Shown here: one piece after another, positions 1 through 64,000 of the stretch
How the letters are laid out: each line of letters opens with the position of its first letter
How positions within the stretch are numbered: the first letter of the stretch is position 1
The notes under the pieces: model-generated
Seen by the model: only the letters and a program-made list of their open reading frames with translations
The model's database searches: none
Told to the model about the DNA's origin: nothing
Program-made: the position numbers and the translations under genes
Virus record (IMG/VR): IMGVR_UViG_3300036781_000418
Span: 278,592 to 342,591 of that record
DNA length: 64,000 nt
Strand: one strand, 5' to 3'

Positions 1-2485
1 AGCTTGAACCAGTGGAGGTGCCAGACGTGTGGCCAGTGTAGATGTTCGCAGCACCGGCTCCGGTGATCACGTTCCCGCCGACGTTAGTTGCGATCTGCGA
101 TGTGTCAGTGTACCCAACCAACAGATTACCTGAACCGTCAAGAGTCATCGACTGCGTGAAGGTAATCGCGGTTCCTGCAGTTGGAGTACCGACCGATGAG
201 TACCATTGATGGTTCCCTGTGCTTGGTGAGAACTCGTTCAGCCCAGCTTTTGCGGTGAAGCGTGCAATCCAGTTCGCGCCGTTGAAATAGCTGTTGTAGG
301 CGGTGCCAACGTTCGTAGTACCTGAGTCATAGTGTGCCAAGTACGAGCCGAACTGCATGGCTTTCATGGTGCCCCATGCATCTGGAATGACGTTCAAGCC
401 AAGAATACCGTTCGCATCCAACGCCATGGAGGATGTCAAGGTCGCCGCATTCCCGGCGGTGCCTGCTGGGGCCGACTGCCATTGGAACGAACCATTTGAC
501 ACCGTGAAGGCAGCGCCACCGGTGGAACCAGCATACGTGTACTGTGATCCAGTGTAGAATAGGTTCTCAATCAAGCGAATTGAATCTCCACGGGCCCAGA
601 GTGAACCAGTAGTTCCACTCGTACCGCCAGCACCCGCCGAAGAAAGTTGGATGACCTTTGCCCCTGACTCCCAAGCGCTCGGCGTAACGCCCTGTCCTAC
701 GTTGCCGTTGTTATCAAGGCGAACGCGCTCGGTACCAGTTGGTCCACCAGTGTATAGAGAAAGGAATGCACCTGCACCGATAGACACGCGAGATTCGGTG
801 GTTGAGCGCAGGTACAAACCAGTCAGGTTTGCTGGGGTGCTGGTGTCACCGATCACCACCGGCGCGGACGCAGCTCCGGCATGAGACACCAACAGGCCGC
901 TAGCACCGGTGATGAAGCCAGTTGCCGAAGCACCGATACCAAGTGCCCCACTTAGCAGGCTCTGGTTTGTACCTGACTGGTTGATGAAGTAGTTGCCAGT
1001 GAACGCAAGGTTGTCGGCGATGGTGGCGTTGTTCGTGCCAACCGTCTGATCAAGCGCATACAGCCCGATCGCACGGGTGATCGTCGAGCCCGCGCCCTTG
1101 ATGATCGCCTGTGATGCGTATCCAGCAACGTACGGCACCGTGAACGCGGAGGCCGCGGTAGCTGGAACTGAGTTTACGCCGATGGCGGCGACCGTCGCCG
1201 TGGCGGTGATCGCCAACGCTGAGTTCACGCCAGTCTGTGACGTACTAGCCAACGGACCAGAGGTGCCAACCGTCAGGGCCGCGGACGAAACGTACGAGCT
1301 GGCGCCGAGCCCGGTTGGCTTGCTGGTGTTCAAGCCGTTTCCATCGTACGTGAACGAGCCAGACGATGTCAGCGCCTTTGAACCACCAGTGTACATCACG
1401 CAGTTCGCCGATAGGTTCGACATCGTAAGGTTGCCGGCCAAGGTGATGCTGCCGCCGATGAACGACGCCACGTTACTCTGTTGGTTGATGAACCATGAGC
1501 CAGTAAAGTTGGTCGTGTCCGCGAGCGTGGCGTTGTTCGTGCCCGCCGTTTGGGTTGGTGCAAGGATACCAACGGTGTTCGTAATCGTCGAGCCTGCACC
1601 CTTGATGATCGGCGCGCTGTTGAAGTTCGAGACATACGGTGCCGTAAACGTCGCGGCTGAAGTTGACGTTGCTGAGGAGACACCAACCACGGCGACCGTC
1701 GCGGCGGACGTAGCCGTCAACGAAGTCAGCTGGCCAATTTGGGTCGTCGTCGACAGTGGGTTGGTGTTGGCGATGGAGACGGCTGAGTTGGCGGCCGTTG
1801 AACCGGCCAGACCCAACAAGCTGCCACTGGTGATCAGCTGACTGGTGCCCACCTGCAGTCCGTTGACTGGAAGGTTGAGCGTACCCGTCATGGTGTCACC
1901 GGTCTTCTGTACGAAGCCAGTACCCAGCGCACCCGTGATGTCGGAGCTTGTCACCGCGGTGGTACCGGTGACAAGGCCCTTGCCGTTGACCGTCACCTTC
2001 AAGAAGGAACCGGTGCCGCTGTCCGTTTGGTTAGCAAGCGACGAGATGATGTTGACGTTCTGGGAACCGTCGAAGGTGGTCGAGCCGGTGACAGCGCCTG
2101 AGATGACGATGTTCCGACCAGTCTCAAGCAAGGTCGCCTTGGAGGCGGTGCCGATGAAGTTGGAAGCCGTCACCGTGCCGGTTGAGCTGACGTTGCCGCC
2201 TGCGACGACGAGCTGACCAACGCCGACGTTCAGACCGTTGGATGGCAGGTTCAAGGTGCCAGTCATGGTATCACCGGACTTCAACACGAACAAGCCGTCG
2301 GCGTCGGTGCTCAGTCGAGCCCAGTCACCGTTCAGGTAGCAGTACATGCCCTTGATTGACAGGTCCGAATCTGAACGGTAGAACAGCTCGCCTTCATCTG
2401 GATCCGATGGAAAGCTAGCACCGGACGCAATGGACGCGTTGGCGATCACCGATCCTTCTTGGATCTGTACACCGTGAAACTTCAT
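1..2485 (-). CDS. Tail fibre protein (3' end runs off window; absent from ORF track)
   Basis: ATG at 2485 after AAGGAG. Translates MKFHGVQIQEGSVIANASIASGASFPSDPDEGELFYRSDSD..., paralogous to the N-terminus of 3342..6200. Gly/Thr/Ser-rich, with KSGDTMTG/KTGDTMTG fibre motifs and an internal repeat (~1077 vs ~1581). Confidence 0.85.
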   Translation of the reverse strand, partial: MKFHGVQIQEGSVIANASIASGASFPSDPDEGELFYRSDSDLSIKGMYCYLNGDWARLSTDADGLFVLKSGDTMTGTLNLPSNGLNVGVGQLVVAGGNVSSTGTVTASNFIGTASKATLLETGRNIVISGAVTGSTTFDGSQNVNIISSLANQTDSGTGSFLKVTVNGKGLVTGTTAVTSSDITGALGTGFVQKTGDTMTGTLNLPVNGLQVGTSQLITSGSLLGLAGSTAANSAVSIANTNPLSTTTQIGQLTSLTATSAATVAVVGVSSATSTSAATFTAPYVSNFNSAPIIKGAGSTITNTVGILAPTQTAGTNNATLADTTNFTGSWFINQQSNVASFIGGSITLAGNLTMSNLSANCVMYTGGSKALTSSGSFTYDGNGLNTSKPTGLGASSYVSSAALTVGTSGPLASTSQTGVNSALAITATATVAAIGVNSVPATAASAFTVPYVAGYASQAIIKGAGSTITRAIGLYALDQTVGTNNATIADNLAFTGNYFINQSGTNQSLLSGALGIGASATGFITGASGLLVSHAGAASAPVVIGDTSTPANLTGLYLRSTTESRVSIGAGAFLSLYTGGPTGTERVRLDNNGNVGQGVTPSAWESGAKVIQLSSAGAGGTSGTTGSLWARGDSIRLIENLFYTGSQYTYAGSTGGAAFTVSNGSFQWQSAPAGTAGNAATLTSSMALDANGILGLNVIPDAWGTMKAMQFGSYLAHYDSGTTNVGTAYNSYFNGANWIARFTAKAGLNEFSPSTGNHQWYSSVGTPTAGTAITFTQSMTLDGSGNLLVGYTDTSQIATNVGGNVITGAGAANIYTGHTSGTSTGSS

Positions 2486-2515
2486 CCCATATCTCCTTGT
2501 AGATATGGGTATTTA
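2486..2515 (-). promoter_or_regulatory. Late promoter TAAATA plus 9-bp hairpin occluding the RBS
   Basis: Minus strand reads CTAAATA-CCCATATCT-ACAAGG-AGATATGGG-ATG. Confidence 0.7.
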
Positions 2516-2532
2516 GGTCCTGGTGTCCCGGT

Positions 2533-3345
2533 TTACCGAACCATGAGCATGACCTGGTTCGTGCCGCCCATGTTCGAGTCAAGGCTGGAACCACCCTGCA
2601 CGTAGACGTTTCCAGAGAGCGAGGCACCGTTGCAGAACGCACCTGGGTACCATGCTGGACTAGACACGTTACAGTACGTTGTGGTCATGCCAGTCGCGTT
2701 GATTCCGTAACCACCGACGCTTGGGGTGCAGCAGTCGCGCATGAAGTAGTTGTCGTCAGCCGTCGCGGTAATTGGGAAGCCAAGGTTCGTCTGCATACCA
2801 GGAAAGATTGAACCACCACCGTAGACGCTGGTGTCCTGCTTAAGCACCGCCACGCCCGTGTACGTCTGGGTCGTGTCGCTGTTGAACAGCTGCCCGGCTC
2901 CACCAACGAAGCTGACCATGTAGATGTACGGACCCCAAGAGAAGTCGTCGTTCCGAGCTTGGTTGCCGTACATGTACTGGTAGAAGTTCAAGCCGTTCTG
3001 CCAGAGGCCGTAGATTCCAAGTTGGTAGCAGTTGTTCATGACCGCCAGGGAGCCGATCGCCGGCCCACGCCAGCCCCATGTTCCAGCGGTGGCTAGGGTC
3101 GCGCCTGGGTTGGTGCGAGCGACCAACATCCAACCACCGCCGTCCGTCGTCATGTCGCAGTAGACCTGCACCGCCGAGCCAGCGGGCGGCTTGATCCAGT
3201 AGGCACCACTTCCAGATGTTGGAAACTGTCGCTTAATCTGCAGGGCTGACGCCCCGGCGTTTACGGCCGTTGAGCCGTCACGCGTTCCAGCTCCACCAAC
3301 GGTGATGTACCCCGCACCAAGGTGCATCGTCTGCTGCATCGTCAT
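2533..3345 (-). CDS. Fibrinogen C-terminal-like domain virion/tail accessory protein
   Basis: SGAYWIKP...VYCDMTTDGGGWMLV fibrinogen signature. Coupled (ATGA) to the upstream tail fibre. Confidence 0.8.
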   Translation of the reverse strand: MTMQQTMHLGAGYITVGGAGTRDGSTAVNAGASALQIKRQFPTSGSGAYWIKPPAGSAVQVYCDMTTDGGGWMLVARTNPGATLATAGTWGWRGPAIGSLAVMNNCYQLGIYGLWQNGLNFYQYMYGNQARNDDFSWGPYIYMVSFVGGAGQLFNSDTTQTYTGVAVLKQDTSVYGGGSIFPGMQTNLGFPITATADDNYFMRDCCTPSVGGYGINATGMTTTYCNVSSPAWYPGAFCNGASLSGNVYVQGGSSLDSNMGGTNQVMLMVR

Positions 3346-6200
3346 GTCACGTTCCCGTTGATGACACAGGTAGCCGTGTCAATAAACCAAATGGTGGCAA
3401 ACCCAAACGGTAGCAGCGTGCGGTTGCCCGTGGCGGTCGTCCCACCAAGGCGTAGTGTCACTCCAGCGTCTTGAATAAGGGTGACCGCCGAGTTGGAGTT
3501 GTTGAAGACGGAGAACGTGGCCCCCGCGGTGCTTGTGCCTACTGTCTGACTGGTTGTAATCACCCAGCACGCACCACGTACAAACCCAGAGGCAACTGGT
3601 GGAATGTTACGCCAACCAAGCTCTTGGGTGTTGGTCTGGTCGAAGATGCCGTTTTGATTGATCAACATCCGCTCAGTGTAGACCGCCGTCTGGGAGTTGT
3701 AGCTACCAAACGAGATCGACGTAGGTGACGCACCAGCCGACCCAGCGAAGAGGTTCAACTGAAAGGAGGAGCCTGTACCCATGTCAACTCCGAAGCCGTG
3801 CTGCGCGTTGCCTGGGTTGTCGTACATAAGGGCGCGGACGCCAGTCGTAGTGCCAAGTGAAAGGGCCGCGCTTGGTGACTGCGTGCTGATGCCCAGCTTC
3901 GAGTTGACCGCCACGACTCCAGTGTTCAAAATCGTGATGGCACCGTTTGCCGGCTCCGTATTACCGTTGCCGCCAAGTTCAAGCGTGTTTCCAGGCTTGC
4001 CAGTGAACCAGTACGCCACACCTGAACCGGCGTTCGCCTGCAGAACCATGTTGGCGCTGACTGACGCGGCCCCACGCAGCTGCAGTGGAACGTTGTCAGT
4101 CGCCTGAATCAACAGGTCGCCCGTCATCGTGTCACCAGTCTTCAACACGTTCAGTGAGGCTGCACCGACCACCGAGCCGACGAAGCCTGGGGCCGTGACG
4201 TTACCGGAGAAGGTGGCTGCCCCAGATGCTCGGTTGACGGCCAGCGCCGTGCTAAGCACGACACCGGTATCGGAGTAGCGAATCAGGCTGAAGTCTGAGC
4301 CAACGTTCAACCCAGACTCAGCGGTGTTCGTCTTCTGAATCGTCCAACGGTTTGAGTTGGACGTCTGCAAGTTGACGCCGCCCGTCTGTGTCGCAGCCGA
4401 GGAGTTGATGTTGATGACGGGGTTCGCCTTCGTCATCGTCATGTCGCCGCCCAGACCGATCAAGCCGGTGGCGCGTCCAATGGCGAACGGCGTATCAATC
4501 AAGACGCCGTTGTCGGCGTAGCGTGAGATCAAGAAGGTTGAACCAGCGTTGCCACCCGTCTCGGTGTCGTTGTTCTTACCCACCTGCCAACGCAGCAGAC
4601 CAGTTGAAAAGTACTGGGTCAGCGACTGCTTGCCCGAAGCGGCGCTTAGCCGTAGGAACGCGTCCGTAGATGAGCCAATCAACATGTAGCTGCCTGACGA
4701 CGTGATGTTCGCGCCAGCACGGTCAATTGACAGCGCGGTGTCAATGGCGACACCGTTGTCGGCGTACCGAGTGATGGTGAAGTTGGAGCCAGAGTTGGTG
4801 CCAGATTCGGTAAGGTTGTTCTTACCTACACCCCAACGCAGCGAACCGTTCGTCGACATCGACAGCATCGCGGGCTGTGCAACCGCGGCCGTGTTAAGGC
4901 TGATGGACGGAGTGGCCTTTGAGATCACCAGGTCACCCACCATGGTGTCGCCAATCTTCTTAACGTAGGCACTATCGGTGAAGGTGGTAATGTCACTTGA
5001 TACCACAGGTGTCGTCCCTGAAACTCGACCGAACCCATCACGCGCAAACTTAAGGAACGTTCCACCTCCACCGTCCAACAGCGACGCTAGGCTGAAAACG
5101 TTGGAAATCAGGGTAAGGCCGGTGCCGGCTTGATAGGCGTTCTGCGCTGAGAACTGGACGAAGACCATAGGGTCCGTGCCGATCGTCGTGACCGTCGCCG
5201 TTTGGGTCCAGCCAGTATCGCCGTTCACGGTACCTTGCTGCACAAACACGGCGGCCGAGTTCACCTCATCGATTGGTGAGATGGAATCCATGTCGGTCGA
5301 ACGAGTCCACGCGCCTGAAGCCACGACGTAGATGCCGTTGTCAGGCTGGTTCGTTTGGTTCTTGACCAGCACTCGATCGCCGACGTTCGCCACAACGGAG
5401 TCAATGGACTGCGAAGCCGACAGGGTGACGTTGCCGGTCGTCGCCAACTTTACTGGGTTCTTCCATGAGAAACCGGCGACGATGTTGTCGGCGTAGTCCT
5501 TCGTCACCAGGTGCAGGCCAGACGTCGGAGTCGCTCCAGTCACGGGGTTGTTGAACGTCCAGTTGCCGGTGATCGTCTCGTTGCCGGCGTTACGTGACAG
5601 CAGGGTGCCGTCCGTAACCTGTGACTCAAGGATCGTCAGCGCAGCCTGGTGCTGGGTAACTGAGCTCTGCGCGATACGACCATCGGCCAAGGTACCGGAA
5701 GTCACCTGGTTGCCGTCGATAGCGATTGCGGTGGTCGTCACCGACGTTGTCCGACCCTTCGCGTCGATCGTCATGACTGGAACGGCTGAGGCTGTACCGT
5801 AGGTTCCAGCCGTCGCGACCGTTACCAGGTTCAAGGTAGACGATGAGGAGCTCAACGTACCGGCCACGTCACCCGTCACATTGAAGGTTGACGACGTCGA
5901 GGTCCAAGCCGTGCCGGTGTAGAAGTACAAGACATCGGTCGAGGTATTGTAAAATAGGTCGCCACGCAACGCCGCCGTTGGAAAGCTGGCTCCAGATGGG
6001 GCGGTGATTGCGTCCGACGACGCGACTCGTTCCCATGCGGCCGAGATGTAGCAGTACAGTCCGCGCAGTGTGACGTCCGAGTCGGTACGGAAGAACATCT
6101 CACCTTCGTTTGGACTGGCTGGGAAGGATCCCGTTGCCGAGGCAACCACCAAGTTAACGATGGTGCCGCCCTCACGCAGGGTGATGGTGTGGTAAAGCAT
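3342..6200 (-). CDS. Long tail fibre protein
   Basis: 952 aa, Gly/Thr/Ser-rich. DRVLVKNQTNQPDNGIY module, three G(S)xFxIxRY(A/S)DxG repeats, GDTM(T/V)G motifs. Late promoter upstream. Confidence 0.85.
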   Translation of the reverse strand: MLYHTITLREGGTIVNLVVASATGSFPASPNEGEMFFRTDSDVTLRGLYCYISAAWERVASSDAITAPSGASFPTAALRGDLFYNTSTDVLYFYTGTAWTSTSSTFNVTGDVAGTLSSSSSTLNLVTVATAGTYGTASAVPVMTIDAKGRTTSVTTTAIAIDGNQVTSGTLADGRIAQSSVTQHQAALTILESQVTDGTLLSRNAGNETITGNWTFNNPVTGATPTSGLHLVTKDYADNIVAGFSWKNPVKLATTGNVTLSASQSIDSVVANVGDRVLVKNQTNQPDNGIYVVASGAWTRSTDMDSISPIDEVNSAAVFVQQGTVNGDTGWTQTATVTTIGTDPMVFVQFSAQNAYQAGTGLTLISNVFSLASLLDGGGGTFLKFARDGFGRVSGTTPVVSSDITTFTDSAYVKKIGDTMVGDLVISKATPSISLNTAAVAQPAMLSMSTNGSLRWGVGKNNLTESGTNSGSNFTITRYADNGVAIDTALSIDRAGANITSSGSYMLIGSSTDAFLRLSAASGKQSLTQYFSTGLLRWQVGKNNDTETGGNAGSTFLISRYADNGVLIDTPFAIGRATGLIGLGGDMTMTKANPVININSSAATQTGGVNLQTSNSNRWTIQKTNTAESGLNVGSDFSLIRYSDTGVVLSTALAVNRASGAATFSGNVTAPGFVGSVVGAASLNVLKTGDTMTGDLLIQATDNVPLQLRGAASVSANMVLQANAGSGVAYWFTGKPGNTLELGGNGNTEPANGAITILNTGVVAVNSKLGISTQSPSAALSLGTTTGVRALMYDNPGNAQHGFGVDMGTGSSFQLNLFAGSAGASPTSISFGSYNSQTAVYTERMLINQNGIFDQTNTQELGWRNIPPVASGFVRGACWVITTSQTVGTSTAGATFSVFNNSNSAVTLIQDAGVTLRLGGTTATGNRTLLPFGFATIWFIDTATCVINGNVT

Positions 6201-6222
6201 TAAGCGCTCCTTGTAGATCCCC

Positions 6223-6263
6223 TATTTAGGAAAAGCACACCGTTCGGCCGTCTCGTGTAAATA
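6223..6263. promoter_or_regulatory. Divergent late promoters (TAAATA on minus at 6223-6228, on plus at 6258-6263)
   Basis: T4-late-like TAAATA boxes upstream of both divergent genes. Confidence 0.65.
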
Positions 6264-6287
6264 TCAAATCACATCTTTTGGCTAACC

Positions 6288-7286
6288 ATGCATAAGTTCA
6301 CCACAATTAACCAGCTCCTGAACGAGGCCGCCGGCGGTCGCAAGAAGGACGTTGACTATGAAGATGTCATGGTCAACAAGAAGCAGCCTAAGGGCACTCC
6401 AAAGCCGCCGAAGGGCACGCCCGTCGAGAAGGTGCTGGACCGCGTGGTGGCCAACCTTAAGTCCCACCAGGCCGGCGCGTTCAGCCGCCTGACCGCACGC
6501 TACGAGCGCTTGGACAAGGTCATGAAGAACATGATCAAGGCCCGTGACGACGTCAACGACAAGGTGCGTGGTGAACTTGAGGAGCTGTTCGACGCCGAAG
6601 ACGAAGTGCTGACGCGCGTCGTGCAGACCGCCTCTTGGACGATCACGCTGTCTAAGTTCGTGGCTGGCGCCGACAAGCCACCGAAGATTACCAAGGAGTA
6701 CGAGGACATCATCAAGGGGCTCATGGAGCTGATCGATGAGGAACTCGTGCCGAAGGCTGAAGAGATCATCAAGGCGTTCACGAAGGCGCTACCAGCCGAT
6801 GACACCCCAACCAAGCTGACCGTCAAGCCGGTTGGCGATAAGGCCGAGGACCTGTCCGAAGGGCTGCTGAAGCAGGCGAAGATCTGGCTGTCCAACTTCG
6901 TCTCCAAGATGAAGTCATGGTGCAAGTCCTACGACCGCAAGCTGGCGGACCTGAAAGCTGACTTCGCGGCGATCGAAGAAAAGCCGATCGCCGAAGCGGC
7001 TGATTCCGCTCAAGCCAAGGTGGATGAGTACAACACCAAGAAGCTGGCTGATCAAGACAACTGGAAGGTCACCGACCGCGTCGGTGAAGAAGGTACTTGG
7101 AAGCTTGACGATCAGATGCTTACTGGAACTATCCTCGCAGTGAGCGAAGATTATCCATATCTCTTCCTTGTTGAAGTTGAGCAGGCAATGAACAAGGTCG
7201 GCCGCCGGTGGGTAGATGAGCCAGTCAAGGGAGATGAAAAGTACTTTGAGCTGGACGAATCACAGTGGGAACATTCCTATCATTAA
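6288..7286 (+). CDS. Hypothetical protein, probable virion/internal head protein
   Basis: 332 aa, Lys/Glu-rich. Late promoter; N-terminal INQLLNE and internal LSE/IAE resemble prohead-protease sites. Confidence 0.55.
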   Translation: MHKFTTINQLLNEAAGGRKKDVDYEDVMVNKKQPKGTPKPPKGTPVEKVLDRVVANLKSHQAGAFSRLTARYERLDKVMKNMIKARDDVNDKVRGELEELFDAEDEVLTRVVQTASWTITLSKFVAGADKPPKITKEYEDIIKGLMELIDEELVPKAEEIIKAFTKALPADDTPTKLTVKPVGDKAEDLSEGLLKQAKIWLSNFVSKMKSWCKSYDRKLADLKADFAAIEEKPIAEAADSAQAKVDEYNTKKLADQDNWKVTDRVGEEGTWKLDDQMLTGTILAVSEDYPYLFLVEVEQAMNKVGRRWVDEPVKGDEKYFELDESQWEHSYH

Positions 7287-7334
7287 CCTGAGAGCAAAAG
7301 CACTCATAGGTTTCTAACAACTTACAATCAACAT

Positions 7335-7405
7335 CTCACCGCCAATGGATTGGTCCGATCCCTCCGAAGGATTGGTGTCGGGTTCGAATCCCGACGGTGG
7401 GTCCA
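7335..7405 (+). tRNA. tRNA-Arg(CCG), non-canonical short D-arm
   Basis: Acceptor CTCACCG/CGGTGGG + T + CCA. Anticodon stem GATCC/GGATT with loop CTCCGAA. T arm TCGGG-TTCGAAT-CCCGA. TACAAT box just upstream. Confidence 0.7.
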
Positions 7406-7419
7406 ACTGGAGATAGAAA

Positions 7420-7698
7420 ATGGCATTCATTCTTGAACAACTGCAGGCCCTGGCCGAAAAGAAGCGCGGTAAGAAGTGGAGCGCGGACGTTGAGACGAAG
7501 TGGGAACCTGAAGAGGGTTTCTTCGACGGCTCGGCTGGTAAGATCGCCAAGGGTCTCAAGGCCGCGAGCAAGGACCTGAAGCAGGCCATGTCGCGCCTGA
7601 ACTTCTACGTCAACCGTGCTGGCAAGAAGCTGGACGACAAAGCCAAGGCCCGTCTGGACATGGCTAAGGAAAAGCTGAGCGCCTTGTATGAAGATTGA
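7420..7698 (+). CDS. DUF3175-like protein
   Basis: KWSADV...EEGFF...KIAKGLK...AMSRLNFYVNRAGK pattern; GGAG RBS. Confidence 0.7.
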   Translation: MAFILEQLQALAEKKRGKKWSADVETKWEPEEGFFDGSAGKIAKGLKAASKDLKQAMSRLNFYVNRAGKKLDDKAKARLDMAKEKLSALYED

Positions 7699-7999
7699 TC
7701 AACTGCTTGAGGCCGAAGACAAGCCAAAATGGAAAACTAGATCAGTTGAGGCCGCGCTGAAAAACGGCTACAACGAAATCTCGGACTTCATGTCTGGAAA
7801 GCTTAACATCAAAGGCTTTGCCGACTTCATCTCCAACATGGCCATGAGCCAGACTGAAAATTCGCGTGAAGCACGCGTGAAGTCAAATCTAGAAACTGCC
7901 GCAAGGCACATCTACAAGCACCTCAAGAAGGAAGGCAAGTACTCGGAAGAGGAGCTTGACGACTTGATGGACGCCATTGAAGAATTGGAAGAATCATGA
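7688..7999 (+). CDS. Hypothetical protein with capsid-targeting-like N-terminus
   Basis: MKIDQLLEA start matches the 56.4-59.3 kb family leader. Confidence 0.6.
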   Translation: MKIDQLLEAEDKPKWKTRSVEAALKNGYNEISDFMSGKLNIKGFADFISNMAMSQTENSREARVKSNLETAARHIYKHLKKEGKYSEEELDDLMDAIEELEES

Positions 8000-8670
8000 A
8001 ACGCATCATTGAACTACGCGCCGCTGAAGGCGGCGAAGACAGCAAGCTGTTCGTCAAGGACCTTGCTTCAGCCTACATCAAGCTCGCGCAACGCGAAGGC
8101 TGAACTACCCGCCTGGTGGACGATCGCCTGGGAGAGCTTCACCTTGAAGTCTCCGGCGACGATCTATCAGAGCTCAACAACGAGCCAGGCGGACACCGTA
8201 TCCAGCGCATCCCACCGACCGAGCGTCGTGGCCGTGTGCACTCCTCCACCGTCACGGTGGCGGTCATTGATCCCAAGGAACGACGTACCATCGAGTACAA
8301 CGACCGAGACTTCAAACTCGAGTGGTACTCTGGAACGGGGGCGGGCGGTCAACACCGCAACAAGCACCAGAACTCCTGTCGCCTTACGCACCTCCAAACC
8401 AAGGAGGTCGCCACTGCCCAGTGCCGTTCACGTGAGAACTCCTTCGCCCAAGCGCAGTCCGAGCTGTTGGCAAGGCTGAACGGCTCGGCCCTCAGCTCCG
8501 ACCTAAAGGAAGTTGCCCAGTTCCGTAAGGAGCAGGTCGGTTCAGGCGAACGTGGTGACAAGATCCGCACGTACCGCTTCCAAGACGACCAGGTGAAGGA
8601 CCACCGTACGGGGCAGACCGCCGTGTTGTCCAAGGTCATGCAAGGTAACTTCAGGTTGCTTTGGTCCTAA
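7996..8670 (+). CDS. Class I peptide chain release factor (RF1-type, lacking domain 1) with in-frame TGA at 8101-8103
   Basis: ATG 7996 gives MKRIIELRAAEGGEDSKLFVKDLASAYIKLAQREG*TTRLVDD..., in frame with track ORF 8116..8670. That ORF has HRIQRIPPTE (PxT), GAGGQHRNK and KIRTY. Confidence 0.85.
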
Positions 8671-8712
8671 GCTGGGGACGCTGACGATGTGGCGACGACC
8701 TATGATCATAGT

Positions 8713-9579
8713 ATGAACGCCCTCATCATCGGCTCCACCGCCATGTACCACTGGTTCCCAGACGCTCGGAAGCCGAAGGACCTTGACCTCCTAACGCCCG
8801 CCAAGATCGTCGGGAACCATGGTGACGTGTGCGTAGTCGATGCCCAGTGGCACGAGGCCGCTGAGGCAATCATGATGGCGTCGACCGACAAAGTCTTCGC
8901 CACGCCTAACGTCCTGCTGACCCTGAAGGTAGCCCACGCCCACTGGAACGTTGAGCACCAGAAGACGCTGTTCGACATCAAGTTCCTGCAGGACAAGGGT
9001 GCTGAGGTCATCGAGCACCTGTACCTTGCCCTGATTCCAGTGTTCACTGCGCGGTACGGCAAGAACAAGGTTACCGTGAACAAGCCCATGAGGGAGTTCT
9101 TTACGGACGCGGTGCCACGTGCGTACGACCATGAGTGGCTGCACGAGAAGTTGGCCTTTCACGGTCGCCCAATCCACGAACGACTGCGTCCAGACATGGG
9201 CAACGTCTGGTGCTCACGTGAACTGTTCGAGCGACTGTCCTACGATGACCAGTGCGCGTGCGCCCTTGAAGAGATCTTGGTGACCGCCGTTGAACGGCGA
9301 AACCTAACCACACACAGCAAACGAAGTGAACTGCTCTCCGCTGTGTACCTCGCTCACCACAAGCTCTGCACCACCATGGCGTCAGGCTGGTTCGCGCGGT
9401 TCAACATCGAGCACCACCACGAACTTTTGATTAACCGGAGAATCCAATGGATGACACATCTAACCCAAGCCTTGTCGAGCTTGCCACCACCGACGCCCGG
9501 GGCTTTCTATCAGCCTTCCTTGAACGACAAAGTGAAGGTCGATGCAACACCCATGACGTCTACCAGTTCCAGCACCTGA
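8713..9579 (+). CDS. Phage nucleotidyltransferase-fold protein
   Basis: LIIGSTA...PKDLDLL (GS...DxD) N-terminal motif. Confidence 0.55.
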   Translation: MNALIIGSTAMYHWFPDARKPKDLDLLTPAKIVGNHGDVCVVDAQWHEAAEAIMMASTDKVFATPNVLLTLKVAHAHWNVEHQKTLFDIKFLQDKGAEVIEHLYLALIPVFTARYGKNKVTVNKPMREFFTDAVPRAYDHEWLHEKLAFHGRPIHERLRPDMGNVWCSRELFERLSYDDQCACALEEILVTAVERRNLTTHSKRSELLSAVYLAHHKLCTTMASGWFARFNIEHHHELLINRRIQWMTHLTQALSSLPPPTPGAFYQPSLNDKVKVDATPMTSTSSST

Positions 9580-9812
9580 AGCATTGGGACGGGGTCGACG
9601 GCGTCTCCATCGAGCTTGTTCACTCCGAAGGTGGCGGTGAAGGCGAAGGTGAACACGTCGAACGCATCTTTGAGGTTGCCGCCAACGGCGCGGTAGTGTC
9701 GCACATCCGCGTGACTGGCTTCTACGCCTCGTACAACGGCACTGACTACAACGACGACTGGCACTTCGTCAAGCCACAAGAGGTGGTCGTAACGCAGTAC
9801 GTCAAGTCGTAA
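9447..9812 (+). CDS. Conserved phage hypothetical protein
   Basis: GGGEGEGE...GFYASYNG...VKPQEVVVTQY pattern; good codon usage. Confidence 0.6.
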   Translation: MDDTSNPSLVELATTDARGFLSAFLERQSEGRCNTHDVYQFQHLKHWDGVDGVSIELVHSEGGGEGEGEHVERIFEVAANGAVVSHIRVTGFYASYNGTDYNDDWHFVKPQEVVVTQYVKS

Positions 9813-9830
9813 GCGGCTGAATCTGTAATA

Positions 9831-9860
9831 AATAGGGGCGCTTTGCCCCTATTCCGTTTT
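9831..9860 (+). terminator. Intrinsic terminator, followed by late promoter TAAATA (9868-9873)
   Basis: AATAGGGGC-GCTTT-GCCCCTATT then CCGTTTT. Confidence 0.55.
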
Positions 9861-9933
9861 CCAGGACTAAATAGAGGATTGATAGACCGCAAGAGATGCA
9901 GTACGAGTCTAGCCGGCATATTGGGAGACATAG

Positions 9934-10821
9934 ATGAAGTTCATCATCGGGCTAGTGTTGGCCCTGGCGCCGCTGCTCATGGCCAACAGCCAGCAGGTCG
10001 TCACAGTTTCGGGCATCGCAGTCCCGCCACACAGCAACGCGCCGCTGTTCACGCTCTACAGCGGCTCACCCAAAGGGGCCTACACCCGCCTCGCCGAAGA
10101 CCTGCAACGGGTCTGTACGAACCTCAACATTCAAATCCAACCAACTGACGGTGCCGTTGCCAACATGAAGGCCCTCTCCGACGAGCAGGTCATTCGTACC
10201 GGGGTCCGCATCGCCTTCGCGCAGCAGGACGTCGTCGTGGCCTTGTCTGGTCAGGGTTACCCAGCGCCGAAGGTCGTCATGCCGCTCTACAACGAGGACG
10301 TAAACGTGCTCGTCAACGTCGGCTCCCACATCGGTTCGTTGAGGGACCTCAACGGCAAGCGAGTCGCGGTCGGTAAGCCTGGTTCCGGCAACTGGCAGAC
10401 CGCCAAGACGATCCGTGAAGAGCTGAAGATCAACTGGATTCCAGTTGAACAGTCCCCAGACGAGTCCATCCTTGGGCTCCTAACCGGTGAGGTGGACGCC
10501 ATGATCCTAACCTCCGGTCACCCAATCAAGCTCTTCTCCGAGCTGAGCGGCAACATGCGTAGCCTCATTACCATGCTGCCAACCACCGAACTCAAGAGCT
10601 ACTCCACCGTCGAGAAGCTCCCAGCGAACACGTATCTTTGGCAACCTACCGAAGTTGAGATGAAGTCGACCAGATCGCTGCTGATCGCCGCTTCAGGCAC
10701 AACTCAAGCCGAGATGAACGAGGTGCTGATGTGCGTCTCGTCCAACAAGGAGGTGCTGAAGAAGCTCGGCCATCCTGCATGGAACCAGGTGACCTTTCCA
10801 ACCACTAAGAGATCCAAGTAA
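9934..10821 (+). CDS. TAXI-family TRAP transporter solute-binding protein (periplasmic)
   Basis: Signal peptide; SGSPKGAY, TDGAVANM, AFAQQD, PLYNEDVNVLV, DLNGKRVAVGKPGSG, GEVDAMI motifs. Confidence 0.85.
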   Translation: MKFIIGLVLALAPLLMANSQQVVTVSGIAVPPHSNAPLFTLYSGSPKGAYTRLAEDLQRVCTNLNIQIQPTDGAVANMKALSDEQVIRTGVRIAFAQQDVVVALSGQGYPAPKVVMPLYNEDVNVLVNVGSHIGSLRDLNGKRVAVGKPGSGNWQTAKTIREELKINWIPVEQSPDESILGLLTGEVDAMILTSGHPIKLFSELSGNMRSLITMLPTTELKSYSTVEKLPANTYLWQPTEVEMKSTRSLLIAASGTTQAEMNEVLMCVSSNKEVLKKLGHPAWNQVTFPTTKRSK

Positions 10822-11523
10822 ATGAGCGACAAGTCCCCACTCGACACCGTCAGCGAGGTGTTCCAGGTTCTTCAGGATATTTCAGACAAGCTGACCATCG
10901 TACGGATCATCACCGTGCTCGTGGTCGGGCTGATGGCGACTGGACTGTCCATGCTGTACGAGAACCGTGCTACCCTGTTTCAGACGGCCTTCGTGCGGGT
11001 GACTGGAGATCCTGAACCAAAGGCGGGCTGGGCCATCTCGGACGAGACTCAGAAGCAGCTCAACAACTTCGTGACGTCCGTCGACCTAGTGAACTTCGTC
11101 ACGGTGGTTGAGGTCGACCTAAAGAAGAACGTCCGTTGGCCGCGCTACGTCTTCTTCGACGACACGGAAGGCCAGCAGACGAAGGACCAGATCCTTGGCG
11201 TCCTGCCGCAGTCCATGTTTGACTACGACCAGAAGAACACGACCCAGATGGTCTCAGTGCTCCAGAACGAGTTCACCTGCGTTCGACTGCAGGACACTAA
11301 CTACCAACGCACCGTGCCAAACCTGGCCAAGAAGGTGCCGATCATCTGCCGCATCGCCATTCCACCGTTCTACAACAAGTTTGCCGGCTACATCGACATT
11401 GGCCTAAACCAAGCCCCAACGAAGTACGAGCTGGATTCTCTACGGATTGAGGCAACTCGACTCGCCGTGGAAATCTACCTCCGTGACGTCGTGAAGAAAC
11501 CGGTCGGTTACCCGCTTAACTGA
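10822..11523 (+). CDS. Single-TM protein with periplasmic GAF-like domain, T4 holin (gp t)-like; paralogue 1
   Basis: N-terminal amphipathic helix, one TM, two Cys, C-terminal CRIAIPPFYNKFAGYI. Confidence 0.5.
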   Translation: MSDKSPLDTVSEVFQVLQDISDKLTIVRIITVLVVGLMATGLSMLYENRATLFQTAFVRVTGDPEPKAGWAISDETQKQLNNFVTSVDLVNFVTVVEVDLKKNVRWPRYVFFDDTEGQQTKDQILGVLPQSMFDYDQKNTTQMVSVLQNEFTCVRLQDTNYQRTVPNLAKKVPIICRIAIPPFYNKFAGYIDIGLNQAPTKYELDSLRIEATRLAVEIYLRDVVKKPVGYPLN

Positions 11524-11546
11524 GCAAATCCAGTCATCCCGGCCCA

Positions 11547-11579
11547 TAGCTCCATAAATATCCTTGTAACTCGGAGCTA
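11547..11579 (+). promoter_or_regulatory. Late promoter (ATAAATA 11554-11560) inside an RBS-sequestering stem
   Basis: TAGCTCC (11547-11553) is complementary to GGAGCTA (11573-11579), which carries the SD. Confidence 0.6.
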
Positions 11580-11581
11580 AC

Positions 11582-12253
11582 ATGGACTACAAGAAGGCAC
11601 TGCCGCTAATCGACAAGTTTCTTGGATGGGTGTCCATCAAGCGCGTGGTCATGCTCGCGCTGATCATCGTGGTGTGCATCACCACCCAGACGATCTTTGA
11701 GAACCGGGCGCAGCTCAGCGAGGGTATCGCGGACCGTGGCAAGGAGCACAACGTGTTCGACGCCCCGATCAAGCTATCGAAGAACTCGGAAGAGGCGATC
11801 AAGAACCTCGTGAACAACCACTCAGAGATCCTGCTGGCGACCGTCATGTCTGTGAACATGCGCGCCCTGCAGCGGACCCCAGTCTTCTTCTACTCTGGCG
11901 ACGCACAGGTCACGAAGATGATTGACGGTCAGCTCTCCCAGCGCACTGGAACCCTCCCAATCTTTACGCACGATGAGAAGGCCGACGGCGAGATCGTCGG
12001 CCTTATGAACGGGGACTTCTCCTGCGTTAAATACTCGGACACCGTGAACGCCTCCATCTTCCCATCGCTGGTCGGGAAGGTAAAGCTGCTCTGCCGTGTT
12101 GGTCTTCCACCGTACAAGGGTAACTTCTCTGGGTACATCTCCTTGCTGGTGATGGACTTGAGCGGTCCGTACAAGGAAGACGAGATCCGCCTTGAGCTTA
12201 CCAAGGTCGCTACCGACATCTACCTGTCCGATGTCGTCGGCAAGCAACGTTAA
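11582..12253 (+). CDS. T4 holin-like single-TM/periplasmic-domain protein; paralogue 2
   Basis: Aligns with 10822..11523: (Y/F)ENRA, F(T/S)CV, CRxxxPP(F/Y)xxxF(A/S)GYI, RxExTxxAxxIYLxDVVxK. Confidence 0.5.
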   Translation: MDYKKALPLIDKFLGWVSIKRVVMLALIIVVCITTQTIFENRAQLSEGIADRGKEHNVFDAPIKLSKNSEEAIKNLVNNHSEILLATVMSVNMRALQRTPVFFYSGDAQVTKMIDGQLSQRTGTLPIFTHDEKADGEIVGLMNGDFSCVKYSDTVNASIFPSLVGKVKLLCRVGLPPYKGNFSGYISLLVMDLSGPYKEDEIRLELTKVATDIYLSDVVGKQR

Positions 12254-12273
12254 GGACAGATAAGGTCCACACC

Positions 12274-12486
12274 ATGCACATGGGAATGATTCCACTTCTA
12301 CTGCTGTTCATTACCGTCATTGGGGTGGTCGGCATCGTGCTGTATCGTACCATCTGGTGCCGCCTGTTTCGCCATCCGACTAACGACCGTCGTGAAGCGG
12401 AGCTTGACTTTGAAGGTCGAGACCGCCGTCGCGGCAACCGCACTGGAACGGCCGCAGACCGCAAGGACACAGTTCCCACGCCCTAA
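12274..12486 (+). CDS. Small membrane protein (one TM, basic tail), possible lysis accessory
   Basis: Hydrophobic N-terminus, Arg-rich C-terminus. Confidence 0.5.
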   Translation: MHMGMIPLLLLFITVIGVVGIVLYRTIWCRLFRHPTNDRREAELDFEGRDRRRGNRTGTAADRKDTVPTP

Positions 12487-12583
12487 ATAGGACTCACGTT
12501 GAATCTAAGGTTCGGGCCAATGTGCAAACATTCGGCCCGAGTTTGATTTGCGCGACTGTATAACACATAGTAGGATAGAACAA

Positions 12584-13039
12584 ATGGAACAACTAGACGA
12601 ACTCCAATATGAAAAGAAGCCACGAGCTGGCCTAATCCCGTACATCATGGGTCAGGATGGGCGGTACCGTTACCTGATGATGATCGCCTCTAACTCGAAG
12701 TTCGGTGGCCCAAGACCAATGATCTCCAAGGGCAAGATTGAGGAGGGTGAGACCCCCTACATCGCCGCGGTTCGCGAGGCCGAGGAGGAACTTGGGTTGA
12801 TCGCGTACAACATGAAGGGAACCCCCGCCCTCCTCACCGAGGAACAGGTCACCCTTCGATCCGGAACTTACTTCTTTACGGTGTACGCCGTGGAGATCTA
12901 CGATCGCTCCCTCTTCAACATGTGGTGTAGCGAGACGGAGTATACGGAGTGGTACACGCTCGACGAATTCCAACAACATGGACGACGCGATCACATCAAG
13001 TTCATCCAACAACTCGAACAACAGCTTAGACAAACCTAA
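12584..13039 (+). CDS. NUDIX hydrolase
   Basis: GKIEEGETPYIAAVREAEEELG Nudix box. Confidence 0.85.
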   Translation: MEQLDELQYEKKPRAGLIPYIMGQDGRYRYLMMIASNSKFGGPRPMISKGKIEEGETPYIAAVREAEEELGLIAYNMKGTPALLTEEQVTLRSGTYFFTVYAVEIYDRSLFNMWCSETEYTEWYTLDEFQQHGRRDHIKFIQQLEQQLRQT

Positions 13040-13052
13040 ATGAGATAGCATA

Positions 13053-13718
13053 ATGGCAAAGGTACTCTTCCTTGACAAATCAGGTCAACCACTTGACTGG
13101 GGCACGTGGCGTGACGCCGTGGAGCACTACGCTAAGGACCACGTGCTGTGGGAACTTGGCGACAAGAACCGTGAGTCGATCACGTTCCGTGGCGGGTTCA
13201 ACTGCAACGGCGATCAGTCAAAGATCTCGGTCGCACCGATCATCGCCTTGAACGGTGAGGCCACGGGTCGTAAGCGCTACAAGATCCCAACCCTGAACAA
13301 CCGGTACCTGTTTGCCCGTGACCGTTGGACCTGCGCGTACTGCGGCTCGACCAACCCCAACGAGTCAAAGCTGTCGTGCGACCACGTCGTGCCGCGTTCC
13401 CGTGGTGGCAAGGACATCTGGGAAAACGTCGTCACCTCCTGCGGTCCATGCAACAACTTCAAGGACAACTGGCTGTTGAGTGAAATTGGGATGGAGCTCA
13501 GGTACGTGCCGTACGTCCCGACACAGGCCGACATCCTGTTCATGGAGTCTCAGGGCATTCTCCCGAGTCAGGCCGAGTACCTGCTGCCGTTCTGCTCCGA
13601 GCGTGCTCGGCTCTCGTTCCAGGGCGTCGCGAACCAAGGTGGTCCCGCGTTGAACCACCTTGAAGAGGCGGCTCGGGCGGCTGGACCTCGTCGTTCGAAG
13701 GCACCGACCCGTAAGTAA
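13053..13718 (+). CDS. HNH endonuclease
   Basis: RDRWTCAYCG...DHVVPRSRGG...WENVVTSCGPCNNFK. Confidence 0.9.
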   Translation: MAKVLFLDKSGQPLDWGTWRDAVEHYAKDHVLWELGDKNRESITFRGGFNCNGDQSKISVAPIIALNGEATGRKRYKIPTLNNRYLFARDRWTCAYCGSTNPNESKLSCDHVVPRSRGGKDIWENVVTSCGPCNNFKDNWLLSEIGMELRYVPYVPTQADILFMESQGILPSQAEYLLPFCSERARLSFQGVANQGGPALNHLEEAARAAGPRRSKAPTRK

Positions 13719-13802
13719 CCTGGATGGTTCCTCCGTAATGGGACCATCTAGACAACTACGGGTCGTCCAACAACGTACAATGGTCGTAACAACTGGTGCA
13801 GC

Positions 13803-14243
13803 ATGATCGATTCAAACAAGGTTCTCGGTGCGGCGATGCTTATCTCGCTCGCCCTTCTCACGCTCGTTGACATTACGGGAACGGGTGGTGTGGTGCGGTT
13901 GGCGGTCAGCTTAGTGGTGTTCCCACTGCTCTCGCTGTTCATCACCTGGCTGTTTGGAATTGTGATGGAGGCGGTCGGGCTTGGACACAAGCTAATGCAG
14001 CCTCCGGTCATGCACGACCTTGAGCCTGAGGTCATCATCGGCGAGTTGGTCGGTCAGTCGACGACGGTGGCTGGTTCGCTCAACGGCGATCCGTTTCCGG
14101 AGTGGGTCGACATTCTCCAAGCGAAGACGGGTGATACCCTTCGGTACTACTACCACTCCGTGGAGATTCCAAACTACATGTACCCAGTTGGGTACATCGT
14201 CATGACCTTCGGCAAGGCGCACCTCGTCTACGCTGGCACCTGA
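13803..14243 (+). CDS. Hypothetical membrane protein
   Basis: Two N-terminal TM segments; TACAAT box upstream. Confidence 0.55.
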   Translation: MIDSNKVLGAAMLISLALLTLVDITGTGGVVRLAVSLVVFPLLSLFITWLFGIVMEAVGLGHKLMQPPVMHDLEPEVIIGELVGQSTTVAGSLNGDPFPEWVDILQAKTGDTLRYYYHSVEIPNYMYPVGYIVMTFGKAHLVYAGT

Positions 14244-14364
14244 TCCTGGGTATCGTGTGCATGGCTACGCCGCCTGCATACAATAGGCAGACCGGTTAAG
14301 CACCGGTTGACTACCCAAACCGCGCCCTCACGGGTCCCTTCTTCGTTTGATTCCAAAGTAGTTT

Positions 14365-14805
14365 ATGTCCACACTCATCACGACCATCAAAGTTGACCAA
14401 CTGGCCGCCCGCAAGGCCCGCGAGCAAGGTAAGACCGCGCTCCTCACCACGTTGATCGGCGAAGCTGACACGAAGGCGAAGAATGAAGGGACCACCCTGC
14501 TGTCTGATGAGAAGACGCTCAAGCTCGTGACGACGTTCATCTCCAACCTACGTGACAACCTGAAGCTCATCGAGCCAAACTCGATCGCTGGCATTCAGGC
14601 GACGCAGGAGATCGAGATCCTTGAAAAGTACGTGCCCACGCAGCTCACTGAAGATGAGCTTGTGGCGAAGGTCAAGGCCATCCTTGTGGATTCGCCCGAG
14701 GTCCCTAAGATCGGCGTCCTGATGGGCGCCCTCAAACAACAACTTACCCCAGGCACCTACGACGGAAAGCTCTTGGCCGACGTCGTAAAGCGCCTGATCA
14801 GTTAA
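14365..14805 (+). CDS. GatB/YqeY domain protein
   Basis: IKVDQLAARKAR...LLTTLIGE...EIEILEKYVPTQLTEDEL...IGVLMGALK. Confidence 0.85.
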   Translation: MSTLITTIKVDQLAARKAREQGKTALLTTLIGEADTKAKNEGTTLLSDEKTLKLVTTFISNLRDNLKLIEPNSIAGIQATQEIEILEKYVPTQLTEDELVAKVKAILVDSPEVPKIGVLMGALKQQLTPGTYDGKLLADVVKRLIS

Positions 14806-14817
14806 CCCTTTTTGGTT

Positions 14818-15057
14818 CGTGGTTGAACCGTTGATATTGCTTATCATCTAAAGCACTGTGAACCCCTGTTCGTCGGATCCAGCCTCAAAGCCGACTATCT
14901 GCAAGTAAGAAGACTTGAACGTGTCTCAGGTAGCTGGGATGTGATTTAGCTGCATATCACTAAAAAGTAGCAGGCCTAACGGGATGCCTATTACTCCGTT
15001 GTTCGGTCGTACCATCGTGTGACCGTCCCTTGCGATGTCGTTTTTCGCTCAACCACG
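14818..15057 (+). ncRNA. Candidate Y-RNA-like structured RNA upstream of Ro60
   Basis: Ends pair: CGTGGTTGA/TCAACCACG and TGATATTGC/GCGATGTCG. Several internal hairpins; U-rich 3' flank; no convincing ORF. Confidence 0.6.
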
Positions 15058-15099
15058 TTTCCTTTTCTCTCGTTGAAACCCTTTGTTTTGGAGAACCAG

Positions 15100-16731
15100 A
15101 TGTCTGCATCAACTTACACCGACTTTGCCCAGTCACAGAACCCAGCCAACGCCGTGACCCACCAGACGCAGCCGATCCCAGGCCGCGAAGGTGAGATGGC
15201 CAAGAACAACGCGGGTGGCTTCACCTTCGCGCTTGACCAGTGGGGCGTGTTCGACCGCTTCCTGTTGATCGGTTCGGAAACCCCAGGCTACTACGTCGGT
15301 ACCAAGGAGCAGACCGCTGAAAGCTTCAAGAGCACCATCGCGTGCGTCAAGGCCGACGGCCTCCGTGCGATCAACCGCCTGAAGGAAATCTCGCTCGCTG
15401 GTCGCGCACCGAAGAACGACCCAGCCGTCGTGGCGCTCGCCTTGGCGGCCATCTACGGTGACGCCACGGTCAAGGCCGCCGCGTACGAAGCCCTGCCACA
15501 GGTCGCACGTACCGGCACCTGGCTGTTCCAGTTCGTCTCCATCGTCGACTCGCTCGGCAAGTGGAACGCGGCGACCAAGCGTGGTGTGGCCAACTGGTAC
15601 ACCAGCAAGAACCTCGACAAGCTGGCCATCCAGCTCCTGAAGTACCAGTCCCGCAACAACTGGTCGCACCGCGACGTGCTGCGTCTGGCCCACATCAAGC
15701 CGACGGAACAGAACACCACGTTGTTCAAGTACGTGGTCAAGGGTGCCGACGGTATGGTGCAAGGCGACTTGCTGCCGAACCTCGTCATCGACTTCGAACG
15801 CCTGAAGCGCGCCACCACCAAGGCTGAGGTCTTGGCCGTCGTCAACGGCAACAAGGACGTCACGTGGGAAATGGTGCCGACGGTGTGGCACAAGGACAAG
15901 GACGTCATGCTGGCGTTGCTGCCGAACATGGGCCTGACCGCGATCATCCGCAAGCTTGGTATCCTCACCATGCACGGCGTCATCACGCAAGGCGACGGTC
16001 TGAAGCACGTCACCGACGTGCTGACCAATCCTGAGCAACTGACGCGCTCGCGCATTCACCCGCTCTCGGTGCTCCAGGCCTTCAAGCAGTACAGCCAAGG
16101 TCGCGGTGAAAAGGGCTCCAATACCTGGTCACCGGTCAACGACGTGAAGAACGCCCTTGACATGGCCTTCTACAGCGCGTTCCAGAACGTGCCAGGTACT
16201 GGTGGCTCCGTGTTCCTCGGTGTCGACTGCTCGGGCTCGATGTTCGGTGCTCCTGTCAACGGCTCGCCAAACTTGGTGGCCGCTGAAGTCGCCGCGGTGA
16301 CCGCCCTGGCGATCGCCAAGCAGCAGAAGAACTACTTCATCGGTGGCTTCAACACCACGATGGCGCCGATCGGCATCGACCCGGATATGCGCCTTGACAA
16401 GGCGTTGGAGGTGATTCGTCGCTTCCCATGGGGCGGCACGAACTGCGCCCTGCCGATGATCTACGCCGCGCAGAAGAAGATGGAGGTCGACACGTTCGTG
16501 ACCATCACGGACAATGAGACCTACGCTGGTTCGATCCAACCGTCTCAGGCCCTGCGCGACTACCGCAAGCAGTTCAAGAAGCCGAAGGCCTCGAACATCG
16601 TCATCGGTACGTCCGTCAGCAAGTTCACGATCGCGGATCCGAAGGACCCGTACCAACTGGACATCGCCGGTTTCGACTCGGCCGCTCCGGTTCTGATCGC
16701 TGAGTTCATGAAGGCTTCAGCCGCGACCTGA
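15100..16731 (+). CDS. rsr: Ro60/Rsr TROVE-domain RNA-binding protein with vWA domain
   Basis: NNAGGFTF, RFLLIGSE, KYQSRNNWSHRDVLRLAH, RIHP, DCSGSM (MIDAS), GGTNCALPM, TDNET, GFDS. Confidence 0.95.
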   Translation: MSASTYTDFAQSQNPANAVTHQTQPIPGREGEMAKNNAGGFTFALDQWGVFDRFLLIGSETPGYYVGTKEQTAESFKSTIACVKADGLRAINRLKEISLAGRAPKNDPAVVALALAAIYGDATVKAAAYEALPQVARTGTWLFQFVSIVDSLGKWNAATKRGVANWYTSKNLDKLAIQLLKYQSRNNWSHRDVLRLAHIKPTEQNTTLFKYVVKGADGMVQGDLLPNLVIDFERLKRATTKAEVLAVVNGNKDVTWEMVPTVWHKDKDVMLALLPNMGLTAIIRKLGILTMHGVITQGDGLKHVTDVLTNPEQLTRSRIHPLSVLQAFKQYSQGRGEKGSNTWSPVNDVKNALDMAFYSAFQNVPGTGGSVFLGVDCSGSMFGAPVNGSPNLVAAEVAAVTALAIAKQQKNYFIGGFNTTMAPIGIDPDMRLDKALEVIRRFPWGGTNCALPMIYAAQKKMEVDTFVTITDNETYAGSIQPSQALRDYRKQFKKPKASNIVIGTSVSKFTIADPKDPYQLDIAGFDSAAPVLIAEFMKASAAT

Positions 16732-16769
16732 TCGTCGTACATCCCCAACGCGCACGAGCGCGTATAATG

Positions 16770-16796
16770 AAAGGACGCTAACCAAGCGTCCTTTTT
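16770..16796 (+). terminator. Intrinsic terminator after Ro60
   Basis: AAAGGACGCT-AACCA-AGCGTCCTTT followed by TT. Confidence 0.6.
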
Positions 16797-16804
16797 CGCA
16801 TCCT

Positions 16805-16936
16805 ATGACCATCACCCGACTTCCTCTTGACTCGGCGAACCGCATGATTCGCGTCGGCTTCGGCCTCAACGACGGCCGCTGGTTTGCACGTGTCGACCTG
16901 TGGTGGGTCGGGTTCCGACTGACCGGCAACCGGTGA
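16805..16936 (+). CDS. Small hypothetical protein (43 aa)
   Basis: MTITRLPLDSANRMIRVGFGLNDGRWFARVDLWWVGFRLTGNR; TATAAT at 16763. Confidence 0.4.
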   Translation: MTITRLPLDSANRMIRVGFGLNDGRWFARVDLWWVGFRLTGNR

Positions 16937-16952
16937 GGCCGAGGGCACACGA

Positions 16953-17183
16953 ATGACGACGACCTTAGAGCTCCACAAGATCAAACGATCGATGCACCAC
17001 GACGTCGTTCGGTCCTTCCAGGCAATGCTCAGCGAGTGCGACGTCAAGGCCGTTGACAAGCTTGACCCCGTACTGATGAAGTCCGTCGAAGGTTGGTACA
17101 AGCAGTGGAACCGTATGACGGGCGACGACGCGCAACCTTCATGGATCCGACCATGTTCTCGAACCTCATCAACGACTCTATGA
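16953..17183 (+). CDS. Hypothetical protein
   Basis: 76-aa ORF in operon orientation. Confidence 0.45.
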   Translation: MTTTLELHKIKRSMHHDVVRSFQAMLSECDVKAVDKLDPVLMKSVEGWYKQWNRMTGDDAQPSWIRPCSRTSSTTL

Positions 17184-17899
17184 TCAAAGACCACCTCACC
17201 CACACTGAGAAGCTGAAGCTCTCGGCCAGGTACTGGCTGCTCGGGGCCGCTACGTTCGACAAGCGGTACTACAAGTGCCTTGACGCGTTGGAGATCGCCA
17301 TCGGCCACCATGACGGCGTCCGCAACGACGGCACCGACGAGATCGCCCACATGATCGGCGTCTTCCAACTGCTGCGGACGATGCACAACCACCTGCTTGA
17401 TCCGGTGAGCGCGTACATCGAGGCGCTCCTCCATGACTGCATCGAGGATCCGAACCAGCTGACGAAGAAGTTCATCGCCCCGTCCGAGATTCAAGCGCAG
17501 TTTGGCAGCCAGATCCACGACGAGCTGCTGATCATGTCGAAGGAGATCCTCGGCCAGAAGAACCCTCAGTTTCTGCTGAGCAACGTCTTCCTCAACGTGA
17601 ACACGAGCGTGGTGAAACCAGGTGACCGTGACAACAACGTCGCGTCGATGTACGGCACGTTCAAGCCCGCTCGCCTGGCACGGTACATCAAGGAGACCAA
17701 GGAGGAGTACTTCGCCGGTCTCAAGGTTGCGCGTCGCAAGTTCCCTGAGCAGGAGCCCATCTATGAAAACATCAAGCTCTCCCTCACCCACAAGCTCCAG
17801 CTTATCGAGCACCTCGCCAAGAAAGACGAAGAGTCAAGTGCAGCTGGACGGGGAGAGGTTCCTGAAGCTAGCGGCACTAATTCACGCGGGCCTGGGTGA
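17141..17899 (+). CDS. HD-domain RelA/SpoT-type hydrolase (small alarmone hydrolase/Mesh1-like)
   Basis: HDGVRNDG..EIAH, ALLHDCIED, VKPGDRDNN motifs. Confidence 0.8.
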   Translation: MDPTMFSNLINDSMIKDHLTHTEKLKLSARYWLLGAATFDKRYYKCLDALEIAIGHHDGVRNDGTDEIAHMIGVFQLLRTMHNHLLDPVSAYIEALLHDCIEDPNQLTKKFIAPSEIQAQFGSQIHDELLIMSKEILGQKNPQFLLSNVFLNVNTSVVKPGDRDNNVASMYGTFKPARLARYIKETKEEYFAGLKVARRKFPEQEPIYENIKLSLTHKLQLIEHLAKKDEESSAAGRGEVPEASGTNSRGPG

Positions 17900-18010
17900 A
17901 CTGGCGGTCGTAAAGTACTCGATTTCCAAACGTGGTATCGAGCGTAAGAAGATCCTGTCGATCCGTGAACTACGTCGCGTGATCGACGATGAAGCAAGAA
18001 AGGCTGAACT

Positions 18011-18556
18011 ATGAAGGCGTTGGTTAAGCTCATCGCGGGCGTACGCGACGACGGTGTCATCGGCAACGCGGACCATTCGCTGCCGTTCAAGAGCTCACGT
18101 GACATGAAGCGCTTCAAGGAGCTGACTTCAGGGCACCATGTCATCATGGGTCGCGTGACGTTCGACACGCTCAAGCGGCCAGGTGGACTGCCTAACCGCT
18201 ACAACTACGTGGTGTCACGCACGAACTCGTGGTCGGCGATGGCCAGGCTGTGCGGTTCGTTGGATCAAGCGATTCAAGACTGCCACGACAGCAATGAGGT
18301 CATCGGCTATCCCAAGGACATCTGGATCATCGGTGGTGCGTCGATCTACAAGGAGGCGATTGAGCGCACCTTGGTGGATGAGTACTACCTGACCATCGTC
18401 CACCAACCAGGCGAAGTGCATCCAGCACAGGTGCACTTTCCGGTGTCGTTGGACGTCTTCATGCTGAGTGAAGGCGCTGAGATCGTGCATGAGCCAGCCA
18501 CGGAGACTGACCCTGCACTGACCTTCCTGACCGTCAAGCAACCACGGTCTGCTTGA
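18011..18556 (+). CDS. frd: Dihydrofolate reductase
   Basis: GVIG..LP...DMKRFKELT..VIMGRVTF..LPNR..IIGGASIY. Confidence 0.92.
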   Translation: MKALVKLIAGVRDDGVIGNADHSLPFKSSRDMKRFKELTSGHHVIMGRVTFDTLKRPGGLPNRYNYVVSRTNSWSAMARLCGSLDQAIQDCHDSNEVIGYPKDIWIIGGASIYKEAIERTLVDEYYLTIVHQPGEVHPAQVHFPVSLDVFMLSEGAEIVHEPATETDPALTFLTVKQPRSA

Positions 18557-18977
18557 CGACGGTTGCTGGTGGAACGCCCGTTGGGAACGGGCTGTCAGAC
18601 ACGACCATCGTCACGGTCGGCGTGATCATGGAGATGGTCGGCGTGCCAAGCGTGACGGCGTCCGTCGTCCACGTGAAGCTGGACGTAGCGTCCAGCACGC
18701 TGATCGGCGAGAGCAGGACAGTTGACATCGTCACCGTCGAGCTGGCCATCGCGCCCTTAGTCGACACTTCAACCTGCTGCAACAGCCCGCCAGACGCGTT
18801 GGCGTTCGGTCCAAGCGACTCCAAACTGAGCGTGTACAGTTCAGAGGTCTTGTTGGCGCGTGTGTCCTTCACCGTGATGTTGTAGGTCGCCGTCGCCGTC
18901 GTCAACGCGATGCGCGTCATAAACTTGGCCGCACCCACGGTGTCGGTTGAGAAAACGTAGTTTACGTCGTTAGCCAT
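18534..18977 (-). CDS. Probable structural protein
   Basis: Thr/Ser/Val-rich; follows the late gene 18980..20761. Confidence 0.55.
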   Translation of the reverse strand: MANDVNYVFSTDTVGAAKFMTRIALTTATATYNITVKDTRANKTSELYTLSLESLGPNANASGGLLQQVEVSTKGAMASSTVTMSTVLLSPISVLDATSSFTWTTDAVTLGTPTISMITPTVTMVVSDSPFPTGVPPATVVKQTVVA

Positions 18978-18979
18978 GA

Positions 18980-20761
18980 TCAGTCCTTGGATTGGTCATC
19001 GTTGTGGGTCCAGATGTACTTACCTGGAGCGTCGCCTGCGGCGTAGCATTGGTTTTCACAGAAGATCGTCGCAACGTAACCCATGCCAGCGTACGTGACA
19101 CTGACGATTTCCTCCCAACGGAAGCCGTTGTCGTCTTGGACTGGCAGCTTCTTGTTGAGCACGTTGCTGGCGAAGGTCGATGAACCGTCTTCAAGCGTGA
19201 CCGGAGTTGAGTCTGAGCAGGTCAACGTGATGCCTGAGCGCGAGATCAGCTTAACCAACGGCTGCAGTGAGGTACGGTTCGAGATGACGGTACCTGGCAC
19301 CGTCGTCGTGCGGTCAGTTGAGAGCAGGGAAAGCTCATCACCAACATCAACCTCACCAGCCACCTTACCAGACGGTAGGTAGGCTTGAACTGAGACTGAA
19401 CCACCGCCTCCTCCACCACCACTGCTCACAAAGGCCGCGGTGTTGATGCCGAAGTAGGAGTTACCAGCCGTCGTAGTTTCAAGACCGGTGACGTTCACCT
19501 GTCCACCAGCTGCGCCGAAGGCGCCGTTCACGAGGGAGTGCTTGACCCATGAGAGCGTTGGTGTCGTGTTCGCGCTAGCGAGCTTCGCGCCCACCACGTA
19601 GTAGGAGGCCGTCGTAAGGTCCGCGCTACCGACGACGTAGCTGCAGTAGATGTACAGGTTGTTCGCGTTGTCGGTGGAGATGTGTGGGACTCGGAAGCCA
19701 TCGCCAGAGGTGCCTGAACCGACCACCCCAAGTGATGGAACTGCAAGTGACCGTGACCAGGTAATGCCACCCGTCGTGATCTTGGCGATGTAGAGCTGGT
19801 CGTTGGCGTGTGGCGTGGTACCAGTAGTTGCACCAGACGAATAAGCCGTGACGTAGTAGTAGTTGCCCGCTGAGTCCACCGCGTGTTGAACACCGCGGAA
19901 GTGGTTGCCACTGTAGCTGAACGTTTGGTTAGCGACGTTCTGCGAGGTGTTGACGTCGATCGAGGCGGTGTTGACCAGCGCGCCGTTGGCGGGGTTCAGC
20001 TTCTGGAAGCTGCCAGTTTGGCTGACAATTGAACCGCCATGTGAGGACCCGTACAACGTGAACGAGTAGAGGTTGTCACTAGCGTCGACGGACAGGTGAC
20101 CTGAAGCCAACAGAATTGCTGACACTCCAGAGATCGTCGAGACGTAGCGCTTGTTCCAAGTGATGTTGCCAAACGAGTCCAGCTTCATGATGCAGAACGA
20201 ACCTTCAACTACACGACCCGCGTAGTAGGACACGTAGATGTTGTTGGCCGAGTCAGTGACGATACTCGTCACGACTGGAAACTGAAATTCATTGTTCGGG
20301 CTGCTTGGGTAGACCCAGTGCGTGATGCCGTTGCGCCAAGCCAACGTGCTGCCGTCGGCCGAGTACTTCCAGACGCCAAGGCCAGACTTTGACGTTGATC
20401 CGGCACCAGCCGTGTAGGTCACGTCGGTCTGGTAGAAAGTAGCAACGATGATGTTACCCGCCGAGTCGGTCGTCGTAAAGCTGGAGGCATCCAAGTAGTT
20501 CGGGTTGGCTTGCGTGCCGACCGTGTAGGTGGCCGGGTTGTTCATGCTCGACGAGAGCCAACGAGTCGTGGCCTGAGGCGCGCCGTAGAAGTTGAACAGT
20601 GAGAGCGGACCGCTGGTCGGAATCGCACCGCTTACGCCCGTCGTACCTGACGGGACGAACGTGCCACCGGCGTAGTAGTCCTCAAGCGAGGGCGAGGTGT
20701 TCCCGCCGAACTGCGTCTTCAGGTCGTTGATTGAGATGGGACCGGAGGTCTGGAGGGTCAT
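18980..20761 (-). CDS. Tail-associated beta-rich protein with C-terminal Hint domain
   Basis: MTLQTSGPISINDL..FGG..YY N-terminus and DSAGN repeats. Poly-Gly linker, then SVSV...VDVGD...LTCSDSTP...WEEIVSV...WTHN. Late promoter at 20791-20796. Confidence 0.7.
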   Translation of the reverse strand: MTLQTSGPISINDLKTQFGGNTSPSLEDYYAGGTFVPSGTTGVSGAIPTSGPLSLFNFYGAPQATTRWLSSSMNNPATYTVGTQANPNYLDASSFTTTDSAGNIIVATFYQTDVTYTAGAGSTSKSGLGVWKYSADGSTLAWRNGITHWVYPSSPNNEFQFPVVTSIVTDSANNIYVSYYAGRVVEGSFCIMKLDSFGNITWNKRYVSTISGVSAILLASGHLSVDASDNLYSFTLYGSSHGGSIVSQTGSFQKLNPANGALVNTASIDVNTSQNVANQTFSYSGNHFRGVQHAVDSAGNYYYVTAYSSGATTGTTPHANDQLYIAKITTGGITWSRSLAVPSLGVVGSGTSGDGFRVPHISTDNANNLYIYCSYVVGSADLTTASYYVVGAKLASANTTPTLSWVKHSLVNGAFGAAGGQVNVTGLETTTAGNSYFGINTAAFVSSGGGGGGGSVSVQAYLPSGKVAGEVDVGDELSLLSTDRTTTVPGTVISNRTSLQPLVKLISRSGITLTCSDSTPVTLEDGSSTFASNVLNKKLPVQDDNGFRWEEIVSVTYAGMGYVATIFCENQCYAAGDAPGKYIWTHNDDQSKD

Positions 20762-20922
20762 GGCTGTAGGGTTAACAAGCTTACGTCCCCTATTTAGCCT
20801 CGAGCCAGATCAAAGCTGAACCTGTTTCATGGTTAAGTGGATCCTAGATCTACAACGAACGATGGGTTCATGGCAACTTCGGCAAGTTAAGATGGGCCTA
20901 CCACCACAAGTAGCGACGCACC

Positions 20923-21303
20923 ATGCGATCCATCTTCAAAAACCGCGGCTTCGACACGATCATCAGCGACGGCAACGACTACACCTGTCTCGCCTTCGTC
21001 ACGAACGGTACCGTCCTGCTCTACGGTATGGTCTCAACGTCCAGCGTCTCGGCGTACAACGACGCGAAGACGCAGGTGCTGAAGATCTTCGGTCGGCTCT
21101 ACGCCACCGAAGAGCTGGTTCACCCCCACTTGGTAGTCTCCGGTATCGTGGTCGCCGGCAAAATCTCCGTAGGTCGTCTCGTAGTACGTAAGACGGCCTC
21201 ACTCCAAGCAACGTCCATCGAATATGATGAACTTGTCATTGAGCCTGGTGCTTACCTCGACGTAGGAAAGCTCAGCAAGAAGGTCCCTCAACCCGTGGCT
21301 TAA
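20923..21303 (+). CDS. Bactofilin-like (polymer-forming beta-helix) protein
   Basis: DTIIS..G, VSGIVVAGKISVGRLVVRKTASL...YDELVIEPGA. Confidence 0.55.
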   Translation: MRSIFKNRGFDTIISDGNDYTCLAFVTNGTVLLYGMVSTSSVSAYNDAKTQVLKIFGRLYATEELVHPHLVVSGIVVAGKISVGRLVVRKTASLQATSIEYDELVIEPGAYLDVGKLSKKVPQPVA

Positions 21304-21327
21304 CCGCCTTTTCCACCACTAGGAGCT

Positions 21328-23298
21328 ATGATGTCTCTGAAAAAACTGGCTGAACAACGCAAGAACCAACTTGGGCAATCCGAGCCGATGACGCTCGAAG
21401 CCTACCTCGAACTGTGCAAGAGCGACCGCATGGCGTTCGCCACGGCGGCCGAGCGGTTCATGGACGCCGTTGGCGAGCCACGCATCGTTGATACTTCCGA
21501 AGACCAGCGCCTCTCGCGCATTCACTCCAACCAGAAGATCCGCGTCTACGACGCCTTCTCCGACTTCTACGGCATGGAAGCCGCGGTCGAACGCGTCGTC
21601 GCTTACTTCCGCCACGCGGCTCAAGGCCTCGAGGAATCGAAGCAGATCCTGTACTTGCTGGGTCCCGTCGGCGGCGGCAAGTCGAGCCTCTCCGAGCGCA
21701 TCAAGGCGCTGATGGAGAAGCACGCTATGTACGTGCTGTACGACGAGAACGAGACCAACCCCGAGCTGAAGCTCTCGCCGGTCTTCGAATCGCCGCTGGC
21801 CCTCTTCAACCCCAACAACCCCGACGACGCCGCCGTCCTGAACGAGTACGGCATTCCGCTGTCCTACGCAGGCCGCTCGCCGCTCTCCGGCTGGGCCCAA
21901 CAGAAGCTCGACGAGTTCAAGGCCAACGACCTCGACTTCAGCGCCTTCAAGGTGGTCAAGCTGTACCCCAACAAGGACCGTCAGATCGGCATCATGAAGG
22001 TCGAGCCGGGCGACGAGAACAACCAAGACGTCTCGGTGCTGATCGGCAAGACTGACCTGCGCAAGCTCGAGAAGTTCCCGCAGAACCACCCGTACGCCTA
22101 CTCCTACAGCGGCGGCCTGAACCGCACGACGCAAGGCCTGATGGAGTTCGCCGAAATGTTCAAGGCGAACATCAAGACCCTCAACCCCTTGCTGATGGCC
22201 ACGCAGGACCGCTCCTACAAGGGCACTGAAGCGATTCCCGCCCTCCCGTATGGTGGCGTGATCATGGCCCACTCCAACGAGTCCGAGTGGGAAACCTTCC
22301 GCAACAACAAGTCGAACGAGGCTTTCCTCGATCGCGTGTTCATCGTCAACGTGCCGTACTGCCTGCGCTACGACGAAGAGGAACGCATCTACCAGAAGAT
22401 GCTGAACTCCTCGGTGCTGCGTGATGTGCGCGTCGCGCCTGGCACGCTGAAGATGCTGTCGCAGTGGTCGGTGCTGACGCGCCTGAAGAGCCCTGAAAAC
22501 TCGACCATCGCGGCCAAGCTGGCGGTCTACAACGGCGAGAACGTCAAGGACAAGATGCCCAACGTCAAGTCCCACGAGGAGTACGTCGAGGCCGCTGGTC
22601 CGCGCGAAGGCATGGCCGGCATGTCCACCCGCTTCGCCTTCAAGGTGTTGAGCTCGGTGATCAACTTCCGCCCTGAAGAACTCCAGGCCAACCCCGTTGA
22701 CCTGATGTTCGTGCTGACGGAAGCCTTGAAGAAGGAAGGTCTGCCGCCTGAAACCCAACAGGCCTACGAGAACTTCATCAAGGAGATCCTGCAACCGAAG
22801 TACTTCGAGACCCTCGAGAAGGAACTCCGTGCGGCCTACCTCGACTCGTTCAGCGCCTTCGGCCAGAACCTCTTCGAGCGCTACATCCGCTTCGCCGAAG
22901 CGTGGATCGCCGACGAGCAGTGCAAGGACCCCGAGACCCACCAACTGCTGGACCGTCGGAAGCTCAACGACGAACTGGAAGCGATCGAGAAGGCCAGCGG
23001 CATCACGAACGCGAAGGACTTCCGCCAGGACATCGTGAACTACGTCCTGCGCTACAAGTCGCGCAGCGAAGGCAAGTCGCCGGCGTGGACCGAGTACGAG
23101 AAGATCCGCCAAGTCCTCGAGAAGCGCATGTTCAGCGCCACTGAGAACATCATGCCCGTGATCTCGTTCGGCCCCAAGCACGACCGCGACCTCGAGGACA
23201 AGCACAACGCGTTCATCCAGCGCATGCTGGACAAGGGCTACTCCGAGCTGCAGATCAAGCAGCTGGTGGCCTGGTGGTCGAACAACAAGCGCACCTAA
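21328..23298 (+). CDS. prkA: PrkA/YeaG AAA+ serine kinase
   Basis: HAAQGLEESKQILYLLGPVGGGKSSLSE, EPGDENNQDVS, GLMEFAEMFKA, NEAFLDR, VPYCLR. Confidence 0.95.
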   Translation: MMSLKKLAEQRKNQLGQSEPMTLEAYLELCKSDRMAFATAAERFMDAVGEPRIVDTSEDQRLSRIHSNQKIRVYDAFSDFYGMEAAVERVVAYFRHAAQGLEESKQILYLLGPVGGGKSSLSERIKALMEKHAMYVLYDENETNPELKLSPVFESPLALFNPNNPDDAAVLNEYGIPLSYAGRSPLSGWAQQKLDEFKANDLDFSAFKVVKLYPNKDRQIGIMKVEPGDENNQDVSVLIGKTDLRKLEKFPQNHPYAYSYSGGLNRTTQGLMEFAEMFKANIKTLNPLLMATQDRSYKGTEAIPALPYGGVIMAHSNESEWETFRNNKSNEAFLDRVFIVNVPYCLRYDEEERIYQKMLNSSVLRDVRVAPGTLKMLSQWSVLTRLKSPENSTIAAKLAVYNGENVKDKMPNVKSHEEYVEAAGPREGMAGMSTRFAFKVLSSVINFRPEELQANPVDLMFVLTEALKKEGLPPETQQAYENFIKEILQPKYFETLEKELRAAYLDSFSAFGQNLFERYIRFAEAWIADEQCKDPETHQLLDRRKLNDELEAIEKASGITNAKDFRQDIVNYVLRYKSRSEGKSPAWTEYEKIRQVLEKRMFSATENIMPVISFGPKHDRDLEDKHNAFIQRMLDKGYSELQIKQLVAWWSNNKRT

Positions 23299-23382
23299 CC
23301 GTGCGTCGGTTGTAAGTAAGGTAAGGAGGGTGGCCGTGGTGGGCTACCCTCCATTACCCCTCCCCTTGAAAGGCGACCCATC

Positions 23383-24744
23383 ATGACAACGGACATTATG
23401 CACAAGTCAGACATGATCATCGTCGACCGCCGCCGCACGGCGCGCGGAAAGTCGCTCCCCAACCGAGAGCGACTGCTCGACCGGATCCGCGATGCAATTC
23501 GCTCGGCGGATCCAGAAAACATCGGCACCGGCGGTGTCAAGGCTTCCGGTGCGCCGACTGGCGGCGCTGGTGGTGCCAACAACCCCGTCACCGTGGCCCG
23601 TGAGGCCTTGGCCGAACCAACCTTCCACTACGCCCGCCAATCAGGCAAGCACACCATCGTGCTGATTGGCAACAAGGAGTGGAACCGTGGTGACGACTTC
23701 CCGCTTGAAGGTGAAAGCGACGAAGAAGGTGGTGGCGGTGAAGGCGGCTTCGGTGAAGACGAAGAAGACGACTTCATCGTGAACATCTCGGCCGAGGAGT
23801 TCTACAAGGTCTTCTTCGACGACTGTGAGCTCCCCAACATCCAAGAGTCCACGATGCGCGTGGTGCCGGATGAAGCACCCTCGCACGCTGGCTTCCAGCG
23901 CAGCGGCAACCCCGCCCAGCTGTCGGTCATCCGCTCCTACAAGAACTCCATGGGTCGCCGCAACGCGCTGACCAAGCCCGCTCGTGAGGAGCTGGCGGAA
24001 CTGGAAGCCGAGTTCGAACTTCGTTCGCAGGGCAAGCACCCACAAGGTGAGTACCTCGACGAGGCGGAGAACATCTCGATCATGGCGACCTTGGCCGAAC
24101 GGATCGAGGAACTGCGCCGCAAGATCGGCGCCACGCCGTTCTTCGAGGAGCTGGACCTTCGCTTCGTTCACCGTGAACGCCAGCAAGTCAAGAAGGCCGA
24201 GGCCGCGTTCTTCATGCTGATGGACGTGTCCGGTTCGATGGACGAGGAGCGCAAGCGGATCGCCCGCAAGATGTTCACGTTGCAGTACGTGTTCATCAAG
24301 CGCACGTACCCCGACACGGACATCGTGTTCATCTCCCACACGAACACGCCGCTTGAGGTGACCGAGACGGACTTCTTCACGTCCACCCGCTCCGGTGGTA
24401 CGTCCATCTCGCCAGCCTACACGATGGCGCATGACCTCATCAACAAGCGGTACGATCCGAACCTCACCAACATCTACCTGTCGCACGCCAGCGACAGCGA
24501 CAACTGGGACACGGACAACCTGCTGGTGGAGAAGGAGTTGGTGGGTAGTGGCCTGCTGCCGAAGCTGCGCCACATGGTCTACTTTCACTGCGGCTTTGGC
24601 TCCAACCAGTACGGTGCACGGGCCTTCATGGTGCTGCTCAAGGGCATCGCCAACAAGTCCAACAACAAGCTCACCGTGGCTTCGATCGAAGATGAAGGTG
24701 CCGTGTTCACGGTGTTCAAGGCGGTCTACCGCAAGAAGGGTTAA
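23383..24744 (+). CDS. yeaH: YeaH/YhbH (DUF444) vWA protein
   Basis: IVDRR..GKSLPNRER, GNKEW.RGD, LMDVSGSMDE, SGGTSIS, HASDSDNW. Confidence 0.93.
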   Translation: MTTDIMHKSDMIIVDRRRTARGKSLPNRERLLDRIRDAIRSADPENIGTGGVKASGAPTGGAGGANNPVTVAREALAEPTFHYARQSGKHTIVLIGNKEWNRGDDFPLEGESDEEGGGGEGGFGEDEEDDFIVNISAEEFYKVFFDDCELPNIQESTMRVVPDEAPSHAGFQRSGNPAQLSVIRSYKNSMGRRNALTKPAREELAELEAEFELRSQGKHPQGEYLDEAENISIMATLAERIEELRRKIGATPFFEELDLRFVHRERQQVKKAEAAFFMLMDVSGSMDEERKRIARKMFTLQYVFIKRTYPDTDIVFISHTNTPLEVTETDFFTSTRSGGTSISPAYTMAHDLINKRYDPNLTNIYLSHASDSDNWDTDNLLVEKELVGSGLLPKLRHMVYFHCGFGSNQYGARAFMVLLKGIANKSNNKLTVASIEDEGAVFTVFKAVYRKKG

Positions 24745-24746
24745 CC

Positions 24747-26222
24747 ATGAAACCAATCGACTCCAAAGAGGACTTCTCCGCTCCTCGCATCGTCGAGATC
24801 TGGAATGAAGTGGCGATCATCGCGAAGGATGAGCTGGGCATGGAGGTTGGCAAGAACCTCTACATCAACCAGTTTGAGATCGTGACGGCCGAACAGCTGC
24901 TGGACGCGTACGCTTCGATTGGACTGCCCGTCAACTACCACCACTGGTCGTTCGGCAAGAAGTTCATCGAAAACGAGCGCTCGTACGCTCAAGGCAAGAT
25001 GGGGCTGGCGCTGGAGATGGTGATCAACTCCAACCCCTGCATCAACTACCTGTCCGAGCAGAACACCATGGTCGAGCAGGCCATGGTGATCGCCCACGCC
25101 GCGATCGGTCACAACTTCTGCTTCACCAACAACGTCTACTTCAAGGAGTGGACGTCGGCCTCGAACATCGTGGACTACATGGTCTTTGCTCGTGACTTCA
25201 TCGGTCGCTGTGAGGACCAGTACGGGCGCGACGAGGTGGAGAAGGTGATCGACGCGTGCCACTCCATCGGCACCCACTCGATCGACAAGTACCACCGTCG
25301 CAACACGACCAAGGAGAACGAGGAAGCGCGCCTCGAGAAGATCCTCAAGGAAGACGACCGTCGCCAGCGTGAGCTGGACATCGTGATGCGCAAGACGTCG
25401 CTGAACTACATGAAGGACGATCCGGTCGCTGACACCGCCGAGGTGGACCAAGAGGAGAACATCCTCTACTTCATCATGAAGAAGGCGCCCAACACGCCGC
25501 AGTGGAAGCGCGAGATCATGCGCATCTGCTACAAGGTGGAGTCCTACTTCCAGCATCAAGGCCTGACCAAGGTATTGAACGAGGGCATCGCCACCTTCGT
25601 CCACTACTACATCATGGAGCGGCTCGAGGCCAAGGGCTGCATCACGTCGGACGCGTACATCAAGTTCCTTGATCTGCACGCCTCGGTGATTCGTCAGCCA
25701 CACTACAAGCAACGTGGCGGCACACGTTTCAACCCCTACAAGCTCGGCTTCGAGATCCTCATGGACCTCAAGCGCATCTGCACCGAGCCGACGGAGGAAG
25801 ACAAGCGCTGGTTCCCCAACATCATCGGCCGCCCATGGTGCGAGGTGGTCAAGGAGGCCGTGACGGAGTACCGTGACGACTCCTTCATCCAGCAGTTCAT
25901 GTCACCGAAGCTGATGCGCGACTTCGGGCTGTTCTCCATCGAGATCGACTACGAAGAGTCGGACGACTACGCCAAGGTGCTGGAGATCCAAGACGATCAA
26001 GGGTACTCCAACCTTCGCACGCAGCTCGCCCAAAGCTACGAGCGCATCAACTACGTGCCGGAAATTGCGGTGGTCAAGGCCGACCTCGGCGGCGACCGCA
26101 CCCTGCACCTGCGCTACAAGCAGTTCAACGAGCGCACAGTGGACGTGGACGACGCACGTGACGTGATTCGCCACCTGAAGTTCCTCTGGGGCTACCCAGT
26201 CTCGTTTGAAATCCCTGATTGA
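24747..26222 (+). CDS. ycgB: SpoVR/YcgB family protein
   Basis: GLPVNYHHWSFGK, EMVINSNPCINYL, AHAAIGHN, TKVLNEG, NPYKLGF. Confidence 0.93.
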   Translation: MKPIDSKEDFSAPRIVEIWNEVAIIAKDELGMEVGKNLYINQFEIVTAEQLLDAYASIGLPVNYHHWSFGKKFIENERSYAQGKMGLALEMVINSNPCINYLSEQNTMVEQAMVIAHAAIGHNFCFTNNVYFKEWTSASNIVDYMVFARDFIGRCEDQYGRDEVEKVIDACHSIGTHSIDKYHRRNTTKENEEARLEKILKEDDRRQRELDIVMRKTSLNYMKDDPVADTAEVDQEENILYFIMKKAPNTPQWKREIMRICYKVESYFQHQGLTKVLNEGIATFVHYYIMERLEAKGCITSDAYIKFLDLHASVIRQPHYKQRGGTRFNPYKLGFEILMDLKRICTEPTEEDKRWFPNIIGRPWCEVVKEAVTEYRDDSFIQQFMSPKLMRDFGLFSIEIDYEESDDYAKVLEIQDDQGYSNLRTQLAQSYERINYVPEIAVVKADLGGDRTLHLRYKQFNERTVDVDDARDVIRHLKFLWGYPVSFEIPD

Positions 26223-26433
26223 AAGGACCACCATGATCACCGCTGAACAAGAAACCAAGTTGCGCGCCTTGCTGAAGCGCAACCTCCTCGACGAGGAGCA
26301 GCTGGCCGATGAGGAACCATGGGGGCAGGACGGCTCGATGAACTGCTTCGACAACGGGAAACCGTTTGGCGCCCACGACCTGGCTGAAGAGATCTTCGAG
26401 ATCATCGGCCAGTAGTTTTCAGCATTGTCGCAC

Positions 26434-26454
26434 AAGGGACCTTTGGGTCCCTTT
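26434..26454 (+). terminator. Intrinsic terminator, then late promoter TAAATA (26469-26474)
   Basis: AAGGGACC-TTTG-GGTCCCTT followed by T. Confidence 0.55.
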
Positions 26455-26499
26455 CCGGTCTCCGGCTGTAAATACCAACACAGCTAGCTACAACCTGAC

Positions 26500-27387
26500 A
26501 TGCGGTCATTCAAACAGTTTCTCCTCCAAGAAGGCGGTAAGGCCATGGAGGAACACGGCGTAGACCGTGCTACCAAGGCGGACATCGAGTCCGTACTTGA
26601 TCAACTCGCCTCCGCGCTCTCCATGTCGAAGGACGACCTAGCCAAGCAGCTGCTTGGCTCGACGACCTTGACGCTGAAGGGCAAGAAGGAAGACTCAGGT
26701 GACGTCGACGTCGGCCTGTTGAAGGACACCCGTGACGAGGCGGTCGCTGCCGTCGAGCAGCACGTTGGAGTTCAAGGCAAGAAGATCGGCGCCAACATCG
26801 TCTCGTTCCCATTTACGGTCGGTGACAAGAAAGTCCAAGTCGACCTGGTGTTCGTGCCTGACCTACGCTGGGCACGCTTCTCGCACTTCGCCTCGGCCAA
26901 CTCACAACACAAGTCCGGTGTTCGCAACGAACTGATCCACTCCGCCCTCAAGTTCTCCCACGTACCTGGTGAGGACGTCGTGCACGTGGACAAGGACGGC
27001 AACCTGGTGGTGCGTGCGTCACGTTCCTACAACCTTGAGGACGGTGTCAAGCGAATCTTCAAGGTCGCCCCGAAGCGCAAGGACGGCCAAGGTCGGGTGA
27101 AGTCCACGGTCCACACCACGCCCGAAGAAGTTCGTCGCACCCTTGACGACATCGGCGTCTCCACGAAGTTCTCCGACAAGGAGGACCTGATCCTTGACCC
27201 TAACCAGCTCGGTGAGCTTCTGTTCGGTCAAGGCGTCGGTGGGAACGACATGCTCTCCACTGAGCAGCTCATCAAGCTGATCAAGGACAAGAAGGGCGAC
27301 CGTGCCGAGGCTATCCTCAAGGACGCGGTGCAGGGGATCAAGGCCCGTAAGTTCGACGTCCCCGACGAGCTCAAGCAGTACGAGTAG
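26500..27387 (+). CDS. Pol-beta-family nucleotidyltransferase with capsid-targeting-like leader
   Basis: MRSFKQFLLQE leader; LLGS...SGDVDV and QVDL catalytic Asp pattern; late promoter. Confidence 0.65.
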   Translation: MRSFKQFLLQEGGKAMEEHGVDRATKADIESVLDQLASALSMSKDDLAKQLLGSTTLTLKGKKEDSGDVDVGLLKDTRDEAVAAVEQHVGVQGKKIGANIVSFPFTVGDKKVQVDLVFVPDLRWARFSHFASANSQHKSGVRNELIHSALKFSHVPGEDVVHVDKDGNLVVRASRSYNLEDGVKRIFKVAPKRKDGQGRVKSTVHTTPEEVRRTLDDIGVSTKFSDKEDLILDPNQLGELLFGQGVGGNDMLSTEQLIKLIKDKKGDRAEAILKDAVQGIKARKFDVPDELKQYE

Positions 27388-27440
27388 AGGCATTAGCTGA
27401 CAGATAGTGCGGGTTCACCGTACGGCGACACGAAATGAAC

Positions 27441-27462
27441 AGAGGGACCCTAGGGTCCCTCT
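27441..27462. terminator. Bidirectional terminator between convergent genes
   Basis: AGAGGGACC-CTAG-GGTCCCTCT. Confidence 0.6.
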
Positions 27463-27521
27463 TCTGTTGTGCTCTATGTCGAAGTTAGCCGGGATGAACC
27501 GGCGTCGCCTCGTGTCGCCGA

Positions 27522-29723
27522 TCAACGATCCTTCAGCGCCTCAACGTCAGCCTTCAGCTGTTCGATCATGGCCTGCTGTTCGTTCATTCCGGCAACCAAC
27601 AGTGAAACCAGCTTCTCGTAACGGACCGTCAGGTAGTCGTTGTTGAACGGCGCTGGCGCCACGGCGTCCGGCATAACTTGCATAACGTCCTGCGCGATGA
27701 GACCGTGTTCGTGCTCGTTCGCTGGCATGTAGCCAAGCTCGTTGCAGAGGTCCATCTTCCAGTCGTAGGTCACACCACGAATTGCCTTCACCTTGTCCAC
27801 GGCGTTCGTGATCACCTGCACGTTGTCCTTCAAACGGATGTCGGAGGCGGAGGCGGTGATGTTGCCCGTGGCGGTGATGTTGCCCGTGAAGGCGTGCGTC
27901 GTGCCGCCATTCAAGGCCACGTAGTTCATGGCCGTCGTGCCGGAACCGAGACCGATGTAACCCAGCTGCGTACCGCCTGAAGTCAGGAACTGCACCACAC
28001 CCGTGTTGGAGCCGTTGTTCGTGATGAAAACGGAGCCAATGCCAGCGTAACCAACCATCACCGAGCCGTCGACGTTGATCTGCGATTGGTTGTGCAGGAT
28101 ACCCGTCATCGTGTCGCCAGCCTTGGCGACATAGGTGCCGCTGATCGAGGCGTTCGTCACGTACCCAGCGTCGTTCGACAGCTGTGAGACGCTGGTAAGG
28201 TTCTGGTTGTTCCAGATGGTGGACCAAGCGGACCAGCTAGTTTGATCACTGGTATCGTCGTTCACTCGGAAGTAAAGGCCTGACGGCGCGCCTTCCTCCG
28301 CGTTCCAGTTGGCCGTGAGCTGCATGGAACGCACGCCACCTGGACCAATGGCTTGAATACCAACGTGGTACGGTGTTGGAAAGTCAGTAGCCGCCAACGC
28401 ATCGAAGCCGGCAATTGACAGTGATGGGAAAGTCAGTGGGCCTGGGGAAACGCCTGAGCCGAAGCTGTAGTACAGGACTGGAGCACCCGTCACGTTGGCG
28501 TAGGCGACCGACGAGGCCGTCGCGGCGTTGCCAGTAATGTTGATACCCCACGTGCCTGAAGCGCCACCACCCGTCAACGATGGCGAGTAAGACGTGTAGT
28601 TGCCGTCGGTGAGGAGGGTGCGCCAGCCGTTCCATGCATGTGCGTCGCCGTCACGTGTACGAATCTTGATGTCGTTACCACCAAGACCATAGGCTGCCAC
28701 GAGCTGAGCCGTGTACTCGAAGGTCGTGCCGCTGAGACCGCCGAAGGTGATGAACGGTCCAGTTGGTTCACCAGTGCCACCGTACGTAAAGCCAGTTTCC
28801 AGCTTCGTGATGGACGTGTTCATGGACGTGCCGTCAGCTGAACTGATACGAGCACGACGTTGCAAGATGGCCTTGTCTTCCGTGACACCACCCAACTGCG
28901 CCGAGTTCGTGGCGTTTGTGGCCGAGTTCGCGGTGTTGGCGTTCGTGGCGAAGCCGACCGACAGTGCGGACTGCAGTGCCCAGTACGGTGCCGCGTTGTT
29001 GCCAGACAGGAAGACCATGTCCGCGCTAGACGCGGCGGCTGCGAAGCCAAACGAGGAACCGGTGTCGGCGTACAAGACCCCACCTGAGACCACCGTCGAA
29101 CGACCAGTGCCGCCGTGTGAGACTGGCAGGACGCCGGCCGTGATGTTGCCGGCGTTTAGGTAGTACGTGCTGTCCTGGCCGTCGAGCAAGTCAGCGTCAA
29201 GACCAGAGCCAGCGCCGTCGTTGTTCGCGTGCCAGACTTGTACGCCGTTGTACTTCAGACCGGCGTTTCCAAGCGTGCCGTCGATAGTCAAGGCGACGGC
29301 GTTGAGGGTGCCGCCGTTGCCGCCCCACGAATCACCAAAGCCGATTTGAACTGCACCACCACCCGCCTGAATGATGGACGGACGGTTGGTGCCGGTCGAA
29401 TCCTGGTTACCGATGACGATGCGCTGCGGTCCAGACGTTTGGGTGATGCGCAGGTAGCCTGGCAACTCCAGCTGACCGGTCATCACGTCGCCGATCTTCT
29501 TCACGAACTGGCTAGGGTCGCCACCGACTTGCAGCCAGCCTTGGGTCAGCTGCGGTGAACCCGCACCGAAACCACCCGTGTAGCCGTAAAGGTAGACACC
29601 GGTGGTACCCAGCCCGTCGGCGTTGTTGGTCTTGTAGAAGGCCAGGCCGTCCGGGATATCGTTTGTGGATGGCAGCGTCGGACCGTATGGGAGCTGCGCG
29701 CCGCCGTTAAGCGTCTTTGACAT
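27522..29723 (-). CDS. Tail fibre with C-terminal intramolecular chaperone (peptidase S74)
   Basis: GSGLDADLLDG, KAGDTMTG, ASDIRLKDNV...GLIAQDV..P.AV..YEKL..coiled coil. Late promoter at 29756-29761. Confidence 0.9.
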   Translation of the reverse strand: MSKTLNGGAQLPYGPTLPSTNDIPDGLAFYKTNNADGLGTTGVYLYGYTGGFGAGSPQLTQGWLQVGGDPSQFVKKIGDVMTGQLELPGYLRITQTSGPQRIVIGNQDSTGTNRPSIIQAGGGAVQIGFGDSWGGNGGTLNAVALTIDGTLGNAGLKYNGVQVWHANNDGAGSGLDADLLDGQDSTYYLNAGNITAGVLPVSHGGTGRSTVVSGGVLYADTGSSFGFAAAASSADMVFLSGNNAAPYWALQSALSVGFATNANTANSATNATNSAQLGGVTEDKAILQRRARISSADGTSMNTSITKLETGFTYGGTGEPTGPFITFGGLSGTTFEYTAQLVAAYGLGGNDIKIRTRDGDAHAWNGWRTLLTDGNYTSYSPSLTGGGASGTWGINITGNAATASSVAYANVTGAPVLYYSFGSGVSPGPLTFPSLSIAGFDALAATDFPTPYHVGIQAIGPGGVRSMQLTANWNAEEGAPSGLYFRVNDDTSDQTSWSAWSTIWNNQNLTSVSQLSNDAGYVTNASISGTYVAKAGDTMTGILHNQSQINVDGSVMVGYAGIGSVFITNNGSNTGVVQFLTSGGTQLGYIGLGSGTTAMNYVALNGGTTHAFTGNITATGNITASASDIRLKDNVQVITNAVDKVKAIRGVTYDWKMDLCNELGYMPANEHEHGLIAQDVMQVMPDAVAPAPFNNDYLTVRYEKLVSLLVAGMNEQQAMIEQLKADVEALKDR

Positions 29724-29860
29724 GCGTTTTCCTACTTGTAGGTAGATAGATCGGCTATTTAGCTTCCGGCGTCCCAAGTTCATGATCTTGCAGTCCAATC
29801 GATGGGTTGAGGTCGTCGCCCAAAAATCTACAATCATCTGTACACGTTTATGGAGACCTA

Positions 29861-30862
29861 ATGTCAACCGGCTACCTCAATCAAGACTTCAAGCAGTGTC
29901 TCATCGACCTCAACACGCATGGCATCGTCAGCGCCCCACGTGGATCCGAGACGAAGGAGCTGCTGAACTACAACATCACCCTGCGCGATCCACGCAACCG
30001 CCTGATCACGATGCGCGATCGCAACACCAAGCTGCCCTACCTGCTGGGCGAGTTCATCTGGTACCTCGGTGGCTCGAATGAACCGACCGACATCCTGGCG
30101 TACTCGAAGTTCTGGGGACAGCTCACCAACGTCGGTGGACCTGAAGGTTACGCGGACGGCACGATCAACTCCAACTATGGCTACCGCTTCTTCGGCCACG
30201 ACAAGAACGCGGCGGTCGACCGCGGCTACGACGAGAAGACGTCGCAGTGGTACACGGTGGTCGACATCCTGTCCAAGGACAAGGACTCCCGTCAGGCCAT
30301 CATGAACGTGCACTTGCCCGCTGACCGCTGGGCTGGCAACAAGGACGTGCCGTGCACCCTGTCCCTGCAGTTCTTCATTCGTGACAACGCCCTGCACATG
30401 ATCGTGAACATGCGGTCGAACGACGTCATCTTGGGCTTCACCAACGACGTCTTCCAGTTCACCATGCTGCAGGAAGCGATGCTGCTCCAGCTCCAGCGCT
30501 TCTACCCGGACATTGAACTCGGCTTCTACTACCACAACGCCGGCTCGATGCACATCTACGACCGTCACTACGCCATGATGGACAAGATCATGGCCGACGA
30601 GACCGTGATCGACGTGTCCATGGTTCCGATGGACAAGTTCAACGACCAGATCATTCTGGGTCTGTACACGGTTGAGCAGGTCTGGCGTCAAGCTGGCATG
30701 AATCCCGACTTCGATCCGGCTACCGTCGGTGCTTGGGCCCTCCTGACGCCGTACTGGCAGAACCTCTTCCGCATGTGTTTCCTTGAAGACGCCGAGGCCT
30801 TCAGCTACATCTTCGGTGACACCCATGACGATCACGTTCACGGTGAGCACTGTGAGCACTGA
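29861..30862 (+). CDS. Thymidylate-synthase homologue, dCMP hydroxymethylase/hydroxylase-like (T4 gp42-type)
   Basis: INSNYG, DSRQA, KDVPCT, MRSNDVILGFTND (Asp at the cytosine-specificity position), GSMHIY. Confidence 0.8.
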   Translation: MSTGYLNQDFKQCLIDLNTHGIVSAPRGSETKELLNYNITLRDPRNRLITMRDRNTKLPYLLGEFIWYLGGSNEPTDILAYSKFWGQLTNVGGPEGYADGTINSNYGYRFFGHDKNAAVDRGYDEKTSQWYTVVDILSKDKDSRQAIMNVHLPADRWAGNKDVPCTLSLQFFIRDNALHMIVNMRSNDVILGFTNDVFQFTMLQEAMLLQLQRFYPDIELGFYYHNAGSMHIYDRHYAMMDKIMADETVIDVSMVPMDKFNDQIILGLYTVEQVWRQAGMNPDFDPATVGAWALLTPYWQNLFRMCFLEDAEAFSYIFGDTHDDHVHGEHCEH

Positions 30863-31058
30863 ACGCTACCCAGTCGGCACGCTGCTGCGATTTTTAGAGA
30901 ACAGCAGCGTGCCTGAAGATCCAATCTACGGGTACGTCGTGGAGAACTACAAGTTGCCAGGCGACGTCTGCGTCTGTTGGGAGACCAACATGATGTCGTC
31001 CTACGACGAAGAGTGGCTCGACGGACACACGGTCATCAACACAACTGGTAAACGCTAA
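30852..31058 (+). CDS. Hypothetical protein
   Basis: Short ORF overlapping the previous stop. Confidence 0.4.
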   Translation: MSTERYPVGTLLRFLENSSVPEDPIYGYVVENYKLPGDVCVCWETNMMSSYDEEWLDGHTVINTTGKR

Positions 31059-31060
31059 CC

Positions 31061-31303
31061 ATGTTCGCATACGCAATCCTCGCAATCCTCGTGCTGATGG
31101 GCACGACCTTCGGTACTCGGTACCTCAACTTCTCGTCTGACCACACCATCGGCGCGATGGTGCTGTCAGCCGGTTTGGCGGTTGGCCTGCTCATCATGGG
31201 TGGTGTCGCCCATGTAGATGAAATTGCCCATGACAGGGTCATCGCCGCCGCACAGTGCGCGACTGGTCCGGTTCCGACACCCGCACCACCAGCGTCCAAG
31301 TGA
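31061..31303 (+). CDS. Small membrane protein
   Basis: Two hydrophobic segments. Confidence 0.5.
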   Translation: MFAYAILAILVLMGTTFGTRYLNFSSDHTIGAMVLSAGLAVGLLIMGGVAHVDEIAHDRVIAAAQCATGPVPTPAPPASK

Positions 31304-31490
31304 AGCACAACCTCGGCGCGCAACCAAGGTCAGTGACCGTCAAGGCGCTGCTGACCTCGTTGATTGAACGACGTGAACCCCAAGAGGTGATCGTCGTTCA
31401 CCACTACATCGATAAGATGGACGTTCTTCAGCTGGAGGTCGAGCGTCGATCAACGACGTTGGGCGTTCACTTTGAAAGGGTTTTCATCAG

Positions 31491-32072
31491 ATGAAATATG
31501 GAATCCAAATTCGGTTTCACGATGGACAAATCGAATACCTGTACAGCAGCCGCTATTTGGGGTTGACGAAGGACATCACCGAGACCGCGCTCTACAACCA
31601 AGAGCAGAGCGCGATCGACGCGGTCAAGCTACTGCGCAAGGACGGGCATGAGCCAGATGATGGGGAGTTTGAAGTCATCGGCGTAGAGTACGCCGTGCAG
31701 AAGACCGTCACGGTTAAGCAGCCTCCACGGAAGACGGGCTACGCAATCATCACCTCATCGGTTGAAAAGCCCGACATTGACGTCTTCTTCAACGGTACCA
31801 AGCGACCTGGCATTCACGACAACCGACTCCACCAGTTCTTCGGAACCATTCATCGCGCCACCACGTTCGAGACTGAGGCCTTGGCTGAGGCGCGTGTTCA
31901 GGTGATCATCGCCGCCGCCGACTTCGCGTTGAACGAGGCTGGTAAACCAGCTTACGACTACGGCGGTTTCCGAAACACCGCGGAAGAACGTGAGCGCTCA
32001 CGACAAGCGTGCATCGCCTACGCCCAACGACTTCGAGACGACTTGAACGCAATCCACGTAGAAAAGCTCTAA
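31491..32072 (+). CDS. Hypothetical protein
   Basis: 193 aa, coupled to its neighbours. Confidence 0.6.
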   Translation: MKYGIQIRFHDGQIEYLYSSRYLGLTKDITETALYNQEQSAIDAVKLLRKDGHEPDDGEFEVIGVEYAVQKTVTVKQPPRKTGYAIITSSVEKPDIDVFFNGTKRPGIHDNRLHQFFGTIHRATTFETEALAEARVQVIIAAADFALNEAGKPAYDYGGFRNTAEERERSRQACIAYAQRLRDDLNAIHVEKL

Positions 32073-33826
32073 TGAAATACGAATCGCAGATCCTCGAGGC
32101 CTATACGTACCTCGGCTTCGCACCACGGCCAGGTCAGGTTGAGAACATCAACCTGATCCTCACGACCTTCCTTGACGACGGTATCAAGACGATCACACTG
32201 TCCGCGCCAACCGGCACGGGCAAGTCACTGATCGGGGCGGTGACCGCCGAGGTACTTCACCGCATCAAGCACCCAGACGTTGAAGCGGGCGCGAGCTTTC
32301 TGCTGTCGCCGACGAACCTGCTGTCCGAGCAGTACCACACCACCTTCCAACAGGGGCGTGATCCAATGGACACTCGGTTCAGGATGTTAAAGGGCGCGAA
32401 CAACTACGAGTGTTCAGCCCTGTCCACGGATGAGGAACAGCAGAACGCCGAGGTCTGCGCCAACATCATGTTCAAGAAGCAGGGCATGGAGCCGATCATC
32501 CAAGAGCACTGCAACAAGTGCCTCTTCATGTTCCACAAGAGCATGCGTGACCGCGCCCGCCACCTGATCACGAACTACTCCATGTTCTTCGTTGATCGGA
32601 TGTACACGAAGCGGATGGCCCCGCGCACCTTGACCGTCTTTGACGAGGCCCACCTCATCAACGACCTGTTCACCGAGCACAACGCCATCTACTTCTCAGA
32701 CTCACGCCTCGTGAAGATGCAGAAGGAAGTGTCGGAAGGCCTGACTCTTGGCCACACCTCGATCTTCAAGGACCTGAAGCAGATTCGACTGGACATGCTG
32801 GATGGCAAGATCAACGAAGGCACGTACATCCAGTACCTGACTCAGCTTGCGGAAATCTACGCCGACGTGTCGGAGCAGGCGGCCGCCGAGATGGAGCGTA
32901 CCATCCGCTCACCGAAGCGCTACATGCAGCTGTCCGACCTGCAGCGGAAGTACTTCGGCCTGGGCTGTAAGATCGGCGACCTGCTGCTCTACCAGTACCC
33001 ACACGCTTTCGAGCACAAGGTCCGTGATCCGAAGTTCAAGGGCAGTGAGGACGAGGTCTCCGTGAAGCCGATCTTCGTCGGCGACATGTTCAAGATCCTT
33101 GACTACTCGGAGCACAACCTCTTGATGTCGGCGACGTTCTCCAAGACGTACGCCACCCGCACCCTGACGTTGGGCGACTCGCACCGCCACATTCGCCTTG
33201 AACCCACGTTCCCACGTGAGAACAAGAAGGTCCTGTTCTTCAAGACGCAGACCTTGAACTACAACACGATGCAGCAGCCTGAGACCTTGAAGAAGCTCCA
33301 AGCTTCGGCCTACGAGATCGTCAAGCACCACACCGACCTTGGTGAACGCGGCATCCTGCTGGCACCGTCGTTCATCGTGGCCAACGGGGTGGCTGAAGCG
33401 CTCCGTGGCATGAAGGTCGGCACCCGCATCTTCGAGCAGGTGCGTGGTGAGAAGCTGGGCACCGTCGTGGCGCGCTTCAAGGAGTTCAACGAAGGTCCCG
33501 CCCTGTTGGTGACGCCGTCTGGCTTCGAAGGTCTTGATCTGGCCGGTGACCTTAGCCGCTACCAGATCATCTTGAAGACCCCGTACGCCTCGCTTGGTGA
33601 AGCACGCATCCGCCACATCGCCAACGGCTACCCCGACATCTACCGCCTCATGGCGACGATGAAGGTGGTCCAAGGTGCGGGTCGGTCAGTGCGTGGTCCA
33701 GACGACTACGCCATCACGTACATCATGGACGCGGCGGCCCAAGCCCTTTGGACTAGCTCGGACATGGAGTGGGCCAACGAGTTCTCAACGCGCTTCAGCA
33801 GCCTGCTGGTTGATCCCAATGAATGA
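32072..33826 (+). CDS. DinG/Rad3-like SF2 helicase
   Basis: PRPGQ, APTGTGKS, KGANNYEC plus Cys cluster, DEAH, MSAT, EGLD, QGAGRSVR. Confidence 0.9.
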   Translation: MKYESQILEAYTYLGFAPRPGQVENINLILTTFLDDGIKTITLSAPTGTGKSLIGAVTAEVLHRIKHPDVEAGASFLLSPTNLLSEQYHTTFQQGRDPMDTRFRMLKGANNYECSALSTDEEQQNAEVCANIMFKKQGMEPIIQEHCNKCLFMFHKSMRDRARHLITNYSMFFVDRMYTKRMAPRTLTVFDEAHLINDLFTEHNAIYFSDSRLVKMQKEVSEGLTLGHTSIFKDLKQIRLDMLDGKINEGTYIQYLTQLAEIYADVSEQAAAEMERTIRSPKRYMQLSDLQRKYFGLGCKIGDLLLYQYPHAFEHKVRDPKFKGSEDEVSVKPIFVGDMFKILDYSEHNLLMSATFSKTYATRTLTLGDSHRHIRLEPTFPRENKKVLFFKTQTLNYNTMQQPETLKKLQASAYEIVKHHTDLGERGILLAPSFIVANGVAEALRGMKVGTRIFEQVRGEKLGTVVARFKEFNEGPALLVTPSGFEGLDLAGDLSRYQIILKTPYASLGEARIRHIANGYPDIYRLMATMKVVQGAGRSVRGPDDYAITYIMDAAAQALWTSSDMEWANEFSTRFSSLLVDPNE

Positions 33827-34943
33827 GCTTGAAGAGGATGAAGAAGAGCCCCGTGTCGGTAGAATATCAAAGATGTCAAGACACTTTTCAACACGCGACC
33901 TTACTATCTTGGGTGGAGCCACAATGAGAGACGGAACGTACATCACCGACGACTACGAAGAGTCGAGGAAGATGGCCTTCATCACGAGTCTTGTCGATCA
34001 AGGCCACACGGTGCTGAACGATCGGCGCAAGTGCCAGAAGCCTGACATGCCGCTGATGGCCTTCGTCAAGCTCGTGCAGGCCTTGGCCGCCAAGGTGAAC
34101 AGCTCGACGGCCCAGGTCATCATGTACGGGCCTGGCTACTCGGACAACGCGAACACCGGTACGGCCACGGTGTTCAGCAAGGACATCTACATCAACGTGC
34201 AGTTCGAGCCGGACATTGCCACGATCGACGTCTTCTGCTGGGGCAACTACATTCCCATCATCGGCAAGGCGATCGAGGAGATCACCATGCCACTCGGTCC
34301 ACGCATTCACTGGGCGTACGGCAAGCACGGTGAGACCATGACTCAGCAGCTGAACATGGTTCCCCTCGTCATCGGTGCGTACCCATGGATGAAGCAGACG
34401 TACGAGGACTACGTCGACGCGTTCATGAAGTCGAGCGCGAACATCCTCATCCTGCTTGGCCCAGCCGGAACCGGCAAGACGTCGTTCATCCGCAACATGA
34501 TCGCCCGCACGAAGTCCCAAGCGCTGCTCACCTACGACCAAGAGCTGATTCGCGACGAGCGCTTCTTCGTGAACTTCATGGAGGGTCAGTCCACCTTCAT
34601 GGTGGCCGAGGACTGTGACACCATGCTGAAGTCCCGTGAGGACGGCAACACGATGATGCACCGGTTCCTGAACATCGCCGACGGTCTGGTCTCGAGCTCG
34701 AAGAAGAAGCTGATCTTCAGCACGAACCTGCCAACGGTACGTGACATCGACACGGCGCTGATCCGTCCTGGTCGCTGCTTCGACGTGATGGAGTTCCGTC
34801 CACTGACCCGTGTTGAGGCGACCGCCGTGACGACGCGCTACAACCTTGACCTGGCAGACGGCAACTCGTTCACGTTGGCCGAGCTCTTCAACGGCGAACA
34901 ACCAAGCGCGACCACCGTGAACAGGTCGATGGGTTTCACCTGA
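33819..34943 (+). CDS. AAA+ ATPase
   Basis: GPAGTGKT, VAEDCD, FLNIADG, STN, DTALIRPGRCFD. Confidence 0.85.
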   Translation: MNELEEDEEEPRVGRISKMSRHFSTRDLTILGGATMRDGTYITDDYEESRKMAFITSLVDQGHTVLNDRRKCQKPDMPLMAFVKLVQALAAKVNSSTAQVIMYGPGYSDNANTGTATVFSKDIYINVQFEPDIATIDVFCWGNYIPIIGKAIEEITMPLGPRIHWAYGKHGETMTQQLNMVPLVIGAYPWMKQTYEDYVDAFMKSSANILILLGPAGTGKTSFIRNMIARTKSQALLTYDQELIRDERFFVNFMEGQSTFMVAEDCDTMLKSREDGNTMMHRFLNIADGLVSSSKKKLIFSTNLPTVRDIDTALIRPGRCFDVMEFRPLTRVEATAVTTRYNLDLADGNSFTLAELFNGEQPSATTVNRSMGFT

Positions 34944-35040
34944 TCACGAGCAAAGTCTAACCAGAACCTGTATCGTGTTCAAGCGTAGCGTCTCGTTTGC
35001 GTAGAATGAGACCTACTGTTCCACAACTCATAGGTCTGAC

Positions 35041-35466
35041 ATGATCCTCACGACTGAAAAGGCCGTCGAGCCGCCGCGGATTCTCGCCAAGATTCAGCTC
35101 GACGCAGCCGAGCTGCTGTTGCTGAACCGCATCATCACGCTGGTTGAGAGTCGCGCCTTGCCAGACGACACTGGTGTCACTCAGTCCAGCGAAGCGTACT
35201 ACTTTGGCCGTGACGCCATCGAAACGCTTGGCCGCAAGCTGCGCAACGAGTACCGTGCGTTGGACCAAACCAACCCGTTCACCGCCGCCCGTGACTACAG
35301 CGCATTGAACTACAACGCGGTGACGACGATGTCCATCGTCGACGGCAGGGTCATATACGTGAAGGGGCACGACACCCGCGTGCAGCTCGCCTTCAGCGAC
35401 GGCGACGTGCTGTGGATCAAGGACGCCGACGCCAAGATCAACACCTCGGTGGAGCAAGCCGAATGA
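35041..35466 (+). CDS. Hypothetical protein
   Basis: 141 aa; TAGAAT box upstream. Confidence 0.55.
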   Translation: MILTTEKAVEPPRILAKIQLDAAELLLLNRIITLVESRALPDDTGVTQSSEAYYFGRDAIETLGRKLRNEYRALDQTNPFTAARDYSALNYNAVTTMSIVDGRVIYVKGHDTRVQLAFSDGDVLWIKDADAKINTSVEQAE

Positions 35467-35867
35467 CGACCATCTCCACTGAAGACGGCAAGCGGGACTT
35501 CAAGCCGGGCACGATCACGTTCACGCCGCTGGAACTGCTCATGCTGCGCCGTATGCTGTACGCCACCGGCGCGGCTCACAACACGACGCATGGCGAGCCA
35601 CTGACGTCGGCACAGTTCGATACCGGCTATACGACCCTTGAAGGCATGAAGCACAAGGTGCGCAGCCACTTCAACGCCGTCGATGAATATGCTCGTGAGT
35701 TCGTTGATCCGTCGAACGTCGCCAACGAATGCGCCAGCATGTACATTGAAGAGCGTGTCGGTCGCGCCCTGATCTCGTACGGTGACCATTTCGTCATGCG
35801 CATGAGCCTCTCCGAGCGTGACATCAAGTGGTCCATCACCCTTCCACAACCTCGCCCGACAACCTAA
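35463..35867 (+). CDS. Hypothetical protein
   Basis: ATGA-coupled; shares an ELLxLxR helix with the previous ORF. Confidence 0.55.
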   Translation: MTTISTEDGKRDFKPGTITFTPLELLMLRRMLYATGAAHNTTHGEPLTSAQFDTGYTTLEGMKHKVRSHFNAVDEYAREFVDPSNVANECASMYIEERVGRALISYGDHFVMRMSLSERDIKWSITLPQPRPTT

Positions 35868-36485
35868 ATGACCGACTACCCTCAACCCTCCGTCTTCCTG
35901 ATTGAAGGTCTCGACCGCCTTGGTAAGTCCACGCTCGTCGAGAACATCATCGACAAGCTGGGCTACTACCAGCGCCTCCACTTCTCCAAACCGAAGATGG
36001 TCGAGCGCTACGCCAATGCGGAAGCGGACGTTGAGTTGGCGGTCAAGTACGGCGTGTCCAGTGAGAACGCCGCGCTGTTCCACTACCAGCAGGCGTGCTT
36101 CCGCAACTTGTTCATCATGGCCCACAGCTACGGTCGCTTCATCTGCGACCGCGCCCACCTCGGCGAGGCGGTCTACTCGAACCTCTACCGCGGCTACGAC
36201 GGCAACTACGTCTTCGACCTTGAAGAGAACCTCGCGGCCAACGAGCTCGCCCGAGTGCGGCTCATTCTGTTGGTCGAGAACTTCACGTGCTCCAAGCACT
36301 TCGTCGACGACGGCCACAGCCTTGGCCCAGAGTCGGCGCGCGCCAAGGAGCAGGACCTGTTCATGCACGCGTTCAACCGCTCCATCATCCGCGACAAGCG
36401 CGTGGTGAGCGTGACGGACATCTACACGGGCCAGTTCCGTGATCCACAGGACATCCTCGAAGAGGTTCTGGCTCATGCTTTCTGA
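35868..36485 (+). CDS. Thymidylate/dNMP kinase
   Basis: IEGLDRLGKST P-loop; ICDRAHLGEAVYS..YRG. Confidence 0.85.
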   Translation: MTDYPQPSVFLIEGLDRLGKSTLVENIIDKLGYYQRLHFSKPKMVERYANAEADVELAVKYGVSSENAALFHYQQACFRNLFIMAHSYGRFICDRAHLGEAVYSNLYRGYDGNYVFDLEENLAANELARVRLILLVENFTCSKHFVDDGHSLGPESARAKEQDLFMHAFNRSIIRDKRVVSVTDIYTGQFRDPQDILEEVLAHAF

Positions 36486-37111
36486 GGTTCCACCCAATGC
36501 GCCTGGTTTATCGCTTGAAGATCTTCAGTCAAATGAGGGCCTTACGTTCTTGGCTATCTGCTACGACGCGTGCTTTCCGAACGAGGATGGCCCAGTTGAC
36601 GACGCCACCGCCACGGCACGTCAGGCAACCTATCCGGCCGCCAGTACCACCAGCCCCTCCAAGGCGGTCTCCTTCCCCAACAAAACCCGCTTCCTCCAGT
36701 TCGTCAAGAGTCTCCTCAGACACCACGAACGTGCTCTTGCTCGCGCGAGAGAGACAGAGACTTGAAAACGAGAAACGTATGCACGCCGAACAAATCTTCC
36801 GAACTACGCTCAAGGAGCTGGCAGCCGATGGAAACGAGAAGGCGAGGCTCGCCTTGACCCTCTGCGCCGACGTTCCGCCCGCCGACCCGAACGTGATCAG
36901 TGACGCAAAGGGCATGCTGCAGAACGCGATCATCGAATTGCAAGGTGCGCTTAAGGCAAACGGTTTGGAGTGGACGTCGACCACTGACAAATACATCGCA
37001 ACGGCGACACGCATGATCGTCGCGACCATCGCGAAGCTCTAACCCAAGTTAAGGGTTAGAGCGGCTCATGTTTCGGGCTACAATGAGCGCAGTTCAACTA
37101 CTTCTAATCCT

Positions 37112-38272
37112 ATGAACATCGGTGTTATCAAGCTTGGCGCCCGCATCACCTGGGAAACCGACGCCGCCGTCGGACCAGGCGAGGCCATTTCCATCTGCAA
37201 GGCCCTCCAACGCGGTGGCGCCAACGTCAGCGTCCTCACGAAGATTCTGCCCAAGGACACGCTTCACCCGTCGCTGACGTGGAAGAACATCCTCGAGGCG
37301 ACGACCGCTGACTCGCTCGAGCACCTTGATCACCTGATCGTCGTCAACGGCAACGTGAACTTCTTCGGCGGGGCCGAGGACGAAGCCCAGATCGCGAACT
37401 ACACGGTGATCAACAACTTCCCAGGCAAGGTCACCTACGTGATGTGCGACCCTGAGCTGCCACTTATGCAGATTTGGGGCAACGTGTCCGGCAAGGAGTG
37501 GGGCTCGAAGTACGCCGAGGCCGACATTAACATCACCCGCCCTGACATCAGCGTCCTGTCGCAGCCGTTTGCCACCGACAAGGTGCGTGAACGCTGGAGC
37601 AAGAAGAAGGGTGCGGCACCGATCGGCAACTTCTTCCACTTCCCAATGGAGCGTTTTCCACTGCTGAACGAGTGGCTGCCACCCAACCCAACTCCACAGG
37701 TTGATCTCATGTACGGCGGCACGACTCGGGGCGGTCGCAGAATTCCTAACCTGTTGAAGTGGTACGTTGACTTGCCTGAGGACATCAGCGTTAACGTCTT
37801 TGGCAAGATCGATCGCGATGACTTTACCAAGCATCCAAAGTACGTACCACAGGTGATGCAGTTGGATCAGCCAGCTGATCATCGCTGGCCAGTGTTTACT
37901 GGCATGGTGAAGTACTGTAGCGTCCTGCCAAAGATGAACACGGCCTTGGCCCACCTGGTTACTGGCGACCCGTCCTACGAGGTGTTGGACATCATTCCAC
38001 AGCGCGCCATGGAGTGCATTGCCGCCGGCAACGTTGTCTTCGTGGACGCGAACATGGACTCCTCACGTCGCATCTACCCAACAGGACTTGCACGCGAGTT
38101 CCTGTACGTGACCAACCAAGCTGAGCTGGTTGAGAGGTTGCGGCAGGTAAAGTCCAACGACGGACTGCGCCAACAACTCATTGCTTCGCAGGTCGCTGAA
38201 ACTCGCTTTGACGCTGACGAATTTTGTCAGAGTCTGGTTACAACCTTGAAGGCACAACGATGGACACGATAA
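37112..38272 (+). CDS. DNA beta-glucosyltransferase homologue (T4 BGT family glycosyltransferase)
   Basis: Colinear with T4 BGT as recalled: DHLIVVNGNVNFFGG, CDPELP..IW.NV, SQ, FP.E, DLMYGG..RGGRR. Confidence 0.8.
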   Translation: MNIGVIKLGARITWETDAAVGPGEAISICKALQRGGANVSVLTKILPKDTLHPSLTWKNILEATTADSLEHLDHLIVVNGNVNFFGGAEDEAQIANYTVINNFPGKVTYVMCDPELPLMQIWGNVSGKEWGSKYAEADINITRPDISVLSQPFATDKVRERWSKKKGAAPIGNFFHFPMERFPLLNEWLPPNPTPQVDLMYGGTTRGGRRIPNLLKWYVDLPEDISVNVFGKIDRDDFTKHPKYVPQVMQLDQPADHRWPVFTGMVKYCSVLPKMNTALAHLVTGDPSYEVLDIIPQRAMECIAAGNVVFVDANMDSSRRIYPTGLAREFLYVTNQAELVERLRQVKSNDGLRQQLIASQVAETRFDADEFCQSLVTTLKAQRWTR

Positions 38273-38610
38273 GCAGGCTGGTTGACAGACTGACGACCCT
38301 TACGCGGCACCTGGTGGACAATGAAAACTCCACCTTGATCGTTGAGTCTACGCGTGAGAAAAACGCTGAAAACATCGGCCGCGAGTTGCTTGACTGCCGG
38401 CGCGAGCTGTTCGCCGAGCTGAAGAAGTTGCGGGAGAAGGCCAAGCGCTGGGACGCGCTGAAGAAGCATGGGCAGTTGGAGCAGGCGCATCTTGACTACA
38501 GCACCGTTCGCTACTCCATCGAGTTCGACATCAGCAAGGTTGATTTGTCCATGCGTAAAGCGGTCGACCGTCTGATCAAGGAACACGAGACCAAGGAGAG
38601 CACTGAATAA
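38260..38610 (+). CDS. Hypothetical protein
   Basis: Coiled-coil ORF in operon. Confidence 0.5.
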   Translation: MDTISRLVDRLTTLTRHLVDNENSTLIVESTREKNAENIGRELLDCRRELFAELKKLREKAKRWDALKKHGQLEQAHLDYSTVRYSIEFDISKVDLSMRKAVDRLIKEHETKESTE

Positions 38611-39113
38611 TGCCGTCCCTTAACGCCTTTAGAAACTTGGACAAGATCGTCCGTCTGGCGATCATCAACCGATGCGTCGCCCGTAAGTACGCCTTTTTGA
38701 AGACCAACTCCCTCGTGCGATCAGACTCCACCCAGTTCCTCGAGTTCGTGAAAGGTAAGGTGCTTCTCATCGGCGACCGGCCGGCGCCCTCAGCCCCCGA
38801 CGACCCTGAGTTCCACTACACCCCGTTCGCGGCCCTGTGGAACTCCAGCCTGTGGCTGAACTTGAAGCTCCACGAAGCGGGCGTCGATGAGGCCAACCTA
38901 CGGTGGATCAACTCGGCCGAGAAGAACGGCACGCCCACGAACTATGGCATCATGCTGGGTGAGTTTTCCAAGGTCATCTGCCTTGGTGGCAACGCCGAGA
39001 AGTGGCTGTTGAAGACTGGCTGGGGCAAGGCCTACAGCCGGGTGGACCACCCCGCCTACTGGAAGCGCTTTCATCCGAAGGATGACTACCCGCTGATTGA
39101 GCTCCTTAAATGA
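38610..39113 (+). CDS. Uracil-DNA-glycosylase-superfamily-like protein
   Basis: VLLIGDRP, PF, WIN, VICLGGNA, HPAY motif order. Confidence 0.55.
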   Translation: MPSLNAFRNLDKIVRLAIINRCVARKYAFLKTNSLVRSDSTQFLEFVKGKVLLIGDRPAPSAPDDPEFHYTPFAALWNSSLWLNLKLHEAGVDEANLRWINSAEKNGTPTNYGIMLGEFSKVICLGGNAEKWLLKTGWGKAYSRVDHPAYWKRFHPKDDYPLIELLK

Positions 39114-39436
39114 CGCCCAAGCTCCTCGCTCGTCACATCAAGATCGACAAGTGGGGCACTAAGGCGTACGTGACTGGGGACGGTCGGGTGTTCAAGCGGG
39201 TATTGGGCAGCGCACATGATGTCGTTCAAGTTGGTAAACCGTGCTGGTTGATCCACCACCTTGGCCTACACCACGGTGAAGTCTGGCGCTACGAGCTCTA
39301 TGAGGTGATCATTGATTGCTGGGACGCCGAGTTGCCGGAGTTACCACGCACATGGTACCGCAAAGGCCGGTTCTTGGTGTACGAAGACCCAAACTTCAGG
39401 TTACCAGTACTCGCCAACGTCATACAATCAAGGTGA
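39110..39436 (+). CDS. Hypothetical protein
   Basis: Coupled ORF. Confidence 0.45.
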   Translation: MTPKLLARHIKIDKWGTKAYVTGDGRVFKRVLGSAHDVVQVGKPCWLIHHLGLHHGEVWRYELYEVIIDCWDAELPELPRTWYRKGRFLVYEDPNFRLPVLANVIQSR

Positions 39437-39453
39437 ATCATACAGGAGACACC

Positions 39454-40101
39454 GTGAAGTTCACGCGCCCCACCATCGTCCTCATCACCGCCCCGACCTG
39501 TTCGGGCAAGACCCACCTGCTTGAACACCTCATAAAGGAGGGCCTGTTTGCACGAGTGGTTGGTACCACGACGCGACCACGGCGCCAAGGTGAGGTGGAC
39601 GGCGAGACCTACCAGTTCGTCTCCAAAGACGAGTTTAGTTACATGGCTGACCATGGCAAGTTCACGCAGACGGTCACGTTCAGCGGCAACTCCTACGGTG
39701 TGACCACGGCGGCGTTGGACAAGGCTGCTGAAACTGGACTGGCGCCCGCCATTATCGTCGAACCAACTGGCATCGGCCAGTACCGCCAATTTGCGTACAG
39801 CAGTGGAATGTGGGACGTTTTCCAGATCTACGTTTCCACTGAGCAGAAAGTCTGCCTGCAGCGGTTGAACCAGCGGACGCTGGCCGACCTTGACAAGGCG
39901 CTCAACGCTGTGGAACGCACCAAGCTCATGGAAGTCCACACCACCCGCACCAAGTCGATTCTGCAGGATGAAGCTGGTTGGCAGGCCAAGTCAACGTGGA
40001 ACGTCATCGCACCTGGAGACGACATTGAAGGCGCCGTGCTGATGATCAAGGCGGGCATTTACCAGCAGAACCGCAGGGTCTTGGACGGAACGCTCGTATG
40101 A
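39454..40101 (+). CDS. Guanylate kinase-like protein
   Basis: APTCSGKT, TTTRPRRQGEVDGETYQFVS, GNSYG; GTG start with AGGAG. Confidence 0.85.
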   Translation: MKFTRPTIVLITAPTCSGKTHLLEHLIKEGLFARVVGTTTRPRRQGEVDGETYQFVSKDEFSYMADHGKFTQTVTFSGNSYGVTTAALDKAAETGLAPAIIVEPTGIGQYRQFAYSSGMWDVFQIYVSTEQKVCLQRLNQRTLADLDKALNAVERTKLMEVHTTRTKSILQDEAGWQAKSTWNVIAPGDDIEGAVLMIKAGIYQQNRRVLDGTLV

Positions 40102-40589
40102 TCTACATGCTGAAGCCGCCCACGGCGATCAACCTCATGCGGATCAACCGTCGCACGGTGTTTCTGGCGGGCTCAATCGAGATGGGTAAGGCCGTCGATT
40201 GGCAGACCGTCGTTACCCGTGCACTCCTGGACTCTGGCATTGATGAGGACGTGCTGGTGCTAAACCCGCGTCGTGATGACTGGGACTCGACGTGGACGCA
40301 GGCTGAGTCCAACCCGCAGTTCAATGAGCAGGTCACGTGGGAGCTCAACGGCCTCGACGCAAGTCAGGCCGTGTTCTTCTACTTTCAGCCAGGCACGGTC
40401 TCGCCGATCAGCCTGCTTGAGCTCGGACTAATGCTCAACTCAGAACACGATCCGGCCATGTTCATCGTCTGTCCTGAAGGCTACGCTCGAAAGGGCAACG
40501 TGGACATCACCGCGCACCGAACCGGACACGCGGTCTACGGCTCGCTCGAGGGCGGTATCGCCGCGCTCGTCTCCTGGCTCAAGGACTAA
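40098..40589 (+). CDS. Nucleoside 2-deoxyribosyltransferase-like protein
   Basis: VFLAGSIEMG..DWQ, LNPRRDDWD, QVTWEL, SPISLLELGL, RKGNV. Confidence 0.85.
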   Translation: MIYMLKPPTAINLMRINRRTVFLAGSIEMGKAVDWQTVVTRALLDSGIDEDVLVLNPRRDDWDSTWTQAESNPQFNEQVTWELNGLDASQAVFFYFQPGTVSPISLLELGLMLNSEHDPAMFIVCPEGYARKGNVDITAHRTGHAVYGSLEGGIAALVSWLKD

Positions 40590-40675
40590 CCCGAGCAGGT
40601 GCCGGGTTCAGCCTACACGCGTAGGCACGGACGTGTTATGATGGTGCTACGTGTATACTGGTAGGGAGAACCCGT

Positions 40676-40999
40676 ATGAGAGCATGGAAGGGCTGGTTAG
40701 CCCACATCAGCTGGCACCACAAGACTAGCATGACCGTCCGGCAACTGCGCAAGGACAAACAGGAGTTGCTCAAGCTCGCCGATCGGTGCAGCAAAGTCCT
40801 GAGACCGCTCTCCGTGAGCGTGCACGCTGGCGTGCTTCGACTCAACATCACTGGTCATGACAGCTTCAACGACATCATGGCCAAGTACAAGGAGGAGCTC
40901 GCCCTCGCCAGGTCACTGGCGGACGCCATGATCACGAACGACCGTGAGCTTGTCCGAAACGAACAACTTCTCCGCATTCCATATCGGATCTTCTCATGA
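40676..40999 (+). CDS. Hypothetical protein
   Basis: GGGAG RBS; -10-like boxes upstream. Confidence 0.5.
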   Translation: MRAWKGWLAHISWHHKTSMTVRQLRKDKQELLKLADRCSKVLRPLSVSVHAGVLRLNITGHDSFNDIMAKYKEELALARSLADAMITNDRELVRNEQLLRIPYRIFS

Positions 41000-41346
41000 C
41001 GATTGCCAACTCACTCAAGGCCGCCAAGCAGTACTTGGCTGACTCCCACGACTCAGCTAAGACGCGACTCATCTGTCACGCCCTTCAAAAAGCCGTGAAC
41101 ATGGGCGTCATCACCTACAACGACTGTAGTGAGGCTTCCAAGTTCATCATCCGCACGCTTCGAGCCGACGGCTTTCGTGACAAGGCTGGTTTCCAAGTGC
41201 ACACGGTCGAAGGCTGGTTGCGCGCTCAGAAGCTGATCAGTGACGAGTGGGTGAACAAATCGTACAACTACTCGAATGAGCTGCTCACGGAGATTCAGCT
41301 CTACCGCCACCGCTGGGTTGACCAGCTTATCATGGAGCTCTCATGA
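40996..41346 (+). CDS. Hypothetical protein
   Basis: ATGA-coupled. Confidence 0.55.
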   Translation: MTIANSLKAAKQYLADSHDSAKTRLICHALQKAVNMGVITYNDCSEASKFIIRTLRADGFRDKAGFQVHTVEGWLRAQKLISDEWVNKSYNYSNELLTEIQLYRHRWVDQLIMELS

Positions 41347-41777
41347 GCAAGCACAAGTTCGAAGATGCGGAGCTGTCCGAACTGCAGGTGATGTTCCGTG
41401 AGGACCTCAAGGTCAAGCGCAACCGGATCGACAAGGCCAAGAAGGAGTACAAGCGACTCCGTGCCACGTGTCAACACGTCATCTCGCCCAAGATGACGGA
41501 GGAGCTCAAGGCCCTGCTGAACTCCGACAACAAGAAGGACTGGACCGAACAGTGGAAGTACGACGCCGCTGTCTGCGACATCTGTGAGGTGCACTTTGGG
41601 TTCCGCTGCACCAAATCTCCGGATACTGTGTGTCACTACGAGTTGAAGGACCACACGGTGACCCTTGTCAACGGCCAGCCCTTCGAGCTCAGTGATGCGC
41701 AGAAGGAGAACTTTGAACCTGACTACCATAATGAAGACAGCTGTGTCTTCTGCTGGAGTCCACGGGAGCGCAAATGA
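41343..41777 (+). CDS. Cys-rich (Zn-binding) hypothetical protein
   Basis: CDIC, C.KSPD.VCHY, CVFC. Confidence 0.6.
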   Translation: MSKHKFEDAELSELQVMFREDLKVKRNRIDKAKKEYKRLRATCQHVISPKMTEELKALLNSDNKKDWTEQWKYDAAVCDICEVHFGFRCTKSPDTVCHYELKDHTVTLVNGQPFELSDAQKENFEPDYHNEDSCVFCWSPRERK

Positions 41778-42124
41778 AAACGCCAAACTTTCCAAAGTTG
41801 CTCAAGGATGTCCGACGCGTCGTCTTGCAGGAAGCCGCCAAGGGTAGCCGAGGCATATGGCTCAGCCACATCGTGATGAAGGTGACACCGTTTAACGACC
41901 GCCGACACCACTACTTCAGTGACTCGCAGACGACGTCTCGAGCGCCGAAGAAACTCCGAGGCCTCGTGCAGCGGGCATTATCCTTGCTCGCGGTCCAAGG
42001 GATGATGTTCACGCGACAGCGCCCTGAGGCAAACGTCCAGTCATATGAGCATTGGGAAACGGACAAGGGGTTTAGCATTCGGATCTCACAGGAAGAAGCG
42101 ATAAGACAGTTGTCCAAGATGTAA
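41774..42124 (+). CDS. Hypothetical protein
   Basis: ATGA-coupled. Confidence 0.45.
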   Translation: MKTPNFPKLLKDVRRVVLQEAAKGSRGIWLSHIVMKVTPFNDRRHHYFSDSQTTSRAPKKLRGLVQRALSLLAVQGMMFTRQRPEANVQSYEHWETDKGFSIRISQEEAIRQLSKM

Positions 42125-42126
42125 GT

Positions 42127-42190
42127 TGTAACGGGTCCTTAGGACCCGTTACAGTTTTCTTGTGTACTTTTCCCGGCCAGGATCTAGAAT
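42127..42190 (+). promoter_or_regulatory. Terminator hairpin followed by early-type promoter
   Basis: TGTAACGGGTCC-TTA-GGACCCGTTACA-GTTTT, then GTGTAC-17 nt-TAGAAT. Confidence 0.55.
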
Positions 42191-42196
42191 AGCACC

Positions 42197-43756
42197 ATGA
42201 ACACCGAAACAACTCCTATCGCAGCTGCAGTCGCTAAGGCCTTCCTGCCTAGCCCGCAGCAACAGGACTTCTTCAACTGGATCGTGAACGGCACTGGTTC
42301 ATGTATCCTCGAAGCGGTTGCCGGAGCCGGCAAGACGACCACCCTGATCGAAGGCGTCAAGCTGATGACTGGTCGGATCTTCGTCGGAGCGTTCTCCTCC
42401 GACATCAACAAGGAGATCGGCGCTCGACTCGAGAAGAAACCCGGCCTCTTCAACGGCACGATGCACTCCTTCGGCTTCTCATGCCTGCGGAAAGCGTACA
42501 AGAACATCATCGTGGAGGGCGGCAAGCTCAACTCGATCTGGAACGAGACGGTCACGCGTTACCCAGAGTACGTGGCACTTGGTGGCAGCGTCCTCAAGCT
42601 GGTCTCGCTCGCCAAACAGGCCGCGCTCGGTGTAGACACCCGACTGCGTGACCCAAAGCCTTGGCTCGAGCTGATCGACCACTACGACATCGAGACGTTT
42701 AGCCTGTCCGACGACGGTGACGTCGAGAACGACAAGACTGAGCTCCTCATCAAGTTGAGCATGAAGCTCCTTGAGGTTTCGAATTCCCAGATCCACGAAC
42801 GTGTCGACTACGACGACATGGTCTACGGCCCGCTCATCCACAACCTTGACATCTACAAGCACAACTGGGTGCTGGTGGACGAGGCCCAAGACACGAACAA
42901 GGCCCGCCGCTTGCTCGCTCTACGGATGCTCTACCGCAACGGTCGTCTGGTCGCCGTGGGCGACCCCAAGCAGGCGATCTTCGGTTTCACTGGAGCCGAC
43001 GCGGACTCTCTCAACCGGATCGCGGAGGATACCAACGCGATCCGCCTGCCACTCAGCATCACGTACCGCTGCCCGAAGGCCGTGGTCGCCTACGCACAAC
43101 AATGGGTCAGCCACATCCAAGCCGGTGACACCGCTCCTGACGGTATCGTTCGTGACGATGTCATCGAGAACCTCCTGACGGTCGCCCGCCCTGGTGACGT
43201 GGTCCTCTGCCGACTGTCCAAGCACCTGGTCGCGAACGTCTACAACTTCATCAGAGCCGGTATCCCAGCCAAGATTGAAGGTCGCGCAATCGGTGAAGGT
43301 CTCGCGAAGCTGGCCAAGCGTTGGAAGGTCAAGTCCTTCACAGCGCTGCGTGACAAACTGCTCGCCTACAAGGAACGTGAAGTCGCCAAGTACATCGCCA
43401 AGGAAGAAGAATCCAAGGCGGTCATGGTCGAGGACATGGTCTCCTGCCTGATGATCATCGTTGACCGTGTGGAGCAACTCAAGCCCAACACGAAGACTCC
43501 AGTCCAAGACGTGGTGGCCGAGATCGAGCGTCTCTTTGAGAACACCACGGACGAGAACTCCAAGACGAAGTCCGAGAACATCGTCATCTTGTCCACCATC
43601 CACAAGGCCAAGGGTCGTGAATGGCAACGAGTCATCTGGTTGTTCACGGGTCCCTCACCCTGGGCGAAGAAGGAGTGGGAGATGGAGCAGGAAGTCCACC
43701 TCAACTACGTCGCCGCCACACGCTCTAAGTTCGAGCTGGTCATCATCTACGTCTAA
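42197..43756 (+). CDS. UvrD/Rep-like SF1 helicase
   Basis: AVAGAGKTT, TMHS, VDEAQD, VGDPKQAIFGF, TYRC, STIHKAKGRE, YVAATRSK. Confidence 0.92.
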   Translation: MNTETTPIAAAVAKAFLPSPQQQDFFNWIVNGTGSCILEAVAGAGKTTTLIEGVKLMTGRIFVGAFSSDINKEIGARLEKKPGLFNGTMHSFGFSCLRKAYKNIIVEGGKLNSIWNETVTRYPEYVALGGSVLKLVSLAKQAALGVDTRLRDPKPWLELIDHYDIETFSLSDDGDVENDKTELLIKLSMKLLEVSNSQIHERVDYDDMVYGPLIHNLDIYKHNWVLVDEAQDTNKARRLLALRMLYRNGRLVAVGDPKQAIFGFTGADADSLNRIAEDTNAIRLPLSITYRCPKAVVAYAQQWVSHIQAGDTAPDGIVRDDVIENLLTVARPGDVVLCRLSKHLVANVYNFIRAGIPAKIEGRAIGEGLAKLAKRWKVKSFTALRDKLLAYKEREVAKYIAKEEESKAVMVEDMVSCLMIIVDRVEQLKPNTKTPVQDVVAEIERLFENTTDENSKTKSENIVILSTIHKAKGREWQRVIWLFTGPSPWAKKEWEMEQEVHLNYVAATRSKFELVIIYV

Positions 43757-43930
43757 CGAGAACACCATGAGAATCCAAATCGACCCCGACTGCACGCTGG
43801 ATGCGCTGTGGCACGCCGCAAGCAAGGCCGGTTTCCTGCGCGCTGATCCACGCAAGACTTGGACCGAGCATGAAAAGAAAGAAGCGGCCCGCTGGTTTAT
43901 TGAACGACTCGTTGAACAACAGGTGAACAA

Positions 43931-44362
43931 ATGAAAACCAAATTTTCCGAAAAACTCACCTTCATCGGCATGATCGACTGGTTCGATTTCCCGCTGGCCT
44001 CGCACTCGCAGGACCATGGAACCGGTCAGAACTACGTGATGGTCTGGTGCGATGAATATTCCAAGGTGATCGAGGAAATGTCGCTGCCCTTTGTGCAGTG
44101 GATGTCCATCCCCGTCACGCCCGACCAGCTGACGAAGCTGCTGAACGCGGACTACACGCAGGCCATGACGCTCCTTGAGCTCCTTGAAACTGGCGTGACG
44201 TTCTACCTCTGTGAGGGTCAGACGTACATCTACGACTCCATCACCGTGGGCGAGCCGATGACGTTGGCCACCATGCCCAAAGACCTCGTGCCGATGCCTG
44301 GTTCCTACATGGACCTGCGCGCCTCGATCGCGGCGGACAAAGCCAAGGGAGCAATCCAATGA
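43931..44362 (+). CDS. Hypothetical protein
   Basis: 143-aa ORF with RBS. Confidence 0.55.
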   Translation: MKTKFSEKLTFIGMIDWFDFPLASHSQDHGTGQNYVMVWCDEYSKVIEEMSLPFVQWMSIPVTPDQLTKLLNADYTQAMTLLELLETGVTFYLCEGQTYIYDSITVGEPMTLATMPKDLVPMPGSYMDLRASIAADKAKGAIQ

Positions 44363-44556
44363 GCACCATGCCAGCACGTGAGCTGAAGAAGTGGGCGCAG
44401 CAGGAAGTCGCTGAGGCCCTCGTCGAATGGCTCAAGGAACGGATCAAGGACCCGTCCTTCGACTTCGACGATCGTCAAGCCTTGAAGATCCAAGCAATCC
44501 GAGTCGCCGCGTACATGGGCCAGCCGGCGACCGTTGAAAAGTTGGCCAGAGTTTAG
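44359..44556 (+). CDS. Hypothetical protein
   Basis: GGAG RBS, coupled. Confidence 0.5.
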   Translation: MSTMPARELKKWAQQEVAEALVEWLKERIKDPSFDFDDRQALKIQAIRVAAYMGQPATVEKLARV

Positions 44557-44609
44557 TTTTCCATTAACCCTTAACGACGCGAAAGCACATGTCATAGGAG
44601 CACACCATC

Positions 44610-44981
44610 ATGTCAACCCACAAAACCTACCACCTCCCCGTCAAGTTCTCGTGCGAGACCGACGGCAGCGGATTCTGGACACGCAAGACCCGCGTGGTAC
44701 CCATCGCCGAACTGGAGCTGATCGCACACAGCACGGACGACCATGCGCGGTACGGTGAGGTACGGGTTCACTTTGATGAGGGTGCCTGGAACACGAACAC
44801 GGACGGTCTGATCTTCACGGACCGCAACTTCATCAACGAGCTCAAGCTCGAGCTGAAGAAGCTCGGAATGCCGGCCGCCGAGTACCTCTCCTACGGGGAC
44901 AAGTCCGAGCAAGGACTTACGTACGTGCAGCTCGACTGCGACACGGCGTTCATCGCCGAGTTCAAGAAGCTGCTCAAGTGA
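44610..44981 (+). CDS. Conserved phage hypothetical protein
   Basis: AGGAG RBS; TDGSGFW...DGLIFTD...SEQG. Confidence 0.6.
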   Translation: MSTHKTYHLPVKFSCETDGSGFWTRKTRVVPIAELELIAHSTDDHARYGEVRVHFDEGAWNTNTDGLIFTDRNFINELKLELKKLGMPAAEYLSYGDKSEQGLTYVQLDCDTAFIAEFKKLLK

Positions 44982-45084
44982 TACGGCGACACGGTTGAGG
45001 CCGAGAGCATTCTCCGTGCCGAAGCTGATGAGCCATACAGCGACACGAGCCGGGACGCACCAGCGCCCTCTCGTGTCGCTCCGT
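44981..45084. repeat. Cluster of GCGACACG(AG) motif copies (direct and inverted)
   Basis: ATACGGCGACACG at 44981, ATACAGCGACACGAG at 45035, inverted copy at ~45070. Also at 27421, 27499-27520 and 56287. Confidence 0.5.
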
Positions 45085-45170
45085 TTTGAACCCGCACTAT
45101 CTGCCAGCTAATGCCTCCGGCCGAGTGCGAACTGTGGTACATTAACCTGTCTTTAACCTGAGGAGACCTT

Positions 45171-45731
45171 ATGTCCGACCGTAGCCTTCCTTCGTCCAAC
45201 ATGAACTACCGACTCTACTCGTTCGCGATGGGTCACTACATCAAGGAGATTCAGTGGGGGATTCAGACTGCCCATGGTGCCACTCAGATGATTGGTCGCG
45301 CGTTGGCGGCCCACATTGAAAACCCGGTTGACACCGAAGTTTTGGCCAAGTGTCTGCAGCTCGCGGATTGGTCAGTGCCAGGTCGTTCGAATGGCGCGAC
45401 CGTGATCGTGTGCGACGTGATCAACTACCAAGGTCTCCATGACGTCATCGACAACATGAAGCCGTTGGCTGATTTGCTCATGATGCCGTTTGAAATCTTC
45501 AAGGAGGACTTCGCCTCGCTCGGTGGCCTCATCACGAACGTGGCGGTCCTCGTGCCTGACGCACTCTACGACGTGATCGATGTCATCGATACGCTCAACC
45601 CTGGCTGCGACGCCTACGCGCTCAACCCTGAAGTCGCCAAGCGACTGGGTGAACCGGGCGTCACCTACTCGGTTGGCACGCCCGAGCACGCCATGATCAA
45701 GATGTTGAAGTCCTACAAACTCGTCAAGTAA
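45171..45731 (+). CDS. Phage protein, possible PTH2 (peptidyl-tRNA hydrolase 2)-like fold
   Basis: GIQTAH helix, TVIVC strand, FKED..LGGLITNVAVLVP. Confidence 0.4.
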   Translation: MSDRSLPSSNMNYRLYSFAMGHYIKEIQWGIQTAHGATQMIGRALAAHIENPVDTEVLAKCLQLADWSVPGRSNGATVIVCDVINYQGLHDVIDNMKPLADLLMMPFEIFKEDFASLGGLITNVAVLVPDALYDVIDVIDTLNPGCDAYALNPEVAKRLGEPGVTYSVGTPEHAMIKMLKSYKLVK

Positions 45732-45741
45732 GGAGACGATC

Positions 45742-46227
45742 ATGACACGGCCAAGCAATGAAAAGGTCCTCACGCGGATCTTCGCCGCCCTCAAGCAACA
45801 ACAGGAGGCCAACGGCTTTGGGGTGATGTTGGTCTTGGGCGATACTGAGCAGGAGTCGTTCGCCTACACGGTCGGTCTTTACGACGCGTTGGGGTATGAG
45901 TTCATCATGACGGGGGCCGCGACGATGGCCGCCAAGACGGTGTTCAGCTTGATCTGGACAACGGTCAGCAAATCAGATCGTCGTCCAGTCGTCGGCGGTG
46001 CTCGTGACGACATCATGAACCACCCCCTGAACGTGAACCTTCGCTTCTTCGCCGTGCCTGAGGAGTTGGCCTACGAGAACTACACCTTCCAAGTCGAGAA
46101 CTGGCACGATAAACGGGTTCCAATCGTGCAGATCATGGTGCCGGACGACAATGACCGGTTCTTCGACGACGCAGGCTGCAACATTCCGCCTGAGCTTCAC
46201 GTTCGACTGTTCCCTACGTTGAACTGA
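45742..46227 (+). CDS. DUF4262-like protein
   Basis: FAYTVGL...EFIMTG...VQIMVPDDNDRF. Confidence 0.65.
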   Translation: MTRPSNEKVLTRIFAALKQQQEANGFGVMLVLGDTEQESFAYTVGLYDALGYEFIMTGAATMAAKTVFSLIWTTVSKSDRRPVVGGARDDIMNHPLNVNLRFFAVPEELAYENYTFQVENWHDKRVPIVQIMVPDDNDRFFDDAGCNIPPELHVRLFPTLN

Positions 46228-46353
46228 GGCGACACCGGTGCGGCCGAGGGCACACGTTCGTCCTTCGGCATATAGCACCTGATCACGTAGTTCAGGACGC
46301 CTCTGGCCCTTAGTGTTGGTATGATTTGAGTACCATTCACTAAGGGCCTTTTC

Positions 46354-46818
46354 ATGTCCGGATACAACAACCCGATCCCCGTCGTCGTGGCGCTCATCCC
46401 CACGATGACACAACTCATTCCCCTCAACGGCCAACCCAACTTGAAGTTCGGCTACGTGGCCCAAGTCCGCGCGATCGAGCCGGGCCTCGGTGGCGTCTGT
46501 CTGCCCTCGGGCTACATCAACGAGGGTGAGACCGCCGAGATCGCCTGCTCCCGTGAAGTCAAGGAAGAGATGGGGCTTGACATTCCGTCGGAAGAGTGGT
46601 CGACCATCTGCACGCGCATCACCCCGCAGAACCGCCTGCTGATCTTCTTGACGTACGTCGGCGAGACGTACATGCAGATGGACTTCAAGGACCTGCCGCC
46701 GCACGTGCCCAACGACGAGGTCTCGGCCCGCGTGATGGTCGACGAGACCGACGAGCTGGTCTTCCCGCTGCACCAAGAGGTCGTGCGTCTGATCTTGAAC
46801 GCCCTCCACGGCAATTAA
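46354..46818 (+). CDS. NUDIX hydrolase
   Basis: YNNPIPV; LPSGYINEGETAEIACSREVKEEMG. Confidence 0.85.
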   Translation: MSGYNNPIPVVVALIPTMTQLIPLNGQPNLKFGYVAQVRAIEPGLGGVCLPSGYINEGETAEIACSREVKEEMGLDIPSEEWSTICTRITPQNRLLIFLTYVGETYMQMDFKDLPPHVPNDEVSARVMVDETDELVFPLHQEVVRLILNALHGN

Positions 46819-46913
46819 GGTGACCCACGCTGCGGTTCCGGTGAACCGCAGTTTTGTGTGCGCAGGGTTACTGGTCGGTTACAATGGTGGCATCACCGTT
46901 TGATGGAGACCCC

Positions 46914-47729
46914 ATGTCCGAGAAAAGCCAACTAGTCGCCCGCCAGTACTCCATAATGCTGGCCAACGACAACATCACCAAGCAGATCGCCGCCCTGCAG
47001 AACCTCTACAAGGTGTTGGTGGATCCGGTCTACACGGAGATCGTTGACCTCCTTACCAAGGTCGCGCAGACCCAGTACCTGCGCCGCATCATCTTGACGG
47101 GCGTCGGCAAGAACGCCAACATCGCCACCAAGATCGCGGAGACGATGGCCAGCCTCGGCATCCCCGCCTTCTACTTGAACACCGCCCACACGGGGCACGG
47201 TGACTACGGCTTCATCGGCCACAACGACGTGATCGTTCACATCTCCCGTTCGGGCACAACCCGTGAGATGCTCGAGACGGCGGCCCACACCAAGCTAATC
47301 CGCCCAAACGTCAAACAGGTCCTCATCCACTGCAAGCCCACGAAGCCGGTCTGCGAGCACATGGATCTTGAGCTGTGCCTTGGCAAGGTCGAGGAGGGTG
47401 ACGAGCACGGCCTCGCACCGACGACCTCAACCACCGCCTTGCTCTGCGCGTTGGACTGCATCTCAATTCAAGTGTCCCACAACGTCGGCTTCGAGCGGAT
47501 GGACTTCTTGAAGCTGCACCCGGACGGCGCGCTTGGCGACATGCTAAAGGCCGAGACGATGCAGACGCCGAGTAAGTTCAACTCGGACTTGTCGCTTGGC
47601 GAGCTGCCAATGAAGAACCAGGTGGAGTACCTTCAAGCCGTCGACGACAACGTGGAGGCCGACGCGCTCATCATGGCCGTCGGTCGAGCCGCCCTGGACC
47701 TCCCACAACCTGGTATGGAGCACGTGTAA
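46914..47729 (+). CDS. KdsD/GutQ-like arabinose-5-phosphate isomerase (SIS domain)
   Basis: TGVGKN..IATKIAETMASLGIP, HGDYG, ISRSGTTRE, LAPTTST, F.KLHPDGALG. Confidence 0.88.
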   Translation: MSEKSQLVARQYSIMLANDNITKQIAALQNLYKVLVDPVYTEIVDLLTKVAQTQYLRRIILTGVGKNANIATKIAETMASLGIPAFYLNTAHTGHGDYGFIGHNDVIVHISRSGTTREMLETAAHTKLIRPNVKQVLIHCKPTKPVCEHMDLELCLGKVEEGDEHGLAPTTSTTALLCALDCISIQVSHNVGFERMDFLKLHPDGALGDMLKAETMQTPSKFNSDLSLGELPMKNQVEYLQAVDDNVEADALIMAVGRAALDLPQPGMEHV

Positions 47730-47732
47730 ACC

Positions 47733-49346
47733 ATGCACCTCGTAATTCTCGCGTCTGGGCTTGGTTCACGCCTCGCGCCGCTGACCAACCACATTCCAAA
47801 GTTCCTCGTCAACATTGGCAAGGAGACGGGACTCACTGAGCAGATCCGGTACTGGAAGCAGTACTACCCCGAGTCCATCACGCTGGTCGTGCACTCGGCC
47901 TACGAGGAACTCGTGAGGTCCTACTATCAGCTGTACTTCAGCAAGGACGAGCAGCTCGAGGTGCTGGCTGAAAACGGCGAAGACTTCGTGCCGACTCCAC
48001 TGCACATCAAGACGGTCGACGAGGCGCTGGGTTCCGCCCACGCCATCATGAACTCGTGTGAGCACCTTGACGGCGTGGACAACGTGATGATCAGCTGGTG
48101 CGACATCCTGCCAGGTGAGCAGATCAACTACGACAACCTGCAGACGTTCACGGGCGATCCAACGGTCTTCACCAACTACGACTACCCCAACCGCTATGGC
48201 TTGGTTCCAAGTGGGCACGCGTTCGCGCCTCAGCCTGTGACGCACGGTGGCGGTGTGGTTGGGTTGTACTTCGTGCCGCACTTCAAGCTGGTGCCCTTCA
48301 CCGACGGCCAAGACTTCGTCGACGTGATCACCAAGTACTCCACCACTGGCACCGTTGGAGAACAGCGGTTGAGCAGCGTCGTGGACTGGGGCGACAAGCC
48401 AAAGCTGGAGCACACCCGCTCCACGGCTGACAAGGCCCGCTCGTTCAACGCCGTTGAGTTCCACGGCGACCTCGTGAAGAAGTACGCGTTGAACGAGCAA
48501 GGCCGTCCACTGATCAAGCGTGAGATCGCCTGGTACGACGCGCTGACTCAGCTCAACTCGAAGGTCAACCGCCCCAAGACATGGCTGGCCGACGACAGCT
48601 TCGTCATGTCGAAGGTCAAGCACGGCGTGATGATCTGGGAACACTGGCCGATGCTGGACGAGATCGGTCGGGCCGAGGTGCTGACGCAGGTCCTTGACCA
48701 ACTTGACCTGCTCCACGCCTGCACCGTGCAGGCGACCAAGGAGGTCGTGCAGCGTGACGTGAAGGTCGAGGCGTTCGACAAGCTGCGCGCCCGGTACGAC
48801 GAGATCAAAGAGGTGGTAGACTCCTTTGGTAAGGTCGACCGTGTGAACGGCTACCACATCGGTGACGTCGATCCGATTGAGCTGATCACATGGACCGCCA
48901 CCGAGTTGATGAAGCACTACGAGGACGTCGACACGTACTCCATCATCCACGGTGACCTGCAGTTCTCGAACAGCATGATCAGCCCAGCCAGTCATGAGGT
49001 GACGTTCATCGACCCACGCGGCTACTTCGGCAAGACGGAGCTCTACGGCCTGCCTGACTACGACAAGGCCAAGCTGCTCTACGCGCTGTCGGGCTACGAC
49101 CAGTTCAACTACAGCCATGACTTCCACCTGAAGCGACTGGGCAATGGTGAGATTTGGTTTGACCTGCCACGACCTGATCTGCGCGGCTGTGAGCAGATCA
49201 TCAAGGAGCGGTTCGACAACGTGCAAACGCTCTGGCTGGCGATCATCTGGCAGGGGTTGGCGCAGTACATCAAGAACGACCCCGTGAAGTCCGTGGCCGC
49301 TCACTATCATGGACTTTCTCTGATGCACAAACTCCGTGTCGGTTGA
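47733..49346 (+). CDS. Sugar nucleotidyltransferase fused to APH/choline-kinase-like phosphotransferase
   Basis: ILASGLGSRLAPLT..PKFL, GSAHAI, WCD, DWGD; C-terminal IIHGDLQFSN, FIDPRGYFG, YDKAKL. Confidence 0.85.
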   Translation: MHLVILASGLGSRLAPLTNHIPKFLVNIGKETGLTEQIRYWKQYYPESITLVVHSAYEELVRSYYQLYFSKDEQLEVLAENGEDFVPTPLHIKTVDEALGSAHAIMNSCEHLDGVDNVMISWCDILPGEQINYDNLQTFTGDPTVFTNYDYPNRYGLVPSGHAFAPQPVTHGGGVVGLYFVPHFKLVPFTDGQDFVDVITKYSTTGTVGEQRLSSVVDWGDKPKLEHTRSTADKARSFNAVEFHGDLVKKYALNEQGRPLIKREIAWYDALTQLNSKVNRPKTWLADDSFVMSKVKHGVMIWEHWPMLDEIGRAEVLTQVLDQLDLLHACTVQATKEVVQRDVKVEAFDKLRARYDEIKEVVDSFGKVDRVNGYHIGDVDPIELITWTATELMKHYEDVDTYSIIHGDLQFSNSMISPASHEVTFIDPRGYFGKTELYGLPDYDKAKLLYALSGYDQFNYSHDFHLKRLGNGEIWFDLPRPDLRGCEQIIKERFDNVQTLWLAIIWQGLAQYIKNDPVKSVAAHYHGLSLMHKLRVG

Positions 49347-49444
49347 CCCTACGTCCTCTGCTAGACCTGAATCGTTACAATTGAGTTCAACCTGTTTTCT
49401 CGGGTGGTGTTATAGTTAGCCTATGCACTAATCCGAGGAAACTC

Positions 49445-49738
49445 ATGAAGCTGAATCTAATCAAGAAAGAAGCGAAGCTGATTCCCATAGGCAAGCAAGG
49501 TAAGACCAAGACTGAAGACGTCTACACGTACGAGTCTGAGGACAAGGCTGTGAAGCTAACCTTCCATGCCAGCCCAACGAATGCGTGGAACTGGACCATG
49601 GTGCGGGACGATGGTGCTTCTAACTCGCTGGGTATGCGCCGCCGCCATGCGATTATTTGTGCATTCATAGAAGCCATATCCGGCACCAACAAGCCGTGGG
49701 ACGACGTGATCAAGGTATTGGTGATCGGGTATTGGTGA
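49445..49738 (+). CDS. Hypothetical protein
   Basis: GAGG RBS; -10 boxes upstream. Confidence 0.5.
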   Translation: MKLNLIKKEAKLIPIGKQGKTKTEDVYTYESEDKAVKLTFHASPTNAWNWTMVRDDGASNSLGMRRRHAIICAFIEAISGTNKPWDDVIKVLVIGYW

Positions 49739-49742
49739 TCGA

Positions 49743-50222
49743 ATGAGCAAAATTCTCTATGTCGAGACAGCCGTCCAGCAGGCCGCACTCGTCGACATTC
49801 TCATTCCGGCCATCATCAGCGGTTTCTGGTCAACCCATCGACCAGCGGGACATGGTGATGTTTTTAAGGACGTGGCCGTACTCTTGACCACGGATGGTCA
49901 GCTCGGTCCAGTTGGGTTTGAAGGTCGTCGAAACTACGACTTCAAGAACCTTGACTTTAGGTATGAGCATGAGAAAGTACTCCTTGCACTTCTTGAGTCA
50001 CATGGTTTGGCGCCCAAGATGAGTGTCCTCAACAAGCTCCTTGTGGAGCTTGGGATAATCGTTAACAGTCGGAAGAAGAGTGTCACCGATACCCCAATCA
50101 AAATTTACCGAGGCAACCATTGTCTTGGTACCATCACCACTGAGCCACGACGCGTCGCCTTGCGTCGACACGATGCTCGGCATGTCGTTCTCATACCGAT
50201 TAAGCCAAATGGGAATGAATAG
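49743..50222 (+). CDS. Hypothetical protein
   Basis: 159-aa ORF. Confidence 0.5.
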   Translation: MSKILYVETAVQQAALVDILIPAIISGFWSTHRPAGHGDVFKDVAVLLTTDGQLGPVGFEGRRNYDFKNLDFRYEHEKVLLALLESHGLAPKMSVLNKLLVELGIIVNSRKKSVTDTPIKIYRGNHCLGTITTEPRRVALRRHDARHVVLIPIKPNGNE

Positions 50223-50586
50223 TCCTACACGGCCCAACGCTGACCTCATCACACGAGGGTTGCAAAAGCGTGCGGCACAGGCATCTGACCAAGTTTCGCA
50301 CTACATCGATCTCCTAAAGATCTCGCCGTACGCGGCCGCTCATGGAATGGACGCGCTCCTTCAGGCGGCCGCCACCGTGGAGGTGTGCAACACCGTGCTC
50401 ATGGCCATGCACGCGAACCACCACCTCGCGGAGACTCTGGACTTCTCACACCTGATCGACTTGGCCGCTCGCAAGCTGCAGGGCGAAGCGGTCAGCGACC
50501 CCTGTCAACTTTCCCTCCACGTCCACGTGGTCCGGCTGTTCATGGACCTCCGCGACGAACTTGACTCCCACCTGAAAGGAACTTGA
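50215..50586 (+). CDS. Hypothetical protein
   Basis: Overlapping start ATG at 50215. Confidence 0.45.
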   Translation: MNSPTRPNADLITRGLQKRAAQASDQVSHYIDLLKISPYAAAHGMDALLQAAATVEVCNTVLMAMHANHHLAETLDFSHLIDLAARKLQGEAVSDPCQLSLHVHVVRLFMDLRDELDSHLKGT

Positions 50587-50777
50587 GATGTTTGGATCAC
50601 ACGCTCTTGGTGAAGTTGTTGGCATGGAGCGGGCCATTAAGCTCGCGAAGGCCCTGATGGCGGACTGTGACTCGGAGCATGAGAAGCTCACGATGCAGAT
50701 TCTGATCACGCGCCTGGAGGCTGAGCTCGCGAAGATCAAGGCGGACAACGTCATCATCTGAACCCGACCTAATCCAA

Positions 50778-50803
50778 CACCTGGGACCACAAGGTCCCAG
50801 GTG
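50778..50803. terminator. Hairpin/terminator
   Basis: CACCTGGGACC-ACAA-GGTCCCAGGTG. Confidence 0.45.
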
Positions 50804-50850
50804 GGGGTGCGTGGATAAGTGCCTACTCACTAAAATGATGCTACAATGTT

Positions 50851-51147
50851 ATGAAGGTAGCTATGCACAAAGTGAGACCGGTCCAAATCCTCTATGTGTT
50901 GGAGTGCACGGAGTATGAGCGTGGTTGGGATTCAAAGAACGACGGGTACGTGCTGTTCATCGATCAGGCGGAAGCCACACGTTGGGCGACCACACAGCTT
51001 GGTGATCGCAGTGGCGCGGTGCCGGACTACTACGTGAACTACACTGAGCGCGGATTTGAGGAAGCAGGTCCCCGCACGATGGCCCGCATTGAGGCAAGCC
51101 CCGAGGGCCGGATCTACATAGATCGTCTCTCTGAGATGTCCCAATAA
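50851..51147 (+). CDS. Phage hypothetical protein
   Basis: EYERGW...VPDYY; TACAAT upstream. Confidence 0.55.
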   Translation: MKVAMHKVRPVQILYVLECTEYERGWDSKNDGYVLFIDQAEATRWATTQLGDRSGAVPDYYVNYTERGFEEAGPRTMARIEASPEGRIYIDRLSEMSQ

Positions 51148-51162
51148 CTTTCAAGTTTTCAA

Positions 51163-53100
51163 ATGTCAAAATCAGTAGCACAAACCTACCAGAAGCTCGA
51201 CGACATCGAGCACGTCCGCCTACGAACAGGCATGTACGCCGGTTCCGTCGAACCAACCGCCAAGGAGCAATGGTTCTACAACCTTGAAACTGGCAAGATG
51301 GAGAAGGCCCTCCTTACCACCATCCCCGCGTTCGTGAAGATCTTTTCGGAGATTCTCGACAACGCCATCGACGAAGGTCGGCGCGCCCCCAGCGTACTCG
51401 ATACCATCAAGGTGACCTTTGACCAGGGGACTGGCGAGATCACGGTGTGGGACAATGGCCGCGGCATTCCAGTGGTGATCCACCCCGAAGAAAAGGTGTA
51501 CGTCGCCGAGATGATCTTCTCCAACTTGCGGTCTGGCTCGAACTTCAACGACGACGAAGACCAGCAGTTGATCGGCACCAACGGCGTCGGCTCCACCCTC
51601 ACCAACATCCTCTCGACCGAGTTCAACGTCGAGTCGTGTGACGGCAAGAAGATGCTGCGTCAGACCTTCAGCGAGGGCATGCGCGAGCGCACCACGCCGA
51701 AGATCACCACGAACAGCCGCAACCACACCGAGATTCGCTTCACGCCCGACTACGCGTTCTTCAAGCTTGAAGGCCTGGACGACGACCACGTGCGCCGAAT
51801 GACCAAGAAGGTCGTGGACGCCACCGCGTGCAACCCTGGGATCAAGTTCTTCGTCAATGGTGAGCGCATCAACGTGAAGAACTTTGGTGACTACGTGGCC
51901 CTCTATGACGCCGAGCACGTGTACGACGACACCACCGACTGGAAGGTCGGCATCTCGTACTCCGACAGCGAGTTCGAGCAGATCAGCTTCGTCAACTCAG
52001 TTGAGACGTTCGAGGGTGGCACGCACGTCTGGTACGTGATGGATCAGATCACCGCCGAACTCCGTGAGTACATCAAGAAGAAGTACAAGGAGGACGTCAA
52101 GCCTGGTGACATTCGCGCCCACATGCGTGTGTACATCTCAGGCAACGTCAACCGTCCGAAGTTCTCCTCACAGACGAAGGAGAACATGATCTCGCTGCCT
52201 GGGTCGTACCAGACCACGTGGGCCGTCCCCGAGGCGTTCATTCGCAAGCTCATCAAGTCGCCCATCATCAACTCGGTGATGGACCTTGTGAAGGCCAAGA
52301 ACATGGCCGCCGAGCTGAAAGAGCTCCGTGAGAACTCCAAGAACTTGGCGAAGAAGTCGCCAAAGGCGGTGGACAAGTTCACTGACGCCGTCGCCAAGTC
52401 GGACCGCCACCTCTGCGAGTGCTACTTCACGGAAGGTGACTCAGCACGTGCGTCCATCCAGTCGGCCCGCGGCAAGAACCAACACATCGGCTCCTACTCA
52501 CTACGTGGTAAGCCGAAGAACGTCTTCGAAGAGGAACCAAAGAACATCATCGCCCCACGTAAGAACAAGAAGACCGGTGAGGCGACGGGCGAGCTCCCAG
52601 AGCTGGCCAACGTGATGCTCATCCTTGGTCTGGAGTTCGGTGTGAAGGTAACATCCGTCCACCAACTCCGCTTCGGTAAGATCGTGATTCTGTCCGACCA
52701 AGACTTGGATGGCTTCCACATCACTGGCCTGCTGCTCGCCTTCTTCGCCAAGTTCTGGCCGGAGTTGTTCGAACTCGGCATCATCTACCGGATGAACACC
52801 CCGTTGTTCATCGCGACCGTTGGCAAGAGCGACACGTACGAGTTCTTCACTGAGGAAGAGTACGCCGCTTGGGCGAAGACCGCACCCAAGCACAAGGCTG
52901 ACTACTACAAGGGACTGGGTGGCTTCGACACCGACGTCTTCGAAGGCTTCATCAACAACCGTCAGAACTACCTGACGCAGTTCGCGCCCCTCACGGCGTC
53001 CGACCTGGAGTTGATCGAGATGGCCTTCGGTAAGACCGAGCAAGAAGCACGCAAGGAGTGGCTGGAAGACGTCCGCTACTTCGACTCCATCGACGCCTGA
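51163..53100 (+). CDS. DNA topoisomerase II large subunit (T4 gp39+gp60 fused)
   Basis: EHVRLRTGMYAG, EILDNAIDE, DNGRGIP, GTNGVG, TEGDSA, LRGK, DQDLDG, YKGLG. Confidence 0.95.
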   Translation: MSKSVAQTYQKLDDIEHVRLRTGMYAGSVEPTAKEQWFYNLETGKMEKALLTTIPAFVKIFSEILDNAIDEGRRAPSVLDTIKVTFDQGTGEITVWDNGRGIPVVIHPEEKVYVAEMIFSNLRSGSNFNDDEDQQLIGTNGVGSTLTNILSTEFNVESCDGKKMLRQTFSEGMRERTTPKITTNSRNHTEIRFTPDYAFFKLEGLDDDHVRRMTKKVVDATACNPGIKFFVNGERINVKNFGDYVALYDAEHVYDDTTDWKVGISYSDSEFEQISFVNSVETFEGGTHVWYVMDQITAELREYIKKKYKEDVKPGDIRAHMRVYISGNVNRPKFSSQTKENMISLPGSYQTTWAVPEAFIRKLIKSPIINSVMDLVKAKNMAAELKELRENSKNLAKKSPKAVDKFTDAVAKSDRHLCECYFTEGDSARASIQSARGKNQHIGSYSLRGKPKNVFEEEPKNIIAPRKNKKTGEATGELPELANVMLILGLEFGVKVTSVHQLRFGKIVILSDQDLDGFHITGLLLAFFAKFWPELFELGIIYRMNTPLFIATVGKSDTYEFFTEEEYAAWAKTAPKHKADYYKGLGGFDTDVFEGFINNRQNYLTQFAPLTASDLELIEMAFGKTEQEARKEWLEDVRYFDSIDA

Positions 53101-53151
53101 CCCGCGTACCTGGATGTCACCCAACAACACTGAATGATAGAGTAGCAACCA

Positions 53152-54489
53152 ATGGCAAAACCTTCACAGATGTCCGTCACGGACTTCATCAACACCAAGC
53201 TCAAGCTGTACTCAGCTCAGTCCAACGTGCGCGGCATTCCGTTCACCGGTGACGGGTTCAAGGAAGCCCACCGCAAGGCGGTCTGGGGTATCCTCAGCCG
53301 AGGCGAGCACGCCGACTTCGAGTCGGTTGAACGTATCTCGGCCGCAGCCGCCGTGTCGACCGACTACCACCATGGCATCGGCTCCCTGCAAGGCACGATG
53401 TCCGTGCTGGCGCAGGACTTTCCCAACACCAACAACCTACCGCTGTTCCTTGGCAAGGGCCAGTTCGGCAGCCGCATCAACGCCAAGCCGTCCGCGGCTC
53501 GGTACGTGAAGATCAAGCTGGCACCGATGTTCCGACAGATCTTCAACAAGGCCGACGACCTCATCCTCGAGTACAACCTCTCGAACGGCATGAAGGTCGA
53601 ACCGAAGTACTTCATCCCCATCATCCCCATCACGCTCGTCAACGGCGCGCAGGGCATGGGCACTGGCCACTCCACCGACATCTGCCTTTACAACCCAGTT
53701 GAAGTGCGCAAGATGATCCTTGACATGCTGAACGGCAAGCAAGTCGAGCAGCACACCCTCACCCCACACTGGAAGGGCTACAGCGGTGAAGTTGGTCGTG
53801 ACGAGGAGACTGGTCAGGTGACAACCACCGGCTCGTACGAGGTCAAGCGTGGTCGCACGCTGACGATCAAGATCACCGAGCTGCCGGTGTGGACCACGGG
53901 CGAGGCCTACAACTCCTTCCTCAAGGAGCTTATCGAGAAGGACAAGATCATCGGCTACGATGATCAGACCGACAAGAACGGCTTCGACTACACGGTGCAG
54001 GTCCCTAAGGACTTCGACGTCAGCGACGACAACATCAAGAAGTTCTTCCGCCTGATCGGCCGCACGACGGAGAACCTTACGGTATGGGACGGTGAAGGCA
54101 AGCTCGTTCGGTACGACTCGATCGAGGACATGCTCGTTGAGTGGGTGAACTGGCGGTTGGACCGCTACGAAGACCGTCGCCTGGCCCTCATCAAGAAGAC
54201 CGCCGACGACATCGTCTGGGCGAACATGAAGGTGCGGTTCATCCGCTACTACCTCGCCAACACGAAGTACTTCCGTGACACCCCCAACAAGGAGCTGGCC
54301 GTCACTCTCGTCAGTGAAGGCTTCGTCCGTCACGACGAGCTGCTTGGCATGCCGATGCGCAACCTCACGCACGACAAGATCAAAGAGCTTGAGCAGGACA
54401 TTGAAGATCTGAAGGTGGAGAAGGCGGCCTACGAGGCCACTGACAACGCCACCATGTTTACCACTGAACTGAAAGCACTGAAGCTATGA
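53152..54489 (+). CDS. DNA topoisomerase II medium subunit (T4 gp52)
   Basis: RGIP..GDGFK, YHHG, GQFGSR, SAARY (catalytic Tyr), LVNGAQGMGTG, ITELP. Confidence 0.95.
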   Translation: MAKPSQMSVTDFINTKLKLYSAQSNVRGIPFTGDGFKEAHRKAVWGILSRGEHADFESVERISAAAAVSTDYHHGIGSLQGTMSVLAQDFPNTNNLPLFLGKGQFGSRINAKPSAARYVKIKLAPMFRQIFNKADDLILEYNLSNGMKVEPKYFIPIIPITLVNGAQGMGTGHSTDICLYNPVEVRKMILDMLNGKQVEQHTLTPHWKGYSGEVGRDEETGQVTTTGSYEVKRGRTLTIKITELPVWTTGEAYNSFLKELIEKDKIIGYDDQTDKNGFDYTVQVPKDFDVSDDNIKKFFRLIGRTTENLTVWDGEGKLVRYDSIEDMLVEWVNWRLDRYEDRRLALIKKTADDIVWANMKVRFIRYYLANTKYFRDTPNKELAVTLVSEGFVRHDELLGMPMRNLTHDKIKELEQDIEDLKVEKAAYEATDNATMFTTELKALKL

Positions 54490-55073
54490 ACTCGTTCATC
54501 GTCGACGACCGTATCCGCGCAGTTAAGGCGTTCTTGACCACAAGCCCCAACTACACCAAGCCGCACGCGAACCACCCCAAGTTCTCGACGGCCATCTTCA
54601 AGGCTGTGAAGAACGCCTATGAGCGGGCGGCGCGTGAAGGTTGGGGTACAATCTACTGGGCCGTCGACCTACATGACACGGTGATCATGCCGTCGTACCA
54701 GCCAGGTATCATTGGTCAATCCTACCCCTTTGCGCTGGACACGCTCTACTGGTTGTTGTCGTTCCCCGAGACTGGCATCATCCTCTGGTCGTCAATGTCA
54801 AAGGAAGAGTTGGCGCGGCACCGCAGCGTGCTCTTTGAAGGTGTGGCTGACCATGAAGTCCGGGTCTTCCTCAACGAGAACCCCGACATCGGCGCGACGC
54901 GGTACGCGAACTTCGATCAGAAGATGTACTTCAACATGCTGCTGGACGACAAGGCCGGCTTCGACCACACTACAGACTGGCAGCTTATCCAGGAGGCGGT
55001 CAACTACTACCGGCCGCGCAACATTGACCGGATGATCAGCGACGAGTTCATTGAAGTGACCGAGCACGCATGA
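54486..55073 (+). CDS. HAD-superfamily phosphatase-like protein
   Basis: AVDLHDTV, LWSS, NENP, LLDDKAGF. Confidence 0.7.
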   Translation: MNSFIVDDRIRAVKAFLTTSPNYTKPHANHPKFSTAIFKAVKNAYERAAREGWGTIYWAVDLHDTVIMPSYQPGIIGQSYPFALDTLYWLLSFPETGIILWSSMSKEELARHRSVLFEGVADHEVRVFLNENPDIGATRYANFDQKMYFNMLLDDKAGFDHTTDWQLIQEAVNYYRPRNIDRMISDEFIEVTEHA

Positions 55074-55927
55074 AGCCCGCACATGAAGTCCTCGGCATCG
55101 GCAAAGGCTCCTCCGCCGAGGAGGCCAAGACGGCCTACAAGCGCCTCGCCTCCAAGTACCACCCTGACAAGCACCCTGAAGCCGAGAAGCTCGAGTGGGA
55201 GCAGAAGTTCAAGGAGATTGGCGAGGCGCTGAAGTGGTTTGAAGAGCGTGAGACGGGCAAGACCAACGTGTGGCAGGACTTCAGTGGTGGCGGTAGGCCC
55301 TACACCAACAGCGACATGGCTGACATCCTACGTGCGTTCGCCGAGTCGCACAACCGTGACTATCAAAACCGAGTCGTGCCGATCAATCTCACGGTTGACC
55401 TGCAGCTCGCCTTCACCGGCGGTACGGTCGGTGTCACCCACCGCGGCCGGTCCTACGGCTTCGTCCTCAAGGCTGGCTTGCCGCAAGGCTCCACCTTCAC
55501 CGACGAGCTGCCCACGCCCGAAGGTGCCATCAAAGTGTTGGTCACAACCAACTTCACCAGCAAGGAATATCGGTTCCTCGCCGACAACAACGGCACCTTC
55601 CTGTCCGGTGACCTTGAGAAGGTCGTGTCCATCCACGCCGCGACGATCATGGTCGGCGGCCACGTGCAGGTGAGTGACCTGTCGAACAAGACCTTCGAGG
55701 TGCGCGTGCCGAAGGGCTTCGACATCACCAACCGCCTGAAGCTAAAGGGCCGTGGCTACACCGCCTACAACACAGGTGGCAGCGCGACCGGTCGTGGCGA
55801 CCTCTACATCGTCCTCAAGCCCACCTTCAAGATGGCGGCGATGGCGGAAGAGTCCCTCCACTGGTTGGCGGCCGCGATCGAAGAAGAGGTGAACCGTCGT
55901 GGCGAAGAAGCCAGCCCCAAAGAGTGA
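55070..55927 (+). CDS. DnaJ/CbpA-like co-chaperone
   Basis: J domain with YHPDK; C-terminal LKGRG...GDLY; no Zn finger. Confidence 0.85.
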   Translation: MKPAHEVLGIGKGSSAEEAKTAYKRLASKYHPDKHPEAEKLEWEQKFKEIGEALKWFEERETGKTNVWQDFSGGGRPYTNSDMADILRAFAESHNRDYQNRVVPINLTVDLQLAFTGGTVGVTHRGRSYGFVLKAGLPQGSTFTDELPTPEGAIKVLVTTNFTSKEYRFLADNNGTFLSGDLEKVVSIHAATIMVGGHVQVSDLSNKTFEVRVPKGFDITNRLKLKGRGYTAYNTGGSATGRGDLYIVLKPTFKMAAMAEESLHWLAAAIEEEVNRRGEEASPKE

Positions 55928-56489
55928 CCTCACCGGCTTTGACTTCGACGACGTACCGTACGAGGGGTTGAAGAAGGTTATCTCAGGCGGGCAGACCGGT
56001 GCCGACATTGCCGGGCTCTACGCCGCTCGTGAACATGGCCTTGAGACCGGTGGTCAGGCGCCTGAGGGGTACTTGACCACGGTGGGCTGCATGCCCGAGC
56101 TGGCGGACTTCGGCCTCACGGCTGCCGGGTCGTACTCACAACGGACCCTGGTGAACGTGAAGTCTTCAGACGCGACACTTGTCCTGAGCAACAACCCGGG
56201 TTCGACCGGGACCGCCCTCACGATCAAGTACTGCGTTCAGCAGCGGAAGCCGTATCTGCTCGTGCACACTACTGAGTTCATACAGCATACGGCGACACGA
56301 GGCGACGCCGGCGTCGCGCCGTCTGAGGAGTTAATAGGCTCTGTGGTCGAGTTCATTCGGCGACACCGGTGCACCACCTTAAACGTCGCCGGAAACCGTG
56401 AACGCCACAGCGATCAACGGATCACCATGGCGTGCTTTGACGCCTGTTACAAAGTCTTTCAGGCTATTCGTCCGGCATCCCGTCCTTGA
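55899..56489 (+). CDS. SLOG-family 'putative molybdenum carrier' (cpYpsA-like) protein
   Basis: VISGGQTGADIAGL, RT..NV..SDATL, GTALT, LNVAGNRE. Confidence 0.8.
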   Translation: MAKKPAPKSDLTGFDFDDVPYEGLKKVISGGQTGADIAGLYAAREHGLETGGQAPEGYLTTVGCMPELADFGLTAAGSYSQRTLVNVKSSDATLVLSNNPGSTGTALTIKYCVQQRKPYLLVHTTEFIQHTATRGDAGVAPSEELIGSVVEFIRRHRCTTLNVAGNRERHSDQRITMACFDACYKVFQAIRPASRP

Positions 56490-56844
56490 TCCACTGCTTG
56501 TACAGTCCGATCATCCTCTTAAGGTCACCAACAAGCTCGCGGTCGTTGGCTGGAGCCCGCGCAGCCTTGAATGTTTGGACAATAACGTACAGGTGAGCTT
56601 TATCGTCGTAGTCGTAGACGATCACCGCCACATGGTCCCAACGGCCGCTAAAATAATTAAGCTCCACCGTTCCATGGAGCTTGCCTTCAATTTTATTTTT
56701 AGCCGCCAAGACTGGAGGGTCTCCGTCGAAGTGTTCAACGACAAACCCTTCACGCTCAAGGTATGGCTTGAGCACCTCAAGCGTTTCCATGGCACCATCT
56801 GGATCATGATGCGCTTCGCCTTCAAGCAGGTGGTCAAGCTTCAT
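56464..56844 (-). CDS. Putative internal head protein, array member 6
   Basis: MKLDHLLEG leader. Confidence 0.6.
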   Translation of the reverse strand: MKLDHLLEGEAHHDPDGAMETLEVLKPYLEREGFVVEHFDGDPPVLAAKNKIEGKLHGTVELNYFSGRWDHVAVIVYDYDDKAHLYVIVQTFKAARAPANDRELVGDLKRMIGLYKQWIKDGMPDE

Positions 56845-57220
56845 TCTGTTCTTCCACGTAGCGGTCAACCGCCGTCATAAGGCGCTTGAAGAGCTTAGCG
56901 GCGTCGCCGGAATCCGTCGGCGTTCCACCGTTAAACTTCTTGGCCTTTTCATTAGGGTCGTCAAGCTGTGAATAGTCATGAATGATGCCCTCTACGGCCA
57001 ACCAGGTGCCCTCATAAAAGAGGGTGCCGAGCACGCAGATGTAGGGCAGGTTTTTAATCCTGACTTCCTTCATGCAGTGGATACCAGCACTGATGTTGTC
57101 CTTACTGTTGCCAGTGACGTTGGTGTCGTACCCATGCTTGCGCGCGTAGACGGCAAAGACCTCAAACGTGTCATGCACGTCGGATAGATCTTCTTCTTCA
57201 AAGAGAACGTTCAACTTCAT
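56834..57220 (-). CDS. Putative internal head protein, array member 5
   Basis: MKLNVLFEE leader. Confidence 0.6.
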   Translation of the reverse strand: MKLNVLFEEEDLSDVHDTFEVFAVYARKHGYDTNVTGNSKDNISAGIHCMKEVRIKNLPYICVLGTLFYEGTWLAVEGIIHDYSQLDDPNEKAKKFNGGTPTDSGDAAKLFKRLMTAVDRYVEEQNEA

Positions 57221-57660
57221 TTGCCACCCTTAAATGCAGCTTCAAACTTATCCAGCTTCTTTGTGTAGGCCGCGACGTCAACCTTCAGCAGCTTCTTCAG
57301 CATTGGAATGACGGACGTGACGGCAATGCCCTGGTGTTTAACGATTGGAAAGTGCGCCTTGCTCAACAGCCCAGTGCTTGGCTCATACGTGTCAAGCTCC
57401 ACGGTCCAAGCTGAGTCGTCGTCCTTCTTGAAGTCGTGGTAGATAACGAACGACATTACAAGGTGACCGGAGTTCATCTCCCACTTGCGAGTAGATACGT
57501 AAGTGTGGTAGAACAACTGGTCGTTGTTAGCAGACTTGCGCATTCGAACGTCGCTCTTGAAGCCGTACGACTTCAGGAACTTGCTGAACAGCATCATATT
57601 CAGCTCGACCTCATCGTGGTCCTCTTCAAATAGGTGATCAAGTAGGGTTTGAAGCTTCAT
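57217..57660 (-). CDS. Putative internal head protein, array member 4
   Basis: MKLQTLLDHLFEE leader. Confidence 0.6.
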   Translation of the reverse strand: MKLQTLLDHLFEEDHDEVELNMMLFSKFLKSYGFKSDVRMRKSANNDQLFYHTYVSTRKWEMNSGHLVMSFVIYHDFKKDDDSAWTVELDTYEPSTGLLSKAHFPIVKHQGIAVTSVIPMLKKLLKVDVAAYTKKLDKFEAAFKGGK

Positions 57661-58115
57661 GCTCTGTTTGCTTTCTCAAATTCAGCTTGCTTGGCGTCCA
57701 GCTCCTTAACCATGGTTGGAACAAGCTTAAGCACCTTGTCAATTGCTTGTAGCACCTGCTTTACGTCGAGATCACGAGCTTTAAACGAGCTAAAGCCATG
57801 GCGCTCTTTATTGTCGAAGACCTCACCATTGTCCTCGTCAAGCACACTTGCGAAAATCGTCCAAGTGTTCTTATTAGGCTCACAATAGATGATGACGTTT
57901 AGCACCACTTCGCCGCGCGCAATCTTCCAGATCTGCCAATCGTTGTAGTTGAAGTAGACGGCTGGATGGACGCCAGGACGTTTAACTGGATCGTAAATTA
58001 CTGTCTTCTCAAAGTTGTGCTTCTGCATGTACTTGATGAACAACTTCAAGTCCGTTGACGCGTCCTCTGGATCGTAGTCGGCGTGATCGTTTTCTAGGAG
58101 CAGGTCGAGTTTCAT
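57657..58115 (-). CDS. Putative internal head protein, array member 3
   Basis: MKLDLLLEN leader. Confidence 0.6.
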   Translation of the reverse strand: MKLDLLLENDHADYDPEDASTDLKLFIKYMQKHNFEKTVIYDPVKRPGVHPAVYFNYNDWQIWKIARGEVVLNVIIYCEPNKNTWTIFASVLDEDNGEVFDNKERHGFSSFKARDLDVKQVLQAIDKVLKLVPTMVKELDAKQAEFEKANRA

Positions 58116-58723
58116 GGAAACTTCTTCTTAAAAGTTTCGATATACTTCTTAGCTACCTCGAAGGCCTCTTCAGGCGTCTTAATGTTTTGGCGAGCACCGC
58201 CAATGATGTACTTCTTGTCGTACTTTTCAACGTTGTGGAAGCGTACGCTTTGAGTGCCGTGAAGGTGTTGAATGAAACTGTTGGTACGAACAGCCCACAC
58301 CCCGTGTTCAAACTCAGCAACTACTGTGAATTTTAGCTCGCCATCAACGTGCGTGACTTCATCCTCAACCCACTGGCTACTCGTGGTATCGTAGTATTTG
58401 ACCCGTGTAACTGGCACCACCCACTTACCGATTGCGTGACCACTGACGGCGTGCTTTGCCGCTGAATGAGTTGCAATACGCGGCACCGTAAACCCATTCG
58501 TCTTAAACATTGCCGCGATCAGCTTAAGTGACGTTGTAACGTCTTCAACGTCAATTTGGTCGGTGAACTGGGCCAGCACCCTGTTGAGCTCACTGTTTCC
58601 AGCGCCAGCCACGATGAACTTGGTAAACTCTGCACGACACTTCAAGAACTGCTCGTCCGTCAGCTCGTCAATAATGTTCTTTTTCGTCTTGCCAATAGCT
58701 TCTAGCAACTGATCAAATTTCAT
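58112..58723 (-). CDS. Putative internal head protein, array member 2
   Basis: MKFDQLLEA leader. Confidence 0.6.
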   Translation of the reverse strand: MKFDQLLEAIGKTKKNIIDELTDEQFLKCRAEFTKFIVAGAGNSELNRVLAQFTDQIDVEDVTTSLKLIAAMFKTNGFTVPRIATHSAAKHAVSGHAIGKWVVPVTRVKYYDTTSSQWVEDEVTHVDGELKFTVVAEFEHGVWAVRTNSFIQHLHGTQSVRFHNVEKYDKKYIIGGARQNIKTPEEAFEVAKKYIETFKKKFP

Positions 58724-59274
58724 TTTGGGTACTTCTTGTTGAACTTTGCGATGATACTACGAATACCAACCAAGGCGGCCGAGGCGTCTTCTACCTTTGG
58801 TGTGGTTATAGGCTTGTCGATGTCGTTATGGCTACGAGTATCCGACGCGGCGGTTGGGTAAGCCGCCACCTCCCACTGTGCGTTGGAATATTCAACGCGC
58901 AAGATGCCTTGGATGGTGTGCATGTTTGGATAGTTGGCACCGGTAGGCCGCTGTGGAAATTCTGCCACCAACACACCCATTGGATTCTTGTAACGGTCCA
59001 GCACGATTTTGTTTCGAGTGACCTCAAGGTCTTCTTGTTCAATGGCCTTCTGGAACAAGTCAAGGTCCACTTGCACGTCGTCCACGTTAACCTCAATGTT
59101 CTTGATCTGCACCAGCAGCGCGTCAATTTCACTGTTGGTCAAGCCGGAGCCAATGATGTTCAGCAGGTGCTCCTTGTTGTCCAGCAACTCCTTGTCGGTG
59201 ATTGTTGCCAGCTTTTTGAGCTTGCTTGGATTGGCGTCCTTAAGAAACGCCTCCGACAGGTGTTCAAATTTCAT
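58720..59274 (-). CDS. Putative internal head protein, array member 1
   Basis: MKFEHLSEA leader; late promoter at 59297-59302. Confidence 0.6.
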   Translation of the reverse strand: MKFEHLSEAFLKDANPSKLKKLATITDKELLDNKEHLLNIIGSGLTNSEIDALLVQIKNIEVNVDDVQVDLDLFQKAIEQEDLEVTRNKIVLDRYKNPMGVLVAEFPQRPTGANYPNMHTIQGILRVEYSNAQWEVAAYPTAASDTRSHNDIDKPITTPKVEDASAALVGIRSIIAKFNKKYPK

Positions 59275-59296
59275 GACTGATCCAGGTTTAAACGTC

Positions 59297-59326
59297 TATT
59301 TAGACAACAGCTGGGCGCCGTAAATA
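59297..59326. promoter_or_regulatory. Divergent late promoters (TAAATA on minus at 59297-59302, on plus at 59321-59326)
   Basis: TAAATA boxes, each inside a short palindrome (GTCTATTTAGAC; GCCGTAAATACGGC). Confidence 0.6.
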
Positions 59327-59350
59327 CGGCAACAATCACCACCATCCTAT

Positions 59351-60178
59351 ATGAGCGCCTACAAGACCCTTGGTATTCCCGAAGGTTCCACCGTCGAGGT
59401 AGCCAAGGCCGCCTACCGCAAACTTGCCATGAAGAACCACCCCGACCATGGTGGCAACGCGGAGACGTTCAAGACGATCAAGTTGGCCTGGGAGGACATC
59501 GAGGCTGGTCGTGTCAAGGCTGCGCCACCGCCCTTCACCGGTTCGACCTCGTTCGGCGACATCCCAAAGCGGCGCCCAGCACCGAAGTCGGCGTACCAGC
59601 ACACGCCCGGCAACCGCCGTCCACGTGACGAGATGCCGCGGATCTACACTCGCACGATCGGCACCAAGCCGCAACACTTCTGCGACATCTACATCACGGA
59701 GGAGCAGGCTTTCGACGGCTGCTTCGTGCCAATCCTGAACGGCAAGGAGCAGATCGACTTCATCATTCGTCCAGGCTGTGGTCAAGGCTCGATCAGCGAG
59801 ACTATCCGCGGCTCCAACGTCATCGGCGCCATGGTCAGTTCGCTGACCGTCCAGTTCAACATCTACATCGTGCACGAGGCGGAAGCCGACGAGGTGCGCA
59901 AGGACATGGAGCTGAACGTTTCCATCTCGGCGCTGGCCTTGCTGGTCGGTGCGACCTTCGGCGTCTCGGACGCGAAGGGGGTACGTGTTGAAGTCACGGT
60001 GCCGCCTGGCTACGACCCAGCCCAGAAGCTGCGTGTCGCTAACCGAGGCTACGGTCCTGACGGCGGGCGCGGTGACCTCCTGCTCTTTCTCAAGCCGGTC
60101 TGGACCAACCCAACCAGCTTCACACCGGTCGAGCGTCAGCTCGCCGTCAACCTCTACACGATGATCAACCAAAAGTAA
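59351..60178 (+). CDS. Second DnaJ/CbpA-like co-chaperone
   Basis: YKTLG..AYRKLAMKNHPDHGG; C-terminal LRVANRG..RGDL. Confidence 0.85.
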   Translation: MSAYKTLGIPEGSTVEVAKAAYRKLAMKNHPDHGGNAETFKTIKLAWEDIEAGRVKAAPPPFTGSTSFGDIPKRRPAPKSAYQHTPGNRRPRDEMPRIYTRTIGTKPQHFCDIYITEEQAFDGCFVPILNGKEQIDFIIRPGCGQGSISETIRGSNVIGAMVSSLTVQFNIYIVHEAEADEVRKDMELNVSISALALLVGATFGVSDAKGVRVEVTVPPGYDPAQKLRVANRGYGPDGGRGDLLLFLKPVWTNPTSFTPVERQLAVNLYTMINQK

Positions 60179-60225
60179 GGTTGAACGAAGCCCCTCAACA
60201 ATTAGAATCGAACTTAGGAAACACC

Positions 60226-60504
60226 ATGAAGATCATCTCAACCGACGCCATCGTCCTTCAGCCGCAGACCAACCACCATGACCTCTTTGAGCTGTTCAAG
60301 GTCGTCGCCGCCAGCGACACCTTGATCGAGTTCACCGTAGATTCGCAGGTTGATCCGGCCGAGTTTCGCGTCGTCGTTGCCGATCAGCTTGGTCAGGAGT
60401 TCATGGCGTTGTCCATGCCTGCCGATGAACCCATCACGATCTCAGACCTCGTACAGCTCTTTGATCGGTTGGGCTACGACACCGACATCAACTACCTTAC
60501 ATGA
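60226..60504 (+). CDS. Hypothetical protein
   Basis: AGGA RBS; TAGAAT upstream. Confidence 0.5.
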   Translation: MKIISTDAIVLQPQTNHHDLFELFKVVAASDTLIEFTVDSQVDPAEFRVVVADQLGQEFMALSMPADEPITISDLVQLFDRLGYDTDINYLT

Positions 60505-61448
60505 GAAACAACGCATTTACCTGGGAAACCAAGCTTCACGCTCTGTTCAACGACATCATCCTGATGGGCGATGAACGAGCTGACCGCACTGGAACTGGCA
60601 CGCTGGCCATGTTCGGCGGCAACCTAACTATCGACCTATCGCGCGGTTTCCCAATGGTGACTACCAAGGCGATGACCTTGCGCCCAATCGTGAGTGAGCT
60701 GCTTTGGTTCTGTGAAGGTTCGGGCGACGAACGTCGGCTGGCTGAAATTCACCACGGTACACGTGACCGATCCAAGCGAACCATTTGGTCGCCGAACGCC
60801 GACGCTACCACGGGTTCTAAGTACACGCCTAAGCAGTATGGTGACCTTGGTGAGGTCTATGGGGTTCAGTGGCGACACTGGCCAACCGTAGACGTCAAGG
60901 AGTACGGCGACTTCATGGAACATCCAGCGGGTGGTACCACGTACTTCAACGCCAAGGTGACGACTGGAGAAGTCGATCAGCTTCAAGCTCTGATCGACGG
61001 CCTGAAGAACGATCCACATGGTCGCCGTCATATCTTGTCCGCCTGGAACGTTGGGCGGCTTGACAAGATGGCGCTACCACCATGCCACATGATGGCCCAG
61101 TTCTACTTGAACAACGCTGGTTACTTGTCCTGTCAGATGTACCAACGTTCAGTGGACACGTTCCTTGGTCTTCCGTTCAACATCGCGTCCTACGCTGCGC
61201 TGACGCATATGATCGCCCACCTAATTGGTGCGAAGCCTGGTGCGTTGAAGATCGTCATGGGTGACACCCACATCTACAAGGATCACCTTGACCAAGTCCA
61301 ACTTCAGCTCAAGCAAGAGATCAAGGACGCACCGAAGCTAAGACCGTTTAGAGACGACATCAAGTCGATTGAGGACTTTTCCATTGATGACTTTGTCCTT
61401 GAAGGCTACACACCTGGAATCAAGATCACTGGAGCCATGTCGGCATGA
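60501..61448 (+). CDS. td: Thymidylate synthase (canonical, dUMP-specific)
   Basis: DRTGTGT, ELLWF, VYGVQWR, SAWN, MALPPCH, YQRSVDTFLGLPFNIASY, HIY. Confidence 0.95.
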   Translation: MRNNAFTWETKLHALFNDIILMGDERADRTGTGTLAMFGGNLTIDLSRGFPMVTTKAMTLRPIVSELLWFCEGSGDERRLAEIHHGTRDRSKRTIWSPNADATTGSKYTPKQYGDLGEVYGVQWRHWPTVDVKEYGDFMEHPAGGTTYFNAKVTTGEVDQLQALIDGLKNDPHGRRHILSAWNVGRLDKMALPPCHMMAQFYLNNAGYLSCQMYQRSVDTFLGLPFNIASYAALTHMIAHLIGAKPGALKIVMGDTHIYKDHLDQVQLQLKQEIKDAPKLRPFRDDIKSIEDFSIDDFVLEGYTPGIKITGAMSA

Positions 61449-61954
61449 GCAAGTCACGCAGCGTCTACCTTTCTTTGCTGCTCAGGCACCAGCCTGAGAA
61501 GGCCAACCTCACCTTGGACAAGGAGGGCTGGGTCACCCTTGAGCAGCTCACCGCCAACACCGACTTCACCGTGCCTGAGCTCGAGGTCATCGTGGCTGAG
61601 GACCAGAAGACTCGGTACTCAATCAAGGACGGCAAGATTCGCGCCAACCAGGGCCACTCCACCGACGTCCAGCTGACCTTCAAGAAGGTCACCCCACCAA
61701 CCGTCCTGTACCATGGCACGCCACGTAAGTCGGTCGAGGTCATCCGCAAGGAGGGCCTTAAGCCGATGTCGCGTCACCACGTCCACCTCAGCGCGTCCTA
61801 CCCAACGGCCGAGCAGGTCGGTGGTCGTCGAGGCAGCGCCGTGGTGCTCATCATCGACACCTTCAAGATGGTCTCGGACGGCGTCCAGTTCTACATCTCC
61901 GACAACGGGGTTTACCTCGTTGACCACGTTCCTTCAAAGTACATTACCGTATGA
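61445..61954 (+). CDS. kptA: RNA 2'-phosphotransferase (Tpt1/KptA)
   Basis: LLRHQP, KTRY, IRANQGHS, LYHGT, RHHVHLS, NGVYL. Confidence 0.93.
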   Translation: MSKSRSVYLSLLLRHQPEKANLTLDKEGWVTLEQLTANTDFTVPELEVIVAEDQKTRYSIKDGKIRANQGHSTDVQLTFKKVTPPTVLYHGTPRKSVEVIRKEGLKPMSRHHVHLSASYPTAEQVGGRRGSAVVLIIDTFKMVSDGVQFYISDNGVYLVDHVPSKYITV

Positions 61955-62244
61955 CCAACTTCAGCCCAGTCCTCGACCGCATCATCGTCCAGCGTGACGC
62001 CGCTCCAACTCAAACCGAGTCCGGCATCCTCTTCCTCGCCAACACGGCGTTGGAAAAGTCCAACCAAGGCACCGTGGTCGCCGTCGGTCCAGGCCGCCAC
62101 AAGCCAGACGGCACGCTCATCCCAGTCGACGTCAAGGCCGGTGACCGCGTCCTGTTCACCCGCTTCAACGGCCAGACCATTGAGGTTGGTGGTGAGGAGT
62201 ACCTCATCCTGGCACCGCACGACATCATGGCCGTCGTCGAATGA
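61951..62244 (+). CDS. groES: Co-chaperonin GroES
   Basis: PVLDRIIV, TESGI, GTVVAVGPG, VKAGDRVLF, GEEYLIL..DIMAVVE. Confidence 0.93.
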   Translation: MTNFSPVLDRIIVQRDAAPTQTESGILFLANTALEKSNQGTVVAVGPGRHKPDGTLIPVDVKAGDRVLFTRFNGQTIEVGGEEYLILAPHDIMAVVE

Positions 62245-62744
62245 ACCGCAAGATCATCATCAACCGCTTCATCCGTCCACTGCGGATCGACGACCGCGGT
62301 GAGCTGGTGACGGACGAGTTCGGCGGAGTCGGCCTCCAATTTCACGGGGTGGAAGAAGGGGTTGAGACTCGTTGGTGGGCGGTGGGAACCTTCCTGGCAC
62401 GCGACACCAAGTTCGCCCGCTCGACGGCCGCCAACGTCTTGACGAAGCTGGCCCAGACTGAGAGCCTCAACGGGGTGAGTGAACGGCTGGTCTTCGGTTC
62501 AACTACCGACAACCTCGTCCAAGAGTTTACCGACTGGGCGGACGCGTACGTCACCAGCGTGGAGAAGCACGGCTGCATCACCGCGTTGGAGCTCTACCGA
62601 AGCAGCCACCTGCAGAAGCTGCTTGAGCAGCTGGTAATCCTTACGTGTGAGAACGACATCATCACTGAGCTTCACGTGAACCTGATGAAGAGCTTGGAAG
62701 GAACGGCGAAAGAATATGACGACGAAGCAAACCCAACTGGGTGA
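62241..62744 (+). CDS. Hypothetical protein
   Basis: ATGA-coupled 167-aa ORF. Confidence 0.5.
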   Translation: MNRKIIINRFIRPLRIDDRGELVTDEFGGVGLQFHGVEEGVETRWWAVGTFLARDTKFARSTAANVLTKLAQTESLNGVSERLVFGSTTDNLVQEFTDWADAYVTSVEKHGCITALELYRSSHLQKLLEQLVILTCENDIITELHVNLMKSLEGTAKEYDDEANPTG

Positions 62745-63204
62745 CATTACATCAGTCTCGAAGGGGATCATCATCCACCAGGTGAACGCCCAAGGCCTGA
62801 TGGGTAGTGGTGTGGCGCTGGCCCTTCGGCGCCGGTACCCGTCCATCTTCGACGACTACGCCGAGGAGATCAAGCCACGCCAGCCCAACCACGCCTCCGC
62901 GCTGTACATGGGTCGGTTGATCATGAGCACGGTGGGTGAGAACCTGAGGGTGGCTCAAATCGTCGGCCAGCAGTTCTGCGGTTCAGACGGGTTGAAGTAC
63001 ACCTCGTACGACGCCCTCGACGCCGGTCTGACGCACCTTGCCGACTGGATCGAAACTCGCGTGGACAACGGTGACATGCCCGCACCGCACATCCACTACC
63101 CACTGATCGGCGCCGGCCTTGGTGGTGGAAACTGGGAGGTGATCGAGCAGATCATCGCCCACCGTCTGGCTCGGTACGAACGGACCCTATGGCGCTTTAT
63201 GTGA
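62716..63204 (+). CDS. Macro domain (ADP-ribose/Appr-1''-p processing) protein
   Basis: GDIT, HQVNAQGLMGSGVA, TSYDAL, PLIGAGLGGGNW. Confidence 0.88.
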   Translation: MTTKQTQLGDITSVSKGIIIHQVNAQGLMGSGVALALRRRYPSIFDDYAEEIKPRQPNHASALYMGRLIMSTVGENLRVAQIVGQQFCGSDGLKYTSYDALDAGLTHLADWIETRVDNGDMPAPHIHYPLIGAGLGGGNWEVIEQIIAHRLARYERTLWRFM

Positions 63205-63902
63205 CCAACACCCAGTTGGCTGGACGCCCATATCCAGCCGACAAGGAAGCTCTTCGCCGCCGTCTCGATGGACCACCCTCACTAGGCCGCCTAGTTGGCG
63301 ATCCAACTGAGGCGTACAACGAGTTCGTGGCCAAGGAGCCTGAGTTCGCCAAGCACATCTTCAAGCTGACGGAGACGTTCGTCGGTCCAGGTGAGCTGCT
63401 GATGTGCTACCTCTTCGACAACGTCACGATCAACTTCAACCGATCGCCTGACCTGCTGGTCGACGGCAAGCCGACGTTCGAGTGTAAGTCCGCCAAGCTG
63501 CCGTCACGCGGTGAGTGGAAGGGCTACGCCGTGGATTTTTCACTAGGTGACATGGGCGCCTACCAGCTCTTCGACGACCTGCATGACTACCGCGTCAACC
63601 ACATCCAGTACAACGGTCAAGACGTACCCGAGCTGACCTCCGTCTACGACATGAAGGCCGCCAGCCTGCGGTACATCAAGAACACTGATATTCCACAACA
63701 CCCGAAGTACGAGACGCTTGAACGCCGGTGGGCGAAGACTACCTACAAAAGCTACATAGAAGATAAGAACTTTCTGTTGTTCGACCGCAGTACGGCAAAG
63801 TTGGTCCACGCTGGACCTCTCTTTCCACACCAGCTGTCGGTTTATCGGGTCCATCGTCAGGTCTATGCCGGCGTGAAGATGCAACCGTCATTGGAGAAGT
63901 GA
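63189..63902 (+). CDS. Hypothetical protein, possible PD-(D/E)XK nuclease
   Basis: GPGE...SPDLLVDG..FECKS. Confidence 0.4.
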   Translation: MALYVTNTQLAGRPYPADKEALRRRLDGPPSLGRLVGDPTEAYNEFVAKEPEFAKHIFKLTETFVGPGELLMCYLFDNVTINFNRSPDLLVDGKPTFECKSAKLPSRGEWKGYAVDFSLGDMGAYQLFDDLHDYRVNHIQYNGQDVPELTSVYDMKAASLRYIKNTDIPQHPKYETLERRWAKTTYKSYIEDKNFLLFDRSTAKLVHAGPLFPHQLSVYRVHRQVYAGVKMQPSLEK

Positions 63903-63911
63903 GAAGGAGTT

Positions 63912-64000
63912 ATGGGCACACACGTCAACACACGCGACAAGACGCGCAAGCACAAGCGTCTGAACGAGGACGCCGACGCGCGTCAACGTCGCATCAGCTT
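63912..64000 (+). CDS. Partial hypothetical protein (runs off window)
   Basis: AAGGAG RBS and ATG at 63912, open to the window end. Confidence 0.45.
   Translation, partial: MGTHVNTRDKTRKHKRLNEDADARQRRIS

Follow-up and report, generated by a model that had tools for sequence, protein, structure and literature searches.

A short N-terminal leader on six diverged tandem paralogues and about 40 genes of a jumbo phage: a candidate T4-like head-targeting tag

Introduction

With proteins that are packaged in the head and injected together with its DNA, a phage makes its first move against the host. To our knowledge, T4, P1 and the phiKZ group are almost the only phages in which such proteins are known, because the sequences of these proteins are not conserved. 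One defence that injected proteins meet is GmrSD, whose substrate is glucosyl-hydroxymethylcytosine DNA and whose inhibitor is IPI*.

The closest described systems mark their head-internal proteins with a peptide or site that is cut during head assembly. The capsid targeting sequence (CTS) of T4 comprises 10 aa at the N-terminus, MKTYQEFIAE, and the T4 protease gp21 cuts after L/I-x-E (PMC9026906; PMC8442874). In the phiKZ-like giant phages phiKZ, 201phi2-1 and SPN3US, a diverged prohead protease of the T4 type cuts paralogous head-internal proteins after Glu (PMC9026906).

Here we describe a cassette of six tandem genes in a 64,000-nucleotide window of a 342.6-kb phage related to RsoM2USA, XacN1 and RaK2, on whose side of the T4 superfamily it belongs. 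An eight-residue leader that resembles the T4 CTS heads each of these genes and many others in the same genome. The proposition that the leader works like the T4 CTS, as a tag for head targeting and cleavage on a cargo family that diversifies rapidly, is in our estimation evenly poised, and the alternatives are weighed below where the evidence bears on them.

Results

The cassette and its late-promoter-like motif

The cassette occupies positions 56464–59274 of the window and consists of six coupled ORFs on the minus strand, as the first-pass annotation had described. The first, g1 (58720–59274, 184 aa), starts with MKFEHLSE; in its AF2 model the leader is followed by a low-confidence helical extension of ~50 aa and then by a helix/4-strand/helix core (residues 64–181). 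The start of g2 (58112–58723, 203 aa, MKFDQLLE) overlaps the g1 stop in an ATGA, and the protein, which is linked to g1 by blastp, has an N-terminal extension like that of g1. In g3 (57657–58115, 152 aa, MKLDLLLE), a member of what we call family I, the leader is succeeded by an acidic linker, a helix (residues 16–31), a beta-sheet and a long C-terminal helix. The g4 protein (57217–57660, 147 aa) begins with MKLQTLLD and continues with HLFEE, while g5 (56834–57220, 128 aa, MKLNVLFE) is the most diverged member of the cassette and was recovered by the family-I profile (P0007). The last gene, g6 (56464–56844, MKLDHLLE), encodes 126 aa from an ATG at 56844, or eight residues more from an alternative TTG start at 56868, and shares 26 nt at its 3' end with the convergent cpYpsA gene. 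At four of the junctions the genes overlap by the 4 nt of an ATGA, and g5 and g6 overlap by 11 nt. All six N-termini fit the pattern MK(L/F)xxL(L/F/S)(E/D) that had been read from them, and the AT-richness reported for the cassette is seen as a GC content of 0.47–0.52 against 0.57–0.62 in the flanks (5–10 points lower). DnaJ-like genes lie on both sides (55070–55927 and 59351–60178). The gene at 60501–61448, considered as a hydroxymethylase, was ruled out as one, because the NCBIfam cut-off identifies it as an ordinary thymidylate synthase.

A single late promoter had been proposed, and we find one late-promoter-like CTAAATA (59297–59303, minus strand), 22–23 nt upstream of the g1 ATG; the cassette itself contains no other. 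Across the genome, the 100 nt that precede gene starts are ~10-fold enriched in NTAAATA. The motif lies upstream of the start codon by 22–32 nt in the sheath, tube, protease and tail-fibre genes and by 62 nt in the scaffold gene, for which a GTG start is annotated. One predicted late operon of diverged paralogues is the best explanation for the six genes.

Paralogy and predicted fold

The paralogy proposed for the tandem genes is real by blastp, which joins g1 to g2 (E = 6e-7), g3 to g4 over the full length (E = 2e-8), g3 to g6 (E = 1e-4) and g5 to g6 (E = 0.01). It is old, however, and the g1/g2 pair is joined to the other members through a helix only (hhalign, 25 columns, probability 80%). 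This first core helix, claimed as common to the family, is present in all six proteins. The tryptophan said to mark a shared strand does open the last long strand of the models (W134 in g1, W85 in g3), but its alignment in g4–g6 is ambiguous.

Two members, g1 and g3, were modelled with AF2 and gave one helix/beta-sheet/helix fold, with a helix, antiparallel strands and a C-terminal helix in the same order. The g3 model has a pLDDT of 71 and a pTM of 0.66 (the ESM Atlas model of g3 reaches a pTM of 0.80), and the weak PDB neighbours retrieved by the g1 and g3 models are the same. The leader forms, in both AF2 models, a helix of low confidence that stands apart from the folded core. A Foldseek search against PDB and BFVD returned nothing significant (E-values of 0.02 or worse), and the family profile had no match among PDB sequences at E <= 5. 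A small helix/beta-sheet/helix protein, as predicted for these two members, is the best explanation for the product of each of the six genes.

Sequence searches place the family largely on its own. Pfam and PHROG scans of g1–g6 gave nothing above noise, and neither the region (blastn) nor g3 (tblastn) had a match in 50,697 phage records. Among 5.8 billion proteins, word-indexed searches with g3 and with the g1/g2 profile returned nothing but the queries, with no homologue of g1 or g2 beyond their own genome, and the family-I profile had no match in RsoM2USA or in five IMG/VR relatives. The flanking DnaJ gene, used as a query for related loci, found no relative. The likeness to T4 IPI that the first-pass annotation had drawn was not upheld, as Pfam, PHROG, Foldseek and the PDB profile search revealed no sequence or fold homology to IPI, IPII or IPIII. 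Family I does have foreign homologues, and the leader is present in all three of them.

Where it can be followed, family I keeps a conserved position between a tail-tube-like gene and a head-closure gene, both here and in a MAG relative. The description of the family as diversifying is well borne out: it evolves much faster than its neighbours, with ~28% identity between two phages against 61–77% for the flanking genes, and its copy number in the two phages compared is 4 against 2. In the relative G002 the syntenic spot lacks the cassette, and the two DnaJ genes are adjacent there.

A leader on many unrelated proteins

The leader, M-K-L-x-x-L-(L/F)-E, heads ~40 genes of the phage in at least seven tandem arrays, and 19 strict N-terminal matches occur among 463 crude ORFs compared with 0.06 expected from the internal frequency of the leader; these counts are approximate because the gene set comes from a crude longest-ORF caller. 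The 28 strict leaders used to build the consensus give M-K-L-(D/N)-(H/Q)-L-(L/F)-E. A leader gene outside the cassette is found, for example, at 7688–7999 of the window (genome 286279; plus strand), encoding 103 aa that begin with MKIDQLLE. The cassette is thus not the special locus it had seemed, being one array of at least seven, and unrelated bodies carry the leader as a tag throughout the genome and the clade. These bodies fall into several groups that are unrelated by blastp, including LRR-like and Amidoligase_2 proteins, and therefore the leader is modular and not merely inherited. Some leader proteins have 280–394 aa and no detectable similarity to the small family. The leader-bearing LRR-like genes come directly after the capsid gene, while other leader genes lie among tail genes, beside sheath and tube and after a tail-tube-like gene. 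Most of the putative mature proteins are acidic, and so are their N-terminal linkers.

Codons at the conserved Leu and Glu of the leader vary freely, which shows that selection acts on the leader peptide and led us to reject an RNA-level or translation-initiation origin of the leader. The same observation bears on the proposal that the ORFs are not genes, or that their N-terminal similarity is an RNA or translation-initiation element. The missing database homologues of g1/g2, the absence of strong Shine-Dalgarno sequences and the GC content below that of the flanks would agree with such a proposal, but the open frames are coupled and run in one direction from one promoter motif, the folds are confidently predicted in the core, and family I has homologues at the syntenic place in other phages. 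We give it next to no weight.

Copy number was compared across relatives. The strict leader occurs 17 times here against 9, 10 and 7 times in three close IMG/VR relatives; a fourth, an 87%-complete record, has one occurrence, and of five distant cultured relatives four have one or two. The cultured Stenotrophomonas phage RAS14 carries two leader genes. The only match to the pattern in XacN1 is a false positive inside a topoisomerase gene, and a reversed-pattern control had no matches in any of the genomes compared. Phages with capsid proteins that share only ~39–45% identity retain the leader, and the bodies that it heads there are unrelated.

These comparisons also bear on whether the leader is a signal at all. 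The genes could instead form one old, extremely diverged paralogous superfamily that acts in the cytoplasm, late or in host takeover, with the first helix as its slowest-evolving part, for example for oligomerisation or the binding of a partner. The many small members that have the leader, acidic linker and helix in common, the alpha/beta sandwich of the two that were modelled, their shared structural neighbours and the tandem arrays, which suggest duplication, all speak for common descent. A superfamily of this kind would leave unexplained why the leader also heads LRR-like, Amidoligase_2 and 280–394-aa proteins unlike the small family, why it is retained across such capsid divergence while the bodies are unrelated, and why the models place it, with low confidence, apart from the folded core. 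We judge this alternative to be improbable.

If the leader is a signal, the timing of its genes is of interest. Thirty of 42 leader genes lie in units headed by NTAAATA, compared with 115 of 424 other genes (p = 2e-8), and we consider the leader genes to be putatively late-expressed together with the head genes. The 12 of 42 without a detected late motif in their unit count against a CTS-like role.

Head machinery and a candidate cleavage site

The phage encodes the machinery with which a CTS-like tag would work. A prohead protease gene (Peptidase_S77, PF03420, 88.9 bits) is located at 129743–130354 of the genome and a gp23 capsid protein gene (PF07068, 287 bits) at 131661–132947, with a gp22-like scaffold gene between them. 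The capsid propeptide boundary, (L/M/I)-x-E followed by (T/S)A, is conserved in 14 related phages. Five of the six cassette leaders end in L-(L/F/S)-E at residues 6–8, and g4 has L-L-D at these residues and then L-F-E at residues 10–12. L-x-E is a short motif that chance often produces, and its weight comes only from its fixed position and conservation. The description of the leaders as capsid-targeting-like is supported in that a T4-type protease, scaffold and capsid protein are present and the leader ends like the L-x-E of the capsid propeptide, while its cleavage is something that we infer. The published virion proteome of RsoM2USA comprises 10 gel bands and does not cover ORF405, the single leader gene of that phage, and is therefore uninformative.

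The CTS-like reading would involve the following steps. Through the tag the protein would dock to the prohead's scaffolding core; a gp21-type prohead protease would then cut the tag off after the Glu, with Leu at P3 and Glu at P1; and the mature protein would stay inside the head and leave with the DNA at infection. The bodies do diversify fast, both in their sequences and in the number of their copies, which is what one would expect of proteins facing variable host factors. We infer all of these steps, from targeting and cleavage to packaging and ejection, as well as the function of the proteins.

A docking tag that is never cleaved could produce much of the same pattern. Its partner would be a phage chaperone, a hub of tail or baseplate assembly or some protein of the host, and its carriers would act in the late infected cell or on the virion exterior. 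Modularity, selection on the peptide and late association fit any docking signal, and both the DnaJ-like genes that flank the cassette and the leader genes among the tail genes could be cited in its favour. The flanking DnaJ genes are not a conserved arrangement, however, since in G002 they are adjacent without a cassette, and the LRR-like leader genes directly follow the capsid gene. Furthermore, an invariant Glu with a P3 Leu at a fixed distance from Met1 is what is found at the capsid propeptide site and matches the specificity of the T4 protease. An uncleaved docking tag is in our view unlikely, though it deserves to be taken seriously.

Modified DNA

The window also encodes a ThyA homologue that is nearest to CMP/dCMP hydroxymethylases (29807–30862) and a homologue of the T4 beta-glucosyltransferase (37112–38272, 80.6 bits), which together make sugar-modified hydroxymethyl-pyrimidine DNA plausible. 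The first-pass annotation had spoken of glycosylated cytosine, with which the two homologues would be compatible. No homology points to binding or inhibition of GmrSD, or of another defence nuclease, by the cassette proteins.

Discussion

Extended to the clade of uncultured T4-related jumbo phages to which this one belongs, the CTS-like reading would have one universal eight-residue label load dozens of proteins into the prohead, where a protease removes the label, a generalization that we find conceivable but lean slightly against. In this phage the labelled set would comprise ~40 proteins, or ~9% of the genes, among them small alpha/beta binders, LRR-like proteins and an amidoligase. If this is true, the whole injected cargo of such phages could be read from sequence without culturing, and the tandem arrays would be a diversifying arsenal of that cargo. 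A leader readable in this way would mark orphan families, the cassette included, as candidate host-interaction or anti-defence proteins, and it would offer a short natural tag with which to load large capsids. Even if its purpose is another, an eight-residue N-terminal peptide on ~40 otherwise unrelated genes, and in related phages, is an unexplained signal.

The predicted fold places the cassette proteins beside a number of alpha/beta-sandwich binders, namely the immunity protein TriTu (PDB 7zhm), PsiB, frataxin/CyaY, type III secretion chaperones and DUF932, which have the same arrangement of helix, antiparallel sheet and helix. In VIA, TriTu scores Z 6.4 with g3 and 8.2 with g1 over its whole 87-aa chain and Med17C scores 6.8 and 9.4, where typical background is 7–8; frataxin and PsiB are also retrieved by both models. 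TriTu (PF24689) has a Foldseek E of 0.2 and no Pfam match. DUF932 is a near neighbour of g1 and g3 in Atlas searches, in which the TriTu matches and a PsiB feature match were obtained for g3 only. This modelled likeness is one of fold class only, implying neither membership nor function, and carries no sequence signal.

Like the phiKZ group, this is a giant phage with large sets of paralogous proteins, which in the phiKZ group are head-internal. The phiKZ motif is S/A-x-E at sites that are not a fixed N-terminal octapeptide, whereas the leader here has Leu at P3. The phage lies outside the phiKZ group, and the PHROG scan detected no similarity to phiKZ-type families, so the cassette is not assigned to them.

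T4 is the closer parallel, although several differences must be recorded. The T4 CTS has 10–19 residues and the leader here has 8, with a consensus of its own and a role proposed from its sequence. T4 has a handful of cargo species and this phage ~40 leader genes in many tandem arrays, and T4 IPII and IPIII are basic whereas the leader bodies are mostly acidic; both contrasts count against a CTS-like role. IPI* is not among the Foldseek or VIA neighbours, and the Pfam and PHROG scans and the PDB profile search showed no homology of the cassette family to any known internal protein. What the two phages have in common is a short N-terminal peptide that starts with MK and ends in hydrophobic-x-Glu, together with a gp21-type protease, a gp22-like scaffold and a gp23 capsid protein. 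The DNA of this phage is probably, as in T4, a glucosylated hydroxymethyl-pyrimidine DNA. Finally, the leader genes resemble those of the T4 internal proteins, and of Alt, gp67 and gp68, in being putative late genes for small, non-conserved and rapidly varying proteins.

Genomic setting of the cassette

The source virus record comprises 342,591 bp with direct terminal repeats and a GC of 0.57, and the window is its final 64 kb. The capsid protein is at best 70–78% identical to those of uncultured IMG/VR relatives, 52% to that of Ralstonia phage RsoM2USA, 45% to those of Xanthomonas phage XacN1 and Stenotrophomonas phages CM1 and RAS14, and ~39% to those of RaK2-like phages. The cassette consists of six minus-strand ORFs, g1 (window 58720–59274), g2 (58112–58723), g3 (57657–58115), g4 (57217–57660), g5 (56834–57220) and g6 (56464–56844), which are translationally coupled, as their junctions overlap (ATGA at four, 11 nt at g5/g6). 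The genes had been described as sharing an N-terminus and a lower GC content, and this is confirmed, as all six start MK(L/F)xxL(L/F/S)(E/D) and the cassette has a GC of 0.47–0.52 vs 0.57–0.62 on either side. Pairwise blastp joins them as a chain (g1~g2, 6e-7; g3~g4, 2e-8, full length), with weaker links for g3~g6 (1e-4) and g5~g6 (0.01). The helix that the first-pass annotation saw in all six is what ties g1/g2 to the other members, and it is their sole tie (hhalign, 25 columns, probability 80%). Pfam and PHROG gave no family match for any of the six proteins.

The cassette runs opposite to the conserved nucleotide-metabolism block around it, between two DnaJ-like paralogues with a J domain and a DnaJ C-terminal domain (window 55070–55927 (+) and 59351–60178 (+)). 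The same two genes are adjacent in G002, a close IMG/VR relative, with nothing between them, which makes the cassette an insertion or expansion specific to this lineage.

The leader is found across the genome and in related phages

Chief among the new results, the N-terminal motif extends well beyond the cassette. About 40 ORFs genome-wide, an approximate count given the crude longest-ORF gene calling, start M-(K/R/N)-(L/I/V)-x-x-L-(L/F/H)-E. Most lie in tandem arrays (genome 11444–13658, 75611–77821, 86359–88248, 133888–135356, 208702–211806, 214320–215183 and, for the cassette itself, 335055–337865). Of 463 crude ORFs, 19 match the strict leader pattern at the N-terminus, with 0.06 expected from the pattern's internal frequency. 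Synonymous codons for the leader Leu and Glu vary freely, so selection acts on the peptide and not on RNA; a non-coding or RNA-level artefact is contradicted by the evidence and highly improbable.

When the first 10 residues were removed before blastp, the bodies of the leader proteins split into several groups without mutual similarity. Family I contains g3, g4, the four genes at genome 86359–88248 and one more; the others are g1/g2, an LRR-like group directly after the capsid gene, a group of 280–295 aa, and many singletons. LRR-like paralogues (MKLQQLHE, MKIKQLHE, VKIHQLHE) occur at genome 133888–135356 (+) and at locus L022:291–1109, and a late motif of their own precedes two of them, which come immediately after the capsid gene. 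One 394-aa leader protein (MKLDVLFE; genome 95164–96348 (-)) has an Amidoligase_2 domain, and its gene sits just downstream of a tail-tube-like gene and shortly upstream of the sheath gene.

Scanned for at the DNA level, M-K-(L/V/I/M/F)-x-x-(L/F)-(L/F)-E matched 17 times in this genome, 9 times in G002, 10 in G003 (five in tandem), 7 in G004 and once in G001 (87% complete), the last four being close relatives, while the reversed pattern used as a control had 0 matches in every record scanned. RAS14 has two matches, and RsoM2USA, Salmonella phage Munch and Vibrio phage 2.275.O have one each; the single match in XacN1 is false, as it sits within a topoisomerase gene. The G002 leaders, in a genome of only 0.45 GC, follow MK(L/V)x(E/D)LFE and head bodies that are unrelated to the ones here. 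Five-gene tandem arrays of the MKLxQLFE type are present in related jumbo phages at G003:C1:167384–170139 and L064:4019–7304, also with unrelated bodies, and the latter array adjoins the capsid gene.

For family I, a profile search run exhaustively over 1.84 billion representative proteins returned only three foreign homologues (E = 7e-8 to 5e-5), all three starting with the leader; the g1/g2 profile, in a word-indexed search of 5.8 billion proteins, gave none. Two of the family-I homologues are in tandem on a 243-kb MAG contig, in the same place as the array at genome 86359–88248, after a tail-tube-like gene, before a head-closure (gp4-like) gene and near the sheath gene. Family I is ~28% identical between the two phages, whereas the flanking genes are 61–77% identical, and copy number at this place is four here vs two on the contig. 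Overall, the late proteins that share this leader form a set spanning the clade, of which the cassette represents one expansion.

Predicted fold

The AF2 model of g3 (8-sequence alignment, pLDDT 71, pTM 0.66; ESM Atlas model pTM 0.80) has a short low-confidence leader helix, an acidic linker, a helix at 16–31, an antiparallel sheet and a long C-terminal helix. In the g1 model (pLDDT 69), residues 1–62 form low-confidence helices, and a high-confidence core (64–181) repeats this order, with four strands between its two helices. In both models the Trp noted in the first-pass annotation opens the last long strand. Weak neighbours common to both are Med17C (Z 6.8 for g3, 9.4 for g1), a TriTu immunity protein (6.4 and 8.2), capping protein, frataxin, type III secretion chaperones and PsiB, at Z scores that are the tool's stated background level and yield no family assignment or function. 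Atlas searches placed DUF932 near both models, with TriTu matches and a PsiB feature hit for g3 only. The models support one predicted fold class common to g1 and g3; Foldseek with the predicted models found no significant match. Alternatively, all leader proteins might belong to one ancient cytoplasmic superfamily whose first helix has been conserved as the leader; this is improbable, since LRR-like and amidoligase bodies also carry the leader, which is detached in the models.

Late-promoter-like motifs and a proposed capsid-targeting role

NTAAATA is ~10-fold enriched within 100 nt upstream of gene starts. NTAAATA(G/C) occurs at 111 sites genome-wide; 76 of them precede an ORF on the same strand by no more than 150 nt, typically with 22–32 nt to the start codon, and most structural genes are among the ORFs so preceded. 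It lies 22–32 nt before the sheath, tube, prohead protease, tail-fibre and other large structural genes, and 62 nt ahead of the annotated GTG start of the scaffold gene; with this enrichment and placement it behaves like a T4-kind late promoter. Two large tail-fibre or decoration-like genes have the motif (window 3342–6200 (-) and 27522–29867 (-), the second with a C-terminus like a long-tail-fibre distal subunit). A single CTAAATA (window 59297–59303, minus) lies 22–23 nt before the g1 ATG, with no further NTAAATA copy inside the cassette, so that the single late promoter of the first-pass annotation holds up at the level of sequence. Genome-wide, 30 of 42 leader genes are in late-motif-headed units vs 115 of 424 others (Fisher p = 2e-8, which overstates the case because genes in one array are not independent).

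The head module is of T4 type, with a portal, a Peptidase_S77 prohead protease (88.9 bits), a coiled-coil scaffold and a gp23 capsid protein (287 bits). The N-termini of the protease (MQQILKE; genome 129743–130354 (+)), scaffold (ILQKLLESE; 130711–131637 (+)) and capsid protein (MHQLLKE) are leader-like with an L-x-E site, and recall the LIE-9 site of T4 gp21. T4 internal proteins have N-terminal capsid targeting sequences (CTS) of 10–19 residues; in the one studied, MKTYQEFIAE, residues 4 and 7 serve targeting and 8 and 10 processing, and the prohead protease gp21 cleaves after L/I-x-E (PMC9026906; PMC8442874). This phage also encodes a gp21-family protease. In 14 related phages a conserved (L/M/I)-x-E closes the capsid propeptide just before (T/S)-A, at the expected maturation-cleavage position, and the leader ends in L-(L/F)-E at residues 6–8.

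Considering the protease family, the capsid L-x-E, the leader end and the late-unit enrichment together, the best-supported reading, to which we give about an even chance, is that the leader is a CTS-like tag that would load late proteins into the prohead and be removed by the prohead protease. Targeting, cleavage, packaging and ejection are what we infer for these proteins. Counting against a CTS-like tag, we know of no T4-type phage with ~40 cargo species, L-x-E on its own is a weak motif, and most of the mature leader proteins are acidic, which T4 IPII and IPIII are not. That the leader instead docks late proteins to another hub or chaperone, uncleaved, seems rather unlikely.

Putative DNA modification and possible host interactions

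The window encodes a second, divergent ThyA homologue whose nearest relatives are CMP and dCMP hydroxymethylases (29807–30862 (+), over which the ORF caller placed a minus-strand shadow ORF), a T4 beta-glucosyltransferase homologue (37112–38272 (+); PF09198, 80.6 bits), a guanylate-kinase-family (dNMP-kinase-like) gene (39316–40101 (+)) and an ordinary thymidylate synthase (60501–61448 (+)). Together these suggest glucosylated hydroxymethyl-pyrimidine DNA, and gene content thereby backs the modified-DNA premise of the first-pass annotation. Also nearby are a circularly permuted YpsA SLOG protein (55899–56489 (+)), a Tpt1/KptA RNA 2'-phosphotransferase (61445–61954 (+)) and a macrodomain protein weakly like DarG DNA ADP-ribosyl glycohydrolase (62716–63204 (+); E = 3e-14, below the curated cut-off), which could possibly counter a DarT-type defence.

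The proposal of an injected effector cassette is supported in part by the T4-type protease, the late motif and the L-x-E leader end, and calls for reframing around a leader used genome-wide. A role in host interaction fits the fast divergence, the changes in copy number and a small fold of binding-protein type, none of which identifies a particular one. The cassette has no homology to IPI*, and none of the evidence concerns GmrSD. The T4 CTS and internal-protein system would be the closest to the cassette in its working, and the cassette belongs to no known internal-protein family.
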